Part shown: positions 1 to 64,000 of the stretch, piece after piece | How positions within the stretch are numbered: position 1 is the stretch's first letter | Layout of the letters: each line of letters begins with the position of its first letter | IMG/VR virus record: IMGVR_UViG_3300042549_007727 | DNA from: a virus | Length of the DNA stretch: 64,000 nt | Strand: one strand, 5' to 3' | Notes under the pieces: model-generated | What the model was told of the DNA's origin: nothing | Databases searched by the model: none | What the model saw: only the letters and a program-made list of their open reading frames with translations | Made by a program: the position numbers and the translations under genes

Positions 1-399
1 TCACCTAGAAGCCAATGGGACATTACTTTTATTGACAGGTATAGACCAAACATAGGTGCGTTGAGGGTGGACGACAGTTATCACAACTACCCAGAATACG
101 AGCGTCCAGTTTGGGACACACTAACAAATAAAGAGAAGTTTGATTCTCACAAGTTGGCGTTGGATTCAACCTTGAGAAAAATTATTTTGTCAAGTGATTC
201 CGAAATAGATTCAACTGGCAATAGAAAATTGACAGCCCTACAAGCCTTGAGGGTTAGAGATAACAAGCCAATCGCAGTAGAGATTACTGACGAGGACATG
301 GTTGAACTTCACATGAAGTCAAAAACTCCACAGGCAGTAATTCGCAGAATCAACAAGGTTCGTGAATCCATTTCTAGTTTCCCAGCGAAACTCGCATAA
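1..399 (+). CDS. hypothetical protein, 5'-partial (frame open to window start)
   Basis: Frame of ORF 61..399 has no stop back to position 1. Confidence 0.6.
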   Translation, partial: SPRSQWDITFIDRYRPNIGALRVDDSYHNYPEYERPVWDTLTNKEKFDSHKLALDSTLRKIILSSDSEIDSTGNRKLTALQALRVRDNKPIAVEITDEDMVELHMKSKTPQAVIRRINKVRESISSFPAKLA

Positions 400-441
400 C
401 CTAAAAATAGATACAGACACAACAAAGAAAGGGCGGAAGCC

Positions 442-1503
442 ATGTATCAACAAAAAGTAATAGCAGAACACACAGCACCAGACCTAGCAGGAATCAACTA
501 TGACCAACTGTTAGAACAACTTGTCGGGGCAGTAAGGGGTTCAAGTTTCGGAGTGACAACTTCAATTCTTGACGAACACCTAACACCAGCAGGTAGAGCA
601 ACACTACGCACTAAAGGTAAAGCAGGTTCAACACTTTCAACTCCAGCTAAACTAGATGAAGCAGAGCCAGCGAAGCTAGAGGAAGTTATGGAATCAGTTG
701 CGAACTTAGAGGGAGAGGAATCTTACTCACGACCTAATGGCGACCTTTACTATGGTCGCAAGTGGGGCGACAATGTAGATGTTGAAGTTCTACGCAAAGC
801 CAGAGAAGCAGGACAGTATGTAATGCTCTATGGAGTTCCTGGAACTGGAAAGACAGCGTGCGTTGAAGCTGCTTTTCCAGATGAACTTTACACAGTTCTT
901 GGTTCTGGCGACACCGAAGTTTCTGACTTGGTAGGTGGCTATGTCCAAACTCCAAGTGGCGGTTTTGAGTGGGTGGACGGAAGTTTAGTAAAAGCAGCTT
1001 CCGAGGGTAAAGTTCTACTGATTGACGAAATTGGTTTGATTGACCCGAAAGTTCTTTCGGTTGTCTATGGACTAATGGACGGCAGAAAAGAAATTACAAT
1101 CACACAGAATCCAGAGCGAGGCACAGTAAAAGCTAAGGAAGGATTTTTTGTAGTTTCGGCAACTAACCCTAATGTCGCAGGAGTTCGTTTGTCAGAGGCA
1201 CTTCTATCTCGTTTCGCTATTCAGGTTGAAATGACTACTGATTGGAACTTGGCTAGGAAACTTGGAGTTCCGCAGAGTGCGGTTGTTGCTTCACAGAATC
1301 TAGCAAAGAAACTAGAAAATGGTGAAACTTCTTGGTCGCCACAAATGCGAGAGTTGCTTGCGTTCCGTGACTTGTCCAAAATGTTTGGAACAAAGTGGGC
1401 AGTCCAAAACTTGCTTGCTTCCGCACCAGAGATTGACAGACCAATCGCTAGTGATGTATTCACCAGAGTATTCGGAGAGGCAATCCTGCCAGCAAAGATT
1501 TAG
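442..1503 (+). CDS. MoxR/CbbQ/NorQ-type AAA+ ATPase
   Basis: Walker A GVPGTGKT, Walker B LLIDE, ATNP sensor, LSEALLSRF Arg finger; followed by vWA gene. Confidence 0.9.
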   Translation: MYQQKVIAEHTAPDLAGINYDQLLEQLVGAVRGSSFGVTTSILDEHLTPAGRATLRTKGKAGSTLSTPAKLDEAEPAKLEEVMESVANLEGEESYSRPNGDLYYGRKWGDNVDVEVLRKAREAGQYVMLYGVPGTGKTACVEAAFPDELYTVLGSGDTEVSDLVGGYVQTPSGGFEWVDGSLVKAASEGKVLLIDEIGLIDPKVLSVVYGLMDGRKEITITQNPERGTVKAKEGFFVVSATNPNVAGVRLSEALLSRFAIQVEMTTDWNLARKLGVPQSAVVASQNLAKKLENGETSWSPQMRELLAFRDLSKMFGTKWAVQNLLASAPEIDRPIASDVFTRVFGEAILPAKI

Positions 1504-1561
1504 TGAGTGGGTTGTGTCCTCACTAAAGGGTGGGGAAACGCAAGGTTTTTTCTTGTTTGAT

Positions 1562-1590
1562 TTGACTTGCGTTTCTCCCCCAACTACTAT
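1562..1590 (+). promoter_or_regulatory. sigma70/SigA-type promoter for vWA gene
   Basis: TTGACT-N17-TACTAT, overlapping the 3' arm of an inverted repeat (GGGGAAACGCAAG / CTTGCGTTTCTCCCC). Confidence 0.6.
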
Positions 1591-1634
1591 ACAATTTAGA
1601 CATAACAAAAAAACGCCAAATGAAAGGGAAGCAA

Positions 1635-3488
1635 ATGGCACACTACAAAGTAAAAGGTAAGTCAAGACTTACAACACGAACAACTACAACCAACCCAGAG
1701 TGGCTAAGAGTTTGTTCACAGATTGGTCGCTTGGTCAATGATTGGTCATGGCGTTCAGATTTAGTTGTCTATGGTGGAGAGGATTCTGCCGAGGGCAAAG
1801 CTATCGCTGCTTTTTATTCAGACATAGCAGAGATTGAAGTGAACTTGCCGAAAGCGTTTGGAGAACTTACGCCAGCAGATTTTGTCGGCGACTTGACTAA
1901 AAAAGAAACGCAGTATGAGTATCCAATGGTGACAGGCGTTCTGTATCACGAAGCACTACACGCACGCCACACGAATTGGGACACTTCAATTTTGTCAGAG
2001 GCACTAGACCCTAATGAGCAAAGAGCTTTTATGTTGCTAGAGGAATCACGAATTGAAGCAAAGGGAATCAAAGAGCGACCAGAGCTTAGAAACTTCTTGC
2101 GTGCTTCTGCTTTAGACATGGCACTAGACGAAGTGACTACAGACACACTCGCAGGTTTGGCTAGTGATGTTTGGAATACAGCACGCCTAGCAGGACTTTC
2201 AGTTTCAAGAGTGGATTCAGGAGTTCTTGAAGTTTCTGACATTACTGACATTTACAGAGAAGTAGTTTCAGTTCTTGGTCAGGACTTGTTTGACGAACTA
2301 AGAAAAGTTTGGATTGAGTTTCAGGCACTAGGCGTTCCACAGATTGAGCGAGCTATTGAACTTGCTAAGAAGTGGGTTGAACTATTGCGTGAATCAGACC
2401 CAGAGGGCGAGCCAGATTCAGGTTCGGCAGGTGACATTTTCGGCGAGCCAGATGAATCAGAGGGCGACAGCGAGGGTGGAAGCGGAAGTGAACTGTCTGA
2501 CACCATGAAAGACATGATTGAAAAACTTTCCGAATCTGCTAGTCACTCGGAGATAGAAGCGAGAGAGGCACTTGCCCAACAAGAGCAACAAGACAAGTGG
2601 GGCGAGGAATCAAAAGCAAGGCAAGAGCAAGCAAAGAATAACAACCAACGCAAAAACATAGCCAAGCAAATCTTTCACAAGCCACACTCCCAAGAGGGTT
2701 CGGGTTCTAACTCGTCTGTATCCTCTCGCAGACAGCCGACAGGGACAGAGCGAGCAAGTGCGGTAGAGATTGCTAAGTCATTAGACAAGGCAAAGTATCG
2801 TGAGCGTTCGGTTCATGTTCGCAAAAGTCAGACACCACAGGGCAAGCTGATTATGAGAAACGCCGTCCAGAATAGGGCAGTTGAATCTATTGGCAAGCGT
2901 GGAGAGTTGCCAGCGTGGAAGTCAAAGACACGCAAGCACACAGACGACCCAACGCTAAGGCTTGGAATCATGGTGGACATTTCAGGTTCTATGGGTTCTG
3001 CTATGGAAGCTATGGGACAGACAGCGTGGATTATGTCCGAGGCAGGTCGCAGGATTCAAGCTGAAACGGCTATGGTGTATTACGGCTCTGGCGTGTTCCC
3101 AACTCTAAAGCGTGGACAGCGTTTGAGCGAGGTGACGATTTACACAGCACCAGACGGAACTGAAAAGTTTACCGAAGCGTTTGAAGCGATTGACGGCGAG
3201 CTTGGACTAACTTTTGGGGACGGCGTGCGTATGTTAGTTGTTGTGTCGGACGGAAACTACACAGGCACAGAACTACAGAGAGCAACCGAACTACTAAGAG
3301 AGTGTAAACAAAACGGCGTGGCGGTTCTTTGGATTACACCGAGAGGTTGTAATGGCATGGGGGCGAGGTCAATAATTTCTGGTTCGGCGTGGGGAGTTCA
3401 CTTGGACGACCTAGACACAACGGAGATTGCGAGGCAAGTCGGCAAGTCGGCAAGCGAAGCATTGGGTCGGGTGGGTTCACTCACCTAG
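1635..3488 (+). CDS. vWA-domain protein with N-terminal HExxH metallopeptidase-like motif (CobT-like partner of the AAA ATPase)
   Basis: HEALH motif, acidic linker, MIDAS DISGS, VVVSDG; RBS AAAGGGAAG before ATG 1635. Confidence 0.85.
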   Translation: MAHYKVKGKSRLTTRTTTTNPEWLRVCSQIGRLVNDWSWRSDLVVYGGEDSAEGKAIAAFYSDIAEIEVNLPKAFGELTPADFVGDLTKKETQYEYPMVTGVLYHEALHARHTNWDTSILSEALDPNEQRAFMLLEESRIEAKGIKERPELRNFLRASALDMALDEVTTDTLAGLASDVWNTARLAGLSVSRVDSGVLEVSDITDIYREVVSVLGQDLFDELRKVWIEFQALGVPQIERAIELAKKWVELLRESDPEGEPDSGSAGDIFGEPDESEGDSEGGSGSELSDTMKDMIEKLSESASHSEIEAREALAQQEQQDKWGEESKARQEQAKNNNQRKNIAKQIFHKPHSQEGSGSNSSVSSRRQPTGTERASAVEIAKSLDKAKYRERSVHVRKSQTPQGKLIMRNAVQNRAVESIGKRGELPAWKSKTRKHTDDPTLRLGIMVDISGSMGSAMEAMGQTAWIMSEAGRRIQAETAMVYYGSGVFPTLKRGQRLSEVTIYTAPDGTEKFTEAFEAIDGELGLTFGDGVRMLVVVSDGNYTGTELQRATELLRECKQNGVAVLWITPRGCNGMGARSIISGSAWGVHLDDLDTTEIARQVGKSASEALGRVGSLT

Positions 3489-3519
3489 ACCTAAACGGAG
3501 TGCTTGCCCAGCGGTTGAG

Positions 3520-3700
3520 CGAAAGTCAGGACTTCCCCCCTTTGACCTGATAATAGTTCCCAACGGACAAGACACTAGAAACCCCTATCAAGTGCTTCCC
3601 CCAAGTCTTGGTAGGGGTTTCGCCTTTCTCGGTTTGACGGACGAGATTGGGTGGAATCTGAATCCCTGGCACAGACTTTTTACGAAAGATGAAAAGTCAC
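3520..3700 (+). ncRNA. candidate structured 3'UTR/small RNA with C-rich loops
   Basis: Hairpins 3525-3550 (loop ACTTCCCCCC), 3578-3621 (15-bp stem, loop with CTTCCCCC), 3674-3698. Confidence 0.35.
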
Positions 3701-3723
3701 CAGCAGAAAAAGCTGACGAAGGC

Positions 3724-3794
3724 GTATCCACTTTTTATCTGGCTAAAAACTTTTTTGACAAAACACTTGCTTTTTCTGTAAACCCTGTTAGGAT
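3724..3794 (+). promoter_or_regulatory. 13-mer motif + promoter, unit 1
   Basis: GTATCCACTTTTT 3724; TGnTAGGAT -10 at 3789. Confidence 0.7.
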
Positions 3795-3844
3795 TGGAAC
3801 TATCCAATCGGAACGAAACAGAAGTAGTTCCAGAGGGGGGATTT

Positions 3845-4195
3845 ATGGCTAAGGTCATTTCCCGAACAGCCCCAGAGGTTGCGAAAGCAACTCCAAAGGT
3901 TGTCAAAGTTTCACGAAAAGTCGTGGAACTAATCAGCGAACTTTCCGAAGTTCGTGCTACATACAACTCGGCGAAAGCCAGAGTTGAGGAACTTCGTGAC
4001 GAAGTTCTTTCCCAAGTTGGGCGTTCCAATTTGACCCTTGTCCACAACAGCATTGAGGTCGCTCGTATCGTTGAGAGTTCTCCTGTGCGTGTAGATGAGG
4101 AGTTCTTGAAAGAGAACTATCCAGAGGCTTACCAAGCTTCTCTAAGGGCAAAGCCCCAACACACGATTCGCTCTGTCACACGCAAAGCGAACTAA
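3845..4195 (+). CDS. small coiled-coil phage protein, paralog of 11591..11932
   Basis: G-rich RBS; shares LxHNxIExARI and D..L....PEA[YF] with 11591 ORF. Confidence 0.8.
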   Translation: MAKVISRTAPEVAKATPKVVKVSRKVVELISELSEVRATYNSAKARVEELRDEVLSQVGRSNLTLVHNSIEVARIVESSPVRVDEEFLKENYPEAYQASLRAKPQHTIRSVTRKAN

Positions 4196-4205
4196 AGAAC
4201 TGGGC

Positions 4206-4242
4206 GGGCAGGGCGAAAGCCCTGTCCCCCATTTCATTTTTT
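4206..4242 (+). terminator. intrinsic terminator
   Basis: GGGCAGGGC-GAAA-GCCCTGTCC + T-rich tail. Confidence 0.75.
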
Positions 4243-4257
4243 ATTTGACCTGACAAT

Positions 4258-4328
4258 GTATCCACTTTTTACCAAAGGAAATGGACACGGAAAAAAGATA
4301 CCGAAAATGTCAGGGACTATGCTAAGAT
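4258..4328 (+). promoter_or_regulatory. 13-mer motif + promoter, unit 2
   Basis: Motif 4258; TGCTAAGAT extended -10 (hexamer at 4323). Confidence 0.7.
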
Positions 4329-4357
4329 TGGAACTACCACAAAGAAAGGGGAACACC

Positions 4358-4708
4358 ATGAGAGGCGAGCCATTAGAGCTTGACGAAGTTGCTGGATTAT
4401 CTCTAACAGTATTGGGCGTGCTTGTTGAGGCATACATCAAAGAGGGATACAGCGACCCGACAATGTATAGAGCAATACGGGCTTCAACCGAACTGGCTAA
4501 AAACTTCAAGGCACGGCTAGAACTAGACGGACGGGACACGGACGGCGTGGACGACTTGATTACTAACCTAGAGCTAACGGCTATGGAATCTGGCGAGGTA
4601 GTAAACCGAATCATAGAGCAGAACGGCTGGCAAGAAACGGCTGGCGAGTGGAGTAGCCCTGCTAGTATGACTTGTGATAACGACTGCGAACATGACGGCA
4701 AGGAGTAG
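4358..4708 (+). CDS. hypothetical protein
   Basis: RBS AAAGGGGAA before ATG 4358. Confidence 0.7.
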   Translation: MRGEPLELDEVAGLSLTVLGVLVEAYIKEGYSDPTMYRAIRASTELAKNFKARLELDGRDTDGVDDLITNLELTAMESGEVVNRIIEQNGWQETAGEWSSPASMTCDNDCEHDGKE

Positions 4709-4715
4709 GGACGGC

Positions 4716-5015
4716 ATGGACTTTCAGACTGCGTTCGGCGAGGTTGTGCGTGAGCAACGGCGTGCTAATGAGATTACAATGCGAAGCGTGACGGATAGGG
4801 GACACCTAGCGTTGGGATACCTGTCCGAAGTGGAACGGGGACACAAAATGCCCTCTAGCCTAATAATTGCGTCCATAGCAGACGGACTGGGTATAGACGC
4901 AAGCGAGCTGATTATTCAGACGGGTATGCGTATGTCCAATGTTCCTGAAAGCCCTGAAAGCCTGTTCAAGCTAAGGGACAGAGATTGGGCTAATCAGTAT
5001 TCAGATTTGAGATAG
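4716..5015 (+). CDS. XRE-family HTH regulator, ClgR-like
   Basis: GEVVREQR...LALGYLSEVERGHKMPSS resembles the actinobacterial ClgR signature SLGYLSEVERGxKExSS. Confidence 0.8.
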   Translation: MDFQTAFGEVVREQRRANEITMRSVTDRGHLALGYLSEVERGHKMPSSLIIASIADGLGIDASELIIQTGMRMSNVPESPESLFKLRDRDWANQYSDLR

Positions 5016-5020
5016 AGAAA

Positions 5021-5052
5021 GCCCCCCTGACAAAAGTTAGGGGGATTTTTTC
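5021..5052 (+). terminator. intrinsic terminator
   Basis: CCCCCCTGAC-AAAA-GTTAGGGGGA + T tract. Confidence 0.75.
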
Positions 5053-5064
5053 TTGGCTGGTAGT

Positions 5065-5123
5065 GTATCCACTTTTTGCTGAACATTTTTTGTTTGGTTT
5101 TTGTCGGGGGTAGGGTATAGGAT
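5065..5123 (+). promoter_or_regulatory. 13-mer motif + promoter, unit 3
   Basis: Motif 5065; TTGTCGG element; TAGGAT at 5118. Confidence 0.65.
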
Positions 5124-5162
5124 TTGATTGTTATAAAAACTCCAACAGGAAAGTAGGGGAAA

Positions 5163-5399
5163 TTGAGTTATTATCCAGAGGGTTCTATGGCTGGTTCTGG
5201 CATAGATTCCGTAGAAGTTCCGTATGACGAGTTTGTCTGCGAAGCTGACGATTGTGGCAAGGTGAACGAAGCTAGTGAAGCTATGACAGACGACTATGGC
5301 AATTACGAAGTTGAGTGCCAGTTCTGCGGTAGCTTTTACTTTAGAAGTTCTATTGCCGAGGACAAGGCAGATTGGGCAGCGAATAATTATGATTACTAA
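5163..5399 (+). CDS. small acidic Zn-ribbon protein
   Basis: TTG start after AGGGGA; CEADDC and CQFC. Confidence 0.7.
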   Translation: MSYYPEGSMAGSGIDSVEVPYDEFVCEADDCGKVNEASEAMTDDYGNYEVECQFCGSFYFRSSIAEDKADWAANNYDY

Positions 5400-5556
5400 T
5401 CCAAAACAGGGGACACCAATAAAAAACAGCAAGGGCGAATTACGATACGAATACACTTGCCCGAAGTGTTTTGACGAATACAGGGTGGACGAAAAGACAC
5501 ACGCTTGGATTCAGACCTTAGACAGACTGCCTAAGTGTTCGCCTTGCTACTTGTAG
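5389..5556 (+). CDS. small Zn-finger protein
   Basis: CPKC...CSPC; ATG overlaps end of upstream gene. Confidence 0.6.
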   Translation: MITNPKQGTPIKNSKGELRYEYTCPKCFDEYRVDEKTHAWIQTLDRLPKCSPCYL

Positions 5557-5627
5557 CCTAAAAAGTTTCCCCCGAATAATCAGGAACAGCGATTCCGATT
5601 CGGGGGATTTTTTTATGCCGTCAATGT

Positions 5628-5697
5628 GTATCCACTTTTGCTGCGGCAGGGTAAAACTTTTTATGTGCGGTGAAAAGTCGTAGGTAGGTGATAGTAT
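5628..5697 (+). promoter_or_regulatory. motif variant + promoter, unit 4
   Basis: GTATCCACTTTTG 5628, after hairpin 5568-5613; TGATAGTAT -10 at 5692. Confidence 0.65.
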
Positions 5698-5739
5698 TCA
5701 AGTATCAAGCAACACTAACCACGAACAAAGGGGAACAAG

Positions 5740-6051
5740 TTGAAAAGATTGCCTAACTACAAGATTGGCGCGGAGATTAGTGCGCTAAACACTTTCACGA
5801 ACTACAATGGCACAATTAGCGCCGTTCGGGACGAGAATAATTACAGGATTACACACTGGAACACTGTAATTCTTGATTACAACACTGACACCAACGAGAT
5901 TATTTCGCTACAAGATAGCTACATTAGCCAGACAACCAGCGCGCTAGTTGGGCGAATCTTGAGGGCGTTGCCATACGCTTCGGTTGAAAGATACTTGGGC
6001 TACATGACGCCGTCAAAAGATAAGCGCCGTTTGGTCGGTATGCTTCGATAA
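5740..6051 (+). CDS. hypothetical protein
   Basis: TTG start after AAAGGGGAA; followed by terminator CCCCGC-TTCG-GCGGGG. Confidence 0.75.
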   Translation: MKRLPNYKIGAEISALNTFTNYNGTISAVRDENNYRITHWNTVILDYNTDTNEIISLQDSYISQTTSALVGRILRALPYASVERYLGYMTPSKDKRRLVGMLR

Positions 6052-6121
6052 AAAGCCAAAAAGTTAGCCCCGCTTCGGCGGGGTTTTCTTTTTCCGTGAA
6101 AAGTTGCGCCGGTCGCGGCGT

Positions 6122-6170
6122 GTATCCACTTTTTGATGAAAGCTTTTTGCGGATCCTTGATCTGTATAAT
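6122..6170 (+). promoter_or_regulatory. 13-mer motif + promoter, unit 5
   Basis: Motif 6122; TATAAT at 6165. Confidence 0.7.
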
Positions 6171-6192
6171 TGTTGATGAAGGGGGAACACCA

Positions 6193-6507
6193 TTGAATAA
6201 TTTCTCAGAGCGAATCATTGCCAATACCGAAGATGGACGCCGTGAAGTGCGCGTCCTGCGTCTTGCGGTAAGTCTTGGCGACGACTTGGCATACATTGAT
6301 TGGGAGCCAAGCGGGGAGCTTTACTTTATCAAAGTCCCCGTCGAGTATCGCCGTCAAGGAATCGCTACAAAGCTATGGCAGGACGCTCAGGAACACGCGA
6401 GAAGCTTGAACTTGCCCGCGCTAACCCATAGCGAATACAGAACTGACGCGGGCGATTCTTGGGCTAAGTCCCTAGGCGAAAAACTTCCACCAAGAATCCG
6501 CGCTTAG
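6193..6507 (+). CDS. GNAT-family acetyltransferase-like protein
   Basis: Acetyl-CoA-binding motif A: VPVEYRRQGIATKL; TTG start after GGGGGAA. Confidence 0.7.
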   Translation: MNNFSERIIANTEDGRREVRVLRLAVSLGDDLAYIDWEPSGELYFIKVPVEYRRQGIATKLWQDAQEHARSLNLPALTHSEYRTDAGDSWAKSLGEKLPPRIRA

Positions 6508-6523
6508 TTTTTTGTAGCCAGGT

Positions 6524-6594
6524 GTATCCACTTTTTGACGAGGCGACACGCTTGCTTGCGGGTTCTTGCTTTTGTCGGTGGGTTGGGGTAAAGT
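6524..6594 (+). promoter_or_regulatory. 13-mer motif + promoter, unit 6
   Basis: Motif 6524; TTTGTCGG; TAAAGT at 6589. Confidence 0.65.
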
Positions 6595-6626
6595 CAAACT
6601 AACCAAGCAAGAGGGAAGGAAACAAA

Positions 6627-6842
6627 ATGATTGGTAGAAACAAAGATGCGGAAACAGCTTTTGATATGGCAATGAAGTTGCTGAACAACCCAAGTGAGGA
6701 AGTTCAACAGCAAGTCTGGGACAAGTGCCACGCTGACGAAGTAATCCAAAGGTCGGTAAGGCTTTACCTTTACAGCGAGCCAAGCTACACACCAAAGGCT
6801 CTATACAACCTTCACCAAAAACTCGCCGAGTTGGTGTCCTAA
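6627..6842 (+). CDS. hypothetical protein
   Basis: RBS GAGGGAAGGA, ATG. Confidence 0.7.
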   Translation: MIGRNKDAETAFDMAMKLLNNPSEEVQQQVWDKCHADEVIQRSVRLYLYSEPSYTPKALYNLHQKLAELVS

Positions 6843-6991
6843 TGGTTGTTCGCCCGCTGGAGAATACAGTTTGCTATCAATGCCCTAAGAAGATTATGGC
6901 AATGGTTGGTGCGGTTCACCCGCTATGCGTTGAGTGTCAAGAAAGTTTTGACGATTGGTTTGAACACGAGCTAGGAGTTTTCAATGGCTAA
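6842..6991 (+). CDS. 49-aa Zn-finger protein (below ORF-track cutoff)
   Basis: MVVRPLENTVCYQC...LCVECQ; TAATG coupling with upstream gene. Confidence 0.6.
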   Translation: MVVRPLENTVCYQCPKKIMAMVGAVHPLCVECQESFDDWFEHELGVFNG

Positions 6992-7187
6992 GCAAGTTTA
7001 TTTTGTTGTTGCGGTGGACTTAGATGAGTGCGTGCCGTTTATAGATGATGACACCTTTACAGCAAGGTTCAGTTCGGCAGAGCAAGTTTGGGACACCGAA
7101 CTACAAGAGTGGCAAGAAGACCCTGACCAAGAGTTTTACGATAAAGCGTTGAAGATTTTGAACACCATACCTTTAGCGAAAGACTAG
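6984..7187 (+). CDS. hypothetical acidic protein
   Basis: RBS AGGAG, overlaps upstream gene. Confidence 0.7.
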   Translation: MAKQVYFVVAVDLDECVPFIDDDTFTARFSSAEQVWDTELQEWQEDPDQEFYDKALKILNTIPLAKD

Positions 7188-7190
7188 TCA

Positions 7191-7502
7191 ATGAAACACA
7201 AAAAGAGTAAAGTTCAAGGCAAGTCTAGGCACGCCGAGTATCTTCGCCGAGTAGATAACGCCGATAGAGTTGCGGTAATGCTAAGGGGCATAACTTTATT
7301 TTGCGCTTTTATTTTTGTAATGAGGATAGTCGCTGGCGTTGATTCAGTTTCAGAATACCTAATCCTTTATGCGGTTGTGTTTGTGGGCGGGGTTAGTGCT
7401 TCGCTTGCCGAATACTTTTTGTTTAGGGCTTACCAAAGTCGCTACTCAAAAAGTCGCCGACAAAGTTTTTGGGATTTGTTCAACACCGAACTTTCCAAAT
7501 AA
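7191..7502 (+). CDS. membrane protein (2 TM)
   Basis: Two hydrophobic segments, basic termini. Confidence 0.7.
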   Translation: MKHKKSKVQGKSRHAEYLRRVDNADRVAVMLRGITLFCAFIFVMRIVAGVDSVSEYLILYAVVFVGGVSASLAEYFLFRAYQSRYSKSRRQSFWDLFNTELSK

Positions 7503-7506
7503 AACT

Positions 7507-7544
7507 TCCCGCTAGGACTTCCCCCCTAGCGGGATTTTCTCTTT
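7507..7544 (+). terminator. intrinsic terminator with ACTTCCCC loop
   Basis: TCCCGCTAGG-ACTTCCCC-CCTAGCGGGA + T tract. Confidence 0.8.
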
Positions 7545-7552
7545 CCAGCTGC

Positions 7553-7612
7553 GTATCCACTTTTTGATAGAGATTTTTTTGTGTGCGTTTTGTCGGTGGA
7601 CTATGCTATGGT
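7553..7612 (+). promoter_or_regulatory. 13-mer motif + promoter, unit 7
   Basis: Motif 7553; TTTTGTCGG; TGCTATGGT -10 at 7607. Confidence 0.7.
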
Positions 7613-7640
7613 TGAAGTATCCAAACAAAGGGGAAGTAAA

Positions 7641-7832
7641 TTGAAGACAGATTCAAGAATAGCAATAGTTTCAGAGCTACCAAACTGCGACTTCTGCGGT
7701 GAACACGCTCGCTATGACGGAGCAACCAAACTTGGACCTTGGGCTTTTATGTGCCAGAAGGACTGGGTATCTCACGGAGTAGGGCTTGGGCTTGGCAAAG
7801 GTCAAGTTCTAATGAAGGAAGGAACTAAGTAA
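7641..7832 (+). CDS. small Cys-containing phage protein
   Basis: TTG start after AAAGGGGAAG; CDFC...YDG.T..GPWAFMC...GLGLGKGQ. Confidence 0.7.
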   Translation: MKTDSRIAIVSELPNCDFCGEHARYDGATKLGPWAFMCQKDWVSHGVGLGLGKGQVLMKEGTK

Positions 7833-8033
7833 ATGGCGACAACAGTTGGAGAGCTGATTGAACAGCTAAAGACGCTGGACCCCGACACAACAGTTGTGTT
7901 TCAGTATTTGACACACGAACACACCGACTTTTCAATTGACGATTTTGAGTCAAAAGCCGAGGCACTTGACTACACCAACTTCGCTGATGAAATGTCTATC
8001 ACGATGAACGAGTGGCTCGCCGAAATGGAGTAG
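7833..8033 (+). CDS. hypothetical protein
   Basis: TVGELIEQLKTLDPD N-terminus common in small phage proteins. Confidence 0.7.
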   Translation: MATTVGELIEQLKTLDPDTTVVFQYLTHEHTDFSIDDFESKAEALDYTNFADEMSITMNEWLAEME

Positions 8034-8102
8034 CCACGCGACACCAAAGATTCCCCCGCGACCCCCGCGGGGGTTTTCTTTTTTGCCGGAAGGTAGCCAG
8101 GT

Positions 8103-8176
8103 GTATCCACTTTTTGATTCGGCTGCCGAAAGGGTTTTGTAAAAGTATTTGCTTTTTTCTTTTTGTGTAGTAAGAT
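8103..8176 (+). promoter_or_regulatory. 13-mer motif + promoter, unit 8
   Basis: Hairpin 8053-8073 upstream; motif 8103; TTGCTT 8149 and TAAGAT 8171. Confidence 0.65.
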
Positions 8177-8204
8177 GAAACTCTAACGAAAGGGAGGTTC
8201 CTAA

Positions 8205-8597
8205 ATGGGAGCAAGAACAACTTGGAAAATAAAGACTAATGATTCGGGAGCTATTACTTGGCTTTACAGTCATTGGGGAGGCGACAGTAAGTTTGACACC
8301 ACTAAAGAGGCGTTGGACTTGGCTATGCCTCGCTGGGAGGATAGGACTTATGGAGCTAGGATTTTTATCAGTAGCGTAATTGGTAATTCTTGGAGTTCAC
8401 AGACAGGGTTTGGAATTACTTCAACCCTTGACACAGATTCCAACCCGTTTGAGGAAAGCTACACGCCTTACACAATTGACTTTGTGCGGAAAGTAGTGAT
8501 TCTTGAAGGTGTTCTCGGAGAGGACTGGGAGTTAGGCTTTGACGAGTTCACTAGACTAAACAGCGAAGCCGACTTGCTACTTCAAGGGACAAGGTAA
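8205..8597 (+). CDS. hypothetical protein
   Basis: RBS GGGAGG; LYSHWGG motif. Confidence 0.75.
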   Translation: MGARTTWKIKTNDSGAITWLYSHWGGDSKFDTTKEALDLAMPRWEDRTYGARIFISSVIGNSWSSQTGFGITSTLDTDSNPFEESYTPYTIDFVRKVVILEGVLGEDWELGFDEFTRLNSEADLLLQGTR

Positions 8598-8879
8598 ATG
8601 GGAAACTTACAAGCTCAAGAAATTGCGAGCAACACCGAAATTACACTTGAACAGCAACTAACTTGGCACTTACAAGGTAATCACTATCCACCGATTCCAG
8701 TTAGTATGGTTCAGCCTTGTGTTGAAGCAATTCAGGCTTATTGGGAAGATGAGCTAGACACGGAGATTCAGTTGCCCGAAGGTGTTTTGTATCGGGGGAA
8801 GGAAACAGCCCCCGCTAGAGAAATAATCATCAATCATCACTTAGACGCTTGGTGTCAAGATGACGAAGATGAGTTTTAG
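8598..8879 (+). CDS. hypothetical protein
   Basis: Abuts upstream gene; WHLQGNHYPP...HHLDAW. Confidence 0.75.
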   Translation: MGNLQAQEIASNTEITLEQQLTWHLQGNHYPPIPVSMVQPCVEAIQAYWEDELDTEIQLPEGVLYRGKETAPAREIIINHHLDAWCQDDEDEF

Positions 8880-8905
8880 GATTAGCCCCAACTAACCCCC
8901 CAAAT

Positions 8906-8949
8906 GCGGGCAATAGAGAGATTCCCCCTTTCTATTGCCCGTTTTCTTT
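8906..8949 (+). terminator. intrinsic terminator with ATTCCCC loop
   Basis: 15-bp stem GCGGGCAATAGAGAG / CTTTCTATTGCCCGT + T tract. Confidence 0.8.
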
Positions 8950-8962
8950 GCGTGCCGGTAAG

Positions 8963-9033
8963 GTATCCACTTTTTACTGGGCTTGATTTTCTTTTTATGA
9001 AATACTTGTTTTTCTTTGTTAGTGTGTTATTGT
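8963..9033 (+). promoter_or_regulatory. 13-mer motif + promoter, unit 9
   Basis: Motif 8963; TGTTATTGT -10 at 9028. Confidence 0.65.
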
Positions 9034-9082
9034 TTATCTGTTGGGAAGTTCCCGACAAGAAACAAGAAAGTTGGGCAGAGAA

Positions 9083-9310
9083 GTGAAGTTTGTAATTAGG
9101 AGAGCAGTCTTAGGGTTGGTGGCTTTGCCAGTAATCGCTGGGACTTATGTTTTTATGTTTGTATTGCTAGGTTCGCTAAACAATACTTTATGGGGACTAA
9201 CCCTAGATGAAGTTTGGAATAACGGACTTTTGATTGGTTCGGTTAGTGCGGTTGCTTTCGCTTTCGCAACTCAGATTGACAAGCTAATTGCTAGATTGGT
9301 TGGTGAATAA
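9083..9310 (+). CDS. membrane protein (2 TM)
   Basis: GTG start; two hydrophobic segments. Confidence 0.65.
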   Translation: MKFVIRRAVLGLVALPVIAGTYVFMFVLLGSLNNTLWGLTLDEVWNNGLLIGSVSAVAFAFATQIDKLIARLVGE

Positions 9311-9444
9311 TGACTATCATTGTAATCAACCTAGACGGCTCAAGAACGCCTTACGGCTATTCGGCTCACTCATCAGACATCACCGATTACTATGACCGCC
9401 TAGTTGCGGAAAATAGAATCACCGCCTATGAGGTGATTTCCTAA
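9310..9444 (+). CDS. 44-aa hypothetical protein
   Basis: TAATG coupling at both ends. Confidence 0.55.
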   Translation: MTIIVINLDGSRTPYGYSAHSSDITDYYDRLVAENRITAYEVIS

Positions 9445-9590
9445 TGGGAGATTTTATTCTATTAGCGTTTGCTATCGGACTTATCTTTGGTGGCTTTACT
9501 CTTATGTTTTACAGTTTACTAACTGTAAAAAGAGATAACTACCGACCGAAGCATACACGCTCAACATACCTGCCCAACAGGAAAAGATAG
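9444..9590 (+). CDS. 48-aa single-TM protein
   Basis: MGDFILLAFAIGLIFGGFTLMFYSLL + basic tail; RBS GAGG. Confidence 0.55.
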   Translation: MGDFILLAFAIGLIFGGFTLMFYSLLTVKRDNYRPKHTRSTYLPNRKR

Positions 9591-9667
9591 TTCCCCCAAC
9601 TATCGGAAAGCCCTCGCCTTTGTGCGGGGGTTTTCTTTTTTCTGTTTTTTTTTTCTGACGAGAGCTG

Positions 9668-9728
9668 GTATCCACTTTTTGATGGAAGTTTTTTCGGCTT
9701 CCGTTTTGTCGGGCATTTATGCTAGTGT
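9668..9728 (+). promoter_or_regulatory. 13-mer motif + promoter, unit 10
   Basis: Motif 9668; TTTTGTCGG; TGCTAGTGT -10 at 9723. Confidence 0.7.
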
Positions 9729-9756
9729 TAGAGCTACCAATTAGAAAGGTTATCAA

Positions 9757-9924
9757 ATGGGAAAGTTAGTTGCAGAGCTAGGAACAAAAAAAGTCTTATC
9801 TCTAGTTGAAGGCGAAACAACAGTTTCGGCTTACTTACTCACGGAGAGTGAAGAGTTTCTTGCTGTCCTAAAGAGTGCCGACAGTCTAGAGCAGGTTCTA
9901 GATTGGGTAGAAGAAAACTACTAG
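9757..9924 (+). CDS. 55-aa hypothetical protein
   Basis: RBS GAAAGG; MGKLVAELGTKKVLSLVEGE... Confidence 0.6.
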   Translation: MGKLVAELGTKKVLSLVEGETTVSAYLLTESEEFLAVLKSADSLEQVLDWVEENY

Positions 9925-9935
9925 GAAGGTAGAAA

Positions 9936-10286
9936 ATGAAATTAGCTCTAAAGATAACGCCAGATGGCGTAGCAACTGAAATTGACATAGCCACGGACGA
10001 ATTGAAGAAACTACAAGACGCGGTTGATGGTCTAATTCAACCCGTTGATTTTGAGTTCGGCTCTAGGTATTTGACAATGTGGGTGAATGAAGAAGGACTA
10101 CTTAGAAACGATTTGGAAATGAATCCTGTCGCCTTTCTGTTTTACTCTTCACCGATAATGGGAAACATTATCATAACTGGCGCGCCAGATGAAGATGGCG
10201 AAACAACAAGCCTAGACAGCGCGACAGAGTTAGATGTTCTAAAAAGGATTTGTGAAAAGTTCCTAAGTTCTGTTGAACAAGTCTAA
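9936..10286 (+). CDS. DUF3846-like protein
   Basis: LQDAVDGLIQPV...MWVNEEGL...N..A...GNIIITG pattern. Confidence 0.65.
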   Translation: MKLALKITPDGVATEIDIATDELKKLQDAVDGLIQPVDFEFGSRYLTMWVNEEGLLRNDLEMNPVAFLFYSSPIMGNIIITGAPDEDGETTSLDSATELDVLKRICEKFLSSVEQV

Positions 10287-10359
10287 ATAAAAAACTAAAG
10301 CAACCCCGCCTTTGCGCGGGGTTTCTTTTTATCTTCCGTAAAAAGTCTGCCGTCAACTG

Positions 10360-10421
10360 GTATCCACTTTTTGATGCCTCTCTTAGTTGCGGTTGCTTTT
10401 TTCTTGCGTTTGTGTTATCTT
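10360..10421 (+). promoter_or_regulatory. 13-mer motif + promoter, unit 11
   Basis: Hairpin ~10303-10330; motif 10360; TGTTATCTT -10 at 10416. Confidence 0.65.
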
Positions 10422-10458
10422 GATTTGGCTTATAGCAACACTTAGTAGAAAGAGAAAA

Positions 10459-11397
10459 ATGAAAAGACAAATTAGTATCGCGCTCGCGGTGGCATTGCTT
10501 GCCGTTGGGACTACCCCCGCTAGCGCTGGAGTTCAAGGTGAAGTTAGTTCTTGGGGTCTAGATAGAGTAGACCAAACAGCGGGAACAGCAACACTAGATA
10601 GAAGCTACAAATACCCCGACAGCGCTGGCGCTGGAGTTCGCGTGTATGTTTTAGACACGGGAGTTCTTGGAACGCTACCTGGTTTCGGCGGGAGAGTTCT
10701 TACAGGGTTTGACACTCTCGCGGGACTTAGAACGCCACATCAGGCTAATCTTGACTGTAATGGTCATGGAACAGCCGTAGCTGGAATCATTGCTAGCGCG
10801 ACTTATGGAGTAGCTAAGAGCGCAACCATTGTGCCAGTTCGCGTTGCGGACTGTAAAGGTGGAATAGTTCCTGCCAACATTGTCAAGGGAATTGACTGGA
10901 TAATCAAGAATCACCCGCGCGGTACCCCTGCCGTTGTGAATCTAAGTATCGCGGTTGGTAAGACTAAGTTGGTTGATGACGCGATTACAAAACTCTACGG
11001 GATTGGTATAGTTTCAGTAGTTTCCGCTGGTAATCAAAACATAGACGCTTGTCGTCTAAGCCCCGCGGGAGCAACATACGCCCTTACCGTTGGGTCTATA
11101 AACATGAACGACCAAAGAACAAATACTTCTAACTTTGGCGAGTGTGTTTCTATGTACGCCCCTGGTGGTTTGATTACTACCGAGGGAACAAATGGTTTGC
11201 CCTCAACAAGAAGCGGAACATCTTTTTCCGCGCCTCATGTTGCTGGAGCAATAGCCTTGTATCTTTCAAGCAACCCTAAGGCAGACGCCCCCGCGACTGT
11301 TTGGGAGATTACAAGAAATGGTTTGAGTGGAGCTGTTGCTGACGCTAAGAGCGTTAGAGGCAATGTTCTACTCAACACCGCCTTTCTAAACAAGTAA
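10459..11397 (+). CDS. secreted subtilisin-like S8 serine protease (proteinase K/aqualysin-like)
   Basis: Signal peptide ending ASA; WGLDRVDQ; catalytic D (YVLDTG), H (GHGT), S (SGTSFSAPHVAG). Confidence 0.92.
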   Translation: MKRQISIALAVALLAVGTTPASAGVQGEVSSWGLDRVDQTAGTATLDRSYKYPDSAGAGVRVYVLDTGVLGTLPGFGGRVLTGFDTLAGLRTPHQANLDCNGHGTAVAGIIASATYGVAKSATIVPVRVADCKGGIVPANIVKGIDWIIKNHPRGTPAVVNLSIAVGKTKLVDDAITKLYGIGIVSVVSAGNQNIDACRLSPAGATYALTVGSINMNDQRTNTSNFGECVSMYAPGGLITTEGTNGLPSTRSGTSFSAPHVAGAIALYLSSNPKADAPATVWEITRNGLSGAVADAKSVRGNVLLNTAFLNK

Positions 11398-11456
11398 GCA
11401 ATAAGCAAAGACCCCCTGCCGTAATTGGCGGGGGGTTTTTTGCTAGCTGAAGGCGT

Positions 11457-11527
11457 GTATCCACTTTTTGACCTGTTGAAAAAACTTTTGCGGAATTGCT
11501 TGTTTTATCGGATTAGTATGCTATGAT
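11457..11527 (+). promoter_or_regulatory. 13-mer motif + promoter, unit 12
   Basis: Terminator ~11411-11441; motif 11457; TGCTATGAT -10 at 11522. Confidence 0.7.
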
Positions 11528-11590
11528 GATTACATCATCAAAAGATGATAATCCAAGCAACAAAAGCAACACCTAACAAAGGGGAATAAG

Positions 11591-11932
11591 TTGACAACAT
11601 CAACAACAACCGCAACAACAACCGCAACCAAGGCAACAAAAGTTGTTCTAGGACAAGTTCGGGAATTGACTGAGGTTAGGGCAGAAATTGCCAGACTGGA
11701 AAAACTAAAGTTGGCTCTCACCGCTGAAATTGAAAAGGCTTTTGAGGTTGACAAAGAAGCAAAGACCTCACGCTTTTCAACCCTTACTCACAATGCCATA
11801 GAGTTCGCAAGAATTGACTGGAGAAGCCGTAAGGGTATTGACTCAGAGAAGTTAGCCCTAGAGTTTCCTGAAGCGTTTGAGGCTTGCCAGAAGCCAACTG
11901 TTTACTCAGTAATAGTTTCCTTGTTCAAGTAA
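11591..11932 (+). CDS. small coiled-coil phage protein, paralog of 3845..4195
   Basis: TTG start after AAAGGGGAA; LTHNAIEFARI...IDSEKLALEFPEAF. Confidence 0.8.
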   Translation: MTTSTTTATTTATKATKVVLGQVRELTEVRAEIARLEKLKLALTAEIEKAFEVDKEAKTSRFSTLTHNAIEFARIDWRSRKGIDSEKLALEFPEAFEACQKPTVYSVIVSLFK

Positions 11933-12007
11933 AAGGGAGAGAGAAGCCCCCGCCGAAAGGTTGGGGGCTTTTCTTTTGCCAAAAAGTTTTACGGCGACTC
12001 GCGGGCT

Positions 12008-12079
12008 GTATCCACTTTTTGATTAGTCTTCCAGGTGTATCACGGGCTTAGGCTTTTTGTCTGTGGCAAATAGTATGCT
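12008..12079 (+). promoter_or_regulatory. 13-mer motif + promoter, unit 13
   Basis: Terminator ~11945-11977; motif 12008; TAGTAT/TATGCT at 12071/12074. Confidence 0.6.
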
Positions 12080-12135
12080 AATGATTACTAGCCAATTGGT
12101 TAGTAGTTGGGCAACAATTATTAGTTTGGAGAATC

Positions 12136-12339
12136 ATGAACATTAGTTCAGATACAAGGTCAACGCAAGAGTTGACTGTTGCGCTTATGGCACTAAACAC
12201 TACAACCCTTATTCCAACTGGATACGGGGTATCTCAGGACTGTGCAACAGCTATTGAGTTCTTGAAGCAACGCTCAGAACAGATGGCTAATGTTGCTAAG
12301 GAAATTGAGAAGCTACTAGGGGGAGTTCACCGTGGCTAA
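12136..12339 (+). CDS. hypothetical protein
   Basis: RBS GGAG. Confidence 0.65.
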   Translation: MNISSDTRSTQELTVALMALNTTTLIPTGYGVSQDCATAIEFLKQRSEQMANVAKEIEKLLGGVHRG

Positions 12340-12571
12340 GTTTGTAATCACTAATGGCAGAGTTGGTAATGACAACGGTAATCAGCAATTTGTAGAACAC
12401 GCCTATTATCACCCTATGGGCAGGAAAGCCCTATTGAACAAGATTCAAGACCTAGCTAATAGAAGCGGATTAGAGTCTTGGGCAGAGCTATACACGGAAT
12501 GGAAAGATGAGAATAGGACTGGCAAAACACCGAATCGAATCTTCCCTAGAAAGCCGTATTCAACTTACTAA
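12332..12571 (+). CDS. hypothetical protein
   Basis: GTG start, RBS GGGGAG. Confidence 0.65.
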   Translation: MAKFVITNGRVGNDNGNQQFVEHAYYHPMGRKALLNKIQDLANRSGLESWAELYTEWKDENRTGKTPNRIFPRKPYSTY

Positions 12572-12592
12572 CTAGATACCTCAGTAAGTAAT

Positions 12593-12623
12593 GACCCCCT
12601 AGCTATACGGTTGGGGGGTCTTT
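12593..12623 (+). terminator. intrinsic terminator closing the early array
   Basis: GACCCCCTAGC-...-GTTGGGGGTC-TTT. Confidence 0.75.
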
Positions 12624-12719
12624 GCTATGCGGTATGCGGTTGAATAGTTTGGATTCATGAATGCTTGATCATGCGGATAGCAAAAACAATTATTGAATTA
12701 GTTTTTTGATAGATCAGGT

Positions 12720-13240
12720 TGACCCCCCCATGAAATAAGCCAAAAATAATTAGCGGGCGGGCGGGCATACCCCCCTCAGAAACTTATAGTTAGTAATAAA
12801 CTTACTTAGGTCTTTTCTAGTTCTTTCAGCTAGCCCTCATAGACGCCCCCCTGTAAGCCTCACTAGAAAGACACCCAACTTGGACAGCTAATGCTAGACG
12901 CCCCCTCAGAGTAGTAGTCATAGATTCTAAAGTCATGACCCCCTAAGAAAGACAACCTTGTCTTGTAAAGTTCTTAGTAATCTAGTATCCTTGACAATAG
13001 ATAGTAATTTTTATTTTTCTAGCTTGAAGCAAGGACTAATTTTTATAAAGAACAATTTTGTATGGCGTATTCAACAAGAATTGTTTTTGGAAGACCCCTT
13101 CACTTTTAGGAAACAATTTTGAAGTCCTTCAATTTCATACGGCTACCCTCTCACCCGTCAAAAGCAGTAGACGCTAAGGTACTAATTCTTCCGTTACGGA
13201 CACCCCCCTCTTTTTAAAAAACGCAATTACCCCCTGCCCC
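12720..13240 (+). repeat. non-coding region with repeated GAC(G)CCCCC / C-tract motifs
   Basis: C-tract motifs near 12721, 12769, 12842, 12897, 12937, 13093, 13199, 13229; no ORF. Confidence 0.6.
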
Positions 13241-13322
13241 AAAACGACAAAAAATCCGGAAAAAATTTTTCAAAAAAATTCGTCCAATAGCCCGATATCT
13301 ACATAGTGCTAAAATGTACCTT

Positions 13323-13832
13323 ATGCCCCGTAGAACAGCGCGAAGTCAGCCGCTACCCCCAGCCGAAGTTGAGTACCTAAACTCGCTTACAATAAACGCC
13401 CTTATCCCGAGAGTCAACGCACTGTATAACGCAGGGTGGGCGCTTCAAGCCATCGGGGAATGCCTATCCCCTAGACGCCCTAGATCCACGGTTCGCAGCT
13501 GGGTAGTTAAGTCTGCTGAGCTTGGGGCCCAAGAAGCAGTAGACGCCCCTACCCTCCCATCTCCTGTACATAAAACAGCAGCCGATGGGTATCAGAAACG
13601 CCGCCCTACATCTCCAGGTATCCCTGAGGACACTTTTGACGAGATTAGGTCCTTAGCGCCCCTAGCACGCTCCTACAGGGCCAAAATGGCCCAAACTAGC
13701 TCTGCGGCCGTAGCAAACCGCAGATTGACTGATATTTGCGCCAAATTGCACGAAAATGGCGTAGGAATAAGGGAATTAGCCGAGGCAGCAGGAGTAACAT
13801 ACCGCGCTATGTACAAGAGAATTAAGCTTTAA
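13323..13832 (+). CDS. double-HTH DNA-binding protein
   Basis: GWALQAIG and GVGIRELAEAAGVTYRAMYKRI; probable leaderless start 7 nt after TAAAAT. Confidence 0.7.
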   Translation: MPRRTARSQPLPPAEVEYLNSLTINALIPRVNALYNAGWALQAIGECLSPRRPRSTVRSWVVKSAELGAQEAVDAPTLPSPVHKTAADGYQKRRPTSPGIPEDTFDEIRSLAPLARSYRAKMAQTSSAAVANRRLTDICAKLHENGVGIRELAEAAGVTYRAMYKRIKL

Positions 13833-14051
13833 TCTCGATTTGACATCCTAAATCCGACACAATAGGGTTTTTGACGTGGTAAAATATTAACCGGAGAGCA
13901 CGTTCTTTCAATAAAAGGAAGGATGTGCTTTTTGGCATCTCTGGACATTTTGTGTTAGAGTGCAACCCACAACTGAATATGGAAAGAAAACCAAATAGAA
14001 CACTAAACGACCGAGTACTAAAGTATTCACTTCTGAAAGGTAGGTCGCTAA

Positions 14052-14804
14052 ATGCATAAGAGGTTCATTTCAATAAGTGCGATAGCACTAGTAATGACTG
14101 GCTCCACCGCAGCGTTCGGACAGATGTTAGAGTCCACCACCGCTGCGTCAGAACAAACATTAGTAACACAAGTAACAAAACCGGCTGAAATAATTGATTC
14201 TCCTGTACAAAAGGTAGAAATTGTTTCCGGCCCTGCTGTATCACCCGAGATTGCTGCGGGCCCTGTCCTAAAGTCAAGCGCACCGATCATTGGGTCGTAC
14301 GACTGGATGGCCCAGGAAAAAGCTGCAAAAGAAGCTCTCATGTCTGATGCTGAAAAAGTGCAAGCAGAACTAGAGGCAGAAATTGCTCGGCTAGAAAAAA
14401 TCGCCTCTGACACCAAAGCCCTAAACGAGGCTCTTGTCTTGGTTAAAAAACAAATTGGCATCACCCCTTGGGTTTTTCAGGGGTCAAGCCCCCGCGCCTG
14501 GGACTGCTCGGGTCTTGTAAAATGGACCTACGCCCAGCTTGGGATAGACCTGTATCACAGTGCCACATGGCAAAGATACTGGGGCGAGATTGTAGCCGAA
14601 CCTAAAATTGGAGACCTAGTGTCTTTCAATTACAAAAACTACTCAAGCGCCTACCATATTGGGATCTACGTTGGTCCTGATGAGATGATCCACGCTGGCG
14701 GTAAGCCAGGAGATAGGGCCGAAATAATCTCTATCAGCGAATGGGCAAAAGACAATTCGAATAGTGAAGTCATCTACACCCGACTAATTGAAACTAACAA
14801 CTAG
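14052..14804 (+). CDS. NlpC/P60 (C40) peptidoglycan endopeptidase with signal peptide
   Basis: WDCSGLV catalytic Cys, YHIGIY His, MIHA; N-terminal signal and coiled coil. Confidence 0.9.
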   Translation: MHKRFISISAIALVMTGSTAAFGQMLESTTAASEQTLVTQVTKPAEIIDSPVQKVEIVSGPAVSPEIAAGPVLKSSAPIIGSYDWMAQEKAAKEALMSDAEKVQAELEAEIARLEKIASDTKALNEALVLVKKQIGITPWVFQGSSPRAWDCSGLVKWTYAQLGIDLYHSATWQRYWGEIVAEPKIGDLVSFNYKNYSSAYHIGIYVGPDEMIHAGGKPGDRAEIISISEWAKDNSNSEVIYTRLIETNN

Positions 14805-14815
14805 TTAGGACGAGA

Positions 14816-14846
14816 GGCCCCTCCTTCGGGAGGGGTTTTTCTCTTT
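14816..14846 (+). terminator. intrinsic terminator
   Basis: CCCCTCC-TTCG-GGAGGGG-TTTT. Confidence 0.85.
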
Positions 14847-14921
14847 AAATTTGACTTGACAAACAAAATCATATACATTAGTGTTTAGTCAAGCATCACC
14901 CAAATAGAGAAAAGAGACAAA

Positions 14922-15179
14922 ATGAAGAACATATACAAAAGCATTGTTATCGCAGTTGTTTTTGGAAACATTATTGCGTTCCCGGTAGTTGCCTACACAT
15001 TCCCGTGGGACACATACCTGATTGATCCAACCCCCTACTACATTATTCAGTCAGAGTCGCTAGGTTTTTTGATTGCGGCATGTATTTTTGTCTACGAATG
15101 GGTTAAGTACGGCGAGAAGCCAAACTTTCTTAAACTTAAGTTAAAGCCTCGTACGCCTAAGCAGAAAACTACAAAATAG
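14922..15179 (+). CDS. membrane protein (2 TM)
   Basis: Hydrophobic segments; TTGACA promoter upstream. Confidence 0.65.
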   Translation: MKNIYKSIVIAVVFGNIIAFPVVAYTFPWDTYLIDPTPYYIIQSESLGFLIAACIFVYEWVKYGEKPNFLKLKLKPRTPKQKTTK

Positions 15180-15221
15180 TCCTGCCTTGCGCATACGACT
15201 AGATTGTGATAGTATAAAGCC

Positions 15222-15398
15222 ATGAACTTAGACAACACTCTCGCTTGGGTAGTACTTCTAGCAGTAATTGCTATTCTCTACTACCCGGTAGCTAAAAGAA
15301 TCTACAGAAGATGGAGACGGGCGCGTTTTCTAAAACAAGACCCGGCTCCACTCTTAGGTGTTGTATTTCCACCATCAGATAAGAAAGATGAATACTAA
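15222..15398 (+). CDS. 58-aa single-TM protein
   Basis: MNLDNTLAWVVLLAVIAILYY + Arg-rich; ATG 6 nt after TAGTAT. Confidence 0.55.
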   Translation: MNLDNTLAWVVLLAVIAILYYPVAKRIYRRWRRARFLKQDPAPLLGVVFPPSDKKDEY

Positions 15399-15563
15399 AT
15401 GCGTCTATTACTAGCGCTACGAGAAATCAACTGGCTCGCGGTAATTGCCCTGCTTGCAGCAATAGCTGCGGTTATCATTACCTACACAACTAACCCACCG
15501 CTTACAGGTCCAACGCTTGCACTAGCTGCAATCGCCCTAGCTAAGCTGTCCGAGAAAGATTAA
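15399..15563 (+). CDS. 54-aa membrane protein
   Basis: Two hydrophobic stretches, abuts neighbours. Confidence 0.55.
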   Translation: MRLLLALREINWLAVIALLAAIAAVIITYTTNPPLTGPTLALAAIALAKLSEKD

Positions 15564-15567
15564 AATA

Positions 15568-15738
15568 ATGGACGCCCTTACTGTAATCATACTTATCGTC
15601 TTAGGACTTATGGTCTTAGGGGTATTCCTTTGGTTTTTTCTAGGATTTCTAATATTTATGGGTGCGGCTTCGATTAAAGATCTACACGACGACTATCCGC
15701 CAAGAGAAGAAAACTTTAGAGATACGAGGACTAAGTGA
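15568..15738 (+). CDS. 56-aa membrane protein
   Basis: MDALTVIILIVLGLMVLGVFLWFFLGFLIF. Confidence 0.55.
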   Translation: MDALTVIILIVLGLMVLGVFLWFFLGFLIFMGAASIKDLHDDYPPREENFRDTRTK

Positions 15739-16022
15739 GCCCCAACCACACTAAAACTCTGACTGTGTTCGGGTCAGATGATTTGAGAGACGCTTTACCG
15801 CAGAGCGGCGTTTTTGATATGCTCGACTGCGAAGTAGAGCTATTGTGCCCGCCCACAGCGCCAACATCAGAAATCGAAAAAATGGTAAATATTATAGAAT
15901 CGATGATCAATGTAACAGACGTTAGGGTTACCGGAGTCCCTCGCTTTGAGGATGAGCAGACTTACAAAATAACAATCCAAAATGTACCCCTAGAGGTTGC
16001 AAGAGGAAGAAAAAAAGGATAA
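15735..16022 (+). CDS. hypothetical protein
   Basis: GTGA overlap with upstream gene, RBS GAGG. Confidence 0.6.
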   Translation: MSPNHTKTLTVFGSDDLRDALPQSGVFDMLDCEVELLCPPTAPTSEIEKMVNIIESMINVTDVRVTGVPRFEDEQTYKITIQNVPLEVARGRKKG

Positions 16023-16035
16023 GGTATTGACCACA

Positions 16036-16590
16036 ATGACGAATACAAAATACGTAAAGAAAAACCAGCAAGTCCCGAAGCACATAGCTGACTTTTTTAA
16101 GGCTACGACAGACGCCCCTACTCGAGACTACTTAATCCGAGAGTTGTGTTACAAGCATTGGACCTATGAAGCAGTAGCTACTGCCTGCGGGATTACCCGC
16201 GAGCGAGTTCGCCAGATATATACTTCTGAACCAGTGACTGGCTATATGCCGATCCCATTCGAAATTCCAGAGCCACCTCTAAGACCGGAGCGTTCTAAGC
16301 CGGTATACATCGAGCCAACCCCAGCTACGCTAAAGCGTCTACTAGAGCTTCAGCCCTATGCCCAGCTGGTGCGATCAAATGGAAAAGCTTACCGAGAGGA
16401 AGCCGAGGAGTATACCAAGCTGCTCAACTATGCCCACACTGTAGAAGGCGTGACCCTATATCGTCTAGCAAAACGTCTTGGCGTAACTCATGGTGCATTG
16501 CGTTTCCGCCTTGTACGCTACGGCTACAAAAAGCCAGTAACAGCAACATCAAAGGTCTACAACCCGATTCTTAAAGAAAATAGAATTTAA
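16036..16590 (+). CDS. double-HTH DNA-binding protein (sigma region 4-like HTH)
   Basis: TYEAVATACGITRERVRQI; GVTLYRLAKRLGVTHGALRFRL. Confidence 0.75.
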   Translation: MTNTKYVKKNQQVPKHIADFFKATTDAPTRDYLIRELCYKHWTYEAVATACGITRERVRQIYTSEPVTGYMPIPFEIPEPPLRPERSKPVYIEPTPATLKRLLELQPYAQLVRSNGKAYREEAEEYTKLLNYAHTVEGVTLYRLAKRLGVTHGALRFRLVRYGYKKPVTATSKVYNPILKENRI

Positions 16591-16600
16591 GGAGCAACAA

Positions 16601-16969
16601 ATGGGATACTACACACACAAAAAAGCGCCGCTAATTAGAACGGAAGAAGTCGATCTTCCTTTCCACACTGGCTTTCATGACTACCCAGGGCAAGAGTTGC
16701 CAGCGTATCTTTCAGTTTTTGATGTTGCTCCCGACATTAACGTTGAGGTTTACGTACTTAAGGGTCAGACACGAGTTTTCTATTTTAGAGAGCTATTGCT
16801 AGACCCCGAGACAAAAGAAGTTTTAGTTTACGGGAAACATGCAACCCCTCTAGGTCACAGGGATACTATTCATTCGTGGATCAACACTTACTTTAAAAAG
16901 ACTTCTATGTCTAGGTCATGGGTTGAAGATAGAAGACGTGAGCTTACAAAGCTAAAGGTTAACAACTAA
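16601..16969 (+). CDS. hypothetical protein
   Basis: RBS AAGGAG. Confidence 0.7.
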   Translation: MGYYTHKKAPLIRTEEVDLPFHTGFHDYPGQELPAYLSVFDVAPDINVEVYVLKGQTRVFYFRELLLDPETKEVLVYGKHATPLGHRDTIHSWINTYFKKTSMSRSWVEDRRRELTKLKVNN

Positions 16970-16988
16970 AGTAGGGTAAACTACCTAC

Positions 16989-18398
16989 ATGGGTAAAAGT
17001 CTTATGGAGCAGCTAGCTCTTCTTTCTGAAGAAGAGCGTTTAGAGGCGCTCTCAGATATTGATCCAGATTCTCTTATATGGGATTGGACTGTCTGGGCTC
17101 GCCCGGAGCAGGTAGCCCCGCCGGGAGTTGATTGGAACATCTGGCTTGTTATGGCAGGTCGTGGTTTTGGTAAGACCCGACTAGCGGCAGAATGGGTTCG
17201 CGAACAGGCAAAGTACACAAACACCGGACAGCGACGTTTTGCACTTGTTGCCCGTACCGCAGCCGACGTACGCGACGTTATTGTTGAAGGTGAGTCGGGA
17301 ATTATTAACGTATCCGCTCCCTCCGAGAGACCTCTCTACGAACCTTCAAAGCGTCGCCTAACTTGGCCTAACGGAAACACTGCCACGCTATTTACCGCGG
17401 ATGAGCCTGACGGTTTGCGTGGTCCTCAGTTCACTCACGCATGGGGTGATGAGATTGCTGCTTGGAGGCAGACCCCTGACGCTGCAGGTATGACCGCCTT
17501 TGATAACCTCCGAGTTGGTACTCGTCTTGGTGCAAACCCGCAGATGGTCGTGACTACCACCCCCAAGCGTGTTCCGCTTCTATACAAACTTATTGAAGAG
17601 TCCAGAACTGACAAAGGTAACGTAATTATTACCAAGGGTTCTACCATGGACAACGCTGGAAACCTTTCGGCCTCATATCTTGACACTATTACCGGCGTTT
17701 ACGAAGGTACAACTCTTGCACGCCAGGAGCTTTATGGAGAGATGCTAGAGGACCTCGAAGGATCTATGTGGAACGAAGAGATGGTTGAAGAAGCTAGACA
17801 TGCTATGTACCCATTCTCCACTCCTCTAAGAGTGATTGGAGTGGACCCTTCTGTTGCTGAAAACCCTCGCGATGAGTGTGGAATTGTAGTTGTTGCATCT
17901 ACTGCAGATTACGATCTATATAAGCGCGAAGCTTGGGTGCTAGAAGACGCGTCTGTCCTTGGATCCCCAGATACTTGGGCACGTAAAGTCGTTGAGATGG
18001 CACGCAAGTGGGGCTGCCCAGTTGTAGCCGAAGTAAACCAAGGTGGAGCCCTAGTTAGAAACGCAATTCTTTCAATCGACCCGACTATTAAAGTTCTAGA
18101 AGTCCACTCAAAGCACGGTAAGCAGCTCCGCGCTGAGCCAATCGTCCTTGCTTACGAGCAAAAGCGCGTTCATCACGTTGGATATCTCCAAGATTTAGAG
18201 TCTCAAATGTATTCTTGGATTCCTGGAGAAGGAAAATCTCCTGACCGTATCGATGCACTAGTTCACGCACTTACTGCTTTGCTAATTAAACCACCACCAG
18301 GATTTAGTGGAGGAAAAATTAGAGCAAAATCCCTCAGCGACCGTAAAATACCGGGAGTATCGCCCTCTAGAAGCTCAAAAATATTTAGGGTCAGATAG
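16989..18398 (+). CDS. terL: terminase large subunit
   Basis: AGRGFGKT Walker A, LRGPQF..AWGDE Walker B, IGVDP nuclease, SPDRIDALVHA. Confidence 0.95.
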   Translation: MGKSLMEQLALLSEEERLEALSDIDPDSLIWDWTVWARPEQVAPPGVDWNIWLVMAGRGFGKTRLAAEWVREQAKYTNTGQRRFALVARTAADVRDVIVEGESGIINVSAPSERPLYEPSKRRLTWPNGNTATLFTADEPDGLRGPQFTHAWGDEIAAWRQTPDAAGMTAFDNLRVGTRLGANPQMVVTTTPKRVPLLYKLIEESRTDKGNVIITKGSTMDNAGNLSASYLDTITGVYEGTTLARQELYGEMLEDLEGSMWNEEMVEEARHAMYPFSTPLRVIGVDPSVAENPRDECGIVVVASTADYDLYKREAWVLEDASVLGSPDTWARKVVEMARKWGCPVVAEVNQGGALVRNAILSIDPTIKVLEVHSKHGKQLRAEPIVLAYEQKRVHHVGYLQDLESQMYSWIPGEGKSPDRIDALVHALTALLIKPPPGFSGGKIRAKSLSDRKIPGVSPSRSSKIFRVR

Positions 18399-18401
18399 AA
18401 T

Positions 18402-18770
18402 ATGGATAAAATAGTCCTAGATAGGTTTCCTTGCCACTTAATAGCTGTTCCCGCTGGCTTTACAGAAGATATTTCTACTTTAAATTCGTACGATCCGACT
18501 CCAGGGGCCGCATATTTAGAAATAACTAGAGTTATTCTGACCGAAAAAGCAATAATGGTTGCGAAAGATAGCCAGGAAGGCCCGCAAATTGTCTTCCAAG
18601 AGCGCTATTCAGAGGCAGATGTGTCAAAAGATCCCTCAAAAGACACTAGAATTACCACGGAAAGCGGAAAAATGCTGGTTTTTAAGAAAGATACGGCTTG
18701 CGGGTGCGGATCTAGACTTAGAGGCTGGAACCCCTATAAAACTCTAAATTCAAGCAAAGATCGGTTCTAA
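18402..18770 (+). CDS. hypothetical protein
   Basis: C-terminal CGCGSRLR. Confidence 0.7.
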   Translation: MDKIVLDRFPCHLIAVPAGFTEDISTLNSYDPTPGAAYLEITRVILTEKAIMVAKDSQEGPQIVFQERYSEADVSKDPSKDTRITTESGKMLVFKKDTACGCGSRLRGWNPYKTLNSSKDRF

Positions 18771-19073
18771 ATGATTGATATTTTAATAAATCAGCCCTTT
18801 TTACTAGTAATTTTGTCTCTCGCGGGATTTAGAATTACTCGACTCGTGACTCAGGACACAATTACCGAACCATTTAGAAATGCAATCTGGAAAAAATTTC
18901 CACCTAGTACTCAAATTGGATATCTTTTTACATGTAACTGGTGCACAGGTTTTTGGGTAGCGCTTTTAGTTTTTATTTTTTGGGTAGTCGCTCCTGAAGC
19001 CGCGATTGTGGTATCATTAGTCTTGTCTATATCTACAATAATTGGACTTATATCCGCTTGGACTGAGCGTTAA
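18771..19073 (+). CDS. DUF1360-like membrane protein
   Basis: RITRLVTQDTITEPFR...LFTCNWCTGFW. Confidence 0.75.
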   Translation: MIDILINQPFLLVILSLAGFRITRLVTQDTITEPFRNAIWKKFPPSTQIGYLFTCNWCTGFWVALLVFIFWVVAPEAAIVVSLVLSISTIIGLISAWTER

Positions 19074-19087
19074 GGCAGGGAGCCCCT

Positions 19088-20836
19088 TTGGGTATTTTTA
19101 AGAAAGAGCCTCAGAAGCAAACTAGAACATCTAGTGGTGCTCCTCGCGCGACTGCTCCAAAGAATGCAACCAGAGTTGCCCCTGGAGTTTCTATAGACTC
19201 TTTTGGAGTCGTCTACGCCGAAGCACAAAACTTCAACACACCTAGACCTCTTACTGCTGCCGCGGCTCAGGTAAATCTAAATGACAAAGGTGAAGCAGAG
19301 CAGTTTAAATCTCGTAGACAATCAGCATCTTCATCTTGGCAGACAGAGGCCTGGGAATACTACGATGCTATCGGAGAAGTTAAATATGCTTTCAACCTAG
19401 TTGCGTCTGTTGTTTCTCGTATTCGTCTGTACGCAGCTGCAGTCCAAAATCCAGCTGAAGCCCCAGCTCCAATTCTTTCTGTAGACAAAGTGGATGAGAG
19501 ACTAGCTGCCGCTGCACAACGCGCACTAGAAAGACTAGATTCCGCATTCGGTGGTCAGGCAGGTCTTTTGAAAGACGCTGCACTAAATCTTCAAGTGACT
19601 GGTGAGTGCTACTTAGTTCAGATGCCAGAGAGACTTGGATCGGGTCTTCCAGAAAGCTGGGACATTCGTTCAGTTGATGAGCTTCAGGTTGACTCTAAAG
19701 GCAACTACGTAATTAATCAGAGTAGAGACGTCGGTAATGGAAATAGCATGATGTCTTCTCGCAATAATAAAGACATAATTAAACTTCCAAATTCTGCGTT
19801 TGTCGGAAGAATTTGGCGAGCACACCCTCGCTACACGCAAGAGTCGGACTCTTCACTACGCGGTCTACTAGATCTTTGCGCTGAGCTACTACTTCTAAAC
19901 CGCACCTTCCGTGCAACTGCACGTTCACGCTTGAACGCTGGTGCTCTTTACTTGCCAGACGGTCTTTCAGTAGCTGCGTCTCCAGACCCAGACTACCCAT
20001 ACGACGAAGACGGTAACTACAACGAGCAGTACAACCCGGAAGAGTCCGCTGACGACTTCGAAGATCAGCTAATCGACGCGATGACTACTCCGATTAAGGA
20101 TGAGGACTCAGCGTCTGCTGTTGTTCCACTGATTATTCGTGGTCCTGCAGAACTTGGTGACAAGATTAAGCAGTTCAAGTTCGAGCGTTCATTCGATCCA
20201 GCGCTTTCTGAAAGAAGCGACCGCGTACTAGAGCGAATCATGCAGGGTCTAGACGTTCCTAAGGACGTTGTAACTGGCCTAGCAAACGTTAAGTACTCTA
20301 ACGCTCTACAGATTGACGAAGCACTCTACAAGGCACACATCGAGCCTCTAATGCTTTTGATTGTTGACGCTCTTACTGTTATGTACTTGCGCCCATATCT
20401 AATTGCTAACGGCTACCCAGAAGAACAAGTAAAAAACATTTGCGTTTGGTATGACCCGTCTCTAGTTGCTACCCGCAATGACCGCGCAGCTGATGCTGAC
20501 TCTGGTTTTGAAAAGATGGCAGTTAGCTATGACACATGGCGCAGAGCTCATGGATTCTCCGAGTCCGATGCCCCAGACCCAACCGAGTTTGCACTAAGAC
20601 TTGTACTACAAAAGGGAATGATCACACCTGAGCTTACAGAGTCTATGCTCGCTAGTATTTCTCCAGAAATAATGGGAAAGATTAGAGATCAGGCTATGCA
20701 AAATAGCGGAGCAGCTATTCCGCCCGAAATTGACCAAATTCTTAGCGGAGATACAGTCTCTCCAACGCCGGAAGCAGATGCTGCCGAAGCTCCACCAGCC
20801 GAGCCCGCGGCACCACTAGCAGAACCAGAGGTATAG
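19088..20836 (+). CDS. portal protein
   Basis: 582 aa downstream of terL; WQTEAWEYYDAIGE actinophage portal-like N-terminus. Confidence 0.85.
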   Translation: MGIFKKEPQKQTRTSSGAPRATAPKNATRVAPGVSIDSFGVVYAEAQNFNTPRPLTAAAAQVNLNDKGEAEQFKSRRQSASSSWQTEAWEYYDAIGEVKYAFNLVASVVSRIRLYAAAVQNPAEAPAPILSVDKVDERLAAAAQRALERLDSAFGGQAGLLKDAALNLQVTGECYLVQMPERLGSGLPESWDIRSVDELQVDSKGNYVINQSRDVGNGNSMMSSRNNKDIIKLPNSAFVGRIWRAHPRYTQESDSSLRGLLDLCAELLLLNRTFRATARSRLNAGALYLPDGLSVAASPDPDYPYDEDGNYNEQYNPEESADDFEDQLIDAMTTPIKDEDSASAVVPLIIRGPAELGDKIKQFKFERSFDPALSERSDRVLERIMQGLDVPKDVVTGLANVKYSNALQIDEALYKAHIEPLMLLIVDALTVMYLRPYLIANGYPEEQVKNICVWYDPSLVATRNDRAADADSGFEKMAVSYDTWRRAHGFSESDAPDPTEFALRLVLQKGMITPELTESMLASISPEIMGKIRDQAMQNSGAAIPPEIDQILSGDTVSPTPEADAAEAPPAEPAAPLAEPEV

Positions 20837-20839
20837 AAA

Positions 20840-21295
20840 ATGCATTACGACAAAACAGAGATGGCTAAAAAACTGGCAGAGCTACTGTCTGAAGTAGTTA
20901 CTGCAAAGTTCATAATGCAGGGCTACCACTGGAACGTACTTGGCCCAGACTTCGGTGAGTACCACGAGTTCTTTGGCGAACTTTACGAGGACCTAGAGTC
21001 ATCTGTTGACCCAATCGCAGAGAATATTCTTAAGATTGGTTACCCAGCTCCGTACTTACTGTCCGACTTTTGCGAACTGTCAAAGATTCAAGAAGCTAGA
21101 CAAGATGGTTCATCTTCTAGATTCCTACTAGAGTCCGCTCTAAGAGTAAACCAGTGCGTACTTGATTCTTTGATGGAGGCTTTTGTTTGTGCAGAGTCCT
21201 GCAGCGAGCAAGGTCTTATGGACTTTTTAGCGGGACGTATTGACACCCACAAAAAGTGGAACTGGCAAATTAAGGCCTTCCTAGGAGTTCGCTAA
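20840..21295 (+). CDS. dps: Dps / ferritin-like DNA-protection protein
   Basis: HWNVLGPDF..YHEFF..LY......D.IAE ferroxidase signature; HKKWNW C-terminus. Confidence 0.88.
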   Translation: MHYDKTEMAKKLAELLSEVVTAKFIMQGYHWNVLGPDFGEYHEFFGELYEDLESSVDPIAENILKIGYPAPYLLSDFCELSKIQEARQDGSSSRFLLESALRVNQCVLDSLMEAFVCAESCSEQGLMDFLAGRIDTHKKWNWQIKAFLGVR

Positions 21296-22599
21296 TGTCT
21301 GAGTATCTACAAAGCGTTCTTAAAGCTGCAGGTGGCCATGCCGCTCCTGTAGAAAACCTAAAAGAAAAAGACATTCGTGCTTCCCTAGAGGCAGCCGGAA
21401 TGCTTGTACCAGAAGAGCAAGACCTTGCCGATGCGCTACTAGAGATTGTAGAGAAGCATGGAAAATTTAACGACGACAACACTGGCGTTTGGGCTGGCTA
21501 TACTTCTGCTAAAGAGAATGCAGAAAACGCAGAGATTGGCGTTAAGTGCGGCAACTGTGTTTTCTGGCAAGCACCTAACGGATGTCAGATTATTGTTGCT
21601 GAGGTAGAGGAAGGCGGCCTATGTCGTTTTGCTGTGCTCCCAGACGGATCTGTAACTCCTGGTTCCTCTACTCCTAGCGAGGAAGATGAATCCAAAGAGC
21701 CTGTAGAAAAATATTTCTCTAAGGAGCCAAAGCTAATTCAAGACCTACTAAAGTCTGCAATTAGCGAAACAGAGGACGAGTACTCAGACGAGTATCTAGA
21801 TATCTATGACCTAACTCCAACACAAGAGACCGTCGATTCTTCAAACTTCAAAGAAGCTGCTGACTATGAAAAGCCAGTAGTAGTTTACAGAGATGACTCT
21901 GGAATGTATCTTGTTGATGGACACCACAGGTGCGCTACTAAAGTAAAAAACGGTGGCAGTGGGATTAAGGCAAAAGTATATAAACAGCTATCGCTAATAG
22001 CGGCAGCCGAGTCTGAAGCTAACCTTAAAAAAGATGCAGATGACCCTTGCTGGTCCGGATACGTCCAGGTTGGAATGAAAAAGAAGAACGGTAAGCGCGT
22101 ACCTAACTGCGTACCGTCAGCTGCCACAATTAACATGCTTGTAGATGACTTTAACTCTCAGTTTGGGTCCGCTCGTCATATTACTAAAGAAGCTGCCTAT
22201 TCAGTAGCCCGAAGTGCCCTTGAAAGGTACAGCGACTTGTCTGACGAGGAAATATACTCTGCCATCCTGTGGGAGCTACACGCTTTCGCTGAGTACGCTA
22301 CTTCAGGCTCTGTGGAAGACGTCTCAGATGACTTCTCCGAGTACGCAGGGTTGACAGCTGAAGGCCACCCAGGCAGGCAGTCTTCCATAGTGGCAGCTGC
22401 AACATGGATTGCCGGTGCTTCCGAGCTGTCCGAATCTTCTAGAGATGCAATAGCAAATGCCTTTAATGACGAGCTAGACCAAGTAGATTCTTTGCATGCA
22501 GCAACTAGAGTCCGTGCTCTTATTTCTAGTGGAGCGCTATCTGATAGCACTCTAGCTCAAATAAAAGCCTTACCAGAAAAATACCCTAAAGTCAGCTAA
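21295..22599 (+). CDS. multidomain head-module protein (HiPIP-like Cys cluster + ParB/Srx-like domain)
   Basis: CGNCVFW..C...GGLC; YLVDGHHR; PCWSGYVQVGMKKKNGKRVPNCVP. Confidence 0.6.
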   Translation: MSEYLQSVLKAAGGHAAPVENLKEKDIRASLEAAGMLVPEEQDLADALLEIVEKHGKFNDDNTGVWAGYTSAKENAENAEIGVKCGNCVFWQAPNGCQIIVAEVEEGGLCRFAVLPDGSVTPGSSTPSEEDESKEPVEKYFSKEPKLIQDLLKSAISETEDEYSDEYLDIYDLTPTQETVDSSNFKEAADYEKPVVVYRDDSGMYLVDGHHRCATKVKNGGSGIKAKVYKQLSLIAAAESEANLKKDADDPCWSGYVQVGMKKKNGKRVPNCVPSAATINMLVDDFNSQFGSARHITKEAAYSVARSALERYSDLSDEEIYSAILWELHAFAEYATSGSVEDVSDDFSEYAGLTAEGHPGRQSSIVAAATWIAGASELSESSRDAIANAFNDELDQVDSLHAATRVRALISSGALSDSTLAQIKALPEKYPKVS

Positions 22600-22606
22600 A
22601 TATTAT

Positions 22607-22617
22607 TAGGGTAAAAT
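22607..22617 (+). promoter_or_regulatory. putative late-promoter motif TAGGGTAAAAT
   Basis: Same or near-identical motif at 16972, 33033, 39796 and on the minus strand at 62910-62920, each at the start of a gene block. Confidence 0.6.
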
Positions 22618-22656
22618 TTTAGTTAGCTCTATAATTTTATTCGCAGAGGACCCTTA

Positions 22657-25600
22657 ATGCTCGACGGCAAAAACCCTGAATTCGAACCGATTATTTCTAG
22701 TATCGGATTTAACGATGGAGCTAACAAAGGCTTCTGGAGAATCCAGCCACGTGACGACGAAGGTCAGTGGATCGAGATGGGCGCGGACGTATTGTTCCGC
22801 TTTCGTACCGGAAGCGGTAACTTAGTTGTTGCTACTGAGCGTGGAGTTTATGTAGGACCTGGCGGTCGTCCTGGAATGGCCCGAGTCTTAATTTCAAAAG
22901 ACACCGAGTCTGGACTAAAGGCTGGCGTCTATCAAGTAGAGTCAAGAAACTTGCAGCAGTTCAAGGCAATTATTCCAAACGCTAAATCTAAAGCGGGTGC
23001 GCCAGCGGCTAGAAAAGACAAGTTCGGTAAGCCAGTAAGAACTCTAGAAGATTCCAAACTACCAGCGCTACAAGATTTGCTTTCTGGTTCTCAAGAAATT
23101 ACAGAAGAAGATCGTCGTCTAGCTCAGGGTGATCTAACTCCAGAAGAGCGCGAAGCCGAGCAGGATGGAAGACAGAAGTCTCCAGTTGCAGATTTGCCAG
23201 CTGGTTTCGAATCTGAAAACCCAGAGGAAGTAAAGAAACTTCTCCGTGAGTCAGGTGTTGATCCAGACGAGTTTGACAAAAATACTAGCCCTAGTTTTGA
23301 ACAAGATCCAGAGCTAGCAAAGAAGGCTCAGGAAGCTACTAAAGGCCAACTACTAAGAAAAGAAAAGCCTACAGCTTATGGTCGCGGCAACACTAAAGAC
23401 TTCTCTGAGCTACCAGACGGCACCGTTTTAGATGAATATCAGAGAGCTCAGTTCTACCCATCCCTCGACAGCTACACCGGACCGTTTGGCCCAGTGTGGC
23501 GTCAAATAATTAAAAAAGATGGTAAATGGTTTTTACGCGGTAAAGATGGGAAACCAAAAGGTGCTGCACTAAAAAGAGCAGACTTAATTGCCAGACTCAA
23601 TAGCGGAACTTTAGCTGACACCGGTGCTGGCTCTAAGATCGATGAAAATGGAAATCAAGTCGCCGCTTGGGCAGACGAAGTCGGTCAGCTAACTCCTTCA
23701 GAGATAGCTAACTCCGACCCGGCCGATGATGTAGTTAAAGACTTAATGGCAGATGTGGCTTTTGACGGCGACACTACTCCAGATCTAGATTCAGTTCTTA
23801 AAAAGCAGGAAGCTTTAATATCTTTTAGAGAAACCGCTAAGACTCAAAAAGTCCCTTTTGATCTTGACCGTGGAGATATTGTTTTAGGTGAAGACGGATC
23901 AGAAAAAACAATTCTAGATGTTGAATTAGGAAACGCTGCCACCGGAGTTCCAGCTAAGGTTAGAGTACAGAACTCTGACGGAAGCATCGAAGAGCTTTCC
24001 GTAAGCATGAGGGACAAATTAAATATTGCAACTGGACGGCGTGGACAGATAAAGCGTCCGCAAGCCCCGGCCTCTAGACCCGAAGCACCTACTCCGGAAG
24101 TAACTGCCCCGGAGGCCCCGAGAGTAGATCCTGAAACTGTAGAGCCTGGAGAGATGGCCCCTGAAGACGGTTTAACTGTTGTCATGACCCCAGATGGTCT
24201 AGCCCCGGCCAACTTCCCGCCTGAAGATCGACTAGATGACGGCTCTAACTTTGATCTCCCTACGCTAACAGACGAAGAGTTGGCTGCAGCTCGAGGAATG
24301 AGCTTGTCACCTCTTCTAGATCCTGATGGCACTCCTGCAAAATACGTTGACGAAAATGGCAATCTTGTAGACGCAGAAGATCCTTTTGCGATGTTAGCTG
24401 CTCTTGCTAAGGCGTTCCCTAACGCTAAATTTGCTCCTGACGGCTCACTAATTTTGCACCGCCAAGTAGATACAAAGAGCGGAAAGATTTTTGAGCTCCG
24501 AGCCAGCAACTCCGGTAAGAGGGCTATCGTATACTCCTTCAGGTTCTACAATCCTGCAAACCCTGAAGACTATGTAGAGTATCAGCACAAAGACGATAGG
24601 CACTCGGTAACTGCACTATTTAGCGAGGCAAACGGTCCCGAAGGGCTATTGGACAGACTGCTCGGTAGGGTAGATCGAAAAGGAAAAAATTGGGGCCTAC
24701 CGGAAAACTTTAAATTCGGTAACACTAGGTATCAAAAATCTGACAGCTTATTTAAAAGATCCAGATGGTTTAGGTCTGGTACTGGTGACCGCAAAAAAAT
24801 GGAAGAAATTGGTGACAACGCCGTTCGTCTTGCTCAAGGTAGAGCCGCAGTTCTAGAAAAAGAAACCAAGAGAATTAAAAACAGCGCTATCCCGTCGCTA
24901 TGGGAGGCATTTGATGAACTATTTAAGTCGGGCCCAACAAGCGAAGAGCGAGATGTAGAGCTTAAAGACATGTTCTACCAAACCCTATACGGTGTCTTTG
25001 GAAGAATTCCACTTGGCGAAAAGTCTCATGCAAACGCTAGAAAAGCTATTCGTTCAGAATTTAGACGAAAGTTTCCTACTGCCAGCAAAAAAATGGAGCG
25101 CGCTTTTAACGGCTACGTAACTTCTGCGTCTGAGCGTATGCGCGGAATCTACAGAGGAACTGATCCTCAGGTTAGATCTATTAGATATGCATCTAAAGAT
25201 AGAACAAGAACTATTGAACGAGGCATGACTGTAGAGTACACCAACAACGTTGGGCAAACTTCTATAGTCAAGGTCACTGATTTAGTCGAGAACACTACTT
25301 CTAACCCCAACGATAGGGACTCGTACGACTACGGCGACAATGTTATTGTTACAGATGCTAACGGCCGGAAGATAAGAATAAATGCTATCAAGCTAAAAAT
25401 CATGCTGTCTCAGGGCACCCCTCTTACCGCATACAGACCTAATCTTCTAGGTGAAGAGCTGCGCCAGGCTAGAATTGACAGTGGACTTGCAGAGGCACCT
25501 AGCACTTCTCGACCTAGAAGAATTCCAGGTGCTGGCACTGTAATATCAGATCCGGCACCGCCTCCAATGCTTGTCGATGACTTTGTTGTAGGTGAGATGC

Positions 25601-25767
25601 TCTACAGTAAGTCAAATGGCGCTCCTCTTGGAATAATTAAAGCAATCAGACCGACTACTTCTCGTAATGGCACTCAGGGGCTAGCGTTCCTATACACATC
25701 GCCTGACGGTACCGAAAACCAGGTTGCTTACGCTTTAGGTACGGAAGTAACACCAAAAAAAGTTTAG
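22657..25767 (+). CDS. large head-module protein (probable internal/ejected virion protein); 0-frame product
   Basis: Between portal and protease; QPRDDEGQW motif; ends at an A7 slippery site. Confidence 0.7.
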   Translation: MLDGKNPEFEPIISSIGFNDGANKGFWRIQPRDDEGQWIEMGADVLFRFRTGSGNLVVATERGVYVGPGGRPGMARVLISKDTESGLKAGVYQVESRNLQQFKAIIPNAKSKAGAPAARKDKFGKPVRTLEDSKLPALQDLLSGSQEITEEDRRLAQGDLTPEEREAEQDGRQKSPVADLPAGFESENPEEVKKLLRESGVDPDEFDKNTSPSFEQDPELAKKAQEATKGQLLRKEKPTAYGRGNTKDFSELPDGTVLDEYQRAQFYPSLDSYTGPFGPVWRQIIKKDGKWFLRGKDGKPKGAALKRADLIARLNSGTLADTGAGSKIDENGNQVAAWADEVGQLTPSEIANSDPADDVVKDLMADVAFDGDTTPDLDSVLKKQEALISFRETAKTQKVPFDLDRGDIVLGEDGSEKTILDVELGNAATGVPAKVRVQNSDGSIEELSVSMRDKLNIATGRRGQIKRPQAPASRPEAPTPEVTAPEAPRVDPETVEPGEMAPEDGLTVVMTPDGLAPANFPPEDRLDDGSNFDLPTLTDEELAAARGMSLSPLLDPDGTPAKYVDENGNLVDAEDPFAMLAALAKAFPNAKFAPDGSLILHRQVDTKSGKIFELRASNSGKRAIVYSFRFYNPANPEDYVEYQHKDDRHSVTALFSEANGPEGLLDRLLGRVDRKGKNWGLPENFKFGNTRYQKSDSLFKRSRWFRSGTGDRKKMEEIGDNAVRLAQGRAAVLEKETKRIKNSAIPSLWEAFDELFKSGPTSEERDVELKDMFYQTLYGVFGRIPLGEKSHANARKAIRSEFRRKFPTASKKMERAFNGYVTSASERMRGIYRGTDPQVRSIRYASKDRTRTIERGMTVEYTNNVGQTSIVKVTDLVENTTSNPNDRDSYDYGDNVIVTDANGRKIRINAIKLKIMLSQGTPLTAYRPNLLGEELRQARIDSGLAEAPSTSRPRRIPGAGTVISDPAPPPMLVDDFVVGEMLYSKSNGAPLGIIKAIRPTTSRNGTQGLAFLYTSPDGTENQVAYALGTEVTPKKV

Positions 25768-25782
25768 GCCCCTCTCAGGGGC
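25755..25782 (+). other. -1 programmed ribosomal frameshift signal
   Basis: A AAA AAA in phase, 6-nt spacer GTTTAG, hairpin GCCCCT-CTC-AGGGGC; -1 frame open to 27914. Confidence 0.75.
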
Positions 25783-27914
25783 TCATCTCATTCAGAGAAG
25801 TACAAGTAAATCCTGACTCGGACGTCGAGTTTGATTTACCTGATTGGGAAGACGTCCCTTCTGAAGTTAGAGCCCTACCAAATGCAGTCATCCCTGAGTT
25901 TATAGATTCTAAAGCTGTAAGGGCCCTACCAGAGTTTGCAAACTTAAGTAGATATGGTGGAGCTACTTATGAAGCTAACCTAGAAGCAGCTGCAAAAAGA
26001 GCATACCTACTGCGCGATGAGATGCACCGAAGAGCGATGCAAATCTCGAGTTTCCCGGCTAGAGACCTTCTTGGCACCGGTTATCAGCTAGATAAAAACT
26101 CTATTTCCCTAGGCGAAGAAGTTCCAGCCTCTAGCATTTCAATCCTAAGAAATGCGGCGTTTGACTCGCAAGACTTAAGTTTTGCTCGCGCTGTGGTAAA
26201 AATTGCTGGAGCAAAAAATCCCAGTTCAAATTTTTACAATGAGCAATTTGAAAAAAGTTTAGCGTTTTTTGTCCAGTTCCTTAGGTCAGACGACCCGAAT
26301 CTCACGATTGACGAAACTGTAGACGGTATCCTTGAGCGAGGGGTAAAATTTACACCTAGTTCGGGCTCGGAGAGTGTTTCGCCTTTTGGATCCATTCGAG
26401 TGCCTTTCAAGGTTACAAGAACTGAACAAACTAAAAACGGGTTCATAACTCCTTCGGTAGATATGTCTCCTTATAGGGCTTCTGTAGGAGTTTTAAATAA
26501 TTTTTATTCAAATAATTTAACTCCAACCGGCCTCAGGCCTGAAAAGACTTCGTTAGTCATTAGCGCAACTAACGAATTGGCCTCAGCTGAGTACACAAGA
26601 GTAACTACTTTGGTTAAAAAAGACGGCTTCTCGGGGGTTCAGGGAGTCAACATAGCTACAAACACGTACGGCAACGTTGTGCCTATGACTAATGAAAATG
26701 AATCTCTAGACCTTATAGCGTCTACAGTCACAAATAATACGATTATTATCAACCACGAAAGCGCTTCTAAAACACCGTCTGCTTTCAGGATAGATCCTAT
26801 AGTTGAGACAGTTCTACATGAGTACGGCCACACAGTTGAAAGCAATGTTTTGGGCGTCACCTGGGGGTGGAGCAACAACTCAAGCACTGAAGCCTATGCT
26901 GAAGTCAAGGCTAGAAAAGTTTCAGAGTACGGTGAAAACAACATTCGTGAGCACTTTGCCGAAAGTTTTGCTAAGTACCTGGGCTCAGGGCAGGCTTCTA
27001 AAGAATTTAGAGATTTCTTAGAAAACCAAGTTGGAATAAAAGAACTAAGCTTAGAGACCCTTTTGCCAAAAATTTTCCAAAATGATAATTTTGTAGACGG
27101 ACTAGAAAAATACTTAAACGAAAACGCGGATTTGGGCGGGTACACCGTAAAGATGACTTCAAAGGGTAATAACACAAAAAATGCAGATCTAAGGACCCTA
27201 TTAAATAGAAAAGGAAGTAGTAGGCATCTTGGCGTAACTCTATCGTGGGAGGCAAGCGTACTAGATTCCCAGGGTCGGGATACTGGAGGATCTGGAATGT
27301 CTAGAGCTCTAAAAGTAGATCCAAATACTGGCGAAATTACAGTCAGCCATCTATCTTTTAAGCTTGGTGACAGCGTTCAAGGTCTCGGCCTGGGGGAAAA
27401 GATCACAAAAGCAGCGGTAGAATACTATAAATCTATAGGAGCAGACAGAATAAAAACATCTGCAGCTGCCACCGATAGCTACCCAAACGGCGCTTACATG
27501 TGGGCTCTTCAAGGGTTTGATTTTGCAGATTCAGCAGAAAGAGATATGTATCACAAGAGGGTTAAGCTTGCTTATGCTGCTTTAAGCGAATATGCTGCAG
27601 ATAGCGAAAGATACAATTCTATGGACTTTATGGAAGTCAGCAGAGAAATTGCACGAAAAACAAACTCTGACCAAACCTCGCTGCTACAGCTAATCGCTGA
27701 ACTAAGAAGAAACGGTTGGGTAATCAGTAATGATCTTCTCAACCAACTAAAGTCAATAGCGGACAAAAACGGAGTAGAAGTTACAGCTAAACTTATTGCA
27801 GAAATAGGCAGAGGCAATAAAAAAGACAAGGGAAAGAAGTTTTCTACCCTTGGTAGGCACATTATGGTGGCTACTGCGAGAGGCTGGAGTGCAGTTATGG
27901 AGCTGAAGAATTGA
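25761..27914 (+). CDS. -1-frame extension: zincin metallopeptidase + GNAT-like effector domains
   Basis: Frame open from the slippery site with no RBS/start before 26022; HEYGH...SEYG..N.REHFAESF; QGLGLG...GAYMWALQGF. Confidence 0.75.
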   Translation, partial: SLGPSQGLISFREVQVNPDSDVEFDLPDWEDVPSEVRALPNAVIPEFIDSKAVRALPEFANLSRYGGATYEANLEAAAKRAYLLRDEMHRRAMQISSFPARDLLGTGYQLDKNSISLGEEVPASSISILRNAAFDSQDLSFARAVVKIAGAKNPSSNFYNEQFEKSLAFFVQFLRSDDPNLTIDETVDGILERGVKFTPSSGSESVSPFGSIRVPFKVTRTEQTKNGFITPSVDMSPYRASVGVLNNFYSNNLTPTGLRPEKTSLVISATNELASAEYTRVTTLVKKDGFSGVQGVNIATNTYGNVVPMTNENESLDLIASTVTNNTIIINHESASKTPSAFRIDPIVETVLHEYGHTVESNVLGVTWGWSNNSSTEAYAEVKARKVSEYGENNIREHFAESFAKYLGSGQASKEFRDFLENQVGIKELSLETLLPKIFQNDNFVDGLEKYLNENADLGGYTVKMTSKGNNTKNADLRTLLNRKGSSRHLGVTLSWEASVLDSQGRDTGGSGMSRALKVDPNTGEITVSHLSFKLGDSVQGLGLGEKITKAAVEYYKSIGADRIKTSAAATDSYPNGAYMWALQGFDFADSAERDMYHKRVKLAYAALSEYAADSERYNSMDFMEVSREIARKTNSDQTSLLQLIAELRRNGWVISNDLLNQLKSIADKNGVEVTAKLIAEIGRGNKKDKGKKFSTLGRHIMVATARGWSAVMELKN

Positions 27915-28261
27915 ACGAATTAAGCGAATATAGAGACTTATACTTTAATTTTATATCGACTAGGCAGCTACCAGACGATATTGAAGAGTGGCCCGAGGCA
28001 GATCAAGAAGAGTTTTATGCCCTGTCAGATGAGCTCTCTGCTAAGTACCGTAAGGCAGAAGAGGAGCGTCTAGCACGTCCTCTAGATAAGCAAGAGCCTG
28101 AAGGCTTCTACATGATAAACATCACCCTAGAGACTGATGACGGTCCTATATATCAGAAGCTGGACATCAGGACCTTACCGCTAGAAAAGCTCTCGTCGCT
28201 GTGCGCTACTTTCCCCCAGTACAACGACTACTACTTTAAAAAAGCACTAAACATACAATAA
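27911..28261 (+). CDS. small acidic hypothetical protein (immunity-like position)
   Basis: TTGA overlap with effector stop, RBS GGAG. Confidence 0.65.
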   Translation: MNELSEYRDLYFNFISTRQLPDDIEEWPEADQEEFYALSDELSAKYRKAEEERLARPLDKQEPEGFYMINITLETDDGPIYQKLDIRTLPLEKLSSLCATFPQYNDYYFKKALNIQ

Positions 28262-28325
28262 TTAATAGTATGATAAACTTATAGCTAGATCCAACTAGCT
28301 AGTAGAGAAATAGGATCAGGACATT

Positions 28326-28724
28326 ATGGCTGAAGAGCAAACTTTCAACGTCTCTCTCGAACCCACTATTTACTTCTATGTAAATAAAGACAGCGGGGAG
28401 GTCGAGTACGTATCTATGTATACCATCTTTGGTAACACTGTCCGCGCTAAAGGCGAAAAATGGACCATGGGTACCAGAGACATGCTAGCAAAATACTACT
28501 CCCCTGACTACGAAATCTGGTCTTACGACTGGTCTAACGAAGACGACACTCCTGGCAGCGGATCTGCAGACCCAGACGACGAAGACAGCTGGGAAATAGA
28601 CTTAGTCCAAGACTGGGCTAGAGGCGAAGACTTGACCAGAGCTGACCTAGAGGAAACCTGCAAGCTGGTCAACTCTGGAGAGTACATGAGCGCCGAAGAA
28701 GCCGAAAGCATTCCAGGAGAATAA
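28326..28724 (+). CDS. acidic hypothetical protein
   Basis: RBS AGGA; promoter-like TATGATAAACT upstream. Confidence 0.7.
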   Translation: MAEEQTFNVSLEPTIYFYVNKDSGEVEYVSMYTIFGNTVRAKGEKWTMGTRDMLAKYYSPDYEIWSYDWSNEDDTPGSGSADPDDEDSWEIDLVQDWARGEDLTRADLEETCKLVNSGEYMSAEEAESIPGE

Positions 28725-28726
28725 AT

Positions 28727-31700
28727 ATGTCCGATGCTCGTATGTATACAATCCCAGGTGGAGTTCAGGCCGAAGCAAAAAAAGCTCTTGCATGGCGTAA
28801 AGAGTACAAGCGCGGTGGTACACCTGTTGGATTGAATACTGCACGCACTCTTGCTAAGGGCGGACAGATTGGCATTGAGAAAATTCGTCACATTGCTAAA
28901 TACTTCCCTCGTCACGAAGTTGATAAAAAGGGTAAGGGCTGGGCACCAGGCGAAGACAAGTTTCCTTCTAACGGTCGTATTGCATGGGCACTCTGGGGCG
29001 GAGACGCTGGACAGCGTTGGGCATCTGCAATTGTAGAACGTGTAAATAAAAAAGAATCTACCACTGCTTCTGCTGGCATATACGGTGTAGAAGATTTACA
29101 GCCAGAGAGCGAATTAAACGCTTTCAAAATGGCGCATGAATTAGACCCGAACGTTGGTCCAGAGTTTATGTGCCGAGTTCGTCTAGACAACTCTGGAATC
29201 GACAGACTATACAAAATAGACATTGATGGTCAGATTTATGTCTGGGATGGTTCCGTTTGGGACAACATGGGAGACGTCGATGGAGATGTCTATCTCTATG
29301 ACTCAGAGCTAGATAATCCAGACGATTTAGTAAAGAAGACCCATGTTTTGGTGGACCCTTCTTCTGCTGTAGTTATCTCTGCATTCCTACAAGAGCGCCC
29401 TTTCACTCCAGTACTTCTAGAGGAGATTGACCCTGAGGAAACTCAGATGATGTACGACGCTCTAGCTGAAGAAGATTTTGACTTCATAGACAGAGTTATA
29501 ACTTCTGCCGGTGTCCCTCTTTCAGGGGAAGGCGACGGTGTCTACACCGAAGACGAGCGTTCAGAGAATGCATCAAAGCAGGTAAGAGACGCTACTGGAA
29601 GATTTGCTACTGTAGGTCAGAGAGTGGCCGTGGGCGGAGACATACAAAGAGGCTCTGGAACTATAACCAAACTAGACGCAAAAAATGGGTTAGTCGACGT
29701 TAAACTAGACAGTGGAAAAACTGTAACTATTGATAGCAAATTCAGCCAGCCACTAAAAAATATCCCTGGCCCTATAGCAACACCTAAACTTCAAGATGTA
29801 CCTTTAGATTTGTCCGGCATAATTGGGGAACCTAGAACACCAATTAATATGCCAAAGGCACACCTTCCGGGCTCGCTGCCCCCTATGACTTCAGACGAGC
29901 TTCAACTTATGCTTGACGACTTTCCTAGTTATGTCAGACGCATGCGTCAGTCCTACAAACCTTACGATAAGGCGGACAAAGATAGGGTGCAAAAGAGATG
30001 GGGCTCAGACGTAGCTCAAGAGGCGTCTATATTAGCTTCGGCTGAGAAAGAGGAAGCTCTAACCCCAGAGACTACAGATGTTCCTGCTAAATACTTAGCC
30101 ATAGTATCTCCAGACGACCTTGAAGCGGTTATGGACTTAGTAGCAATAGTACCTGCGTCTAAATCATCTACCGAGCCTACTACTTATGTCAGAGAAGACG
30201 AGAAGTGGGTACCAAATCCTCAAATTCTGCGCGATCTAAAGTCAGCTTCGCCACCACCGGTTGCAGCTCTAACTGACAAAGATATCTTGAACGATGTTCT
30301 CTTGCAGGTTGATGGCAAAGCTCCAGTTGTTGCAACTGGGTTGCCATTCTTCTTGTTCTGGGAAAAAGTTGTAGAGCCAATTCTGGCTGCTGGTGGACTA
30401 GACCGTAACCGAGGCAATGCCGAAGAACTTCGACGCTACTGGACATCCGGTAAGGGTGCTGCCAAGATCCGCTGGGGTACTCCCGGAGACTGGACCCGCT
30501 GCGTCCGCAACCTCTCTAAGTACATGGGCCCTCGTGCGAAGGGCTACTGCCAGCTTCGCCACAAGGATGCAACTGGTGTATACACCGGGAGCAAATTAAA
30601 CCCTGGTAAGAAAGATAAGTCTTTTAGTACTTTGACTAACTTGTACGTTTCAGAAGAAGCGTTTGATGAGACTATGATTCAAAGATCTAGTCAATCAGCA
30701 GCAGCTAAAGATGCTCGAGAGAAAATTGGACTAGTTGCATCCATTAAAACTGGTAAAGGCTCAAGCTTCACAATTCCAATGCTAGTTCCAGAAGAAGTAG
30801 AGTCTGGAGACGGTAGGAAGTTCCGTAAGGGCTCTATCTCGCTGCGAGACCTGCCAGTCCCTCTACTTTGGCAGATAAAAACTGGATCAGGGCACGATGG
30901 CTCTGTAGTAGTTGGAAGAATTAACACCATAGAAAGAATTGAAGGCGGGCTAGGAAATGCGTCAGGAGTATTTGACGACGGCCCGTATGGAAAAGAAGCA
31001 GAGCGTCTTGTTAGAAACGGGTTCCTTCGCGGTGTATCCGTTGACCTAGATCAGTTTGAGGCAAAAGAAGATAAAAAGCCTAAATCTGAACTTGCAGATG
31101 GCGATGACGAGCAAGAAATCGGTAAAGACAAACTCACTATAAATAAGGCACGCGTAATGGCTGCTACAATTGTAGCTAAGCCGGCATTCCAAGAATGCTC
31201 TATTTTACTTAATGCCGAGGGGGATCAGGAGGAAAACATGACCCCACAAGATGGCGTATATGAAGAGTCTGTCACAGACTTTACTGACGTTGAGCCGCTA
31301 CTAGCTTCAGGATTTCTAGACTCAGAGATACCTGTACTACCACCACAAGAGTGGTTTGAAGACCCTAAGCTAACTAAGCCAACCCCTCTAACTGTAGACC
31401 CAAGCGGTCGCATCTACGGACACATTGCAGCATGGCACGTAAACCACATTGGTATGCCTCGCTCAACTCGTCCACCGCGCTCTCGTAGCAAGTACGCATA
31501 CTTCCACACTGGAGTAGTTAAGACTGATGCAGGCAAGGATGTTCCAGTTGGACAGCTAACTCTTGCTGGCGGTCACGCAGACCTACACGCTAGCGCATCT
31601 CAGGCTGCTAAGCACTACGACGACACAGCTTCTGCAATCGCAGACGTACATGCCGGAGAAGATGAGTTTGGTATCTACGTATGCGGCTCACTGCGTCCAG

Positions 31701-33028
31701 ATGCAAGCGAGATGCAGATCCGTGCACTACGTGCTTCTGCCCCTTCGGGTGACTGGAGACCAATCAACGGCGCTCTAGAGCTTGTTGCAGTTTGTCAGGT
31801 TAACGTTCCAGGATTCCCTATCGCTCGTGCGCTAGTTGCCTCTGGAAAGATTATGGCTTTGGTTGCTGCTGGTGCTAACTACATGGCAATTCTTAAGAGT
31901 GAGCACGTAGAGCACTTTGCGACTAGGGCGCTTCTACTTTCGCAGCTTGCATCAACCTCTCCAGACCTTAAAGGCAGAGTTCGTACTGCTAAAAAAGCTG
32001 CTAGAGCATTTGCACTTGACTCGGCCACACGAAAAGCAGATGAGCTACGAGAAAGAGCTCTAGTTGCTTCTGCAATTACTGAGCTTGCTAAATTTACTGA
32101 AGAAGAAAGAGCAGAGCTGTCTGAAAAAGGTTTTGCTCTACCTGACGGTTCTTACCCTATTCGAAACGAAGAAGATCTAAAGAACGCAATACGGGCTTAT
32201 GGTAGAGCAGAGAAGTCAAAAAGAGCATCTGTTCGTAAGCACATCGTAAAGCGTGCTCGTGCTCTAAAAAAGCAATCATTGATCCCAGACAACTGGGCTA
32301 ACGCTGGATCAGCGGAAGCCATGTCTATCGTTGCTTCAATGAGATCGAAGATCTCAGAGTTTGCCCTGCCAGAAGAAGAGATTACTGACGAAGATCTTGA
32401 AGAACTGATAGACGTTAAGGCAGAAGCTGACAAGCAGACTGAAGAAGAGATTAAGGCAGCTGAAGAAGTAAAAAAAGGTGAAGCCCCTACCGTAGATAGG
32501 GACGAAGATGGTCGTCCTAAGTATGTGTCAGGGGTAAATCAGCCTAGAGATGCTAAGGGTAAGTACCGCACAGTGTTGGCCCGCTTAAAGCAGGACTTAG
32601 GTGTTGCTGGACTATCTAGAGCCCTCAAAAAAGCAGAGCAAGCCGAAAACCTAGACTTTGCCGGAGATTACGCAAATTCAGTTGGAGCTAGCACCGAACT
32701 ATTGGGAATGATAGACCGACTAGATTCAGGTGCCCTAAACGCTAGAGCCCTAGAAAACGTCAGATTGACAGCTGCAGAGCTTGGTAAGACAATTGCAAAC
32801 CTGCCACTACCCTTTGGTAAAGAGGCAAGCAAGCTAAAATTTAGTGATTTGCCCACTGGGCTTAAAGACCTAATCGAACAAATGATTACGAGGGTCGAAG
32901 CCAAGATTGGTAAAGAGGACGCGGACATTGCCACGCAAAGCCTGAGGTCCTATATGTCCGGAGCGGACGTCTACTCTCAGGGTGAAGTTCAGTCTGAGAT
33001 GAGCAAGCTACTCCGACTCCTTACCTAA
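28727..33028 (+). CDS. multidomain capsid maturation (prohead) protease-containing protein
   Basis: 1433 aa just before capsid; ESGDGR...PLLWQ...GHDGSVVVGRI...GVSVD protease-like region; ALPDGSYPI and KIRWGTPGDWTRC domains. Confidence 0.75.
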   Translation: MSDARMYTIPGGVQAEAKKALAWRKEYKRGGTPVGLNTARTLAKGGQIGIEKIRHIAKYFPRHEVDKKGKGWAPGEDKFPSNGRIAWALWGGDAGQRWASAIVERVNKKESTTASAGIYGVEDLQPESELNAFKMAHELDPNVGPEFMCRVRLDNSGIDRLYKIDIDGQIYVWDGSVWDNMGDVDGDVYLYDSELDNPDDLVKKTHVLVDPSSAVVISAFLQERPFTPVLLEEIDPEETQMMYDALAEEDFDFIDRVITSAGVPLSGEGDGVYTEDERSENASKQVRDATGRFATVGQRVAVGGDIQRGSGTITKLDAKNGLVDVKLDSGKTVTIDSKFSQPLKNIPGPIATPKLQDVPLDLSGIIGEPRTPINMPKAHLPGSLPPMTSDELQLMLDDFPSYVRRMRQSYKPYDKADKDRVQKRWGSDVAQEASILASAEKEEALTPETTDVPAKYLAIVSPDDLEAVMDLVAIVPASKSSTEPTTYVREDEKWVPNPQILRDLKSASPPPVAALTDKDILNDVLLQVDGKAPVVATGLPFFLFWEKVVEPILAAGGLDRNRGNAEELRRYWTSGKGAAKIRWGTPGDWTRCVRNLSKYMGPRAKGYCQLRHKDATGVYTGSKLNPGKKDKSFSTLTNLYVSEEAFDETMIQRSSQSAAAKDAREKIGLVASIKTGKGSSFTIPMLVPEEVESGDGRKFRKGSISLRDLPVPLLWQIKTGSGHDGSVVVGRINTIERIEGGLGNASGVFDDGPYGKEAERLVRNGFLRGVSVDLDQFEAKEDKKPKSELADGDDEQEIGKDKLTINKARVMAATIVAKPAFQECSILLNAEGDQEENMTPQDGVYEESVTDFTDVEPLLASGFLDSEIPVLPPQEWFEDPKLTKPTPLTVDPSGRIYGHIAAWHVNHIGMPRSTRPPRSRSKYAYFHTGVVKTDAGKDVPVGQLTLAGGHADLHASASQAAKHYDDTASAIADVHAGEDEFGIYVCGSLRPDASEMQIRALRASAPSGDWRPINGALELVAVCQVNVPGFPIARALVASGKIMALVAAGANYMAILKSEHVEHFATRALLLSQLASTSPDLKGRVRTAKKAARAFALDSATRKADELRERALVASAITELAKFTEEERAELSEKGFALPDGSYPIRNEEDLKNAIRAYGRAEKSKRASVRKHIVKRARALKKQSLIPDNWANAGSAEAMSIVASMRSKISEFALPEEEITDEDLEELIDVKAEADKQTEEEIKAAEEVKKGEAPTVDRDEDGRPKYVSGVNQPRDAKGKYRTVLARLKQDLGVAGLSRALKKAEQAENLDFAGDYANSVGASTELLGMIDRLDSGALNARALENVRLTAAELGKTIANLPLPFGKEASKLKFSDLPTGLKDLIEQMITRVEAKIGKEDADIATQSLRSYMSGADVYSQGEVQSEMSKLLRLLT

Positions 33029-33149
33029 AAAGTAAGGTAAAATTATACCTAGGTAGAGCGCCTCACGCCGACGTGTGTTGGGTCCCTCCACCTTGACTGA
33101 TTAAACAGGACGTAAAATGCGTCCGACAACAACTGGCCTAGGAGGTACA

Positions 33150-35264
33150 GTGTACGACCAAATTAAAACTCAGCTAGACGCAATGTCTGAGTTAAGCGAC
33201 GAACAGCTCGCTGAACTACAGGCAGATATCGTCAGCCAGTTCGAAATGGTTGAGGGCGAAGACCCGACTACTGAAACAGTTGATGCTATGCAGTCTCTAG
33301 CAGACTCTATTGACATGGTTCGCGGCGAGCTTTCTCGTCGTGAAGAGTTAGCAGCAGAACTTGCTGCTAAGGCAGCGGAAGCTACCGCTCGTGTTAAGGG
33401 TGAAGCTAAAGACATGCAAGAAGAAGATATGGCTATGACCGAAGATGAGTCCATGGAAGAGCCTATTGCTGAAGAAATGCCTGCTACAGAAGATGTATCT
33501 GAGGATGCACCTGTAGAAGAAGTTTCTGAAGAAGTAGAGGAAACCGAGGAAGTCGAAGAGGAAATGGTCGAGGAAGAAGACAAGAAGAAGGAGAAAGAAA
33601 TGTCTGTAGATGAAACTATCGCAGCATCCGCATCCGAAGAGTCGACTACCGAGGCTGTTGCACCTGAGACAGCTATCGAAGAGGTCGCTGCTCCGGAAGC
33701 AGAGCTTTCTGCAGAAGAGACTGTAGCCGAGGCTCCAGTCGAGGTAGAGGCAGTGGTCGAAGAGACTACTGTTGACACCGCAGAGGCAACCGAAGCAAGT
33801 GCAGAAGTTTCCGAGGAAGCTGAATTCTCAGCTGACTCAGAAGTTGAAGCAGAGGCATCACAAGCATCAACAAATCAGGAAGACGGTTCTGAACTATCAA
33901 CCGAAGAAACAACCAACGAAAACATTGAATCATCAATCGCTCTTGTAGAAGAGCAGGAAGAGCAGGCCCCAGTGACCGCTTCAGCCGAACAGCCTTTCGA
34001 GGCCCCAGCTGACCGCCAGCCTGTTGTTCAGGTTACCGAAGTTCCAGTAGCAATTACTGCTGGTGCTGACATTCCTGGTTACACAGCTGGTAGCACAATC
34101 AACGACATGTACGAAGTAGCTCAGGCTATGGAAAAGCGAATCCACTCGCTTCGTCGTGTTAACGGAGGAGACGGAGAGCAGCACATTGTTGCATCTGTAA
34201 CCACCTCGTTCCCAGAGGATCGCACCCTCTCAACCGATGCAGAGTCTAACTCGATCAAGATCAACGCTGTTTCAAGCCAGGCACTTGTTGCTTCTGGTGG
34301 ACACGCAGCGCCTCTAGAGGTCAAGTACGACATTTACGCAATCGGTTCTACCACCAACCGCCCAGTTCGTGACTCATTGCCACGTTTCCAGGCAGACCGC
34401 GGTGGTATCCGTTTCGTAACCCCACCAAGCTTTGCTGCTGGTACTTATGCTGACGCAGTCGGCGTATGGACTGCTGCTGTAGATGCTGCCCCAGAGAGTG
34501 CTACTAAGACTAGCCTAACTGTAGCTGCTGCTGCAGAGGCTACTGCTACCACTGACGCTGTAACCCTACAGCTACAGTTCGGTAACCTTATGACTCGCGC
34601 TTACCCAGAGTTGATTGCTCGCCACAACGAGCTAGCTCTAGTACAGCACGCACGTGAGGCTGAGCAGTATGTAATCGGCAAGATCGAGGCTGGCTCTACT
34701 GCTGTTACTTCTGGAACCCTAATCGGTTTTGGTCGCGACTTCCTAGTATCAGTCCGCAAAGCAGCTGTTGCTTACCGTTCACGTCACCGCATCTCTCAGA
34801 GCACAACTCTGAAGGCAATTGTTCCTGACTGGATCTATGACGCAATGGCAGCTGACCTAGCTCTAGCTATGCCAGGAGACGGTACTCTGTCTGTTGGCCG
34901 TGGCGAGATCGAGGGTTACCTATCCCAGCTAAACGTAGCTCTAGTTGCATCACCTGACATGACCGTTTTCGGTACTCAGGGTGGATCTGCAGCAATCCTA
35001 GAGTTCCCGGACAGCTTCAAGTGGTACCTATTCGCTGAGGGAACATTCTTGTTCCTTGACGGTGGTTCACTAGATCTAGGTATCATCCGCGACAGCTCCC
35101 TTGTTGGAACCAACGACTACAAGATGTTCGTTGAGACCTTCGAAGGTGTTGCAAAGGTTGGTATTGAGGCACTTGCAATCACCCAGACCGTTAACGTTAA
35201 CGGTGTGGCTGCTGCTCTACGCGACACCACTGGTGGCGCAACTGCAGCTGCAATCGAGGTCTAA
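33150..35264 (+). CDS. major capsid protein with N-terminal scaffold-like/acidic region
   Basis: GTG after GGAGG; coiled-coil + Glu-rich N-terminus; ALVASGG; LDLGIIRDSSL..NDY..FVETFEG; strong terminator after. Confidence 0.85.
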   Translation: MYDQIKTQLDAMSELSDEQLAELQADIVSQFEMVEGEDPTTETVDAMQSLADSIDMVRGELSRREELAAELAAKAAEATARVKGEAKDMQEEDMAMTEDESMEEPIAEEMPATEDVSEDAPVEEVSEEVEETEEVEEEMVEEEDKKKEKEMSVDETIAASASEESTTEAVAPETAIEEVAAPEAELSAEETVAEAPVEVEAVVEETTVDTAEATEASAEVSEEAEFSADSEVEAEASQASTNQEDGSELSTEETTNENIESSIALVEEQEEQAPVTASAEQPFEAPADRQPVVQVTEVPVAITAGADIPGYTAGSTINDMYEVAQAMEKRIHSLRRVNGGDGEQHIVASVTTSFPEDRTLSTDAESNSIKINAVSSQALVASGGHAAPLEVKYDIYAIGSTTNRPVRDSLPRFQADRGGIRFVTPPSFAAGTYADAVGVWTAAVDAAPESATKTSLTVAAAAEATATTDAVTLQLQFGNLMTRAYPELIARHNELALVQHAREAEQYVIGKIEAGSTAVTSGTLIGFGRDFLVSVRKAAVAYRSRHRISQSTTLKAIVPDWIYDAMAADLALAMPGDGTLSVGRGEIEGYLSQLNVALVASPDMTVFGTQGGSAAILEFPDSFKWYLFAEGTFLFLDGGSLDLGIIRDSSLVGTNDYKMFVETFEGVAKVGIEALAITQTVNVNGVAAALRDTTGGATAAAIEV

Positions 35265-35282
35265 ACCCCGATAGCAAATCTC

Positions 35283-35318
35283 GTAGCGGGGGAGGTCAGC
35301 AATGGCCTCCCCCAATAC
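35283..35318 (+). terminator. terminator after capsid gene
   Basis: GGGGGAGGTCA-GCAA-TGGCCTCCCCC. Confidence 0.7.
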
Positions 35319-35351
35319 AGAAAACTTAAGACTTAACTTAAAGGATTTTAA

Positions 35352-36227
35352 ATGGCTTTCACAAAGACTGGTGTCGTAACAGCACCGAAGATTGTGCCAT
35401 CGGCTTTTGGTCTACTCGCCGTAGTCAAGCCAGAGAATGGTCCTAACGAAGATCAGTGGATCCGGGGATTCTCTCAGGAGTGGGAGACAACACTCTATTC
35501 AGCAACCAACTGGGATGACTCAGACTCCACCGACGGTGAAGTAGTGGCTGCTGGAACACCAACTTACTACACAGAAATTAAGCCCTTCTTCATTGAGGCA
35601 GAAGAGCTTCGTTCAACACTAGGATTTAACGGCCTTGACCGTATCGAGCGTTTAAAGAGGCAGATCGAGGGCATTACTCAGCAGGCTATGGAAGTAGAGC
35701 TTTGGGACGGTGCTGTCCGCAAAGGAGAGAGCCATGCAAACGTCGCTCTTTCGGATGCGTCTGCAACTATTCTTAACGGCGGAACTGCACTTTCCCCAAG
35801 GCGTGCAATTGCAGCCCTAGAGTTTGCAATTGGCGAGGCTTCTGACGGTGGCGAGCAGGGTGTAATACATCTAACTCGCGATGTTGCAGCACTTCTTGCT
35901 AGCAACTCAAACATGCTTTTTCACGAAGCTGGTAAAGAGCACCTACAAACACTAGGTGGAACTCCAGTTATCGTTGGTTCAGGCTACTCAGGTACTGGCC
36001 CAGACGGTGCAACTGGCGCAACCGCGTCAGCCACCAACAAATGGATTTACGCCACCGGCACCGTCAAGACTTATGTTGGCGATGTCGATGTAGTAAACGA
36101 CAATCTAGCGCAAGCATATGATGTGTCGGGAAATCAAAATGACATGCGTCTCAAAGCAATCCGCCCAGCGGCTGTTTACTTTGACACATCCATCCACCTC
36201 GCTATTAGAGTCGATCTAACAGCTTAA
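35352..36227 (+). CDS. second capsid protein (pentamer/minor capsid-like)
   Basis: Follows MCP as in Rosebush-type actinophage heads; TPVIVGSGY, WIYATG. Confidence 0.55.
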   Translation: MAFTKTGVVTAPKIVPSAFGLLAVVKPENGPNEDQWIRGFSQEWETTLYSATNWDDSDSTDGEVVAAGTPTYYTEIKPFFIEAEELRSTLGFNGLDRIERLKRQIEGITQQAMEVELWDGAVRKGESHANVALSDASATILNGGTALSPRRAIAALEFAIGEASDGGEQGVIHLTRDVAALLASNSNMLFHEAGKEHLQTLGGTPVIVGSGYSGTGPDGATGATASATNKWIYATGTVKTYVGDVDVVNDNLAQAYDVSGNQNDMRLKAIRPAAVYFDTSIHLAIRVDLTA

Positions 36228-36248
36228 CAACCTAAGGAGAATAGCTAT

Positions 36249-37355
36249 ATGGCTACTCAAGAATATGCTGCCAGCATCCAAGGTGTGTCGATTCGTGTCA
36301 CCCGCCTAGATTCTGTCGGTAACTTACTAACTGGTCCAGCCGACAGTTACACGACTTCCGCTTTCATGCGTATTTCGTTCACCCCTGAGTACGAAGAGGG
36401 CGACGAGATCACCGAAAAGGGCGCTAACGGAGTTGTTTGTGTAACCTACAAGGCCCCAGACACACTAAAGCGTATCACCATGGAACTTGCTATTTGTGAG
36501 CCAGACCCAGAGCTATCTGCTTTGATTTCTGGTGGTCTACTTCTTCGCAAGAACCTAGGAACTTCTGGACAGCCTGACCACAAGTCAATCGGTTGGGCAG
36601 CACCTGGCGTGGGCGATGACCCTGCTGGTAACGGTGTTGCTATCGAAGCTTGGTCACACGCAGTTAAGGACGGAAAGCGCGCAGGCGTTCTTCCTTACTT
36701 CCACTGGATCTTCCCATACGTGAAGATGCGTCAGTCTGGCGACCGAGTCATCGAAAACGGAATGCTTGCAACCACTTTCGAAGGCTTTGGTCTAGGAAAC
36801 GCTTCATTCCAAGCTGGTGTAGATGGTCGTTGGGAATTCCCAATCGCAGCTGAGCGTCCATACGCTTATGCACGTGCAGACTGGGCACCAACTGGTCTAA
36901 GTGGTTTCTACACCTGGACTGATGGAACTGGTCCTGTTGTATTTACTTCACCTACTGCTAAGCAGCCGACCACTATTAGGTTGACTGCAGCCGCTGCAAC
37001 CGTAACTGATAACAAGTCCACCCTAACCTTCAGCGCTGCCCCTGGTATCGCGGTTGGAGATGAGATTTACGTTCAGAACCTAGGCACCCTATTCAACGGT
37101 ACTTGGACAGTTGCTAGCATCTCTGGAAGCACAGTAAGTTACGTCAACTCGGCTATCACTGAGGACGTAACTGGTGTTGTTGGCTCTGGAGCTCGTGTAA
37201 CTCTATCTAACAGTGTCACCGAGACCTACCCAGCCCCAACTCCTACAACTAGCGCCCAGATCGGTGTTGGAGACGACGCATTTAACGTTCCTGGTAACGT
37301 CAACTACAACGCTGACGTAGCGATCGACAACATCATCGCTTCTAACGAGAACTAA
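36249..37355 (+). CDS. major tail protein
   Basis: IRVTRLD...EYEEGDEI...G..CV; C-terminal beta-rich extension; terminator after. Confidence 0.8.
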   Translation: MATQEYAASIQGVSIRVTRLDSVGNLLTGPADSYTTSAFMRISFTPEYEEGDEITEKGANGVVCVTYKAPDTLKRITMELAICEPDPELSALISGGLLLRKNLGTSGQPDHKSIGWAAPGVGDDPAGNGVAIEAWSHAVKDGKRAGVLPYFHWIFPYVKMRQSGDRVIENGMLATTFEGFGLGNASFQAGVDGRWEFPIAAERPYAYARADWAPTGLSGFYTWTDGTGPVVFTSPTAKQPTTIRLTAAAATVTDNKSTLTFSAAPGIAVGDEIYVQNLGTLFNGTWTVASISGSTVSYVNSAITEDVTGVVGSGARVTLSNSVTETYPAPTPTTSAQIGVGDDAFNVPGNVNYNADVAIDNIIASNEN

Positions 37356-37366
37356 ATAGTTTAAAG

Positions 37367-37410
37367 ACGGGTGGTGGCTTGAGCAAAATAGCTTGAGCTA
37401 CCACCCGTTA
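37367..37410 (+). terminator. long hairpin after major tail gene
   Basis: GACGGGTGGTGGCTTGAGC / GCTTGAGCTACCACCCGTT. Confidence 0.65.
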
Positions 37411-37430
37411 AACTTATCTAAGAGGTAAAA

Positions 37431-38546
37431 ATGACCAATAACTTATGGATTCAGCCCGAAGAGATGGGTGACTATTCGTATACCGAATATACTGAAGAAG
37501 CTGCCAAAGTTGCGACTTACCTACTTTGGTCAATGTCTGGCCGTAAATACACCGGTGAAACAACAGTAACTGAGCGTTACACCTGTACCCTACGCAATAA
37601 CCGTATGGGTCCTTCAACTAAGACCAACTCTCCAGTTCTTTTCGGTGGAGACGTCTACAACATCCCCTCTGGCGACTACGATGAGTACTCAGAGCTGACT
37701 TCTGACGGTATGTCCCCCGACTCACGAATCAAACTTCGTGGCCGTCCAGTAACTAAAATTCACGCTATAAGAAACAGGCTCGGGGACATTTTAGATCCGT
37801 CAAGCTACTACCTTGTAGACCACTCAACCATTCACATCAAGGCCGGAACCCCTTGGACTCCATGTAACACTGAAGTTACATACTCTTATGGAACTCCCGT
37901 GCCAATTGCAGGAAAGATGGCTGCCCGTAAGCTTGCTATCGAGTTTGCCAGACTTTGGTCAGGCGATGAGTCTTGCGAGCTTCCTCAGCGTGTAACCTCT
38001 GTATCACGACAGGGCGTTTCTTATACTATCCTCGACAATCAAGAATTTATCGACGAGCTTCGCACTGGTCTATACGAGATTGATCTATTTCTAAAAGTAG
38101 CTAACCCAGACAACGCTCGCCGTAAGTCTAAGGTATTTTCTGTGGACACTCCTAGAGCCAGACGCTACAATCCAAAAGCTATTACTCTAACTGCAAACCC
38201 TCAATTTGATCTTACTTTAGTTAAAGGCGAGCCAGCTACCTGGACCTCAGCCGGCCGGCCAACAGTATTGACTAACTTTTTCCCAGATAGCGGTTGGACT
38301 CCAGTCATCACTTTAAGGAGCTACTCAGGAGCTAATTCGGTAAACCTAGAGACCTCAGATTACACGCTTAACTCGGGAGCTGGAACATTAAACTTTACAG
38401 TTCCGTATGACAAGGCACTACGAGCTCTCGGGATGGTAGATCCTGGAACATGGACTCTATACGCAACAAAAACAATAGCTAATGTCCCAAATATAATAGA
38501 ACTTGCGTCTGGAAACCTTCAGATCAAGATGTATCCAAACCAATAG
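37431..38546 (+). CDS. head-to-tail adaptor
   Basis: LWSMSGRKY; C.LPQRVTSVSRQGVSY; TGLYEIDLF. Confidence 0.7.
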   Translation: MTNNLWIQPEEMGDYSYTEYTEEAAKVATYLLWSMSGRKYTGETTVTERYTCTLRNNRMGPSTKTNSPVLFGGDVYNIPSGDYDEYSELTSDGMSPDSRIKLRGRPVTKIHAIRNRLGDILDPSSYYLVDHSTIHIKAGTPWTPCNTEVTYSYGTPVPIAGKMAARKLAIEFARLWSGDESCELPQRVTSVSRQGVSYTILDNQEFIDELRTGLYEIDLFLKVANPDNARRKSKVFSVDTPRARRYNPKAITLTANPQFDLTLVKGEPATWTSAGRPTVLTNFFPDSGWTPVITLRSYSGANSVNLETSDYTLNSGAGTLNFTVPYDKALRALGMVDPGTWTLYATKTIANVPNIIELASGNLQIKMYPNQ

Positions 38547-38558
38547 AAAGAGAAAATA

Positions 38559-38750
38559 ATGGCACAGATGATGACAAACTTTACTGCCGCAGATATGCCT
38601 GGCGCTAATGTCAAGAAGGCAGCTCCAGCTCCTAGAGCACAGGCTCCTAGAGTTGAAGCCCCTAAGGTTGAAGTACCTGTAGTTGAAGCTGCACCTGTAG
38701 AAGTTGCAGAGCCAGAGCTAGTCGAAGAAGTATCTCCAGCAGCGGAGTAA
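38559..38750 (+). CDS. small Pro/Ala/Glu-rich protein
   Basis: RBS and position in operon. Confidence 0.6.
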   Translation: MAQMMTNFTAADMPGANVKKAAPAPRAQAPRVEAPKVEVPVVEAAPVEVAEPELVEEVSPAAE

Positions 38751-38753
38751 TTT

Positions 38754-39257
38754 ATGTATGAAATTGACGGATCCGGAGTTTTGGAGGATGCAACACACCT
38801 TCGAGACATGATGGACGGTATTCTAGAGCGCGTTGAGTCTGCATTTCAGTCTTACAACGTTGGACTGCCGAACCGTCGATACTGGTCTATCGGCCAGCCA
38901 GCAATAGATTGCGAACAAGTAGTAGTCTCGTTTATTCAGATGTATTTAGGTGCACCAGGTGACGAGGCAACTACTCCTCAAAGATGTCACGTACCTAGAA
39001 GTGCTGTAGTCGCTATATCTATAGCTAGAGCAGTACCGATTGTGGGACAAAATGGTCGTCCGCCAAGCCAGGAAAGCATACAAAGAGCTTCCAGTGTATC
39101 TGCAATTGATGCTTGGGTACTTATGGATGCTGTAAAGCTTTTTGATATGTGGGACCAGAGCGGATATGGTTTGGGAGTTATTGCTACTGTAGAAATAACT
39201 CCTCCTGAAGGCGGATTCCAGTCAGTAACTATGAATTTGACTCTAGCGGTTCCATAA
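38754..39257 (+). CDS. tail terminator/neck protein (putative)
   Basis: Synteny; PPEGG C-terminal motif. Confidence 0.5.
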   Translation: MYEIDGSGVLEDATHLRDMMDGILERVESAFQSYNVGLPNRRYWSIGQPAIDCEQVVVSFIQMYLGAPGDEATTPQRCHVPRSAVVAISIARAVPIVGQNGRPPSQESIQRASSVSAIDAWVLMDAVKLFDMWDQSGYGLGVIATVEITPPEGGFQSVTMNLTLAVP

Positions 39258-39258
39258 A

Positions 39259-39783
39259 ATGCCAGCATACGGTTTAATACCAGACAGTCCGATTTTTTAC
39301 TACGGTAAAAAATTTGGTAAAGTGGGCAGAAGTGGCGGCCGAGGCTTAGGTCCTAATCGTGGTGGCAGCACTAGATTTTCATTTACTACACAAAACTTAG
39401 TAATCTACGAACCACTGCTTCATGCACAACTAAACACTAGGGCCGGGGGCCTATGGAGAGCTTTAGAAGTAGCAGGAGAATTTGCGGTAGGAAAGGCTAA
39501 AGCCCAGGTGGGGGTAAAGACAGGAAAGCTTAGATCTTCAATCCACAAGAGACACATGGGCAATTTCACTGGTCAATATCTTTGGATCGGGTCTACGGTC
39601 AACTATGCCTACATGCACCACGAAGGCACTAGACCGCATCTTATTGTTCCTAGAGTCGCAGGCAAAATGCTCAGATTCTCCAGTAAAGGCAGAATGGTCA
39701 TGACTCCTGGACCTGTAATGCATCCTGGCACCAAGCCTAATCCATATCTATCTAACCAGCTTAGACACTTTAGACGCATCTAG
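39259..39783 (+). CDS. HK97 gp10-like tail completion protein
   Basis: VKTGKLRSSI...YAYMHHEGTRPH...HPGTKPNPYL. Confidence 0.7.
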   Translation: MPAYGLIPDSPIFYYGKKFGKVGRSGGRGLGPNRGGSTRFSFTTQNLVIYEPLLHAQLNTRAGGLWRALEVAGEFAVGKAKAQVGVKTGKLRSSIHKRHMGNFTGQYLWIGSTVNYAYMHHEGTRPHLIVPRVAGKMLRFSSKGRMVMTPGPVMHPGTKPNPYLSNQLRHFRRI

Positions 39784-39865
39784 CTCGGTCGGCAATAGGG
39801 TAAAATACTAGTAGTAAGTTACTGCTTACAAATGACTAAAGAAAAAAAGAAAGAAGACATTTATA

Positions 39866-40216
39866 ATGGCAAAATTTAAAGATTTTGGTGTAGGAGCTGC
39901 TCCTGAAACTGCAGAAGTTATCTCCTTTAAGCTACACGAAGAGGAATTTTTCTGTGTTCCTCAGCTTCAGGGAAGAGTTATGTTGTCCCTTGTTAAAAAC
40001 TCATCTAGCGAAGACCCTACAGTTGCTGCTGGAACAATTGAAACCTTTTTTGATCAAGTCCTAACTGACGAGAGCTTAGAGCGTTTTAATGCACTAACCA
40101 CACACAAAGACAAGATTGTTACCACGGAGACTTTGGGACAGATTGTTGGATGGCTACTTGAGGAGTATTCTGGACGCCCGGAAGCGCAGCCAGAGGACTC
40201 ATCAACTGGGCTATAG
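39866..40216 (+). CDS. tail assembly chaperone
   Basis: Two genes upstream of tape measure; ends ...YSGRP. Confidence 0.75.
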   Translation: MAKFKDFGVGAAPETAEVISFKLHEEEFFCVPQLQGRVMLSLVKNSSSEDPTVAAGTIETFFDQVLTDESLERFNALTTHKDKIVTTETLGQIVGWLLEEYSGRPEAQPEDSSTGL

Positions 40217-40581
40217 ACCTCTGGCCGTACGTCAATGGTAAGTCCCTGTTTAGTGGAATTAGGTTAGAAGAAATGGAATCATCTGAAATGGTAGATGTGC
40301 TCCACTATCTTTTTGAAGATGACATGAGGTTCACTACAGGCGACGAAGCAAAAGCTCAAGGATCACTTAGAAAAGAGTTGTACAGGCTATACGGAAAAGA
40401 GTACCAGTATGGCTCTTCTGGCTCGGGTGAAACTTATGGAGGTAGAGCCTACATCTCTGACAGCGCAGATGAGTTTAACAGCTCTCCATCGGGCGCTAGA
40501 AAACCGTACGTTGCTCCAACAAATTTCAACCCAGAAGCAGCTAACCCATTTGGGTCAGTTCTAGACGCACCACTCGGATAA
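40162..40581 (+). CDS. tail assembly chaperone -1-frame extension (gpGT-like)
   Basis: -1 frame open from 40162, overlapping chaperone end; first ATG at 40273. Confidence 0.6.
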   Translation, partial: GVFWTPGSAARGLINWAIDLWPYVNGKSLFSGIRLEEMESSEMVDVLHYLFEDDMRFTTGDEAKAQGSLRKELYRLYGKEYQYGSSGSGETYGGRAYISDSADEFNSSPSGARKPYVAPTNFNPEAANPFGSVLDAPLG

Positions 40582-40598
40582 GGTAAAGAGGTGACACA

Positions 40599-43409
40599 GT
40601 GGCAGTAGTCGGCGAAGCGCATATACTCGTTAAAGCCATAACCACTGGCGTCCAGGGTGATATTCAAAGAGCGTTTAGGGGTTTATCGGGCGAAAGCGGC
40701 TCTGCTAGAAAAAGCGGAGAAAGCTTAGGAGCCGCTTTTTCTCGAGGATTTAACAATAACTCAAACACTAATGTATTTTCTAAACTTGCCAATGCCATAG
40801 GAACTATGGCTCCAAACGCTGATGCGGCAGCTGCAAGTTTTGCTAAGCTTTCCAGAACTGGTATTACTGCCGGAACTTCCGTTTCAGTTCTTATCGGCTC
40901 TATTGGAGCATTAATTGGCAGCTTAGGATCTTTGGGCAGTGCTGCAATAATTGGTGCTGGATCGCTATTTTCACTAGTCGGGGCATTTGTAAGCCTCAGG
41001 ATAGGTGCGTCAGCAGCCAGCTTTGCTCTAGGCGGTATTGGCGCGGCATTTGGCCGAGCCACTAGCGCGCAAGGCGGACTAGGAAAATCCCTAGCCGAAA
41101 TAAATAAACAGTTTAGAGAGCTACAGCGAAACGCTGAATCCGCTGCTATGAGCGAGAAGCGCGCTGGTCTTGAACTAGAAAAGGCGCGCAATAATTTACT
41201 AAGAGTGCAGGACTTGCCGCCTAATAACATGGCGCGCCGCGAGGCAAAGCAAGCTTATGACGAAGCAGAGCTAAATTACCGTCAAGCCAAAGATCGTAGC
41301 AAAGACTTAAACGAAGAGCTACTAAAAGGTAAAGAAGGCATTGCTGCTGCTGGAGCAGTAGATCCGTACGCTGGCCTGACAAAGAGTCAGAGAGAGTTTG
41401 CAAAGTATTTAGTAACCTTAAAGCCAAAACTTGATGAGCTAAAAGAAGCAGTTGCTAAAGGATTCTTACCCTTACTGAGGACCCAGCTTGAAAGAATAAT
41501 GAATGGGCCGCTATTTCCTGTAATTAAAACAGGATTAGAAGGCATAGGAACCTCCTTAGGAATTGCTGCACAGAACTTTACTGACTTTTTAGTTAGCGCT
41601 GATAGCGTACGAAAAATAGAAATACTTTTTGCAAACGCTAAGCCAGTAATTGAAAAATTTGGAACTATTTTAGGAAAAGTTTTTGATGGCTTCCTAGGTA
41701 TGCTCGAGTATGCTCAGCCTCTAGTTATAAACTTTATGGACTATCTGGATGGGGTAGCAGGCGATTTCCAAAAGTTCTTTAACCCAGACACTGAAGCAGG
41801 TAAGAAAGGCTTAACTGACTTTTTTGCAGAGATAGAGCGCGTAGCTACTCAGTTTGAAGCAATATTTGGAAACATTTTCACTGGAATAGGTGAAATAATT
41901 AAAGCCAACACCGGCCCAGGTAGCGGTGCAGATATCCTTATGGAGGGTCTAAAGAGTGCTACAGCTGGCTTCGCGGCTCTTGATGGTTCAGCTACAGGCA
42001 AGGGAAGCTTACGTCAATACTTCATAGATGTAGCAAATAACGTTAAGCCCCTAATGGGCCTACTTGGAGATATGGCTGTTGGCCTACTGCAGATGGGTGC
42101 AAATCCAGCATTAGGTGAGACCTTCACAAAGCTACGCGAAGCTGGCCCTGAGCTTTCCGAGATGATGGGCAAACTGATAGAGGCTGGGCCAAACCTAGCT
42201 GATCTATTTACAAACGTATTAAAAATAGTAAATGCATTTACTGACTCTGAAGCATCTAAAATATTCTTTGACACTATAAACATAGCTGCAAAGACTTTAG
42301 CTGATGTTCTACAAAATGAAGCAGTAAAAGGTTTCTTAGATGTTATAGGAAGAATCTTTGCTTTTACATTGGCACTGGGATTCTTAAAAAATACTTTTTC
42401 TTTCTTTGGCAATGTTGTTCTAGGTAACTTAAAGAACATATCCGGAGGAATAGGAGCTGCGTTTGCTTTCTTTAAGCCTGGTGGCGGGTTTGATGGTGTC
42501 CGTCTAACTATCATGTATTTCTTTGATGGAGTTAAAGTAGTTTTTGGCAAGGTAATGACCTTCTTTATTGGTCTTGGACCAAAACTACTGAGCTTTGGTA
42601 CCAGCATTATGGGATTCTTTGCAAAAATCGGTGGTGCCATAATGGGTGTTGCAAGCAAGATTGCACTGGGAATTAGAACCCTGTTTATGGCTAACCCAAT
42701 AGGATTTATTATCGGCATAATTGCTGCAATTACAGCGGCGTTAATCTGGTTCTTCACTCAGACCGAAGTCGGCAAGAAAATGTGGCAAGACTTCACTAAA
42801 GTCGTAGGAGACCTGTTAACTGGAATTGGTGACTGGTTTAAAAAACTAGGTGATGATATTGCTATTGTGTGGAATGTTGTTGTTAAAGGCCTTTCAGATG
42901 GCTGGAACGGATTTGTTAAAGGTTTTAAGACATTACTAGACGGCGTGGGTGCAGCCTTTGAAAAAGTTTGGGAGGGCGCTAAAACTATATTTAAAAACGT
43001 AGTAAACTTCTTGATTGGCCTATTTGAAGGATTTGTGAATGGCGCTATTAACGGTATCAATGCACTAATTAGAGGCCTTAACTTTATTGGAAAATATGGC
43101 CCAATAAAATTCGAAATAGGTACTATACCTCTCTTAAAAATACCTCGACTAGCTCAGGGTGGAGTAGTTATGCCTAGCACTGGAGGGTCCTTAGTAAATG
43201 TTGCTGAAGCTGGACGGGCCGAAAGAATCGAGCCATTAGATGAAAACGGCCTATCTAAGAGAGACAAGGCTTTAATTTCCGCGCTGTCTGGTGGATCTGG
43301 AGGCGGTCCTACAATAAACGTCTACCCATCCGCAGGTATGGACGAGAGAGAGCTTGCCAGCATGGTCTCTAGAAGAATAGCTTTTGAAATTCGTAAAGGT
43401 GCGTTTTAA
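40599..43409 (+). CDS. tape measure protein
   Basis: 936 aa, Ala/Gly-rich amphipathic repeats; ANPIG..I; IPRLAQGG..VAEAG C-terminus. Confidence 0.9.
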   Translation: MAVVGEAHILVKAITTGVQGDIQRAFRGLSGESGSARKSGESLGAAFSRGFNNNSNTNVFSKLANAIGTMAPNADAAAASFAKLSRTGITAGTSVSVLIGSIGALIGSLGSLGSAAIIGAGSLFSLVGAFVSLRIGASAASFALGGIGAAFGRATSAQGGLGKSLAEINKQFRELQRNAESAAMSEKRAGLELEKARNNLLRVQDLPPNNMARREAKQAYDEAELNYRQAKDRSKDLNEELLKGKEGIAAAGAVDPYAGLTKSQREFAKYLVTLKPKLDELKEAVAKGFLPLLRTQLERIMNGPLFPVIKTGLEGIGTSLGIAAQNFTDFLVSADSVRKIEILFANAKPVIEKFGTILGKVFDGFLGMLEYAQPLVINFMDYLDGVAGDFQKFFNPDTEAGKKGLTDFFAEIERVATQFEAIFGNIFTGIGEIIKANTGPGSGADILMEGLKSATAGFAALDGSATGKGSLRQYFIDVANNVKPLMGLLGDMAVGLLQMGANPALGETFTKLREAGPELSEMMGKLIEAGPNLADLFTNVLKIVNAFTDSEASKIFFDTINIAAKTLADVLQNEAVKGFLDVIGRIFAFTLALGFLKNTFSFFGNVVLGNLKNISGGIGAAFAFFKPGGGFDGVRLTIMYFFDGVKVVFGKVMTFFIGLGPKLLSFGTSIMGFFAKIGGAIMGVASKIALGIRTLFMANPIGFIIGIIAAITAALIWFFTQTEVGKKMWQDFTKVVGDLLTGIGDWFKKLGDDIAIVWNVVVKGLSDGWNGFVKGFKTLLDGVGAAFEKVWEGAKTIFKNVVNFLIGLFEGFVNGAINGINALIRGLNFIGKYGPIKFEIGTIPLLKIPRLAQGGVVMPSTGGSLVNVAEAGRAERIEPLDENGLSKRDKALISALSGGSGGGPTINVYPSAGMDERELASMVSRRIAFEIRKGAF

Positions 43410-44677
43410 TGTCAATCCCATACCCTACCAGTCCGATTTTACATCAAGCATACACATATGAAGGAGAAGATACCTACGTATGGAGCGGTACCGTTTGGGA
43501 GCTTGTATTAACCTTTCCAGCTACCCCAAGCCCTCGGGAAGCGTATAAGTACGATGAAAATCAAAAAATATACGTATGGACTTCTGGCGCAGAATCTACA
43601 GACTGGGAACCGACCTGGGAGTTAGTGTCGACCTTCCCTGCTGCTCCGGAGCTAGATGAGGTCTACACATACGAAGGATATTCTTATGTTTGGGGTGGGA
43701 CATCCTGGGCTCTCCAAGGTTACTATGAGCCAGTCACAGAAATCTCTAGTAGATCTCAGGATGATGAAAATAGACTAGTAAATAAGGCGCTAACTAAGTA
43801 TCCTGTTCCACACTTGTCTGGACTAAAACTAAAAGCTGATATAAGACTTGAAAATCTAGTTTTAAATACAATAGATGAAGACGGTGTAGTTTGGATTTGT
43901 ACAGACATTGACGGATGGTGGGGCTTTCCGGAGCCGCAGCTGCCAGATCTTGTCCGTGGTTGGGGCGACGGATCTTACGATGCTAAGGGACGTTGGAATT
44001 CAAGAATAATAACACTTAACGGAACTTTTTTAACTCAGGACCCGAGTCAGGTTCCTGCCGCTAGAGCAAAACTTATAGAAGCAGCTAACTTGGTATACAA
44101 AGGCGGATTGCTAGTAGTTAATGAAGATCCAGCTAAGAGTGCTTTTGTAAGACTTAGCGGATCCCCAAATATTAAAACAGTAACTGCTAGAGGTAGGACC
44201 GAGTTTTCCATAGGTCTTAGAGCCGCGGACCCAATAAAATATGAATATGTTGAAGTCAGCATAAACGGCGACGGCTACAACACGCAGGTGCTTACTCCAT
44301 CATCTGGAACTGCTAGTGCTACTCTTACTAACCTTGGAAACATAGAGGTTCCAATTCTTATCGAGCTGTCCCAAGGATTCACGGTCTCAAACCCATCTCT
44401 CCCACCTAAGATAAGAAACAATAAAACTGATCAGGAAATGTCAATTATTGGTAGTACAGTCTCCACTAATAGGCTGGAAATTGACACCTACAACAGAGAA
44501 GTATTAGATGTTAGATACGACTCCGGTGAGGTAGTAGAAGTAGCAAGTGGTAGGTCTAAAGTTTCTACCCTTAGTGACTGGATATACCTAGAACCTGGAG
44601 AAAACACAATAATCATTTCTAGATTCCCGACGGGCAGTTCCTGTACAATCTACTACCGTTCAGGCTGGATAGGTTAG
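43409..44677 (+). CDS. distal tail (Dit)-like minor tail protein with N-terminal repeats
   Basis: Follows TMP; L.AADP.KY, LEPGEN.I, YRSGW C-terminus. Confidence 0.75.
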   Translation: MSIPYPTSPILHQAYTYEGEDTYVWSGTVWELVLTFPATPSPREAYKYDENQKIYVWTSGAESTDWEPTWELVSTFPAAPELDEVYTYEGYSYVWGGTSWALQGYYEPVTEISSRSQDDENRLVNKALTKYPVPHLSGLKLKADIRLENLVLNTIDEDGVVWICTDIDGWWGFPEPQLPDLVRGWGDGSYDAKGRWNSRIITLNGTFLTQDPSQVPAARAKLIEAANLVYKGGLLVVNEDPAKSAFVRLSGSPNIKTVTARGRTEFSIGLRAADPIKYEYVEVSINGDGYNTQVLTPSSGTASATLTNLGNIEVPILIELSQGFTVSNPSLPPKIRNNKTDQEMSIIGSTVSTNRLEIDTYNREVLDVRYDSGEVVEVASGRSKVSTLSDWIYLEPGENTIIISRFPTGSSCTIYYRSGWIG

Positions 44678-44702
44678 TACTAAACTAACGAAAGACGCAT
44701 AA

Positions 44703-46790
44703 ATGACAACAGTATTTCAAGACAGAGAATTAGCAGTTGACTACAGGTATTTTGTAGTTGATCTAATGAGCAATGAGCTGCTTGCGGAGATACCATTTAC
44801 TGATGTATCTTATAGCCGATCGCTGAGAGAAGCGGGAACATTTAGCGGGTCAATTGCAGTAACAGAGGCAACTGCAAACTTAAGCTTATACGAAAACACC
44901 CTACCGGGTAAAACCGCGCTATATGTAGTAAGAAATAATATCTGTGTTTGGGGCGGAATAATTTGGACTAGATCTTATGACATAGTGGGAAAAAGTTTAA
45001 GTGTTGATGCCTCCGAATTTAGTAGCTATTTCTATAAAAGAGTTATGTGGAAGACTTGGGTAAATGCTTACCAAGCTAGCATTGTAGTTTCAGGCTCTAT
45101 AGTGAACGTTACTTTAGATTTTGCTGAGGCTAGTAGCATTGCTGTTGGTCGCCCTGTGTATATTGACTGGAGCGAGGATCACTCTGCTTATAGCGGGTAC
45201 TACACTCCACTCTCTTCCCCAGCGCCCGGTCTAACTGAAGACGGTAGAACAACTTTTAGCGTGGCAAATGGCTATGTAGCGGCAAATGGTGACGCAAAAA
45301 CTATACCTAACATGAGCCTAAAAGGCATAATAACAGTAGAAGTAAATCAAGACACATATGACTATGCTAGACAGCTATTTATTGAGCTTGAGACAGATCT
45401 TTTTGATTTTGACTTTCCTAATGATGCTATTAGACCAGGAATAGATGTTTTTAATACTATAGACACATATTCTCGGTCAGGAAATGTTGCTTTTATAACA
45501 CTAAATCAACCGCATCAGCTAATTCCTGGCCAAAGAATATCGGTTACGGATGCTGACAATGGTTTTGATGACCTAGAAGCCACCGTGTTGACTGCCCCGA
45601 CCCCGTTAACACTGTCTTATACAAATACTGGACCAAACGTATCGACGACCAGTGCTGTAGACACTGGTGGCCTTATAGATTTCTGGCAAAGAAATCAGGG
45701 TATAGTTACGGTAACTACTTTTAACCCGCACGGCTTTAAAAAAGACGATATTGTATACATAGATAACCTAAACGCTTCTGTAAACGGCTATCATAGGGTA
45801 CTTGTAGGTGATGTAGAAGATTCAGGCACATATTTTCAGATAGCTAGTGCTGGAAGTGATCTTGGTATTAGTTTTGCCGGTAACAGCGGGGCTACAGCTA
45901 TCGTGTCGCCCGCAGTTAACTACTCTACATGGGGCGAGTTCACTCGAAATGGTGATCTTGACATGGGGTACTCTAGCGAGTTGCCTAGCCAAAAACTACA
46001 AAAAGCTGATCCCGTTAGAGGTTTTGAATTAAAATCGGTAGGAGAAATTTTAGAAGAGTACTCTAATGTTGCTAATGGTTTTGAGTACAGAATTGATTGT
46101 TTCTATGACTCCACTACCAACTCTTTTAAAAGAACTTTTGTGTTTTTACCGCTATTTCCAAACAGCCTAAAAGAGTACATAGATTCTTTGCCTGGAGGGG
46201 TCCTACCACCGGGAGAGTTTGCTCCAGTTTCTGCCTATGAAGCAGATAAGTATGTTTTTGAGTATCCAGGAAATATACTAAACGCAACCCTAGAAGAGAA
46301 TGCTCAAGAAGCGGCAACCAGATTTTGGGTTCAGGGGAGCGACTCCACGCTAAGTTCCGATGCAAGTCAGCCATACTCTGGTGCTGCCGATGTAGACCTG
46401 TTAAGTAGGGGTTGGCCCCTACTTGAAGAAGTAGAAAAAGTCGACAACGTAGCAGAAGAAAGCACTTTGCATGAGCGCGCTAAACGGTTTTTAGCCGAGT
46501 CTAAGCCCCCTATTAGCAACTTCACCATATCGGTAAACGGGTCCTTGACTCCTATTGTTGCAAGCTATAAACCAGGTGATTGGTGTTCGGTTATAATTAA
46601 TGATGACTTTGTGAAATTGCGCCTAACAAGTTACATAGAGTTAAATGACGGAACTGGACGAGAAGTACTTTTGAGAAAAATTGACGCATATAGTGTAACT
46701 GTGCCAGACAATCCTGCATTTCCGGAAAAAGTAGACCTTCAACTAGTTACAGAAGCAGAGGTGGACAAAATTGGCAATCCGACGTCGTAG
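44703..46790 (+). CDS. minor tail protein (baseplate hub/Tal-like)
   Basis: VWGGIIWTR; FEYPGNI; internal H.L..G..V.I beta repeats. Confidence 0.75.
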   Translation: MTTVFQDRELAVDYRYFVVDLMSNELLAEIPFTDVSYSRSLREAGTFSGSIAVTEATANLSLYENTLPGKTALYVVRNNICVWGGIIWTRSYDIVGKSLSVDASEFSSYFYKRVMWKTWVNAYQASIVVSGSIVNVTLDFAEASSIAVGRPVYIDWSEDHSAYSGYYTPLSSPAPGLTEDGRTTFSVANGYVAANGDAKTIPNMSLKGIITVEVNQDTYDYARQLFIELETDLFDFDFPNDAIRPGIDVFNTIDTYSRSGNVAFITLNQPHQLIPGQRISVTDADNGFDDLEATVLTAPTPLTLSYTNTGPNVSTTSAVDTGGLIDFWQRNQGIVTVTTFNPHGFKKDDIVYIDNLNASVNGYHRVLVGDVEDSGTYFQIASAGSDLGISFAGNSGATAIVSPAVNYSTWGEFTRNGDLDMGYSSELPSQKLQKADPVRGFELKSVGEILEEYSNVANGFEYRIDCFYDSTTNSFKRTFVFLPLFPNSLKEYIDSLPGGVLPPGEFAPVSAYEADKYVFEYPGNILNATLEENAQEAATRFWVQGSDSTLSSDASQPYSGAADVDLLSRGWPLLEEVEKVDNVAEESTLHERAKRFLAESKPPISNFTISVNGSLTPIVASYKPGDWCSVIINDDFVKLRLTSYIELNDGTGREVLLRKIDAYSVTVPDNPAFPEKVDLQLVTEAEVDKIGNPTS

Positions 46791-49734
46791 AAAGACACTA
46801 ACTAACTTTCTGAGCAGTATGGAACGCCGTGTGAACACGGTCGAACTTAGGCCTATAAGCCTACTAACCAGCGGTCAAGTTGCAGCAATCGTAGCCGGTG
46901 CGGGGAGTCTTGACACGGGTCCCGACACTATTGTGTCTGTTAATGCTCCAAACCAATATAAAAGAATTATCGAGGGCTACTACTACAGTAATCTTTTGAC
47001 GGGCGCAGAGCCCAGAGTAGAGCTATATTTTAGCGCTGATACTGGTCTAGATACAGACAAAACTATTAGAGTCGAAGGCATTCACCAGTTAGACGACAAC
47101 GGCACCCCCGTAGAGTTTAGAGTTTCTAGTGACTATAAGACTCTTTCAGTTGATACTCCACCCTGGGAAGAGCGCGACTCATTTAACGGTACTCGTCACA
47201 CTCCTGGAAGCGATGTCACAAATACTGCTCTATTCAATGTAGATATTGGAAACGAGTACTCCTCTAGAAAAAGTCTAATAGTTAGTAGAGAAATAGCTTT
47301 CTCAGAGGCGACAACCACTACTGCAAAACTAACTTTTACTAGTACAAACTACTTTCAGGCAGGAGACGTAGTCTATGTTGACGTTCCTTCCACTAGTCAA
47401 TATTACGAAATAGACGGTCTTTTTATAGTAAAAGAAGCAGGGTCTAACTTCATAACTTATGACTTTTCTACTCCACTAGCCGAACCAATCAACTATGCAG
47501 GAGTTGCTGGAAATAGATCTGTCTATGCTGTAGCCAGATCAGCGACTAGAGACGGTGCTACTTGGATTAATACAAGCACTGACCCCGACACTATCTATGC
47601 CTGGAAGGGTATTAGGTGGATAACCTACAGTACCGGAGATGTAACCAAGGATGAGATCGCGCCAGGCCCAGTAACTAATCTGGAGGCCACAAGCGCGAAC
47701 GAGACGCCAGATGGTAATGCTATTGGCTTAAGCAGGGTTACTCTAACTTGGACGGCTCCGGAAAATAGTGCAGACGATACTCCTATAGATGATTTGATTG
47801 GCTATACCATTTGGTGGAGACAGTATGCTACTCAGGAATGGCAAAAAGCAGACATAACTGGTGCTGATACGACATTCAGCGTAGGCGGTTTCGAGCAGGG
47901 TTCTGCAGCATACTTTAGGGTTTTTGCTAGGGACGCTAGCGGTAACCGATCTATCGGAGTGGACATAACCCACACCACTGGAAGAAGCAATCCGGTAATA
48001 GGTAGACCCGGGCCTCCGGTAGTTGAGAGCTATTTAGGAACAATCAAAGTTTCTTACGATGACCTGACTGCATTAGGTAACGTTCAGTCAGGTACCGCTA
48101 AAGAAGTACAAGTTTATATGTCAACCGTAGACGACTTTGATATTGAATCGCCCGGTGCTTATTATGGAAAATTTGCTGCAGGCAATAAGAGTTTCATAAT
48201 TATCCCCGGCACGGAACTAGTTCATGATACGGACTACTATTTTAAAATCAATGTCCGCGATATTTATGGAAACGTAACGCAACCATCGGATCAGGTATCT
48301 GTTAAAGCGCAACTTGAAGACATTGTTACGTTCAATATGCTAGAGGTCGGAAGCCTAGACGGTCAGACCATTACTGGTCTACAAATCCAGACTAATGAGA
48401 ATCCTGGCGTTAACGGCGGAATTATTCTTACTAAGCAGCAACTGATTGCTTATGCTCCCCCGGGTGGCGTAGGCGGGTCAGCTTCTCAGACATTTAGAAT
48501 TGACGCTGCTACAGGAGCGGTATCCATTGGCGAGTATCTAGGTAAGCAGGAAGCTGCTGGCCTATACCTAGGACAATCAAATGCAGCAACGACTTACTCG
48601 ACCAAGGTAGAGGCACAGGCTATCGAGCTAAAGGCCACTAATGCTGCTACAAGCGCCGCCACCGCGGATGGTAAAGCTGTTGATGCCCTAACCAGGATTG
48701 AAGCCGGAGAAATAACAATAACCAAAGCAGGAGCTGTTGGTGCTTTAAACGAAGGCGTAGACCCAGGTAACACTACTACTATAAACGGCGGTCTTATCAA
48801 GACCAACACTATTGATGCGCAAACGATTAAAGCTGGTACTCTTAGGTCTGGCGTTATATACGCAGGAGAGATTAATGCCGACAAGATCACTGCCGGATCT
48901 ATATCTGCAGACAGGCTAACTACTACTTCTTTAGACGCGACCAACCTCAAAGCCGGAACTATTAGTGCAGATAGAATTAAGACTGAGTCCTTATCTGCTG
49001 CCAAAATAAATGCTACCAACATTACCACTGGAAGTATGTCTGGTGACAGAATTTCTGCAGGTACTATTACTGGTACTACGGTGCAAACGTCTTCTGGCGC
49101 TAAAAGAGTTGTTTTAAATAACTCTGCAAATGCTATACAATTTTACTATAATAATACTTTTGCAGGACAAATAGATGGTCAAAGTAGCGCTGGTGCAAAC
49201 CTTGAAATATCTGGACCTGGCACGGCTGGACTTACTGTTGGACTAGTTGCCACGACATTTAGCGGTGGTGTAGCAACTACTGGTAGCGCCAGTATAATCG
49301 CTGCGGGGCGCTGCGGTCAAGGAACTTTTAGTGCTCTAGGTGTGTCTGGTTCTGCCGTATTTAGAGCTCCTGGAGGAGCTAATGCATTTCAATTTGGTCC
49401 TTCAAGCTCTGACGTAAGACTTAAAAAAGATATTGTAGATCTAGAAAATAGCCTAGATTTAATTAATAATCTTCGTCCAGTTAAATTTAGATTTAAGGCC
49501 GAAGAAGACGGTCCAGTTAATTATGGGCTAATTGCTCAAGAAGTCCAGCCATTGTTTGATGACAACGATAACGTCGTAAACTCATATCCAGTTGGAGAAG
49601 ATGAGGAAGATAAAGAAGAGTATCTCAGTGTGGAGTACAACGCCTTTATTGCTCCACTAATTGGTGCAATACAAGAGCTCACCCAAAAAAATCTAGAATT
49701 AGAAGCTAGACTAGCTAATTTGGAAAATTCTTAA
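46771..49734 (+). CDS. tail fibre/spike with FN3 domains and C-terminal S74 intramolecular chaperone
   Basis: PGPVTNL..LTWTAP FN3; I.A..I.AG.I repeats; SDVRLKKDI...GLIAQEV...LIGAIQEL. Confidence 0.85.
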   Translation: MAIRRRRKTLTNFLSSMERRVNTVELRPISLLTSGQVAAIVAGAGSLDTGPDTIVSVNAPNQYKRIIEGYYYSNLLTGAEPRVELYFSADTGLDTDKTIRVEGIHQLDDNGTPVEFRVSSDYKTLSVDTPPWEERDSFNGTRHTPGSDVTNTALFNVDIGNEYSSRKSLIVSREIAFSEATTTTAKLTFTSTNYFQAGDVVYVDVPSTSQYYEIDGLFIVKEAGSNFITYDFSTPLAEPINYAGVAGNRSVYAVARSATRDGATWINTSTDPDTIYAWKGIRWITYSTGDVTKDEIAPGPVTNLEATSANETPDGNAIGLSRVTLTWTAPENSADDTPIDDLIGYTIWWRQYATQEWQKADITGADTTFSVGGFEQGSAAYFRVFARDASGNRSIGVDITHTTGRSNPVIGRPGPPVVESYLGTIKVSYDDLTALGNVQSGTAKEVQVYMSTVDDFDIESPGAYYGKFAAGNKSFIIIPGTELVHDTDYYFKINVRDIYGNVTQPSDQVSVKAQLEDIVTFNMLEVGSLDGQTITGLQIQTNENPGVNGGIILTKQQLIAYAPPGGVGGSASQTFRIDAATGAVSIGEYLGKQEAAGLYLGQSNAATTYSTKVEAQAIELKATNAATSAATADGKAVDALTRIEAGEITITKAGAVGALNEGVDPGNTTTINGGLIKTNTIDAQTIKAGTLRSGVIYAGEINADKITAGSISADRLTTTSLDATNLKAGTISADRIKTESLSAAKINATNITTGSMSGDRISAGTITGTTVQTSSGAKRVVLNNSANAIQFYYNNTFAGQIDGQSSAGANLEISGPGTAGLTVGLVATTFSGGVATTGSASIIAAGRCGQGTFSALGVSGSAVFRAPGGANAFQFGPSSSDVRLKKDIVDLENSLDLINNLRPVKFRFKAEEDGPVNYGLIAQEVQPLFDDNDNVVNSYPVGEDEEDKEEYLSVEYNAFIAPLIGAIQELTQKNLELEARLANLENS

Positions 49735-49736
49735 TA

Positions 49737-50207
49737 ATGATATCTGTACAAGATGGCAATAGGACCCTACAATTTAATGGAAGGGTTCTTGCTAAATCCA
49801 CCTCTAAAAGACATGGCTCTGTTAGGTGGATTGAGTTTGAGCTTTATCAGACAGAAAGCGGGTCTTACATACTTTCCCGGGTGGGAGTTTCCATGGTTTT
49901 TCATGGAGCAGCTTGTTCACTAGTAAAACGATACAATCTACAAGAGGCTCCCACATCAGAACTACACATAAACGCTAGCCCCTGCGAAGAGTGTGACCCA
50001 GACGAAAGCATTGAATTAGTTTTTCCTGAAAAGTATCGCCACTGGGCTCAAGTAACCGATAAGCCAGAGGTGGTCCTAGAATCCCTATATAAATACGACG
50101 ATAATGGGACCAAATATTTGACCTCCGTTGCAGAGCGTTTACTGCAAGAAGCAGCCAAACTTGACTCTGATATAGCGAATGTGTATAATTACGAAATAAT
50201 CCCGTAA
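49737..50207 (+). CDS. hypothetical protein
   Basis: RWIEFELY.T..G.Y; H...C...CEEC possible Zn site. Confidence 0.7.
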   Translation: MISVQDGNRTLQFNGRVLAKSTSKRHGSVRWIEFELYQTESGSYILSRVGVSMVFHGAACSLVKRYNLQEAPTSELHINASPCEECDPDESIELVFPEKYRHWAQVTDKPEVVLESLYKYDDNGTKYLTSVAERLLQEAAKLDSDIANVYNYEIIP

Positions 50208-50237
50208 GGGGCAGCTACACCTAACGAAACGACAAAA

Positions 50238-52061
50238 ATGACATCAGGACTTGAGGGAGTTCAACTAAACCTAGTCAACACCGTTGATGAGGCACAGAAG
50301 TTTATCTCTTGGCTTGGCGAGCGCCGACCACACAATGCAATCGCTATTGACACCGAAACCGGTGAACTTCCAGGCAAGCCTCGCGCCCATGCCCTTTCGC
50401 CTTGGCATGGTCGGCTACGTCTAGTTCAAGTTGGCGATGGGATGACCGGGTGGTCTATCCCATGGGATCAGTGGAAGGGCGTCTTCTACGAAGCAATGGA
50501 AAAGTTTGATGGCCCTATTGTTTGTCACAATGTTGCCTTCGAAGCCAGATGGTTTGATGTCCAGTCCGAGTGGTCGATCCCTTGGCACCGTGTCCACGAC
50601 ACAATGATTATGGCTCAGTTGGTAGACCCGCTAGGTTCGGGAGCCCTAAAAACTCTTACTCAGAAATATATTGATCCTCAGGCTGCAAGATTGCAGTCGG
50701 TTTTAGATGATGGACTAACTGATAATGGTTGGACATGGGGCTCAGTGCCAATTGAGTTTGAGCCTTACTGGTCATATGGCGCACTAGATCCTGTCCTAAC
50801 TATGCGTTTGTGGGAAAAATTCTGGCCTACTTTTCAGCCAGGAGCTATGTATAGCTACCCCTACGAGCTAGAAATGAATACCCGCAGAATTGTTACACGT
50901 ATGGAAATAAACGGTGCAAGAGTCGATGTTGACTACTCACAAAAGAAATACGATGAACTACTTCAATATACAGATCAGGTTCGAATCTGGGGGGAGTCTA
51001 CATACAACGGAATGTCTATTGGAAGTAATCAGCAGCTGGTGGCTCAGTTTGAAAAACTTGGCGCTGAAATCACAGAAAAAACAGCAACTGGTAGAAAGTC
51101 TGCTTCCGCGGAGCAGCTGCAGATTCTTTCAATTAGTGGTACCCCTGAGGTTAAGCAGCTAGCAGATACAGCCTTAAAGTATAGAAAAGCAGGAAAGCTT
51201 GCCTCTACTTATTTCTTAAACTTCTTAAACGATAACGTAAACGGTTTTGTACATCCGTCTGTAAAAACCATGGGCGCTCGTACTGGACGTATGTCTATTC
51301 AGAACCCCGCACTGCAAACTCTACCAAAGGGCGATGACACAGTTCGTCGCGCATTCTTGCCTAAGGATGATGACCACGTAATTGTCACCTCCGACCTTGA
51401 CCAGGTTGAGTTCCGCATGTTCGCATCTCTTTCTGAGGACCCAAACCTGATTCAACTATTCAATCTTGCAGATGCAACTGGCTCTGACCCGTTTACAGAA
51501 ATTGGTAGGGAGATTTACCAGGACCCAAGCATGCAAAAAACAGACAAGAGACGATCTCTAATTAAGGGTGTGATCTACGGTCGTCTATATGGGGCCGGAG
51601 TTGCTAAACAAGCTATTACCGCTGGTGTTCCTGAAGAACAGATGCGTCAGGTTTCAAATGAGTTTGATCGAAAGTTCCCCGGTATGCAGAAGTTCCAAAG
51701 GAAAATTGAAAGTATAGGAACTAAAAGACTAGAAATCGAAGGCCGAGGCTATGTATCTACTTGGACTGGTAGACAGCTACCGTGCGATGACGATAAGGTA
51801 TACACTCTTGTCAATTACTTGGTACAGGGTGGTGCTGCAGAAGTCTTTAAATCGAACCTAATAAAACTAGACCAAGCCGATTTGACCGAGCTTTTAATTG
51901 TTCCGGTACACGATGAAATTGTTCTAAATGCTCCTAGAGAAGACGCCGAAGAGATAAAAAGAATAGTAAAAGAATGTATGACTACAACTCAAGGTTGGGC
52001 GGTTCCTCTTACTGCTGGTGTAGATGGTCCTCTAGAGAACTGGGGCTCCAAGTATGCGTAA
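50238..52061 (+). CDS. polA: DNA polymerase family A (3'-5' exo + pol)
   Basis: DTET ExoI, HN..FE, DLDQVEFR motif A, K..IYG.LYG motif B (Tyr at the 762-equivalent), VHDEI motif C. Confidence 0.95.
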   Translation: MTSGLEGVQLNLVNTVDEAQKFISWLGERRPHNAIAIDTETGELPGKPRAHALSPWHGRLRLVQVGDGMTGWSIPWDQWKGVFYEAMEKFDGPIVCHNVAFEARWFDVQSEWSIPWHRVHDTMIMAQLVDPLGSGALKTLTQKYIDPQAARLQSVLDDGLTDNGWTWGSVPIEFEPYWSYGALDPVLTMRLWEKFWPTFQPGAMYSYPYELEMNTRRIVTRMEINGARVDVDYSQKKYDELLQYTDQVRIWGESTYNGMSIGSNQQLVAQFEKLGAEITEKTATGRKSASAEQLQILSISGTPEVKQLADTALKYRKAGKLASTYFLNFLNDNVNGFVHPSVKTMGARTGRMSIQNPALQTLPKGDDTVRRAFLPKDDDHVIVTSDLDQVEFRMFASLSEDPNLIQLFNLADATGSDPFTEIGREIYQDPSMQKTDKRRSLIKGVIYGRLYGAGVAKQAITAGVPEEQMRQVSNEFDRKFPGMQKFQRKIESIGTKRLEIEGRGYVSTWTGRQLPCDDDKVYTLVNYLVQGGAAEVFKSNLIKLDQADLTELLIVPVHDEIVLNAPREDAEEIKRIVKECMTTTQGWAVPLTAGVDGPLENWGSKYA

Positions 52062-52155
52062 AAGAACACTTGGCTATCCTTGCAGACGCCATAGAATCAG
52101 GTTTACAGGCAGCTACTGCCCCAAATGCTACCTAGAAAGACAGGCAAAACGATGA
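52054..52155 (+). CDS. 33-aa basic Zn-finger peptide
   Basis: CRRH...CPKC; overlaps both neighbours (ATGA). Confidence 0.4.
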   Translation: MRKRTLGYPCRRHRIRFTGSYCPKCYLERQAKR

Positions 52156-52619
52156 CTAAATACGTTCTATCTGTAGACCCTGGAAAGGCCACTGGAATGG
52201 CCCTATTTAGCCTCCAGACGGGCCAGGAGCCCGTTTTAGAGTGGTCTGGGGAGTTCCAACAGCACGAATATGCAGAGCCTATACGGGCCGTTCTTAGTAA
52301 TCCTGATATAGCGGACAATCTGACAGTAGTCTGCGAGCGGTTTACTATAAATGCCCAAACTCTAAGGAATTCTCAGTCTCCATTTAGCTTAGAACAGATA
52401 GGCATACTCAAGCAGTGCATATTAGATGCCGATAAAAATCCTGAAGAAATAGTATTTCAAGCCCCTGCTGATGCTAAGGCTATGTTTCCTAACGAGGCGC
52501 TTAAATTCTTAGAGTATTGGCACCGAGGAGGCGAGGGTCACGCGCTAGATGCAATCCGACACGCCCTACTGAGACTTGTAAAACTTGGATGGAAGCCAGT
52601 AAAACTGCTTGAAAGATAG
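52152..52619 (+). CDS. RuvC-like Holliday junction resolvase
   Basis: SVDPGKATG, VVCE, HALDA. Confidence 0.8.
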   Translation: MTKYVLSVDPGKATGMALFSLQTGQEPVLEWSGEFQQHEYAEPIRAVLSNPDIADNLTVVCERFTINAQTLRNSQSPFSLEQIGILKQCILDADKNPEEIVFQAPADAKAMFPNEALKFLEYWHRGGEGHALDAIRHALLRLVKLGWKPVKLLER

Positions 52620-52695
52620 GTATTATCAAAAAACACTTGCGCAAGTAGTTTTTTTCTGATACTGTCTAAATACGTAATGACGAAATGGAGGCCAC

Positions 52696-54507
52696 GTGCC
52701 TGTACATGTTGAGCTTGATGACTCTTCTACTCACATTCAGATAACCGCTGAGTGGAGATTGAAAGAGATCTGTAGAGCACTACCGGGGTCTACTTGGAGT
52801 GCTAAAGATCAGGTTTGGCGCATTCCGGTTTCTTGGACTGGGTGCCTAGCTTTGCGTTCTACTTTTAAAGAAGAGCTTACTATTGGACCGCGCCTAGGGG
52901 CATGGGCTAAGAATGAACGAGAATCTCGGATTGACCCTAGCAACCTGCTCAGAGACATAGAAGTACAGGAAGACGGAGACCAAGACTTATTTCCTCATCA
53001 AAGAGCTGGCGTTGATTTTCTTGTAAAGTCCCGTAGAGCGCTCCTAGCTGATGAGCCCGGGCTAGGTAAAACCGCCCAGGCTATTCGAGCTCTAAAGAAA
53101 ATGTTTGACGAAGGTCAGGAAGTTTTCCCGGCTCTAGTTGTTTGCCCCAACACCTTGAAAAGCAACTGGGAACGAGAGTTTGACAGATGGTGGCCAGGTG
53201 TCAATGTTTCTGTTGTTAAAGGTAGCGCCATTCAGCGCAAAAAAGCTTTTGAAGAAAAAGCTGATGTCTATGTAATTAACTGGGAGTCTCTGCGCACCCA
53301 CTCTAAGCTTTTGTCTTACGGATCTATAGCTCTGGCCCGTTGTGAAGACTGTGGTGGGCACGACTCTAGAGTCACAGTAAATAGGTGTGAGGTACATCCT
53401 CGCGAACTAAACCTTACAGATTTCAAGTCTGTAATTGCTGACGAAATTCACCGCTCAAAAGACCCTAAATCTAAGCAGACTCGTGCTCTTTGGGCAGCAA
53501 CTGGAGAAGCTGACATTAGATACGCCCTGACTGGTACTCCTATTGCTAACGATGTTGTTGACCTTTGGCCTATCCTTCATTGGCTAGACCCAAAGGAGTG
53601 GCCTAGCAAGACAAAGTGGATTGACAGGTACGTAGATACCATGATTAATGCCTTCGGTGGCATGATGGTTATTGGCCTCAAGCCGACAATGACGGAAGAG
53701 TTCTATGCCGGCATTAACCCACGCATGCGTCGTATGCTCAAAGCTAAAGTGCTTCCTTGGCTCCCTAAAGTTATGACCGAGCGCCGAGATGTAGAGATGG
53801 GGGCTAAACAGGCTAAGGCGTACAAGCAGATGTTGCAGAACATGATTGCCATGCTAGAAAATGACGAGGGAGTTACTGGTGATGCTCTAGTTGCTCCAAA
53901 CCCCCTAACGCAGACAATCAGACTGCTTCAGTTTGCTAATGCTTACGCTCAAATTGAAATCTCTGAGGCTGGCGAAGAGCAAGTAATTTTGTCAGACCCT
54001 TCTTGTAAGGTTGATGCTCTAATGGATGACATGAAAAATGGTGACTTTGGAGATGATTCCGTAGCTGTTTGTGCAGTGTCTAGGCAACTTATAGACATTC
54101 TTAGTGCCAGACTCACAAAAGAAGGCATAGCTCATGGGCTGATTACAGGGGCCCAGGACGGCGATGAAAGACAAAAATCTATTGACGACTTTCAAGCCGG
54201 AAAAACTAAGTGGATCCTATTTACTGCTCAGGCTGGTGGAGTTGGAGTCACCTTGACAAAAGCTCGCCGTCTTGTTATGCTTCAAAGACCTTGGTCTCTT
54301 GTTGATTACAAGCAGGCTTTGGACCGTGTCCACCGCATTGGGTCTGAGATTCATGACTCAATCATTATCACAGACTATGTAACAGAAGGCAGTATCGAAG
54401 AAAGAGTTATTCAAGCTTTGGACGTAAAATCTGATAACTTTGAGCAGATTGTAAAAGACAAAGTAAAACTACTTGAAATGCTAAAGAACGGAATACCGAA
54501 GACATAA
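52696..54507 (+). CDS. SNF2-family helicase
   Basis: ADEPGLGKT, DEIH, LTGTP, QALDRVHRIG. Confidence 0.93.
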   Translation: MPVHVELDDSSTHIQITAEWRLKEICRALPGSTWSAKDQVWRIPVSWTGCLALRSTFKEELTIGPRLGAWAKNERESRIDPSNLLRDIEVQEDGDQDLFPHQRAGVDFLVKSRRALLADEPGLGKTAQAIRALKKMFDEGQEVFPALVVCPNTLKSNWEREFDRWWPGVNVSVVKGSAIQRKKAFEEKADVYVINWESLRTHSKLLSYGSIALARCEDCGGHDSRVTVNRCEVHPRELNLTDFKSVIADEIHRSKDPKSKQTRALWAATGEADIRYALTGTPIANDVVDLWPILHWLDPKEWPSKTKWIDRYVDTMINAFGGMMVIGLKPTMTEEFYAGINPRMRRMLKAKVLPWLPKVMTERRDVEMGAKQAKAYKQMLQNMIAMLENDEGVTGDALVAPNPLTQTIRLLQFANAYAQIEISEAGEEQVILSDPSCKVDALMDDMKNGDFGDDSVAVCAVSRQLIDILSARLTKEGIAHGLITGAQDGDERQKSIDDFQAGKTKWILFTAQAGGVGVTLTKARRLVMLQRPWSLVDYKQALDRVHRIGSEIHDSIIITDYVTEGSIEERVIQALDVKSDNFEQIVKDKVKLLEMLKNGIPKT

Positions 54508-55448
54508 TGACAACTACAGAGCCAATTAAAATCTCTAACTCAGAGATTCAAACATTTAAAGATTGCCGACGCCGTTGGTGGCTGACTTATTACCGTCGCT
54601 TAAAGCCAAAAATGAAGGATTACACTGGAGCACTGGCTTTAGGTTCCCGCATTCACGAAGCCTTAGACCGTCACTACTCTACTGGTATTGACCTATTAGA
54701 TGCTCATGCCGAGTTAATCAAGGAAGACATCAAGAAGATGACTGATGCTAACCGCGATACCTCGAGCCTGGAGACAGAAGCCGAACTTGGCCGAGTCATG
54801 CTTGAGGGCTACTTAGAGTGGGTTGAGCTTGAAGGCATTGATGCTGAACTTGAAATGATTTCTACAGAAGAAATTCTTGAGCGTTCAATGATGGACGGCA
54901 AGGTTATTCTTCAGGGAAAGATTGATATGCGTGTCCGCCGTAAGATTGACGGTGCTCGCATGATCCGAGACTTTAAGACTGTCGGTGGTTCTTTTGCTGA
55001 CTTCGGTGCAATGGCACACATGAACGAGCAGGTTAAAACCTACATGCTTCTGGACGAAGCTCAGGAGCAAGATGAGGACGGCGCTAGAACCGACGGTGCC
55101 ATCTTCACAATGCTGCGGAAAGTCAAGCGTGGTGCTTATGCAAAGCCACCGTTCTATGACCAGATCGAGGTTCGTCACAACAGATTTACTTTACGTGCTT
55201 TCCTAGAGCAAGTGGAGGGTACATTTGAGGACATGCTTCGCGTTCGTGACGCGTTGGATGCCGGAGGGAGTCACTACAAAAATGCATACCCGACTCCAAC
55301 CAAAGACTGCAAATGGAAGTGCCAATTTTTCGCTATCTGCCCGCTGTTTGACGACGGCTCGGCAGCAGAGGCCGCTCTGAGCGATTCGTTTGAGTCAGCC
55401 GACCCATACGGTTATTACGGAATCGAAGAGAAGAAAGGAAGTGAGTAA
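54507..55448 (+). CDS. PD-(D/E)XK exonuclease (RecB/Cas4-like)
   Basis: SNSEIQTFKDC, GKID...DFKT, C..KC.F..IC. Confidence 0.85.
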   Translation: MTTTEPIKISNSEIQTFKDCRRRWWLTYYRRLKPKMKDYTGALALGSRIHEALDRHYSTGIDLLDAHAELIKEDIKKMTDANRDTSSLETEAELGRVMLEGYLEWVELEGIDAELEMISTEEILERSMMDGKVILQGKIDMRVRRKIDGARMIRDFKTVGGSFADFGAMAHMNEQVKTYMLLDEAQEQDEDGARTDGAIFTMLRKVKRGAYAKPPFYDQIEVRHNRFTLRAFLEQVEGTFEDMLRVRDALDAGGSHYKNAYPTPTKDCKWKCQFFAICPLFDDGSAAEAALSDSFESADPYGYYGIEEKKGSE

Positions 55449-56215
55449 TGGCAAATGCAGTTGATCGCAGTTTAACAATTATGGTTTATGGCGAATCAAA
55501 GGTTGGCAAGTCCAGCTTTGCTGTAACAGCCCCATACCCACGCCTCATGCTAGACGTTGAAGGTGGACATCGTTTCCTACCTATCAACGTAAAGTATTGG
55601 GATCCGCTAACTGAGGAGCCACCTCAAGCTGATGGAACTTGGGACACTGTTGTGGTCCAAGTCCGTGAATATGACGTAGTCATAAAGGCTTTTCAGTGGC
55701 TTCAGTCAGGTAAGCACCAGTTCAAGTCCTTAATTATCGACTCAATCTCTGAGTTGCAGGTTAAGTGCATGGACAACATTGCAGGAACCGAACAAATGAA
55801 GATGCAACAGTGGGGCGAACTACTTCGCCACATGGGTGCACTACTTCGTGACCTTCGTGACTTGACAATGCACCCGACCCAGCCTCTCGAGGCTGTAATA
55901 CTGACTGCTATGGCACGTAAGGGTCAGGATGGCGTATACCGTCCTTACCTACAGGGTCAGCTAGCAATTCAGGCACCGTATTTCTACGACATCCTGGGAG
56001 CTATCACGGTAGAGACAATGCCGAACCCAGATCCGCTACAGCAACCATTCCAAGTACGCCGCATGTATGTTGAGCGCACTCCGGAATATGAAGCTGGAGA
56101 GCGTGTTCAGGGCCGTCTAGGAAAAATAGTAGAGCAAGGCGACCTAGGTGTAGAACGCATGCTCGATAAGGTCTTTGGAGAAAAGACTGCAACAACAAGC
56201 AAGAAATCAAGTTAA
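55448..56215 (+). CDS. AAA_24 / Sak4-like recombination ATPase
   Basis: YGESKVGKS, LDVEGG, IIDSISE; between exonuclease and SSB. Confidence 0.8.
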   Translation: MANAVDRSLTIMVYGESKVGKSSFAVTAPYPRLMLDVEGGHRFLPINVKYWDPLTEEPPQADGTWDTVVVQVREYDVVIKAFQWLQSGKHQFKSLIIDSISELQVKCMDNIAGTEQMKMQQWGELLRHMGALLRDLRDLTMHPTQPLEAVILTAMARKGQDGVYRPYLQGQLAIQAPYFYDILGAITVETMPNPDPLQQPFQVRRMYVERTPEYEAGERVQGRLGKIVEQGDLGVERMLDKVFGEKTATTSKKSS

Positions 56216-56231
56216 GGAGATATAAAGCCAT

Positions 56232-56750
56232 ATGAGCACAACAAACTGGGCAGAGCTGATCAAGAAATCAGGCGATGTCGCGTCAAACACAAACTACGAG
56301 CCACTGCCAGACGGTGACTACGAGTTAAAGATAGTTAAGGTTGAAGCAGTTGTAACATCAACTGGTAAGCCTATGTTTAAGGTAACTAATGAAGTACAAG
56401 GTGGTCCGTACGCTAACCGCAAGGTTTGGGACAATCTAGTTGTTACCCACGACAACCCGAAGGCAATGGACATGTTCTTTATGAAGGTTATTGCCATGGG
56501 CCTTACCAAGCCCTTCTTCGAGTCTAACCCTACCGATGCTCAGATTGAGCAGGCACTAACTGGTAGGACTTTCCGTGCAAATATCGGACTAAGAACCTAT
56601 GAGGGTAAGGACAGTAACGAGATCAAGAAGTACTTCCCTGGACAGGCGGCTGCAACTGCACCGTCTACTGGCGGAGCTGCAGTACCACCACCACCACCAG
56701 CGCCACCAGCAGCACCAGTATCTCCAGTAAGTTCCGAAACACCGTTCTAA
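56232..56750 (+). CDS. single-stranded DNA-binding protein (DUF669-like)
   Basis: PLPDGDY...GKPM...GPYANRKVWD; Pro-rich tail ending PF. Confidence 0.8.
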   Translation: MSTTNWAELIKKSGDVASNTNYEPLPDGDYELKIVKVEAVVTSTGKPMFKVTNEVQGGPYANRKVWDNLVVTHDNPKAMDMFFMKVIAMGLTKPFFESNPTDAQIEQALTGRTFRANIGLRTYEGKDSNEIKKYFPGQAAATAPSTGGAAVPPPPPAPPAAPVSPVSSETPF

Positions 56751-56760
56751 ACATATAACT

Positions 56761-56793
56761 AAGCGGGGCATCTAATTGGTGCCCCGCTTTTTT
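56761..56793 (+). terminator. intrinsic terminator
   Basis: AAGCGGGGCA / TGCCCCGCTT + T tract. Confidence 0.85.
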
Positions 56794-56807
56794 AGTTAGA
56801 GGCAGAG

Positions 56808-57821
56808 ATGAAAATTTTATTCACAGGCATGGCGTCGTCCCACTGCTCACCCATAGACAACGTAAGTTTCTTTAGTACAGTAGCTAAAGCTGTAGAAACA
56901 ACCTCGGAAGTCGTTTGGGATACGCCTAAAATTTCATGGACAAAAGACGAGTTAGATAGTTTTGATCTAATATTTTTTGGTTTTATACCTCCCACTGCTT
57001 TAAGCGCAAATAAGATATATGGCGCTATGCATGTACTTGGTCTAATGTTTGACTCACCTAAATTAAGACTCGTGGTTGATGGACATCAAGTTTGGCAGTA
57101 TAAAAACAGTATTGAGATGGTTAAAAGAGACGTTTCAAGTCTGTTTAGTAGTTTTTATTCAAAGAGGGCAGAATACTCTTCTGCTAAAGACCCCTCTAAC
57201 AGGGACTATATAGATCTTGCTTCAAAATATTTTGCTTCTGAGGTGTGGCCAATAACTTACTACCCAAAGCTGCCTTGGACATCCCACGAAAAGGCCGTTG
57301 CTTCTTTGGGCTTCGGCACTAAGGAAAGATTTGTTGGAGTCTCTCTTGACTCTATATTGATAAATCCTGAACCTTACAGTATGTCTACTAGAGGAGATTT
57401 TTGGTCGGTGGACAACCACAAAAGTGTGTGGCTAAAAAAGCTAGAGCCATCTATAAGACGCCCAGTCTACCCACTAAAGCCTGGCAGACTTTTGACTGAT
57501 AAGGAAGCTATAACCTCCATGCGAGAGTCTCTGGGACTAATTATTGCTCCCCAAGACCGCGGTGTAGGGTCTTGGTGGTCCTATAGATATATTCAAGCCC
57601 TAAACTCAAACACACCTGTGGCCACCAACTGGATAGACGCGGCCGGCTACAGCGAATCCTGGTCGCATCTGGCTTATCAGATCGAAGACATGGACTATAG
57701 CCAAAGGCTGTTAGTTGCAAAAAATCAGCTAGAATCGTACCAAGCTTCTTTACAAGATAAAAAACAGACAATTGATGCCTTTATGGCAGGTATACTAGAA
57801 TTAGATTCGGAGAGGATTTAA
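56808..57821 (+). CDS. putative glycosyltransferase-like protein (GT-B fold?)
   Basis: MKILFTG N-terminus, WW..RY.QAL...TPV C-terminal pattern; weak call. Confidence 0.4.
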   Translation: MKILFTGMASSHCSPIDNVSFFSTVAKAVETTSEVVWDTPKISWTKDELDSFDLIFFGFIPPTALSANKIYGAMHVLGLMFDSPKLRLVVDGHQVWQYKNSIEMVKRDVSSLFSSFYSKRAEYSSAKDPSNRDYIDLASKYFASEVWPITYYPKLPWTSHEKAVASLGFGTKERFVGVSLDSILINPEPYSMSTRGDFWSVDNHKSVWLKKLEPSIRRPVYPLKPGRLLTDKEAITSMRESLGLIIAPQDRGVGSWWSYRYIQALNSNTPVATNWIDAAGYSESWSHLAYQIEDMDYSQRLLVAKNQLESYQASLQDKKQTIDAFMAGILELDSERI

Positions 57822-58259
57822 ATGCCAGAACTAAACCACGAGTGGGTAAAGCAGCAGCTGGAAGCTGCAAAGGTTAAGGTTGGGTCAGCGAAGGCCACCC
57901 TTAAATTGCTAAGCACCTGGGAAGAGCTGCCAGCCCTATCCCCTGCAATACTAAAAGAAGTTTTAGACATATTCCCAAAGCTAGTCAGAGGAACACCTTT
58001 AACTGAAGAAGAGTCGGAAGAGGACTACTACTGGGACGATCTACAGCCAGGAAATATTACCGTAGGCGATGTAGTTCGAGTTAAGCAAGATGCGTTTATG
58101 GAGAAGCTAGGAACAATACACAATGGCAGGCGTGGCAGTGTTGTTGGCGTAAGATATGGTGACGTAATCTTCAACGACACTGATGGAAAAAATCCGCCGC
58201 TTAAGGGCGTTCACTACTCTCCGTACAAATTAGAAAAGCGACTTAGAAAGGCCAACTAG
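57822..58259 (+). CDS. hypothetical protein with SH3/KOW-like C-terminus
   Basis: VGDVVRV...HNGRRG.VVGVRYGD. Confidence 0.65.
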   Translation: MPELNHEWVKQQLEAAKVKVGSAKATLKLLSTWEELPALSPAILKEVLDIFPKLVRGTPLTEEESEEDYYWDDLQPGNITVGDVVRVKQDAFMEKLGTIHNGRRGSVVGVRYGDVIFNDTDGKNPPLKGVHYSPYKLEKRLRKAN

Positions 58260-58507
58260 TGAGAACTAGTTTTGAGCTAAAAATAATTGCAGCTAATCTA
58301 GAAGAAGCAAAGCAAACTGCCATAGAGGAGATTGCTGCTTTTCTTCGCATAAAACAAGAGGAAGTCTTGGATCAAGTAAGCATAGAGCTTAAAGTCTCAT
58401 ACGCTGAAGCAAAGACTAGAGAAGAAATTGCTGAAGAAGTGGACAAGATGGACTTCGTTGTGACAGTTTTTGCATCAGTAAAACAGAGTGTTGTAAAGCC
58501 TTTTTAG
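58259..58507 (+). CDS. hypothetical protein
   Basis: Coupled GTG start. Confidence 0.6.
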   Translation: MRTSFELKIIAANLEEAKQTAIEEIAAFLRIKQEEVLDQVSIELKVSYAEAKTREEIAEEVDKMDFVVTVFASVKQSVVKPF

Positions 58508-58570
58508 CTTTATTTGACTTTTTGCTTAATGCTAGGTATAGTCTAAGTAGCTTTCTGAAAGGAACTATTT

Positions 58571-59059
58571 ATGCAGACATTTGTGCCAATTACCGACTCG
58601 TTTGAAGATATCGCAAAAGTGCTAGACAACAAGCGACTTAATAAGCAAGCCTTAGAGGGCTGGCAAATTCTTATGAACTTGCTACAGCTCGATCCTCAGG
58701 GGCAACACAGAATCTCTAAAGGGTGGTCAAACCATCCGGCTGTAAAAATGTGGAGGGGTCACGAGACGGCGCTCTACTTATATATACAAGCTATGGTAGC
58801 CGAGTGGAAAAAGCGTGGCTACAAATCCACTATTGGTGATAAAGCAAAAGCCACTATGTCTACTGCTTTAAAGCTGGGCTTACTGCCAGACACGGCTTGC
58901 AACCCTTTTTGGATTTCATCTAATGAGACATTTTCTGAGATTGCTGCTAGCCACCGCTTGGCCCTTCTCAGTAAAGACTATGAGTGGTATTCGCAGTTTA
59001 AGTGGCCGGAAGATCGTGGAGTTCGACCAGAAACCTATGAATATGTCTGGCCAGTTTAA
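58571..59059 (+). CDS. MSMEG_6728-family / pyrimidine-dimer DNA glycosylase-like protein
   Basis: MQTF.P...LD.KRL.KQ..E..QI; W.NHPAVKMWRG; SH...LL.KD..WY; YVWP. Confidence 0.8.
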   Translation: MQTFVPITDSFEDIAKVLDNKRLNKQALEGWQILMNLLQLDPQGQHRISKGWSNHPAVKMWRGHETALYLYIQAMVAEWKKRGYKSTIGDKAKATMSTALKLGLLPDTACNPFWISSNETFSEIAASHRLALLSKDYEWYSQFKWPEDRGVRPETYEYVWPV

Positions 59060-59107
59060 TTTGTAATTTACGGTATAGTACATAAAACTTGACTTTAGAA
59101 TCTTAAT

Positions 59108-59455
59108 ATGAAAGATTCTAGAGCCGGTGAGTCCCTTTGGTCATTGTGGGAGGGCGAAGGCTACGTTAGTGAGCTTGGTAGCCACATTGTGTACTATACC
59201 GAAGGTCATGTAGATGTTGATCACGAAGTTGTCGGAAAAGCATTAGCCTCCGTCATACAAAGAGACGGCATTGTCTACTCACTATTTGAGGCTTATACAC
59301 TTATAGATAGCGGCGTCTCTTCCCAGGGGTGGGCAGGCTCTTTTACTGGTGAAATGTATCAAGAAGTCTGCGATGAGGGTGGCCTTACTTCCTACGGATC
59401 TTTGGTTGATAATTTAGTGCCTGTAACTTTTGTCGAGGTACCAAACTTTGTTTGA
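59108..59455 (+). CDS. hypothetical protein
   Basis: ATG 6 nt after TAGAAT (leaderless-like). Confidence 0.65.
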   Translation: MKDSRAGESLWSLWEGEGYVSELGSHIVYYTEGHVDVDHEVVGKALASVIQRDGIVYSLFEAYTLIDSGVSSQGWAGSFTGEMYQEVCDEGGLTSYGSLVDNLVPVTFVEVPNFV

Positions 59456-59918
59456 TTCTCAAGAGTGGCACGAAGATGCTGAATGTGCTAAACCAAAAAA
59501 TGCTGAATTTATAAATAATTTTTTTGCAAATAAACCTGCTCAACAACACCAAGCAAAAAAACTTTGTAGTATCTGTCCAGTTAAAAAAGAGTGCGCCCAA
59601 TGGGCTTTAAATGAAAAGCAGCTATGGGGTATCTGGGGTGGACTAAGCCCCGAGCAAATTAGACGAACTCTTTCTGTAAACTGGGAGGGTCAGGAGATGC
59701 GCCACAAACGTTTCCCACTCTGCCCAGGATGTAAAGCAAAAACTATGCACTTAGAGAGCTCTACTATTGATAGACCAGACGGTGGTCGCTGGTCCACAAT
59801 GAGAATTGTGACCTGTACTCAATGCAAATTTACTTGGCAGAGTAGAACAAGCGCCAACGCGGTTGACGCCTACTTTGCATTAGAAGCTAAGAAGCAACAG
59901 CAGCGAGATAATAAGTAA
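59448..59918 (+). CDS. whiB: WhiB-family transcription factor with C-terminal Zn ribbon
   Basis: W...A.C...FF...AK.LC..CPV..EC...AL...GIWGG; extra CPGC/CTQC. Confidence 0.88.
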   Translation: MFDSQEWHEDAECAKPKNAEFINNFFANKPAQQHQAKKLCSICPVKKECAQWALNEKQLWGIWGGLSPEQIRRTLSVNWEGQEMRHKRFPLCPGCKAKTMHLESSTIDRPDGGRWSTMRIVTCTQCKFTWQSRTSANAVDAYFALEAKKQQQRDNK

Positions 59919-60954
59919 GATTATTAGCTAAGCGCTGCTCAGACGGTGAAAGACTTACAGCTATTTTTCCATACTCCAGAGCCAGTTCGTATTTTTTAAG
60001 ATTGTATGCGGCTAGTGCTGCTAAATCATATGGATTAGAGTTCCATGCAAATTCCTCGCATAGATAGTCCAAGGGCTTTTCTTTTATGCTTAGAGCTTGC
60101 TCTGCCGCCAGCAAGGACTGCTCCCAATTGGCAGAGTCATGGAATACCTGAGCCAGCTCAACTAGAGCTTCGCGCCTGCCTGGGGCCTGAGCTATTGCCT
60201 TATCTAACCATTCGACAGCATTCTTTCGGTCTATCTTGGCGATATATCTCATGGAGGCCGCTCTTTCAGGTGGCCAGGTGGCCCTAGGCAGCTCTAAATG
60301 CCTCTTAAACTCGCTCAGCGCCTCATTGAAGCGTCCGTAAAAAAAGAGCTCTCTGGCATAGTAGAAGGCATTTCTGTCGTCTTCAGGGCCCTCCTGGACC
60401 GCCTGAGCCAGTAGTGGGAGGTATTGGGATCTAGGCTTAGAATCGTCTGCATGGTGGTGTATCTCTAGCCCCACCCATTTTTGGACTTCTTTAGTTTCAC
60501 CGTATGCAATCAAAACTTCGTGGACTGGGTGCTTCCACATATAGCCAAATCTAGAGTGAATTTTGTCTCCACCGTATTGCAATCCGGGGATTGTTCTTTC
60601 TGCATCTTTCCAGTTCCAGGTGTATTGATATCTAGGTCTGGTGGCTTTTTCGTCAAAAGCTTTTTGTAGCTCGTCTCTCCACCCAGGGAGTAGAACCTCG
60701 TCCATATCTAAAGCAATGCAATAATCTATATCTGCCGGTAGGGCTGCTAGTGAAGCATTTCTAGCCACGTCAAATCTCCAAGGCTTTACTGTCACATTTA
60801 CTACATTTACCCCTAAAGATTTTGCTAGCGCTACAGTCTTGTCGGTTGATCCTGTGTCTGCAATCAAAAGATAGTCTGCATCTTTGGCACTCTCAGCCCA
60901 GGGAGCAACAAACTGCTCTTCGTTTAGAGCAATAGTATAGACAGCAACTTTCAT
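59887..60954 (-). CDS. GT2 glycosyltransferase with TPR repeats
   Basis: IADTGSTD, FDVARN, LDMDE, W..PVHE, TPR-like C-terminus. Confidence 0.85.
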   Translation of the reverse strand: MKVAVYTIALNEEQFVAPWAESAKDADYLLIADTGSTDKTVALAKSLGVNVVNVTVKPWRFDVARNASLAALPADIDYCIALDMDEVLLPGWRDELQKAFDEKATRPRYQYTWNWKDAERTIPGLQYGGDKIHSRFGYMWKHPVHEVLIAYGETKEVQKWVGLEIHHHADDSKPRSQYLPLLAQAVQEGPEDDRNAFYYARELFFYGRFNEALSEFKRHLELPRATWPPERAASMRYIAKIDRKNAVEWLDKAIAQAPGRREALVELAQVFHDSANWEQSLLAAEQALSIKEKPLDYLCEEFAWNSNPYDLAALAAYNLKKYELALEYGKIAVSLSPSEQRLANNLTYYLAAVAS

Positions 60955-60956
60955 AT

Positions 60957-62180
60957 TTATCTCACTGCCAAAACACTTATAAATTCTCTTGGCTCAAAGT
61001 CTCCGCCAAGAACCATAGTGAGAAGTCCTGGCTTTGACTCCATTCCAGCACGATCACGGAACCATTCGCTTCCGGGGTCTGTGGTTGGAGCCTGAACCCA
61101 AAGACGAGTACCAATGTCCATAGTTCTGAAGTTGTGGAAGTGTCCTGACACCCAGACGTCTGCCAAACCAAGAGCAGTCTGTCCTGCTGCCTGCTGTGAG
61201 ATGTAGCGTAGTGTGTTGTTCTGTCCAGCCTGGTGTCCGTGGAACAGTCCAAGCATAGTTCCTTTAATATCTACAGTTAGTGTCTGATGCCCAACTGATG
61301 GATATCTAAACTCTATGTGCTGTAGTGCAGGATTTTCTGCGCAAATGTCTTGAACTGCAGATGCAATCTCTACGTTCCATCCATCTGATGGATCTGTCAC
61401 AACTTGTCTGGTTGCCTCGTCGTGGTTTCCATTTATGACTGGAACAATCATGTGCTCTGCTAGAGGTGCCAAAGCTTTAATCTGAGCTAGAAGTAGTCTC
61501 CTAGCAACTCGTACCTGCTCGGTTATTCCGAGGTCGGAGGCTGCTTGTCCTTGGAGTCTTCCGTTTTGGCTGGTAATTCCCTCCACGTGATCACCCGGTA
61601 ACGCCAGACAAATTGTTCCAAGAGAAAGGCCCATCTTTTTATAAGCTTCAAATCTATGCACCGCCGATTCTGTTAGTTGGAGAATTCGACCTATCGATTG
61701 AGCCGTACCCTCGCCGTTTGCTTTCTTACCTATTTGTTGATCGCTTGGGACTACTGTGAACGCGCCGTTTCCAGTTGATGTTTTTACACCTTTTGCTGGA
61801 CGCCACTTTTTCATTTCATCTAAAAGCTGCTCTACATCTAAAGAGTCTAAACCAACTGAGGATGATGGTATTAGGTTGACTCGTATTGACTCTAAATATT
61901 CACCGTCAAACTTTTGCCACTTGCCTCTACGAAGAGAAGATACCGCCCACTCTGCCGGATCTAAACCAAAATCTTTTATAACTTCATTTGCATCGAAGTT
62001 AGAGCCTTCTGCACGAGGCGATGAAATTAGATAGCCACCCTTGCCGCTATCTATGTCCATTCTTGGACGCCAGTCTTCGGGGACTCCGAGCTTCTTATAG
62101 TCAGACCCTGAGGTCCCAGGATTACGTAGCTCTTCTAATTTGTCAGCTAAGCTCAACTTATTTTTCCTAATCGTCGGCAA
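60957..62180 (-). CDS. calcineurin-like metallophosphoesterase
   Basis: SDQQ, GDHVE, GNHD, HGH, GHFH motifs. Confidence 0.85.
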   Translation of the reverse strand: MPTIRKNKLSLADKLEELRNPGTSGSDYKKLGVPEDWRPRMDIDSGKGGYLISSPRAEGSNFDANEVIKDFGLDPAEWAVSSLRRGKWQKFDGEYLESIRVNLIPSSSVGLDSLDVEQLLDEMKKWRPAKGVKTSTGNGAFTVVPSDQQIGKKANGEGTAQSIGRILQLTESAVHRFEAYKKMGLSLGTICLALPGDHVEGITSQNGRLQGQAASDLGITEQVRVARRLLLAQIKALAPLAEHMIVPVINGNHDEATRQVVTDPSDGWNVEIASAVQDICAENPALQHIEFRYPSVGHQTLTVDIKGTMLGLFHGHQAGQNNTLRYISQQAAGQTALGLADVWVSGHFHNFRTMDIGTRLWVQAPTTDPGSEWFRDRAGMESKPGLLTMVLGGDFEPREFISVLAVR

Positions 62181-62434
62181 GAGCAGTTGCCCCCGCGATG
62201 TCTACTTATGGCACTTGCACTTACGTCATAGCCTTCACTCCTCAGGAGGTCAGCTAGTGTTTGATGGGGAATATATCTATGGTCTTCGCGATTAGTGAGA
62301 TTAATTACTTCAGCTAGGGCGTCTCTATCTTTTTTAGATAGCCCCTGATCAGAGGTAATAGAGGCGAACTTACAAGTAGTGAGGTCGCTTATATACTTCT
62401 GAGAGGCGGTAGCTAGCTTGTCTGCTAATGGCAT
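62153..62434 (-). CDS. small HTH-like protein
   Basis: LADLLRSEGYDVSASAISRHR..C.C. Confidence 0.6.
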   Translation of the reverse strand: MPLADKLATASQKYISDLTTCKFASITSDQGLSKKDRDALAEVINLTNREDHRYIPHQTLADLLRSEGYDVSASAISRHRGGNCSCRRLGKIS

Positions 62435-62485
62435 AATTTCTCCTAGGGTTAAACCTTAGGTTTATGCTACTACATGTTTTGTAGT

Positions 62486-62866
62486 TTAGCTAGCCTTTTT
62501 AGACTTAGACACGCGCTTTTTTAAAAGCGGTTTTTCGGCTGCAGGGAGTAGGTTTTCTGGGACAGAGTTTGGGACCGAAGAGTTACTGATCCCTAGAGTT
62601 AAATTTTTAATGAAGTCAATCTCTGTAGACACCTTGATTACGTGCTTTTCAATATTATTAACACGATCTGCTAGGGAGCTGCCGCCGTTTTCCCATAGCT
62701 GATGCTCAACTTTATCTAGTCTATCTGATATAGTTCTACCGTTCTTGTCTACACCGATAGCGGCGTCTATTCGCTTAGCAAGTTTATATGATGAAAAGAC
62801 TGCACCAAAGATTACGGTTAAAGCACCAAAAATGCTTGCAATTGTTATAATGATGTCTGTAGCCAT
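62486..62866 (-). CDS. single-TM membrane protein (possible lysis accessory)
   Basis: N-terminal TM, NGGSSLADRV coiled coil. Confidence 0.55.
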   Translation of the reverse strand: MATDIIITIASIFGALTVIFGAVFSSYKLAKRIDAAIGVDKNGRTISDRLDKVEHQLWENGGSSLADRVNNIEKHVIKVSTEIDFIKNLTLGISNSSVPNSVPENLLPAAEKPLLKKRVSKSKKAS

Positions 62867-63056
62867 AGACTATGCTAGATTCCTATAAAGTTGAGCTTAA
62901 TTATTAACTAGTTTACCCTAATATGATTGATGCTATTTAAATACCTGTGTCTACCAATAAATTAGTGGCAAATTATTCGTTTCTTGGTTTGCATTCAAGA
63001 CTATTCTGTGTATGATGTTCTTACTGGTGTTCTTAATGACGTAAAGGTTTAAATAA

Positions 63057-64000
63057 ATGGAAGAAGTAGATTCCGCTACTGGAAGGCTAAAAAATGGAGC
63101 CTTATGGTACGCCAATAATGGCTGGAAAATACTTCCTGTACATGGAATTGTAGATGGCAAATGTACTTGCGGACGCCCTCATTCTGAACCCAAAGATATT
63201 GGTAAACACCCAGCTATAAATGCGTGGGACACCAAAGCTACCTCAGATCAAAATGAAATTAGTTCTTGGTGGGAAACTAATCCTGAGTACAATATCGGAG
63301 TTTTTGCCAGAGAGTCTGGCTTCCTAGTAATTGACATCGACCCACGAAACGGTGGAGACGAGTCATTCTTAAAACTTGAAGCACTGGCATCTGGTGCGCT
63401 ACCAAAAACTGTAGAAGCTGTCACCGGTGTATACAACGTAAACGGAAAATCAGTAAGAGGTAGGCACTTAATCTACAAGTGCAAGCCAGGTGAAAAGTTT
63501 ATCGGCAACTTTAAAAAAGCTGGACTTGACGGTATAGATGTAAAGTACAACGGATACATTCTTATAGCCCCATCTAGACATTTTTCTGGTGTCAACTACT
63601 ACTGGAAAGAGGGGCACGCTCCTTGGCAAATTGGAGAACCTGCTGAAGCACCAGAAGAACTACTTGCCGTTATTAGGGCTTCGAGTCCAAGTAGCAGCTA
63701 CACGGGTGGATCTAGTAGATATAAAGATGGCAACTGGGGGGCTTTTAAAGATCTAGAGTATGACGGCTCTAAGGTCGACATTGAAAAAATTCTTGGTGAG
63801 GGTCTTGTCGAAGGTGAACGCGCTGTTGAGATTTACAAACTAGCCTGTGCGCTAGCAAACAAAATGGGCACTGACTCGATCTCAAGGAGCGCTATCGAGT
63901 CAATGATGATTCGATTCAATGCAGAAAAAGTAAAGCCACCTATGGAGTTAGAGGGACCTAACTCGCTGCTTATGCACGTTAATAGAGCAATGGATTTTGT
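63057..64000 (+). CDS. bifunctional DNA primase/polymerase (prim-pol), 3'-partial
   Basis: A..YA..GW.ILP...CTC...GKHP...WW...P.YNIG...VIDID..NGG...GRHL.Y; not in ORF track because it runs off the window. Confidence 0.85.
   Translation, partial: MEEVDSATGRLKNGALWYANNGWKILPVHGIVDGKCTCGRPHSEPKDIGKHPAINAWDTKATSDQNEISSWWETNPEYNIGVFARESGFLVIDIDPRNGGDESFLKLEALASGALPKTVEAVTGVYNVNGKSVRGRHLIYKCKPGEKFIGNFKKAGLDGIDVKYNGYILIAPSRHFSGVNYYWKEGHAPWQIGEPAEAPEELLAVIRASSPSSSYTGGSSRYKDGNWGAFKDLEYDGSKVDIEKILGEGLVEGERAVEIYKLACALANKMGTDSISRSAIESMMIRFNAEKVKPPMELEGPNSLLMHVNRAMDF

Follow-up and report, generated by a model that had tools for sequence, protein, structure and literature searches.

What keeps the first 12.6 kb of a stretch of phage DNA nearly free of four-base palindromes, when the DNA that follows is full of them? 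An earlier note, made by reading the letters, had seen in this block an avoidance of restriction sites and had supposed that the block enters the cell ahead of the rest of the genome or is exposed unprotected, and that its products shield the remainder. We followed up these claims in the window, by which we mean the whole 64,000-nt stretch analysed (IMG/VR record IMGVR_UViG_3300042549_007727), and in relatives of the phage.

Recognition words are significantly rarer in the block than its composition and codon usage predict. Nine four-base palindromes are purged (ACGT, GGCC, TTAA, TGCA, ATAT, GTAC, GATC, TCGA and CCGG): positions 1-12620 of the window hold 13 copies of them in all, where ~360 are expected by scaling from the rest of the window. 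In positions 1-12600, ACGT, GGCC and TTAA never occur, ATAT occurs once (6664), GATC (6152, 6159), GTAC (10922, 11154, both in the S8 protease cassette) and TGCA (9771, 12243) twice each, and TCGA (6045, 6341, 12535) and CCGG (6109, 8086, 8955) three times each. Scaled from positions 13301-64000, the expectation per word lies between 26 and 63, and the depletion on which the earlier note had staked its reading is significant (Poisson P 2e-8 to 5e-28). As it had noticed, the first 5.7 kb contain none of the nine words, CGCG and GCGC making their first appearance at 5768 and 5769, and TTAA, GGCC and ACGT, said to be missing before ~13.2 kb, first occur at 13214, 13526 and 13874. Its list of missing words is otherwise confirmed but had overlooked ATAT, and CGCG and GCGC, which it included, are missing from most cassettes of the block but frequent in 5628-6523 and 9668-11456. 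The four words that it had called common are all retained (AATT 50, AGCT 54, CTAG 62 and CATG 18 copies in positions 1-12600), CATG being down, like TATA, to roughly half of the expected number.

The purge is highly selective. In fact, under a dinucleotide model the nine words have the nine lowest observed/expected ratios among the 136 strand-merged 4-mers, all at 0.11 or below, with the next-lowest 4-mer at 0.45. The coding part of the block contains 11 copies of the nine words against ~223 obtained by reshuffling synonymous codons, a control that uses the block's own codon usage and predicts 17-31 copies of each purged word; the late genes show no deficit under the same reshuffling. Met-Gln and Met-His, the dipeptides that force a TGCA, are both absent from the block proteins. 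Longer words are affected as well: 6-mer palindromes built on an allowed core number 30 where about 61-88 are expected, the interrupted palindromes GCNGC, GGNCC, CCNGG and GTNAC are depleted, and the depleted 5-mers include the sites of BsmAI, FokI, SfaNI, PleI, BbvI and MboII. Asymmetric words matching type IIS sites (GTCTC, GGATG, GCATC, GAGTC, GCAGC and others) are lost in both orientations, that is, on both strands, and known enzyme specificities are over-represented among the avoided words, since 8% of the 5-mers tested are known 5-bp enzyme sites, yet such sites take 11 of the top 25 places in the depletion ranking (P=3.9e-7). Because the purge survives codon-aware controls, hits both orientations, is enriched for enzyme sites and has struck different word sets in orthologues, the data support selection on duplex DNA against restriction-type words, and the claim of restriction-site avoidance stands.

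The block begins and ends with an array of gene cassettes (Table 1). Its right edge, proposed at 12620, falls at the terminator hairpin of the last cassette; its left edge had been set at position 1, short of the true start, which lies upstream of the window. The sharp switch announced for ~12.6-13.3 kb ends in full site density from ~13.3 kb, with a spacer of intermediate density (6 sites) in between. In the ~3 kb further upstream of the block start only GATC, ATAT and TTAA are missing, and the block as a whole occupies the middle of its 117.7-kb source contig. The source sample is JGI 3300043436. All block genes lie on the + strand, in 15 cassettes that are each headed by the 13-mer GTATCCACTTTTT; two of its copies lie upstream of the window (L099:8294 and L099:9225), and we found none outside the block. 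Each copy comes after a terminator and is followed, at a distance of ~50-70 nt, by a promoter-like site and a ribosome-binding site, and the block contains 44 terminator-like sites where 17.7 are expected. The edges of the purge coincide exactly with the first and the last cassette headed by the 13-mer. Judged by its architecture, this co-oriented promoter/terminator array looks like an early module.

Table 1. Features of the purged block and its surroundings (window coordinates)
Feature	Position	Strand	Remarks
Palindrome-purged block	1..12620	+	plus 1,407 nt upstream of the window, total about 14.0 kb
MoxR-type AAA_5 ATPase (predicted)	442..1503	+	conserved first large gene of the block
Partner protein, 622 aa	1620..3488	+	HEALH motif (residue 110), VWA-type DISGS motif (residue 453)
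GTATCCACTTTTT	13 copies within 3724..12020	+	one copy ends in G
HTH_3 DNA-binding protein (predicted)	4692..5015	+	
Two leaky cassettes	5628..6523	+	103-aa ORF; GNAT acetyltransferase at 6133-6507
Acidic DUF3846 protein	9936..10286	+	pI 4.1; one of six small, very acidic block proteins
Subtilisin-like S8 protease (predicted)	10420..11397	+	cassette rich in CGCG/GCGC
Terminator hairpin of last cassette	12593..12620	+	right edge of purge
Non-coding spacer	12621..13313		at least 8 C-rich GAC(N)CCCCC repeats
Start of unpurged structural module	13314..20836	+	large terminase subunit 16989-18398, portal protein 19088-20836

Positions 13104-13287 of the spacer are conserved in relatives. The spacer as a whole is 1.45 kb long in the relative G001 and just ~270 bp long in G002, and many of the metagenome contigs of relatives have their ends in it. 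We considered these ends as a mapped terminus and rejected the idea: they are scattered over ~1 kb and look like assembly breakage at a variable region.

Only three of the block proteins exceed 200 aa; roughly 25 are small. No known anti-restriction family was recognised among them in Pfam, PHROGs or PADLOC, and a literature search on DUF3846 returned nothing useful. The leaky cassettes, which contain TCGA, CCGG and GATC in addition to CGCG/GCGC, are probably recent imports. Megablast of the block against cultured phages gave no match, and a search of IMG/VR for an exact 49-mer found none; relatives number more than 590 in IMG/VR. The capsid protein matches 740 phage records, whose tallied organisms and hosts are actinobacterial, with no T5-like phage among those listed, and a WhiB gene is present. 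We infer an actinobacterial host; the phage, an uncultured freshwater actinophage, is by the homology of its structural genes not a member of Demerecviridae.

Relatives carry blocks of 13-30 kb in the equivalent position, each with a different set of missing words, and the regional switch is also seen at twelve further loci. The block measures 13.7 kb in G002, a complete relative assembled as a circle, and 30 kb in G001, each with its own block-confined array motif; in one relative 14 of the 16 palindromes are missing across 30 kb. The ATPase and VWA genes, a core that is the cleanest part of the block, have four different palindrome repertoires in four relatives. These comparisons show that the purge has been conserved, at a specific position, across a large lineage of uncultured actinophages, with word sets that are lineage-specific. 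It is nevertheless optional, because DSL-LC01 has the gene order found here and a cassette array but no regional purge. Single words or pairs of words can also be lost genome-wide in relatives, GATC in G001 and both ATAT and TTAA in DSL-LC01. In fact, ATAT is purged in every block examined and also from DSL-LC01, at least over the first 100 kb of a genome of 129 kb, and the REBASE-derived table that we used lists no enzyme that cuts it.

As to genome ends, the contig of the relative G003 breaks inside the block, and no continuation of the block was found at its second end. GodonK, a cultured relative, has an exact terminal repeat of 7,581 bp, so long repeats do occur in the wider group. We rejected this repeat as a model for the block, since it is unpurged and shares no genes with it.

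To explain these results we propose, on the model of first-step transfer in T5, that restriction avoidance is confined to an early segment, which the host enzymes would reach while the phage is still unable to disarm them; we put the probability of this reading at about 0.6. The block would be an array of early genes of the host-takeover type, its sequence rewritten mostly through context-dependent choice of synonymous codons until the duplex was almost free of type II and type IIS recognition words. This segment would be exposed to host endonucleases ahead of any phage protection, and the other ~110 kb would stay inaccessible to these enzymes until block products have neutralised restriction. 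We infer such sheltering because thousands of sites lie in the bulk DNA and modification genes are not detectable in relatives. In fact, no C5 methylase, Dam-type methylase, thymidylate-synthase-family or TGT/DpdA gene was found in the complete relatives, and a single N6/N4 methylase turned up in one of the three relative records with blocks; the lack of known hypermodification genes and the near lack of methylase genes lend indirect support to sheltered bulk DNA. The simplest route would be a T5-like two-step entry, or a T7-like slow, transcription-linked one, in which the block forms the leading end; a further possibility is that it is a long terminal repeat and is collapsed in assemblies. 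In that case the words lost from the block would record, as a negative imprint, which restriction specificities the phage meets in its host population. Against this reading stand the mid-contig position of the block, the circular assembly of G002, the unpurged and unrelated terminal repeat of GodonK, the missing regional purge in DSL-LC01 and the failure to recognise in the block a homologue of a known anti-restriction protein. More tentatively, we envision that a widespread freshwater actinophage lineage might have evolved a T5-like two-stage delivery independently, with the entire restriction repertoire of its uncultured host population imprinted in negative form on its leading 14-30 kb.

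Could the bulk DNA be protected instead of sheltered? If virion DNA were covalently modified or methylated against restriction and the block alone were left unmodified, for example to be read by host RNA polymerase or to escape modification-dependent nucleases, only the block would have to avoid sites and the order of entry would be irrelevant. Such protection would explain how ~110 kb tolerate thousands of sites, and suitable genes can be named: a GT2 glycosyltransferase in the window (59887-60954), and methyltransferases, a TauD-type dioxygenase and glycosyltransferases in DSL-LC01. We nevertheless find this rather unlikely, given the modification genes missing from the block-bearing relatives and the fact that DSL-LC01, the richest in such genes, is the relative without the regional purge. 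The idea also needs a mechanism that spares a stretch of 14-30 kb from modification, and we know of none. Alternatively, the block could be a pool of freely exchanged cassettes that carry the summed avoidance history of many phages and hosts, independently of the time of entry. The level of avoidance does vary by cassette, with CGCG/GCGC kept in two of the regions described above, and no other part of the genome is as variable as the block, at whose edge the assemblies of relatives often break. However, the ATPase and VWA core, which is not exchangeable, is cleanest and is purged differently in each lineage, and exchange leaves unexplained why the purge stops exactly at the edges of the array when the rest of the genome, which meets identical hosts, is unpurged; we give this possibility little credence.

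Two further explanations concern the agent of the purge. The missing words could be the targets of nucleases that the block itself encodes for degrading host DNA, an idea put forward by Davison for T5 A1 (bioRxiv 10.1101/866236); by avoiding these words the block would survive at a time when the remainder has yet to enter the cell. This would yield lineage-specific word sets and likewise requires staged entry. It appears very improbable to us, since at least 9-14 palindromic and ~8 asymmetric specificities would call for many nucleases, none of the three block proteins above 200 aa is nuclease-like, and the genome-wide loss of one or two words in G001 and DSL-LC01 fits host enzymes better. That no site selection took place at all, and that early genes merely show a mutational, compositional or expression-linked codon bias, is scarcely conceivable. 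The strand skews of the block do differ somewhat from those of the rest of the window, but nothing except palindromes and known enzyme words has been lost, the counts predicted from the codon usage of the block are normal and orthologues differ in their word sets; we rejected a compositional artefact on the 4-mer ranking, the codon-aware control and these differences between orthologues.

If exposure of an early segment is indeed the cause, a signature in sequence would be enough to reveal which phage DNA is exposed first, and hence where anti-defence genes lie, in uncultured viruses, and two-step or delayed genome entry would extend from T5 of E. coli to actinobacterial phages. The block would provide a culture-free readout of the restriction specificities active in natural freshwater bacteria, including candidate unknown enzymes: the list of words missing in a given lineage could serve as a host or strain fingerprint, and the words would predict undescribed specificities, notably for ATAT. 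The ~25 small block proteins, among them the six very acidic ones, would be prime candidates for new restriction inhibitors.

How does this block compare with known systems? In T5, only those EcoRI sites and CRISPR targets that lie in the first-step DNA have an effect (bioRxiv 10.1101/866236). That DNA lies in a ~10-kb terminal repeat, the one place where sites count, and the rest of the genome tolerates them; here, likewise, one segment is purged and the rest is site-rich. T5 and other Tequintavirus phages also resemble the present phage in being large siphoviruses, with genomes of ~120-150 kb, and in having their small early genes together in a discrete segment of ~10-14 kb; at the inner edge of that segment they have a repeat-rich non-coding stretch, to which the 0.7-kb C-rich spacer may correspond. 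The two systems are otherwise unlike: there is no sequence relationship, the capsid matches being all actinophages, no block protein matched families annotated as T5 A1/A2 (Pfam, PHROGs and PADLOC annotations), and the purge is far broader here, extending to type IIS words and to between 9 and 14 of the 16 four-base palindromes, where the T5 evidence cited here concerns EcoRI.

In T7-like phages, sensitivity depends on where Type I motifs lie: they have an effect in the leading region alone, and avoiding them matters only in this first-entering, variable early region rich in anti-defence genes (PMC12455610). The co-oriented early promoters of the block would be compatible with transcription-linked entry of this kind. 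T7-like phages belong to another virus family and have genomes of another size. We recognised no Ocr-type gene among the block genes, and the loss here extends to many type II words of 4 and 5 bp, where in T7-like phages a single Type I motif is concerned.

The layout of the block is also reminiscent of the Bacillus phage SPO1, whose host-takeover module Stewart et al. reportedly described in 1998 in a 13-kb terminal redundancy: small early genes fill ~13 kb there, in many short units that each come with a strong promoter and a terminator of their own. Judged from its architecture, the block has the same array of short promoter/terminator units for small proteins. SPO1 protects all its DNA with hydroxymethyluracil, and we know of no report of regional site avoidance in it.

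Genome-wide avoidance of palindromes is a known property of phages (Rusinov et al. 2018, PMC6286503, as cited in PMC8594841). There too, enzyme words are under-represented relative to composition, and the relatives described above show this genome-wide form for one or two words; here, in contrast, avoidance is regional, its edges are sharp to ~100 bp and most four-base palindromes are affected together. Our literature search found no paper describing a regional purge of multiple words. The principle is known, and what is new is its breadth, the sharpness of its edges and the lineage-specific word sets.

We tallied all 16 four-base palindromes per 2-kb bin and listed their positions. ACGT, GGCC and TTAA are absent from window positions 1-12600, ATAT occurs there once, GATC, GTAC and TGCA twice each, and TCGA and CCGG three times each. 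Scaled from the rest of the window, 26-63 copies per word would be expected (Poisson P 2e-8 to 5e-28), and past 13.3 kb each of the nine words is present at 2-16 copies per 2 kb. The earlier note had seen this depletion by eye for all of the nine words but ATAT, with coordinates for missing and returning palindromes that our position lists confirm throughout, and had named AGCT, CTAG, CATG and AATT as common, as they still are within 1-12600. Under a dinucleotide model the nine words have the nine lowest observed/expected ratios (<=0.11) among 136 strand-merged 4-mers, the tenth-lowest being 0.45.

Longer words are depleted as well. Six-base palindromes with allowed 4-mer cores number 30, against ~61 expected from a maximal-order Markov model and ~88 at the rate seen elsewhere in the window, and the interrupted palindromes GCNGC, GGNCC, CCNGG and GTNAC are rarer than expected. 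Of 476 5-letter words tested, all lacking the nine 4-mers, 8% are sites in Biopython's REBASE-derived enzyme table, yet such sites account for 11 of the 25 most depleted (hypergeometric P = 3.9e-7), including GTCTC, GGATG, GCATC, GAGTC, GCAGC, GAAGA and CTCAG. The asymmetric depleted 5-mers are missing in both orientations, so these words are read on duplex DNA rather than on RNA. Of the 16 palindromic 4-mers, 14 have an enzyme in the REBASE-derived table, the exceptions being ATAT and TATA; ATAT is purged nonetheless.

By exact protein match, the window corresponds to 50363-114362 of a 117,691-bp JGI contig, of which we also examined 9.6 kb of upstream sequence (L099). The earlier note had placed the block at 1-12620: the right edge stands, at a terminator hairpin, and the left does not, since the full purge starts 1,407 nt upstream of the window. 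Left of this ~14.0-kb block, ~3 kb (L099:5000-8152, window -4559 to -1407) lack only GATC, ATAT and TTAA, ~10-15 of each being expected, and keep the other palindromes; this stretch may be a second, weaker avoidance tier or an import from a relative avoiding these words genome-wide. Upstream of it lies a GC-richer, palindrome-rich lysis cassette (CHAP and peptidoglycan-binding domains). In all four genomes compared, the lysis genes directly upstream lie in GC-richer sequence with an excess of CCGG, GGCC and GATC, the opposite of the block. On the right, the hairpin gives way to a spacer with at least eight GAC(N)CCCCC repeats, part of which (13104-13287) is conserved in relatives at 72-87% identity. 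Nine of the 26 IMG/VR contigs examined terminate inside the ~1.1 kb homologous to this spacer, the relatives' contig ends gathering there only loosely. Beyond it come normal sequence and then the large terminase subunit, portal, capsid and tail genes.

Features of the block and its surroundings (window positions unless a genome or locus is named)
Feature	Position	Remarks
MoxR-type ATPase (block gene)		
622-aa partner of MoxR ATPase	1620-3488	zincin-like HEALH (residue 110), VWA-type DISGS (residue 453)
HTH protein (block gene)		
GNAT acetyltransferase (block gene)		
DUF3846 protein (block gene)		
Subtilisin-like protease (block gene)		
Six small acidic proteins	5187-5399, 6984-7187, 7833-8033, 8598-8879, 9757-9924, 9936-10286	
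Terminator hairpin, right edge of purge	12593-12620	
Non-coding spacer, ~0.7 kb	12621-13313	C-rich repeats; intermediate site density
Lysis-gene region examined	L099:3000-5000; G002 146-150 kb; G001 46-50 kb; G003 last 2 kb	

The block genes all lie on the + strand, and terminator-like hairpins are 2.5 times as frequent there as in shuffled sequence. The motif GTATCCACTTTTT is confined to the block, with 13 + strand copies in the window, lying within 3724-12020, and two more just upstream (L099:8294 and L099:9225), 15 in all. Every copy has a terminator before it and a promoter-like site and strong ribosome-binding site after it. Since the first copy is found ~140 nt in from the left edge and the final cassette opens with the last one, purge and cassette array are coextensive. 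The gene content is typical of early modules and includes ~20 small proteins that belong to no known family; six of these are very acidic (pI about 4.1, Asp+Glu 19-24%). Such composition is that of DNA-mimic restriction inhibitors; no homology was found for the six, and no known anti-restriction family was recognised among the block proteins. The cassettes at 5628-6523 and 9668-11456 retain CGCG/GCGC and contain most of the block's few forbidden words; they are probably recent imports whose rewriting is still incomplete.

The capsid protein matches 740 phage records, for which the tallied organisms and hosts are actinobacterial, chiefly Mycobacterium, Gordonia and Microbacterium, and a WhiB gene is present. 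Portal protein relatives occur on more than 590 IMG/VR contigs, and on many of these the palindrome content changes just as abruptly, 5-9 kb before the portal gene. The complete, circular assembly G002 (153.7 kb) has a 13.7-kb block that also lacks AATT and AGCT and allows TCGA, CATG, CTAG and GCGC; that of G001 (125.8 kb) spans 30 kb and lacks 14 of the 16 palindromes, CTAG and TATA alone being left. Each block has its own confined version of the array motif, GTATTTATTTTTTCTG in G002 (15 copies) and TGTATTCGTTTTTTC in G001 (31 forward and 9 reverse), and together with the motif found here these suggest a phage-specific DNA-binding factor controlling the array. CCGG is absent from ~21.7-kb stretches of two further relatives, L001 and L079. 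CTAG is never avoided and is 2-4x enriched in the blocks of several relatives (L001, L009, L027, L056 and others; L056, for instance, has 53 copies where 24 are expected). The ATPase+VWA gene pair is conserved at the block's head throughout the relatives, even in the published, metagenome-assembled DSL-LC01, which has the same gene order, a cassette array and no regional purge. In its first 100 kb of 129 kb, ATAT and TTAA are both at 0 against ~266 expected each, and GATC is at 0 across all of G001. Thus this lineage uses both modes, avoiding one or two words genome-wide and many words within the block only.

Compositional bias can be given almost no credit as the cause. When synonymous codons were redrawn from the block's own usage with 24 block proteins kept fixed, 17-31 copies per word were predicted for the coding part, ~223 for all nine together, where 11 are found; the identical test on 19 late genes gave no deficit. 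Met-Gln and Met-His, the dipeptides forcing TGCA, are absent from the block proteins. The purge is therefore not due to codon usage or protein composition. The gap between the ninth and tenth 4-mer ratios also contradicts such a bias, as do the orthologous ATPase+VWA pairs, which use a different palindrome repertoire in each of four relatives (VWA partners 42-51% identical in protein) and so show in-place, lineage-specific selection.

The block could instead be an unmodified island within an otherwise modified genome, which we consider unlikely: genes for C5 methylase, Dam-type methylase, the thymidylate-synthase family and TGT/DpdA were not found in the complete relatives, and there was only one N6/N4 methylase among three records. 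A pool of freely exchanged cassettes seems somewhat less probable again, the cassettes that keep CGCG/GCGC speaking for it and the in-place selection on the gene pair against it. That the block avoids targets of the phage's own nucleases has still longer odds.

The words avoided by the block number thousands in the bulk of the genome. If hosts truly carry enzymes against them, the bulk DNA needs shelter, in time or space, until block products act, and delayed DNA entry is the known way to provide it.

Genome-wide palindrome avoidance in phages is textbook knowledge. The literature consulted gave no account of a block that has sharp bounds, loses most four-base palindromes and type IIS words and is coextensive with a motif-tagged cassette array. 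Gordonia phage GodonK, the nearest cultured relative, has in its record a direct terminal repeat of 7,581 bp, exact at both ends (genes 1-19 = genes 227-245); this repeat is unpurged and has no genes in common with the block. The principle of regional avoidance is already well known from T5 and T7-type phages: it is only in the first-step-transfer DNA of T5 that EcoRI sites and CRISPR targets matter (bioRxiv 10.1101/866236), and in T7-like phages Type I motifs matter only in the leading region (PMC12455610). Taken with the presumed need for shelter, these delayed-entry precedents favour by analogy, at a probability of about 0.6, the view that the block is a leading segment of the T5/T7 kind, which may be a long terminal repeat collapsed by the assemblies.

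Follow-up and report, generated by a model that had tools for sequence, protein, structure and literature searches.

To our knowledge regulatory RNAs of phages are poorly known beyond those of the enterobacterial phages. One of the latter, the c4 antisense RNA of phages P1 and P7, is processed from a longer transcript, and its loops, which are not C-rich, pair over the ribosome site of a single target operon. Control of a whole gene class is seen in T4, whose early genes have in common a Shine-Dalgarno dialect of their own: the RegB endoribonuclease, a protein nuclease, cuts GGAG, and early messages are thereby inactivated as a class and later ones spared. In actinobacteria there is the 6C small RNA (Rfam RF01066), known in M. 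tuberculosis as B11 or ncRv13660c, where its C-rich loops pair without a chaperone with G-rich ribosome sites such as the AGGGGGG of panD (PMC6486639).

The DNA discussed here (the window, that is the whole stretch of 64,000 nucleotides) comes from an uncultured phage of actinobacteria from water, and represents a large siphovirus-like actinophage without a cultured close relative. A preliminary description had reported C-rich loops in hairpins at the ends of transcription units, complementary to the ribosome sites of early genes, and had read them as a regulatory network. That regulatory reading is partly supported. By host phylum and architecture the nearest relative of the elements is the actinobacterial 6C RNA, and on the model set out below the hairpin loops probably switch early-gene translation down.

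Structured elements and their conservation

The features are given in Table 1. We use E1 for the two-hairpin RNA and E2 for a tandem element which sits after the operon at 8205-8879; the other C-loop hairpins are single.

Table 1. Hairpin elements and start-region sites of the window
Feature	Position	Strand	Description
vWA gene start region	1620-1637	+	AUGAAAGGGAAGCAAAUG; proposed partner of E1 loop II
E1	3499-3621	+	two hairpins, structured RNA of about 125 nt directly 3' of the vWA gene
E1 stem-loop I	3499-3576	+	long rod with helices P1, P1b, P2 and P3; fully open 15-nt apical loop ACUUCCCCCCUUUGA at 3531-3545
E1 stem-loop II	3578-3621	+	15-bp terminator-like hairpin, loop GUGCUUCCCCCAAGU at 3592-3606, then conserved UUUCGCC
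Ribosome site	3833-3841	+	GAGGGGGGA; first cassette gene 3' of E1; ATG at 3845
Ribosome site	4345-4353	+	AAAGGGGAA; ATG at 4358
Ribosome site	5154-5161	+	UAGGGGAA; TTG at 5163
Ribosome site	5727-5735	+	AAAGGGGAA; TTG at 5740
Ribosome site	6179-6187	+	AAGGGGGAA; TTG at 6193; GNAT-like protein
Terminator of 6627-7502 operon	7507-7534	+	intrinsic; loop ACUUCCCC
Ribosome site	7627-7637	+	AAAGGGGAAGU; TTG at 7641
Terminator	8053-8073	+	intrinsic; loop ACCCC
E2	8883-8942	+	degenerate first hairpin with open C6 run at 8896-8901, then 15-bp terminator, loop AUUCCCC at 8921-8927
Small hairpin	9586-9636	+	loop CCCCC at 9593-9597, directly before terminator at 9605-9636
Ribosome site	11578-11586	+	AAAGGGGAA; TTG at 11591

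All six C-rich loops of the preliminary description are present, at 3531-3545 (ACTTCCCCCCTTTGA), 3592-3606 (GTGCTTCCCCCAAGT), 7517-7524 (ACTTCCCC), 8061-8065 (ACCCC), 8921-8927 (ATTCCCC) and 9593-9597 (CCCCC), with C runs predicted to be 67-100% unpaired. The repeat that it had noted also holds, the 13-mer AGGACTTCCCCCC being found exactly both at 3528 in E1 and at 7514 (0.08 expected).

For comparison we used relatives carrying the vWA protein (63-78% protein identity), and E1 was scored in the 29 that have sequence past the vWA stop codon. It is present there in all 29, as 22 distinct versions, and conservation past the stop ends at the last E1 hairpin. In the window the minimum free energy fold of stem-loop I has z = -3.75, and the 22 versions fold with the same architecture. 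The RNAalifold consensus of E1 has compensatory changes at 13 of 26 pairs, with changes of this kind in P1 and P2 of stem-loop I and many compensatory pairs in stem-loop II; the frequent G-U pairs suit the plus strand alone, those of stem-loop II included. MAFFT placed P3 and the outer P1 in three different registers, and P3 was compared by folding each sequence and aligning outward from the loop, which gave 14 distinct helices among 16 sequences. Over these covarying stems the loops are constant as (U)UCCCCCCUUU; the C run of loop I is C6 in 13 of 21 sequences, and opening this loop costs 0.9 kcal/mol. Conservation of the loops with stem covariation in related phages had been proposed beforehand as a test, and it is borne out. 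Two relatives, L137 and L138, have lost runs of at least five C in loop I and elsewhere and kept the hairpin, and despite the lost C runs their GGGG sites still stand at 22-24%.

Intact tandem C-loop hairpins are found at the operon end matching that of E2 in 12 relatives, and in L118 the operon end corresponding to 9586 has a matching hairpin with a C5 loop. A G+C-rich hairpin followed by a U tract, as expected of an intrinsic terminator, is found at 7507-7534, 8053-8073, 8906-8942 and 9605-9636. Neither stem-loop I of E1 nor the hairpin at 9586-9604 is a terminator, and stem-loop II has only the interrupted U tract UUUCGCCUUUCUC. Between the phage gene stop codons and the elements nothing resembling a promoter was seen.

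In 143 kb of relatives, hairpin loops hold runs of at least five C 91 times and of G 12 times, G being the commoner base, and among 244 terminator-like hairpins the loop has C4 or more in 31 and G4 or more in one. C displays are nevertheless on only about a quarter of terminators. With loops conserved over covarying stems and this asymmetry of C and G in loops, the pattern exceeds chance.

E1 and E2 are conserved in dozens of genomes of uncultured phages, sampled from lakes, salt marsh and ocean. The region gave no match in DNA searches of a phage collection in near and distant modes, and a scan of IMG/VR for GTATCCACTTTTTG found no more than one match in a contig, at chance level, relatives not being findable in this way. 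The nearest named relatives, Actinomycetia phage DSL-LC01 and Microbacterium phage A3Wally with its kin, are without the elements, and DSL-LC01, with GGGG sites at 5%, was counted as being without these also. The system is carried by no cultured model.

Ribosome sites of the early genes and their fit to the loops

AAAGGGGAA-type ribosome sites had been attributed to the early genes, often with TTG starts. The sequence is exact at 4345, 5727, 7627 and 11578, and variants of it are at 3833, 5154 and 6179, but near 1625 there is only GGG; the starts are TTG behind five of the seven GGGG-type sites. The G6 of the 3833 site is also present in orthologues of several relatives. GGGGAA is not enriched across the window as a whole (24 found, 25 expected), and 16 of the 24 fall within 1.5-13.5 kb. 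As ribosome sites, GGGG-type sequences precede 7 of 28 early ORFs as against 2 of 53 late ORFs, both of the latter spurious (Fisher p = 0.007), and late genes have GGAG/GAGG sites. Among relatives 121 of 330 cassette-region ORFs have GGGG-type sites, and in a complete 154-kb relative every CCCCCCTT (4 of 4) and every forward AAAGGGG (11 of 11) is inside 59.8-73.2 kb. Judged from these distributions, GGGG ribosome sites mark early cassettes only.

The loop core CCCCC(C)UUUC differs from the 16S rRNA tail CCUCCUUUC at a single position, with C in place of U, and is therefore a perfect Watson-Crick partner of (G)AAAGGGG(G) sites, which the ribosome reads only via G-U wobble. Naked loop I is predicted to bind all seven GGGG sites more tightly than does the 16S tail, its best partner being the 3833 site (-22.7 kcal/mol). 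When pairing is scored as duplex energy plus opening energies, which we used in place of RNAcofold, E1 loop I has a mean of -9.8 kcal/mol with GGGG sites as against -1.7 with late genes and its best partner is the 7627 site (-13.7 kcal/mol); control terminator loops show no binding. RNAcofold energies are modest, and are uninformative because loop-to-leader pairing lies outside its model. Complementarity of C runs to G runs is in part trivial. The reverse-complemented loops fit the site consensus with its flanks also (GAAAGGGGGGAACT against gaaaGGGGaact); flank matching is inconsistent among relatives, L118 having GGGGGCAGA sites without a matching loop, and no clear covariation was seen between the flanks of E2 or loop I and the first genes of their operons. 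As predicted from sequence, the complementarity of the loops to GGGG-type sites is real and reaches into the flanks, and it is selective for early genes.

The vWA gene itself appears to be matched by loop II of E1, in which UGCUUCCC is complementary to the start region with a predicted 8-bp duplex of -14.7 kcal/mol. Among relatives the length of the A run in the start region follows that of the U run in loop II: GGGAAGC is found with GCUUCCC, GGGAAAGC with GCUUUCCC and, approximately, with one extra U, GGGAAAAC with GUUUUUCCC. On the vWA tree the AA/UU state has at least two origins, and support for the covariation comes from two events that are clean and independent and from the L142 lineage, in which the match is inexact because A4 meets U5; a permutation test of the pairing is inflated by relatedness. 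Such covariation between loop II and the start region of the mRNA carrying it argues for direct pairing.

Proposed mechanism and alternative explanations

We propose, with moderate confidence, that the C-rich apical loops act as functional RNA seeds on 3'-end hairpins, which would pair with early start regions and lower that class of genes. They are most likely anti-Shine-Dalgarno seeds working like 6C or RsaE, mostly in trans. The model starts from the structure, conservation, covariation, complementarity and co-localisation described above, and we infer from these the transcription, processing, pairing in the cell and direction of the effect. Some early transcripts would carry the seed hairpins in their 3' untranslated ends (E1, E2 and the single hairpins at 7507, 8053 and 9586), and 3' ends protected by terminators would accumulate and pair with GGGG-type start regions, mainly in trans; for the vWA mRNA pairing would be via loop II, in cis or in trans. 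Occlusion of the ribosome site would then lower translation or stability of this gene class, and late genes with GGAG/GAGG sites would be spared. Looping of 5' to 3' ends in cis, the other route in the preliminary description, fits the vWA mRNA but no other: window cassettes that end in C loops are mostly without GGGG sites and those with GGGG sites mostly without C loops, and a network, if there is one, would therefore work mainly in trans. We suggest more tentatively, as a picture that is possible but short of probable, that a widespread clade of aquatic actinophages has a private Shine-Dalgarno dialect, (G)AAAGGGG, which with complementary 3'-end loops would make an RNA-only, class-specific off-switch for early genes, an RNA counterpart of T4 RegB, and that E1 loop II may also autoregulate its MoxR/vWA module.

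The loops could instead serve their own hairpins without pairing to any ribosome site, by tuning termination, protecting 3' ends from exonucleases or binding a protein, for example a KH-type factor that binds C. Every element is at a predicted transcript 3' end, most of them being terminators or adjoining one, a role as alternative terminators has been suggested for C-rich stem-loops of mycobacteria (cited in PMC6486639), and L137 and L138 do retain the hairpin without the loop I C run. However GNRA, UUCG or A-rich loops suffice in most terminators of the array, the best-conserved C loop is on a non-terminator, E1 stem-loop I, and flank complementarity, covariation with the vWA start and the co-confinement of AAAGGGG are left unexplained, and we think this explanation unlikely. 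A compositional by-product, with C runs of C-rich terminator 5' arms spilling into loops by chance, is already disfavoured and deserves very little weight: although a 5' arm of CCCCC and a 3' arm of GGGGG are found in nearly all terminators here, and TTCCCC occurs also within stems at 5567 and 8051, the loop is constant in 22 versions while the stems change completely, C exceeds G in loops by 91 to 12, and the motif is confined to one region of the complete 154-kb genome and is nowhere else in it. The loops were also considered as minus-strand ribosome sites, and this was rejected because no correctly spaced start codon follows the reverse-complemented E1 loop I, there is no convincing minus-strand gene in 0-59 kb, and many G-U pairs fit the plus strand only.

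Insulation in cis against read-through, in which the C loop of a read-through terminator pairs with the site of the next cassette and only transcripts from that cassette's own promoter are translated, would suit the position of the sole G6 site (3833) after E1 (C6), and also the 7517 loop ACUUCCCC, the exact complement of GGGGAAGU at 7630-7637 in the next cassette, 105 nt downstream. It is highly doubtful, as a GGGG-site cassette is next at only two of five C-loop ends, 8053 is followed by AAAGGGAGG, 8942 by a weak site and 9604 by AGAAAGG, and five GGGG cassettes come after terminators without C loops. Alternatively the elements may be phage mimics of host 6C RNA, a takeover device with C loops directed at host mRNAs with G-rich leaders (6C targets include replication and secretion genes) and not at phage genes. 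6C is a pleiotropic regulator acting via its C loops and growth stops on its overexpression (PMC6486639), plasmids carry extra 6C copies (PMC9569102), and E2 of L122 aligns with the full length of the Rfam 6C model at 39.3 bits (E = 1.8e-4 in a 96-nt search), below threshold, the window copy scoring 17.6 bits (8892-8946, E = 1.5). Against this, the 47-bit gathering threshold is reached by no copy in the window or in nine relatives (147 kb), the whole 154-kb relative has no match at E <= 10, the loop flanks and loop II covariation fit phage start regions, and the matching G-rich sites are within the same 13-kb stretch of the phage. We consider mimicry of this kind improbable; it is compatible with phage targets as well.

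Comparison with known RNA regulators

Neither the window nor nine relatives gave a match to any Rfam family at its gathering threshold. At E <= 10 the window gave only weak, chance-level matches, and the 6C model gave no match to E2 of L130, nor to the E1 region at E <= 10. RsaE/RoxS and RNAIII of Firmicutes resemble the elements in directing unpaired C-rich UCCC loop seeds against Shine-Dalgarno sequences, but they belong to another phylum, are stand-alone cellular RNAs without similarity in sequence or model, and are absent among the weak Rfam matches; they are analogies only. With c4, which has no Rfam match in the window, the likeness is that of a phage RNA with loops that pair with ribosome-site sequences, the pairing here being proposed. 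The logic of inactivating a class is that of T4 RegB, with RNA pairing with GGGG sites as the proposed agent.

The resemblance to 6C lies in the actinobacterial setting, in hairpins showing about six C flanked by U, and in the two adjacent C-loop hairpins of E2 copies, as seen in 12 relatives. The differences are that the first E2 hairpin of the window is degenerate, and that the E1 loops are about 60 nt apart with the first on a long rod-like stem. 6C is moreover a free-standing chromosomal gene with its own promoter, whereas the elements here are directly after phage stop codons and before the promoter of the next cassette, in several copies per phage genome, with the phage's own early genes as proposed targets. 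No description of a 6C-like RNA in a phage was found in the literature searched. What is newly defined is E1, a structured RNA supported by covariation, and E2, a tandem element resembling 6C, with a concrete set of candidate targets in a distinct type of ribosome site restricted to the same 13-kb stretch of genome. The correspondence of loop complement to ribosome-site dialect also gives a rule for finding such RNAs in other phages. If the pairing is true, then the phage would time a whole gene class by RNA alone, and the 6C mechanism of C loop and G-rich site would extend to viruses.

The window phage and its early cassettes

Genes for a large terminase, a major tail protein, a tape measure, a DNA polymerase and a helicase are among those of the window. 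Nearly all window genes are on the + strand as far as about 59.8 kb, the point from which a few reverse-strand genes follow. A comparison of the region with 50,697 phage records gave no match at the DNA level. The terminase has 73% identity to its counterpart in Actinomycetia phage DSL-LC01 and about 64% to those of Microbacterium phages of about 190 kb, which makes the window phage an uncultured large actinophage.

The stretch at 3.7-12.1 kb holds 13 short cassettes, each with a terminator, GTATCCACTTTTT, a promoter-like TTGTCGG...TATGCT, a ribosome site and one to four small genes, in that order. Apart from the proteins listed in the table, most cassette proteins matched no Pfam family. The 13-mer that opens the cassettes varies among relatives, and lies at an equal distance upstream of the -35/-10-like pair in all the phages listed for it; such variation at a fixed promoter distance suggests a site co-evolving with a phage-specific factor. 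The box-rich stretch that follows the last cassette may serve replication or regulation.

Relatives were sought with the vWA protein (1635-3488), encoded just upstream of the two-hairpin RNA that we call E1, because the loops themselves must not bias the search. This gave 2 IMG/VR loci and 31 metagenome loci, with identities of 63-78%. Both DSL-LC01 and Microbacterium phages carry the ATPase/vWA module in conserved, syntenic form; the annotation of DSL-LC01 calls the second gene a cobalamin biosynthesis protein. In DSL-LC01 the syntenic region lacks both C loops and GGGG sites (the G-rich ribosome sites of the early genes), and no C-loop element follows the vWA homologue of A3Wally.

Features of the window and of related loci
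Feature	Locus	Position	Details
MoxR-type AAA_5 ATPase and 617-aa protein (weak VWA match)	window	442-3488	module carrying E1
Reversed-polarity hairpin between the AAA+ ATPase and vWA genes	window	1527-1581	5' arm G-rich, GGGGAAACGCAAG; 3' arm C-rich, CUUGCGUUUCUCCCC; overlapped by sigma-70-like promoter TTGACT-17-TACTAT
E1 stem-loop I	window	3499-3576	rod of four helices, open end loop (U)UCCCCCCUUU
E1 stem-loop II	window	3578-3621	15-bp terminator-like hairpin, large loop with (G)CUU(U)CCCCC
HTH_3 protein	window	4716-5015	early cassette
Small GNAT-like protein	window	6193-6507	early cassette
E2, tandem C-loop element	window	8883-8942	second hairpin and open C6 run kept, first hairpin decayed
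DUF3846 protein	window	9936-10286	early cassette
Subtilase-family S8 peptidase	window	10459-11397	E = 2.6e-33
Cassette-opening motif	window	3724-12020	GTATCCACTTTTT(T), also in L125, L130 and L136
Cassette-opening motif	L117	12013-19586	GTGTATTTATTTTTTGT, 11 copies
Cassette-opening motif	L118	9527-19039	ATAGTTATTTTTTCTG, at least 14 copies; core AGTTATTTTTTCT common to L118, L121, L122 and L129
Gene-poor stretch after last cassette	window	12700-13400	dense unpaired boxes, among them GACGCCCCC(C), ACACCCCCCTC and TTACCCCCTGCCCC
Matching place	L117	20700-21400	repeated TAGACGCCCCTATT boxes
AAGGG(GG)-loop leader hairpins	L122	~12040-12075
	L129	~17795-17830
	L137	~17815-17850
	L118	16154-16203

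C-rich loops and G-rich ribosome sites

The six C-rich loops of the preliminary description all lie where it placed them, with C runs predicted to be 67-100% unpaired, and the 13-mer AGGACTTCCCCCC that it reported as repeated has exact copies at 3528 and 7514 (0.08 expected). It was also right about the AAAGGGGAA-type ribosome sites, of which four are exact and three more are close variants, and about frequent TTG starts, found in 5 of the 7 genes with these sites (5163, 5740, 6193, 7641 and 11591). Start codons after GGGG sites in the relatives are mostly ATG (95, with 14 TTG and 12 GTG), and the TTG preference is thus specific to the window phage.

GGGGAA has no enrichment across the whole window and is concentrated within 1.5-13.5 kb. 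GGGG-type sites precede 7/28 early ORFs of the window against 2/53 late ORFs (p = 0.007), both late cases being spurious internal starts, and the late structural genes have AAGGAG or GAGG. For the relatives the figures are 121/330 cassette-region ORFs and 30/169 upstream of the ATPase/vWA pair. In a complete 154-kb relative, which contains L117, CCCCCCTT occurs four times, always on the gene strand and at 64.3-73.2 kb, and all 11 forward copies of AAAGGGG are within 59.8-72.1 kb.

An E1 of about 125 nt directly follows the vWA stop codon in all 29 relatives with sequence there (22 distinct versions), and conservation ends immediately behind a conserved UUUCGCC that follows stem-loop II. The window version folds at -49.3 kcal/mol (z = -3.75), and RNAalifold gives compensatory changes in 13/26 pairs. 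Many of the G-U pairs would be A-C mismatches if read on the opposite strand, which indicates that the folded species is, on the predicted structure, the + strand RNA. The helix below loop I (P3) has been swapped wholesale, with 14 different helices in 16 sequences and 4-6 canonical pair types at each position, while the C6 of loop I is kept in 13/21 versions; the L137/L138/L140 lineage is the exception, with UUACCGUUUUU in loop I.

In 12 relatives the homologue of the window operon 8205-8879 ends in two adjacent hairpins with unrelated stems, the second a terminator and both with loops of type UUAUCCCCCUUU or UUCCCCCCUU; this is E2, with the window copy at 8883-8942. In L118 the small C5-loop hairpin at 9586 is matched by one at the corresponding position. 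L117 shares the terminator stem at 7507; there a short additional hairpin immediately upstream, and not the terminator loop, holds the C runs. As C runs are kept in differing folds at these ends, selection seems to be on their display at 3' ends and not on one fixed fold.

Base composition was addressed with 143 kb of sequence that follows the vWA gene in 21 non-redundant relatives. Runs of at least five C fall within predicted hairpin loops in 91/221 cases and G runs in 12/165, although G is commoner than C. The loop contains C4 or more in 31 of 244 terminator-like hairpins and G4 or more in one.

Predicted pairing of loops with ribosome sites

The actinobacterial 16S rRNA ends in ...CCUCCUUUCU-3'. 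The loop core CCCCCUUUC is this tail with one U-to-C change. It is thus a perfect complement of GAAAGGGGG, a site that the ribosome reads via G-U wobble; the loop core mismatches GGAGG. Naked loop I is predicted to bind more tightly than the 16S tail at 7/7 GGGG sites (for example -14.4 vs -8.3 kcal/mol). Once opening energies are counted, the mean for loop I is -9.8 kcal/mol at GGGG sites, against -3.4 at other early first genes and -1.7 at 24 late genes. The remaining C loops range from -2.4 to -5.3 at GGGG sites and from +0.9 to +3.1 at late genes. Control loops from five ordinary terminators had no predicted binding. The match extends past C against G, as the loop reverse complements GAAAGGGGGGAACT, GAAAGGGGGGACAA and GGGGGAAGC share their flanks with the recurrent sites gaaaGGGGaact, gaaaGGGGacaa and gaaaGGGGaagc, a flank match that is not uniform across every relative.

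Loop II of E1 (UGCUUCCC) is complementary to the start region of its own vWA gene, GAAAGGGAAGCAA-AUG, over 8 bp (-14.7 kcal/mol). In the relatives, the count of A behind the G run varies together with the count of U ahead of the C run: six phages have GGGAAGC with GCUUCCC, eight have GGGAAAGC with (G)CUUUCCC, and L142 has GGGAAAAC with GUUUUUCCC, which has one extra U. On the vWA protein tree the window's clade has the AA/UU state, and so, by an independent origin, does L117, which is nested among AAA/UUU phages with support of 98/96. Cognate pairs average -13.2 and non-cognate pairs -10.9 kcal/mol. None of 20,000 permutations reached the cognate mean, a count inflated by relatedness, and we count the data as two clear-cut compensatory events of independent origin, together with some partial ones.

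The vWA mRNA could fold back on itself. For the cassettes, units with GGGG sites (first genes 3845, 4358, 5163, 5740, 6193 and 11591) have terminator loops of GAAA, AAAA, UUCG or similar, and the ribosome sites of units with a terminal C loop (the vWA unit, 6627-7502, 8205-8879 and 9083-9590) are GGG or weak; in the window only the 7641 unit has both a GGGG site and a C loop. This separation suggests that any action would be in trans. If instead the C loop at a terminator served to insulate against read-through by pairing with the next cassette's ribosome site, E1 before 3845 and 7517 before 7630 would fit, but the three remaining C-loop ends do not.

In several relatives, 5' leaders have a hairpin with AAGGG(GG) in its loop (for example CAGCC-AAGGG-GGUUG) immediately before an AAAGGGG ribosome site, and these could be kissing partners for C loops.

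Comparison with 6C RNAs

What the preliminary description observed is real and conserved. Its proposal, that stable 3' fragments or 5'-3' looping in cis shut down early-gene or host translation, is plausible on the comparative evidence, and we would give an even chance to anti-Shine-Dalgarno pairing as the predicted regulatory mechanism.

No element reached the 47-bit threshold of the 6C family model (17.6 bits for the window and at best 39.3 bits, for L122), so they are not 6C members, and our literature search found no paper tying 6C-type RNAs to phages. The closest known system is the 6C sRNA, whose C loops need no chaperone to pair with G-rich ribosome sites (PMC6486639). Extra 6C copies have been reported on plasmids (PMC9569102). 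The phage elements would act as 6C does, but unlike 6C they are phage-borne, 3'-terminal and multi-copy, and E1 has an architecture of its own.

Follow-up and report, generated by a model that had tools for sequence, protein, structure and literature searches.

A repeated 13-mer upstream of early gene cassettes in an uncultured actinophage: a probable cis-regulatory promoter element

The 64-kb stretch of DNA analysed here (the window) belongs to a siphovirus-type actinophage, an uncultured actinobacterial phage from a lake. It is contained in contig L101, and the sequence covered amounts to 73.5 kb of a 117.7-kb genome. An array of small gene cassettes is located between the lysis genes and a non-coding stretch of about 700 bp that precedes the terminase; all genes, motif copies, promoters and terminators given below for this array lie on the + strand. 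Within the array, a MoxR-like AAA+ ATPase gene (442..1503; PF07728 AAA_5, E 1.3e-20) would be transcribed from a predicted promoter upstream of the window, which follows a motif copy at position 9225 of L101. The VWA/CobT-like protein gene (1620..3488; weak match to PF05762), whose product is 58-83% identical in 39 relatives, served as conserved anchor for collecting relatives; its homologue in phage DSL-LC01 is annotated as 'cobalamin biosynthesis protein'. Gene A (3845..4195), with no assigned function, is the first cassette gene past the VWA gene in all relatives and has a paralogue in another cassette (11591-11932). The cassettes further encode an Xre/ClgR-like HTH protein (HTH_3; 4674..5015; PF01381, E 1.6e-5), a GNAT acetyltransferase (6133..6507; PF00583), a DUF3846 protein (9936..10286; PF12957, E 3e-17) and an S8 subtilase (10387..11397; PF00082, E 2.6e-33), in agreement with the labels HTH, GNAT, DUF3846 and subtilisin given in an earlier, sequence-only reading. 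The non-coding boundary (12621..13313), where both the array and a palindrome-poor block end, carries C-rich repeats (TAGACGCCCC twice, and GACCCCC) and shares 76% nucleotide identity with relative L098 at 13109-13279.

The 13-mer GTATCCACTTTTT occurs in the window as 12 exact copies and one copy with a single mismatch, on the + strand only, between 3724 and 12020. The exact copies are found at 3724..3736, 4258..4270, 5065..5077, 6122..6134, 6524..6536, 7553..7565, 8103..8115, 8963..8975, 9668..9680, 10360..10372, 11457..11469 and 12008..12020, the last being the final copy of the array, while in the fourth copy (5628..5640) the last T is replaced by G (...TTTG). With up to two mismatches allowed, shuffled sequences (n=100) gave 2.2 matches on average and 14 matches were reached in none of the 100. 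The motif scan returned the 13 co-oriented copies of the sequence-only reading at the same coordinates, with neighbours 402-1097 bp apart. That number holds for the window but not for the total, as L101 contains two more copies, 334 and 1265 bp before the window start, giving 15, of which 14 match a 12-base core. No full 13-mer was found elsewhere in the 64-kb window, and in a genome-wide scan of a complete 154-kb relative all exact copies (16) of the motif version that it carries fall inside 13.3 kb, which bears out the restriction of full copies to one zone. All copies are intergenic, as had been stated, once RBS and conservation are used to place the gene starts (ATG at 3845 for gene A and at 4358 for gene B1), whereas genes called as longest ORFs run into the copies at 3724 and 4258.

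The cassettes share a common order of elements: a terminator (11 of 13), the 13-mer, a sigmaA-type promoter, mostly with an extended -10, a G-rich RBS and one to four small genes. This composition matches the earlier description of autonomous transcription units. GC-rich hairpins with a U-run (folding z -2.1 to -5.7) precede copy 2 (4197..4235; -29.3 kcal/mol, z -4.8), copy 3 (5014..5053; z -3.7), copy 4 (5559..5615; z -2.9), copy 5 (6058..6093; z -3.1), copy 7 (7507..7534; z -3.8), copy 8 (8053..8073), copy 9 (8906..8942; z -5.7), copy 10 (9605..9636), copy 11 (10302..10323), copy 12 (11404..11444; z -4.3) and copy 13 (11939..11975; z -3.2). The copy at 6524, previously described as the only one not preceded by a terminator, indeed has no stable hairpin or convincing terminator upstream (z -0.3), but the copy at 3724 is a second exception, having a weak A/U hairpin devoid of a U-run in place of a canonical terminator. 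The last cassette ends in a terminator at 12593..12620, and the motif scan of the window revealed no 13-mer after this terminator or after the one at 14812-14841. Since predicted promoters lie downstream of 13/13 copies versus terminators upstream of 11/13, and two terminators are not followed by the motif, the 13-mer belongs with the promoter and not with the terminator.

The predicted -10 elements are most often located about 52 nt past the motif. This is the distance for TAGGAT in cassette 1 (3789..3794; invariant T column in a MAFFT alignment), TAAGAT with the extended -10 TGc (4323..4328), TAAAGT (6589..6594), TATTGT with TGt (9028..9033) and TATGAT with TGc (11522..11527), and it is 51 nt for TAGTAT with TGa (5692..5697). 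The shortest spacing class is represented by TATAAT (6165..6170), 30 nt past copy 5. Intermediate distances separate the motif from TAGGAT (5118..5123; 40 nt, or 54 nt for the alternative of the promoter caller), TATGGT with TGc (7607..7612; 41 nt), TAGTGT with TGc (9723..9728; 42 nt) and TATCTT with TGt (10416..10421; 43 nt), and TAAGAT (8171..8176) follows at 55 nt. In cassette 13 the -10 region (12074..12084) can be read as TATGCT at 53 nt or TAATGA at 58 nt. The distances in the window (30, 40-43, 51-52 for six copies, 55 and 58), with an ambiguous -10 assignment at two of the 13 sites, have a best spacing period of 11.1 bp, equalled by 0.4% of uniform nulls.

A wider phasing test with an objective promoter caller covered 172 sites in 14 de-duplicated genomes. 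Here, the motif-to--10 distance peaks at 57-60 nt, with satellites near 37, 48, 67, 78 and 88 nt, one or two helical turns off the main mode, and the best period of 10.2-10.3 bp is reached by 0 of 3000 nulls for each of three alleles. With predicted transcription starts, absolute positions are uncertain by at least 1-2 nt, and the spacing classes could partly stem from common descent of duplicated promoter modules. In the cultured phage Zooman, a distance of 22-23 or 44-45 nt separates the -35 element from the phage's own motif. Two copies in L098 are reversed and occupy the usual slot, with a + strand promoter about 60 nt downstream. Such placement fits a DNA-bound protein, but neither a core promoter element nor an RNA signal.

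An early-region block (1..12650, + strand) depleted of 4-bp palindromes comprises the cassette array as well as the AAA/VWA genes. There are 266 such palindromes against 654 expected (ratio 0.41, compared to 0.99 in the remainder of the window), and ACGT, GGCC and TTAA do not occur in the block at all. The depletion sets in with the first motif copy, about 1.3 kb before the window starts; likewise, in L098, L099 and L100 the onset of the palindrome-poor island coincides with the first motif. The region sits at the left genome end in Zooman. Given its small ORFan genes and the strong avoidance of restriction-type palindromes, the zone looks like an early host-takeover or anti-defence region, in line with the host-takeover or anti-defence genes inferred in the sequence-only reading, and it would be expressed or exposed first in infection.

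Among about 30 relatives, the motif exists as discrete alleles that are invariant per genome and all end in a T5-6 tract. The sequences in front of this tract are GTATCCAC (the 5' octamer of the window's motif), GTATTTAT/GTGTTTAT, (A)TAGTTAT, GTTCCGAC, GTTTTCAC and GGTATTTAG, and their occurrence does not track the backbone phylogeny. In L110 (GTATCCAC) and L107 (TAGTTAT), which share about 85% nucleotide identity, six orthologous intergenic regions align across the motif, and the allele has been swapped in place at every orthologous site. Sites that co-evolve with a single trans factor would be expected to change in this concerted way. The sequence immediately beside the motif is not conserved, indicating that gene conversion is not homogenising the region. 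Co-regulation of the cassettes by one factor that reads the asymmetric 13-mer, as proposed earlier, is probable. The HTH protein (4674-5015), the only one in the array, was tested as the specificity factor and rejected, as its recognition helix does not co-vary with the motif: the helix pairs the window with L099 and L098 with L100, the motif pairs L099 with L100. None of the protein families encoded within ±10 kb varies in step with the allele, and the search identified no motif-binding protein.

We propose, with a probability of roughly 0.6, that GTATCCACTTTTT is a cis-regulatory upstream promoter element of the early cassettes, a putative protein-binding site on a fixed helical face. The other versions of this tag in related phages make it most likely that the 13-mer is a docking site for a regulator rather than a site for gene shuffling. 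The centre of the putative site would lie about 70-75 nt before the transcription start, or closer to it by one to two helical turns, and the site would serve at least 15 host-type promoters (sigmaA, mostly extended -10), each driving a small self-terminated cassette. The 5' octamer, present in a few discrete versions in related phages, would be read by a sequence-specific and presumably phage-encoded protein, while the 3' T5-6 tract, constant across relatives and facing the promoter, probably docks the C-terminal domain of the RNA polymerase alpha subunit or bends the DNA. A single factor, once bound, would turn the entire early cassette set on or off in concert. Both later shut-off and activation as infection starts are possible; we lean slightly towards activation, in a class I activator geometry.

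The distal UP subsite has the consensus AWWWWWTTTTT, and the T-tract half of the 13-mer is similar to it, so part of the effect may need no dedicated factor. In a rival reading, the 13-mer and its T-tract would be a displaced UP-like or bent-DNA element read by alpha-CTD of the host RNA polymerase, with no dedicated regulator and with within-genome uniformity arising from concerted evolution or from promoter-module copying at cassette gain. We regard this as unlikely. The T5-6 tract is unchanged across all alleles, the B allele ATTTATTTTTT fits the distal subsite, helical phasing is the expectation for alpha-CTD contacts, and the search gave no trans factor; moreover, DSL-LC01 lacks the upstream motif but its TGTTATAAT promoters are near-consensus, as though one design could stand in for the other. 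Yet 12 of the 13 window copies are exact, including the G/C-containing octamer, much stricter than UP elements require, and the alleles are discrete and do not form a degenerate A/T continuum. The unconserved flanks argue against homogenising gene conversion, and canonical UP sites lie one to two turns downstream of the mode position (-65 to -78).

Cassettes are indeed shuffled between relatives, as the earlier reading had suggested: in the aligned relatives their order is permuted and their content patchy, while the flanking genes are collinear, and whole motif-to-motif units have moved (for example, 20678-21223 in L099 equals 13594-14136 in L100). These events, the gene A paralogue in a second cassette and the PeSL-like architecture, PeSL cassettes being known to recombine (PMC2839356, PMC4122927), would suit a 13-mer acting mainly as a recombination site, either a PeSL-like homology patch or a site-specific recombinase target, for cassette excision, insertion and reordering. 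Nevertheless, we consider such a role quite improbable. Because the relatives are 67-80% identical, crossover points can be placed only to 'intergenic' and not onto the 13-mer; 13 bp is very short for homologous exchange, and a recombinase was not seen in the 73.5 kb covered. Recombination does not predict helical phasing to the -10, orthologous sites swapped allele without rearrangement, three sampled strains at 99.98-100% identity show no cassette indels, and the two inverted L098 copies have no linked inverted gene block. With breakpoints no finer than intergenic, a motif phased to the promoter and alleles switched in place, shuffling at the repeats themselves is unproven, and in our reading cassette shuffling follows from the modular layout and is not what the 13-mer is for.

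A stoperator role, in which an immunity-type repressor on asymmetric 13-mers would block elongating RNA polymerase and silence the region in a lysogen, is very unlikely. The sites are asymmetric, 13 bp long, multicopy and co-oriented with transcription, the consensus of known stoperators likewise differs among phage groups (PMC13313380), and the relative DSL-LC01 has been called possibly lysogenic (PMC10611076). However, the sites are confined to less than 9% of a complete relative's genome instead of being spread throughout, and they lie past terminators, with the promoters following about 58 nt downstream in helical phase, hence outside transcribed units. In addition, no promoter core is overlapped, the 73.5 kb covered revealed neither an integrase nor an immunity repressor, and DSL-LC01 itself is without the motif. 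Least credible is a role in host DNA or RNA machinery apart from promoter control (DnaA boxes that titrate or recruit DnaA, Chi-like sites that attenuate an exonuclease, nick sites or an RNA signal in read-through transcripts): 7 of 9 positions agree with the DnaA box TTATCCACA (core TATCCAC), the copies are strictly co-oriented, and L100 and Zooman have true DnaA-box pairs in early intergenic regions, but the alleles GTATTTAT, TAGTTAT and GTTCCGAC are not DnaA boxes, the full box is absent from the window, there is no Rfam match, and Chi, nick sites or RNA signals would not phase to the -10 or hold their slot when inverted.

In comparison with known systems, membership as stoperator, PeSL, integron or DnaA box is not supported. 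Stoperators share the asymmetric 13 bp with the window sites, but the latter lie upstream of promoters and in one zone only, and on this distribution and position the analogy drawn earlier fails. The analogy to PeSLs, in contrast, does hold for architecture, though not for family membership, and PeSLs provide a fair architectural analogue of the window cassettes.

The window contains the asymmetric 13-base element GTATCCACTTTTT 13 times, in 12 cases exactly and in one (5628) with a mismatch, G as the last base. Every copy is on the + strand, within 3724-12020 and 402-1097 bp from its neighbours, which bears out the co-oriented array described by the sequence-only reading. A scan allowing up to two mismatches finds 14 sites, where shuffled sequences average 2.2 and none of 100 shuffles reaches 14. 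Likewise as claimed, the rest of the 64-kb window, including all of 12.1-64 kb, contains no further full copy. The array is nevertheless longer than the 13 copies suggested: exact protein look-up placed the window on its own 117.7-kb JGI contig (L101; window position x is L101 position x+9559), where two extra copies, located 334 and 1265 bp upstream of window position 1, bring the genome total to 15. All 15 are co-oriented, and so are 14 of the 16 copies in the related phage L098. Single chance matches were all that an exact 15-mer scan of IMG/VR returned, a nucleotide search against GenBank phages and an Rfam search of window 1-17000 gave no match, and we found no paper on this motif or on the promoters of phages of the DSL-LC01 or Zooman type. 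We read the feature as a phage early-promoter regulatory repeat, that is, an upstream, helically phased, allele-switching tag. With a probability of roughly 0.6, the 13-mer is a promoter-linked binding site, here predicted, for one sequence-specific factor, its T-tract serving polymerase contact or bending.

The window comes from the genome of a phage of siphovirus type. Almost all genes lie on the + strand, and the products include a terminase (16989-18398), tape measure and tail proteins, DNA polymerase A and a helicase. In GenBank its nearest relative is Actinomycetia phage DSL-LC01, assembled from a lake metagenome, with about 73% amino acid identity in terminase and polymerase; ~190-kb Microbacterium and Arthrobacter siphophages are more distant. 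The array starts directly 3' of the lysis module (endolysin at L101 3928-4797), contains the genes of a MoxR-like AAA ATPase (442-1503) and a VWA protein (1620-3488), and ends in a 700-bp non-coding stretch with C-rich repeats (12621-13313), about 4 kb before the terminase. This stretch, perhaps the terminus of the genome, a site of packaging or another class of promoter, carries two copies of TAGACGCCCC and several GACCCCC; its equivalent in L098 has TAGACGCCCCTATT three times (20814, 21058, 21371), and window 13109-13279 is 76% identical to that phage. Between array and terminase lies an NlpC/P60 peptidase gene (14052-14804), and a ferritin-like gene sits within the head module (20840-21295). 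Directly upstream of the large terminase, a 197-aa protein with a sigma-70 region 4-like HTH (15997-16590; PF04545, E 5e-7) is probably the small terminase subunit.

Alignment of the 13 copies with their flanks gives a constant cassette order. A GC-rich hairpin with a U-run is followed by 8-31 unconserved bases, the 13-mer, 30-58 bases and a -10 element, mostly of the extended TGnTAnnnT form that is usual in Actinobacteria, and then by a G-rich ribosome-binding site and 1-4 small genes. The extended consensus of the repeat is gtGTATCCACTTTTTgat. Outside the 13-mer, hairpins and -35/-10 elements vary from copy to copy, only weak flanks (gt.. and ..gat) are shared, and the sole further invariant column is the first T of the -10. 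A terminator had been claimed before all copies except 6524; folding finds strong ones before 11 of 13 (z -2.1 to -5.7), the copy at 3724 lacking one as well, while the terminators at 12593-12620 and 14812-14841 have no motif after them. Since a promoter lies behind every motif and a terminator before only some, the 13-mer belongs to the promoter, not to the terminator. Each unit is thus autonomous, as had been proposed, with its own promoter, ribosome-binding site, genes and mostly its own terminator. The gene labels Xre/ClgR-like HTH, GNAT, DUF3846 and subtilase also hold. Most other cassette genes have no family match, and for the conserved early proteins the protein atlas and PHROGs returned no function, the two most conserved giving unnamed viral clusters only. 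The genes at 3845-4195 and 11591-11932, in the first and twelfth cassettes, are paralogues, both also present in relatives at different array ranks. In the 5' leader of the first cassette gene after VWA, a small inverted repeat, TTGGAnnATCCAA, stands directly after the -10 (3795-3808) and is conserved at the nucleotide level in L098 (~12105-12125), L110 and L107, relatives that are otherwise diverged there.

The distance from tag to promoter is not free. From the end of the motif to the start of the predicted -10, the 13 window sites measure 52, 52, 40, 51, 30, 52, 41, 55, 52, 42, 43, 52 and 58 nt, with a best period of 11.1 bp in a 5-20 bp scan (Rayleigh p ~0.001; equalled by 0.4% of uniform nulls); an objective -10 scorer concurs at 11 of the 13. 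A wider test applied an objective -35/-10 scorer to 172 sites in 14 de-duplicated related genomes, taking the distance from the end of the tag octamer to the -10, where -10s and transcription starts are predicted ones, as in all spacing figures. Allele A, the window's version of the tag, peaks at 57 nt (satellites 45-49, 36 and 66-67), allele B at 59-60 nt (satellites 49-51 and 69-70), and allele C at 58 nt (satellites 48-50, 66-67, 77-78 and 87-90). Each of these three alleles has a best period of 10.2-10.3 bp, with a concentration that 0 of 3000 uniform nulls attain. Zooman, a cultured Microbacterium phage, has its own motif 22-23 or 44-45 nt from the -35. Movement relative to a promoter by whole turns only is classical for a protein facing RNA polymerase, such as class I activators, and for displaced UP elements; neither a recombination site nor a terminator accessory nor an RNA signal would be expected to show such phasing.

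With the VWA protein as query, 39 relatives (58-83% identity) were fetched, three from IMG/VR and 36 from metagenomes, and each carries a punctuating motif in the same slot, drawn from a few discrete versions. Allele A, GTATCCAC, is that of the window, L105, L110/111, L118/119 and L124/126; TGTATTTAT or TGTGTTTAT occurs in L098, L116, L117 and L122; allele C, TAGTTAT...CTG, in L099, L100, L107, L108, L114 and L129-132; GTTCCGAC in L120; GTTTTCAC in L121 and L138; and GGTATTTAG in L134. Within one genome every allele is essentially invariant and is followed by a run of five to six T. The complete 154-kb genome behind L098 has 16 of 16 exact copies within 13.3 kb, 14 forward and two reverse, and the reverse copies (15174-15186 and 20159-20171) keep the slot: each follows a terminator of the + strand, with the next + strand promoter about 60 nt further on. 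The copy at 20159-20171 is followed by ~680 nt without a clear gene.

The alleles depart from the phylogeny of the backbone. L098 and L100 are closest by AAA and VWA (87-88%) and differ in allele; L110, with allele A, has a VWA protein 89-91% identical to those of L107 and L099, with allele C. At ~85% nucleotide identity between L110 and L107, six orthologous intergenic regions align through the motif with the allele exchanged in place (for example, TGTATCCACTTTTT vs TGTAGTTATTTTTT), and therefore the switch has involved every site of a genome. Such concerted switching has its best-known parallel in the promoter sets of the T7 group, which co-evolve with their polymerase. Concerted switching favours one trans-acting reader, and the proposal of autonomous early cassettes, probably co-regulated under one factor, is supported. 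Because L110 and L107 also share an 87.5% identical lysis region, the reader would more likely be encoded by the phage than by the host.

The design recurs in more distant phages with other repeats. In the syntenic region of DSL-LC01 (22588-43330) the upstream motif is absent, and what repeats is the promoter, of near-consensus extended -10 type and present in ~25 copies (gATTCTAAAGaTGTTATAATaGAATCA), each followed by a conserved leader and ribosome-binding site, ACGACGAAAGGACAA, in the same cassette design. Zooman has, at 2942-15770, a genome-specific repeat, TTTAGTGcc-N-ACTCTTGCGT, after terminator T-runs and upstream of TTGACA-N17-TAAGCT promoters, counted as ~10 forward and 3 reverse copies in a repeat survey and as 9 forward and 1 reverse by regular expression.

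The reader itself was sought among the genes around the array. Four association tests, covering up to 25 loci within +-10 kb, revealed no protein family sorting by allele and no allele-private gene; they used column-pattern counts (four phages), within- versus between-allele identity (25 loci), allele-private gene families, and nearest-neighbour concordance in de-duplicated genomes. The top matches of the identity test were ORFs overlapping VWA and the cassette gene 5740-6051, whose signal is inflated by near-identical genome pairs and which we reject as reader. The ClgR-like HTH protein (4674-5015) is rejected too, since its recognition helix groups L099 with the window and L100 with L098, at odds with the grouping by motif. 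A host-encoded reader keeps a real, though smaller, share of the probability because the endolysin gave a weak allele signal only (22 columns vs at most 14).

The original proposal of a plug-in platform shuffled at the repeats divides into two parts. That cassettes are reshuffled between relatives stands: their genes are shared patchily (35-70% amino acid identity) and in permuted order among the four best-sampled phages, with AAA and VWA collinear; blocks of nucleotide homology usually extend from 60-90 nt past one motif to 20-130 nt short of the following one; and entire motif-to-motif units have moved between relatives. Together these patterns identify the cassette as the apparent unit of rearrangement, as in PeSL (promoter-early stem-loop) regions. 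The 13-mer as the point of shuffling finds no such support. Alignment of relatives confirmed the permuted order, but at 67-80% identity the relatives are too diverged for crossovers to be placed on the 13-mer, and the near-identical strains L102 and L103 are 99.98-100% identical to the window's genome without indels, in a sample of three strains, too close to be informative. From the phasing and the exchange of alleles in place it follows that the 13-mer is maintained for sequence-specific recognition at the promoter; as a recombination patch it would be secondary at most.

The palindrome content of the array zone bears on when it acts. Window 1-12650 (in L101, from ~8000) contains 266 4-bp palindromes where 654 are expected, with ACGT, GGCC and TTAA at zero and ATAT, GATC, GTAC, TGCA, TCGA and CCGG at three or fewer each; counts return sharply to expectation after ~12.6 kb and stay there in the rest of the window. 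In three relatives, L098, L099 and L100, the depletion begins where each array begins; no such drop was found in Zooman and DSL-LC01. Depletion of this kind usually marks DNA that meets host restriction before the phage is able to protect itself, which suggests that the array zone is an early, possibly first-entering region. In the linear record of Zooman the equivalent array lies at the left genome end, directly after the endolysin.

A bolder reading, which we consider doubtful, is that the lineage possesses a hitherto undescribed regulator of switchable specificity, phage-encoded or virion-delivered, that would read an 8-bp identity code positioned next to a T-tract and upstream of each early promoter by one to several helical turns. 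Whatever gene arrives behind a tagged promoter would join the early programme, and the six or more versions of the code would behave as specificity or incompatibility groups among co-infecting relatives, comparable to T7/T3 or to repressor/stoperator immunity, but on host RNA polymerase and from upstream. Regulatory repeats tying many early genes to one switch are known from a few model phages. The tag described here is separate from the core promoter, locked to a helical face and changed in specificity in concert, at every site, between phages ~85% identical, which points to a compact, fast-evolving system of factor-site recognition. The lineage abounds in lakes and estuaries (39 relatives were fetched, and the same protein turns up in 46 sample blocks), and its culturable cousins, Zooman and relatives, share the design with a motif of their own and are open to bench tests. 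The tagged cassettes mark ~30 small genes of unknown function per phage, which are good candidates for host takeover or anti-defence because their region avoids restriction sites, and the motif offers a simple sequence rule for locating the early regions of such phages in metagenomes.

Class I activator sites and displaced UP elements are among the closest known systems. CRP acts at -61.5, -72.5 and -82.5 and phi29 p4 at -82, and the marboxes of MarA/SoxS and displaced UP elements belong to the same kind. Similar to these, the tag lies upstream of the -35 on one helical face, in position classes 10-11 bp apart and thus differing by whole turns, with an adjacent A/T tract open to the alpha C-terminal domain; its asymmetry would imply a monomeric binder, as for MarA/SoxS. 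It differs in being far more uniform than any regulon operator set, and in that the same design with switched specificity recurs across a phage lineage. It also resembles the promoter sets of T7, T3 and SP6, with near-identical copies per genome, discrete versions between close relatives and concerted switching. Those sets, however, are core promoters with the start inside the conserved block, served by a single-subunit phage polymerase, whereas here a host-type -10 lies ~58 nt downstream; a search of the window's large ORFs gave no RNA polymerase family, and the tag is followed at fixed distance by a host-type -10 and a ribosome-binding site.

The analogy with the PeSL cassettes of T4-type phages (Arbiol, 2010, PMC2839356; Comeau, 2014, PMC4122927) applies to the architecture. 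Both have composite intergenic regions, in which a stem-loop terminator with a G/C run, an A/T-rich tract and an early promoter of host type flank small ORFan genes in a plastic early region whose cassettes are reshuffled between relatives. The conserved part of a PeSL is promoter plus stem, whereas here these are degenerate and a separate 13-mer upstream of the -35, with helical phasing and discrete alleles, is invariant. Recombination at the repeats, with mini-circles, is shown for PeSLs only, and the lineages are unrelated, an actinobacterial siphovirus on one side and T4-like myoviruses on the other.

The stoperators of Cluster A/CA actinophages (L5, Bxb1, Rasputin), also invoked at first, are equally 13-14 bp long, asymmetric and present in many copies oriented along transcription, and their consensus likewise varies among phage groups, tracking the cognate protein. 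Stoperators occur across the entire genome and inside transcription units, with group-specific consensus (PMC13313380), and from transcribed regions or gene ends they block elongation in lysogens. The sites described here are instead confined to one early zone (16 of 16 within 13.3 kb of the complete 154-kb relative) and follow terminators, with ~58 nt to the next -10 downstream and a periodicity of 10.2-10.3 bp; on these two counts a stoperator-like action is not supported. No immunity repressor or integration functions were found in the 73.5 kb read of the 117.7-kb genome.

An integron-type array is dismissed, as the window has no integrase, true to the original observation, the 73.5 kb read has no integrase or recombinase either, every cassette has its own promoter and the 13-mer is non-palindromic (no attC). 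DnaA boxes (TTATCCACA-like 9-mers) are dismissed as well, the TATCCAC core occurring in allele A only and being absent from B-F, with no full box in the window. Separately, perfect inverted pairs of true DnaA boxes, TTATCCACA...TGTGGATAA, stand in early intergenic regions of L100 (17096-17136 and 18032-18072) and Zooman (~15345-15375).

For the region as a whole, the functional parallel is the host-takeover module of phage SPO1, for which we know of no description of an invariant, allele-switching upstream tag. Located terminally, that module groups some two dozen small early genes into many short operons with strong host-type promoters and ribosome-binding sites (PMC6873191). Its products are aimed at host processes, as those of the array zone may be, and the genes of the two regions are unrelated.
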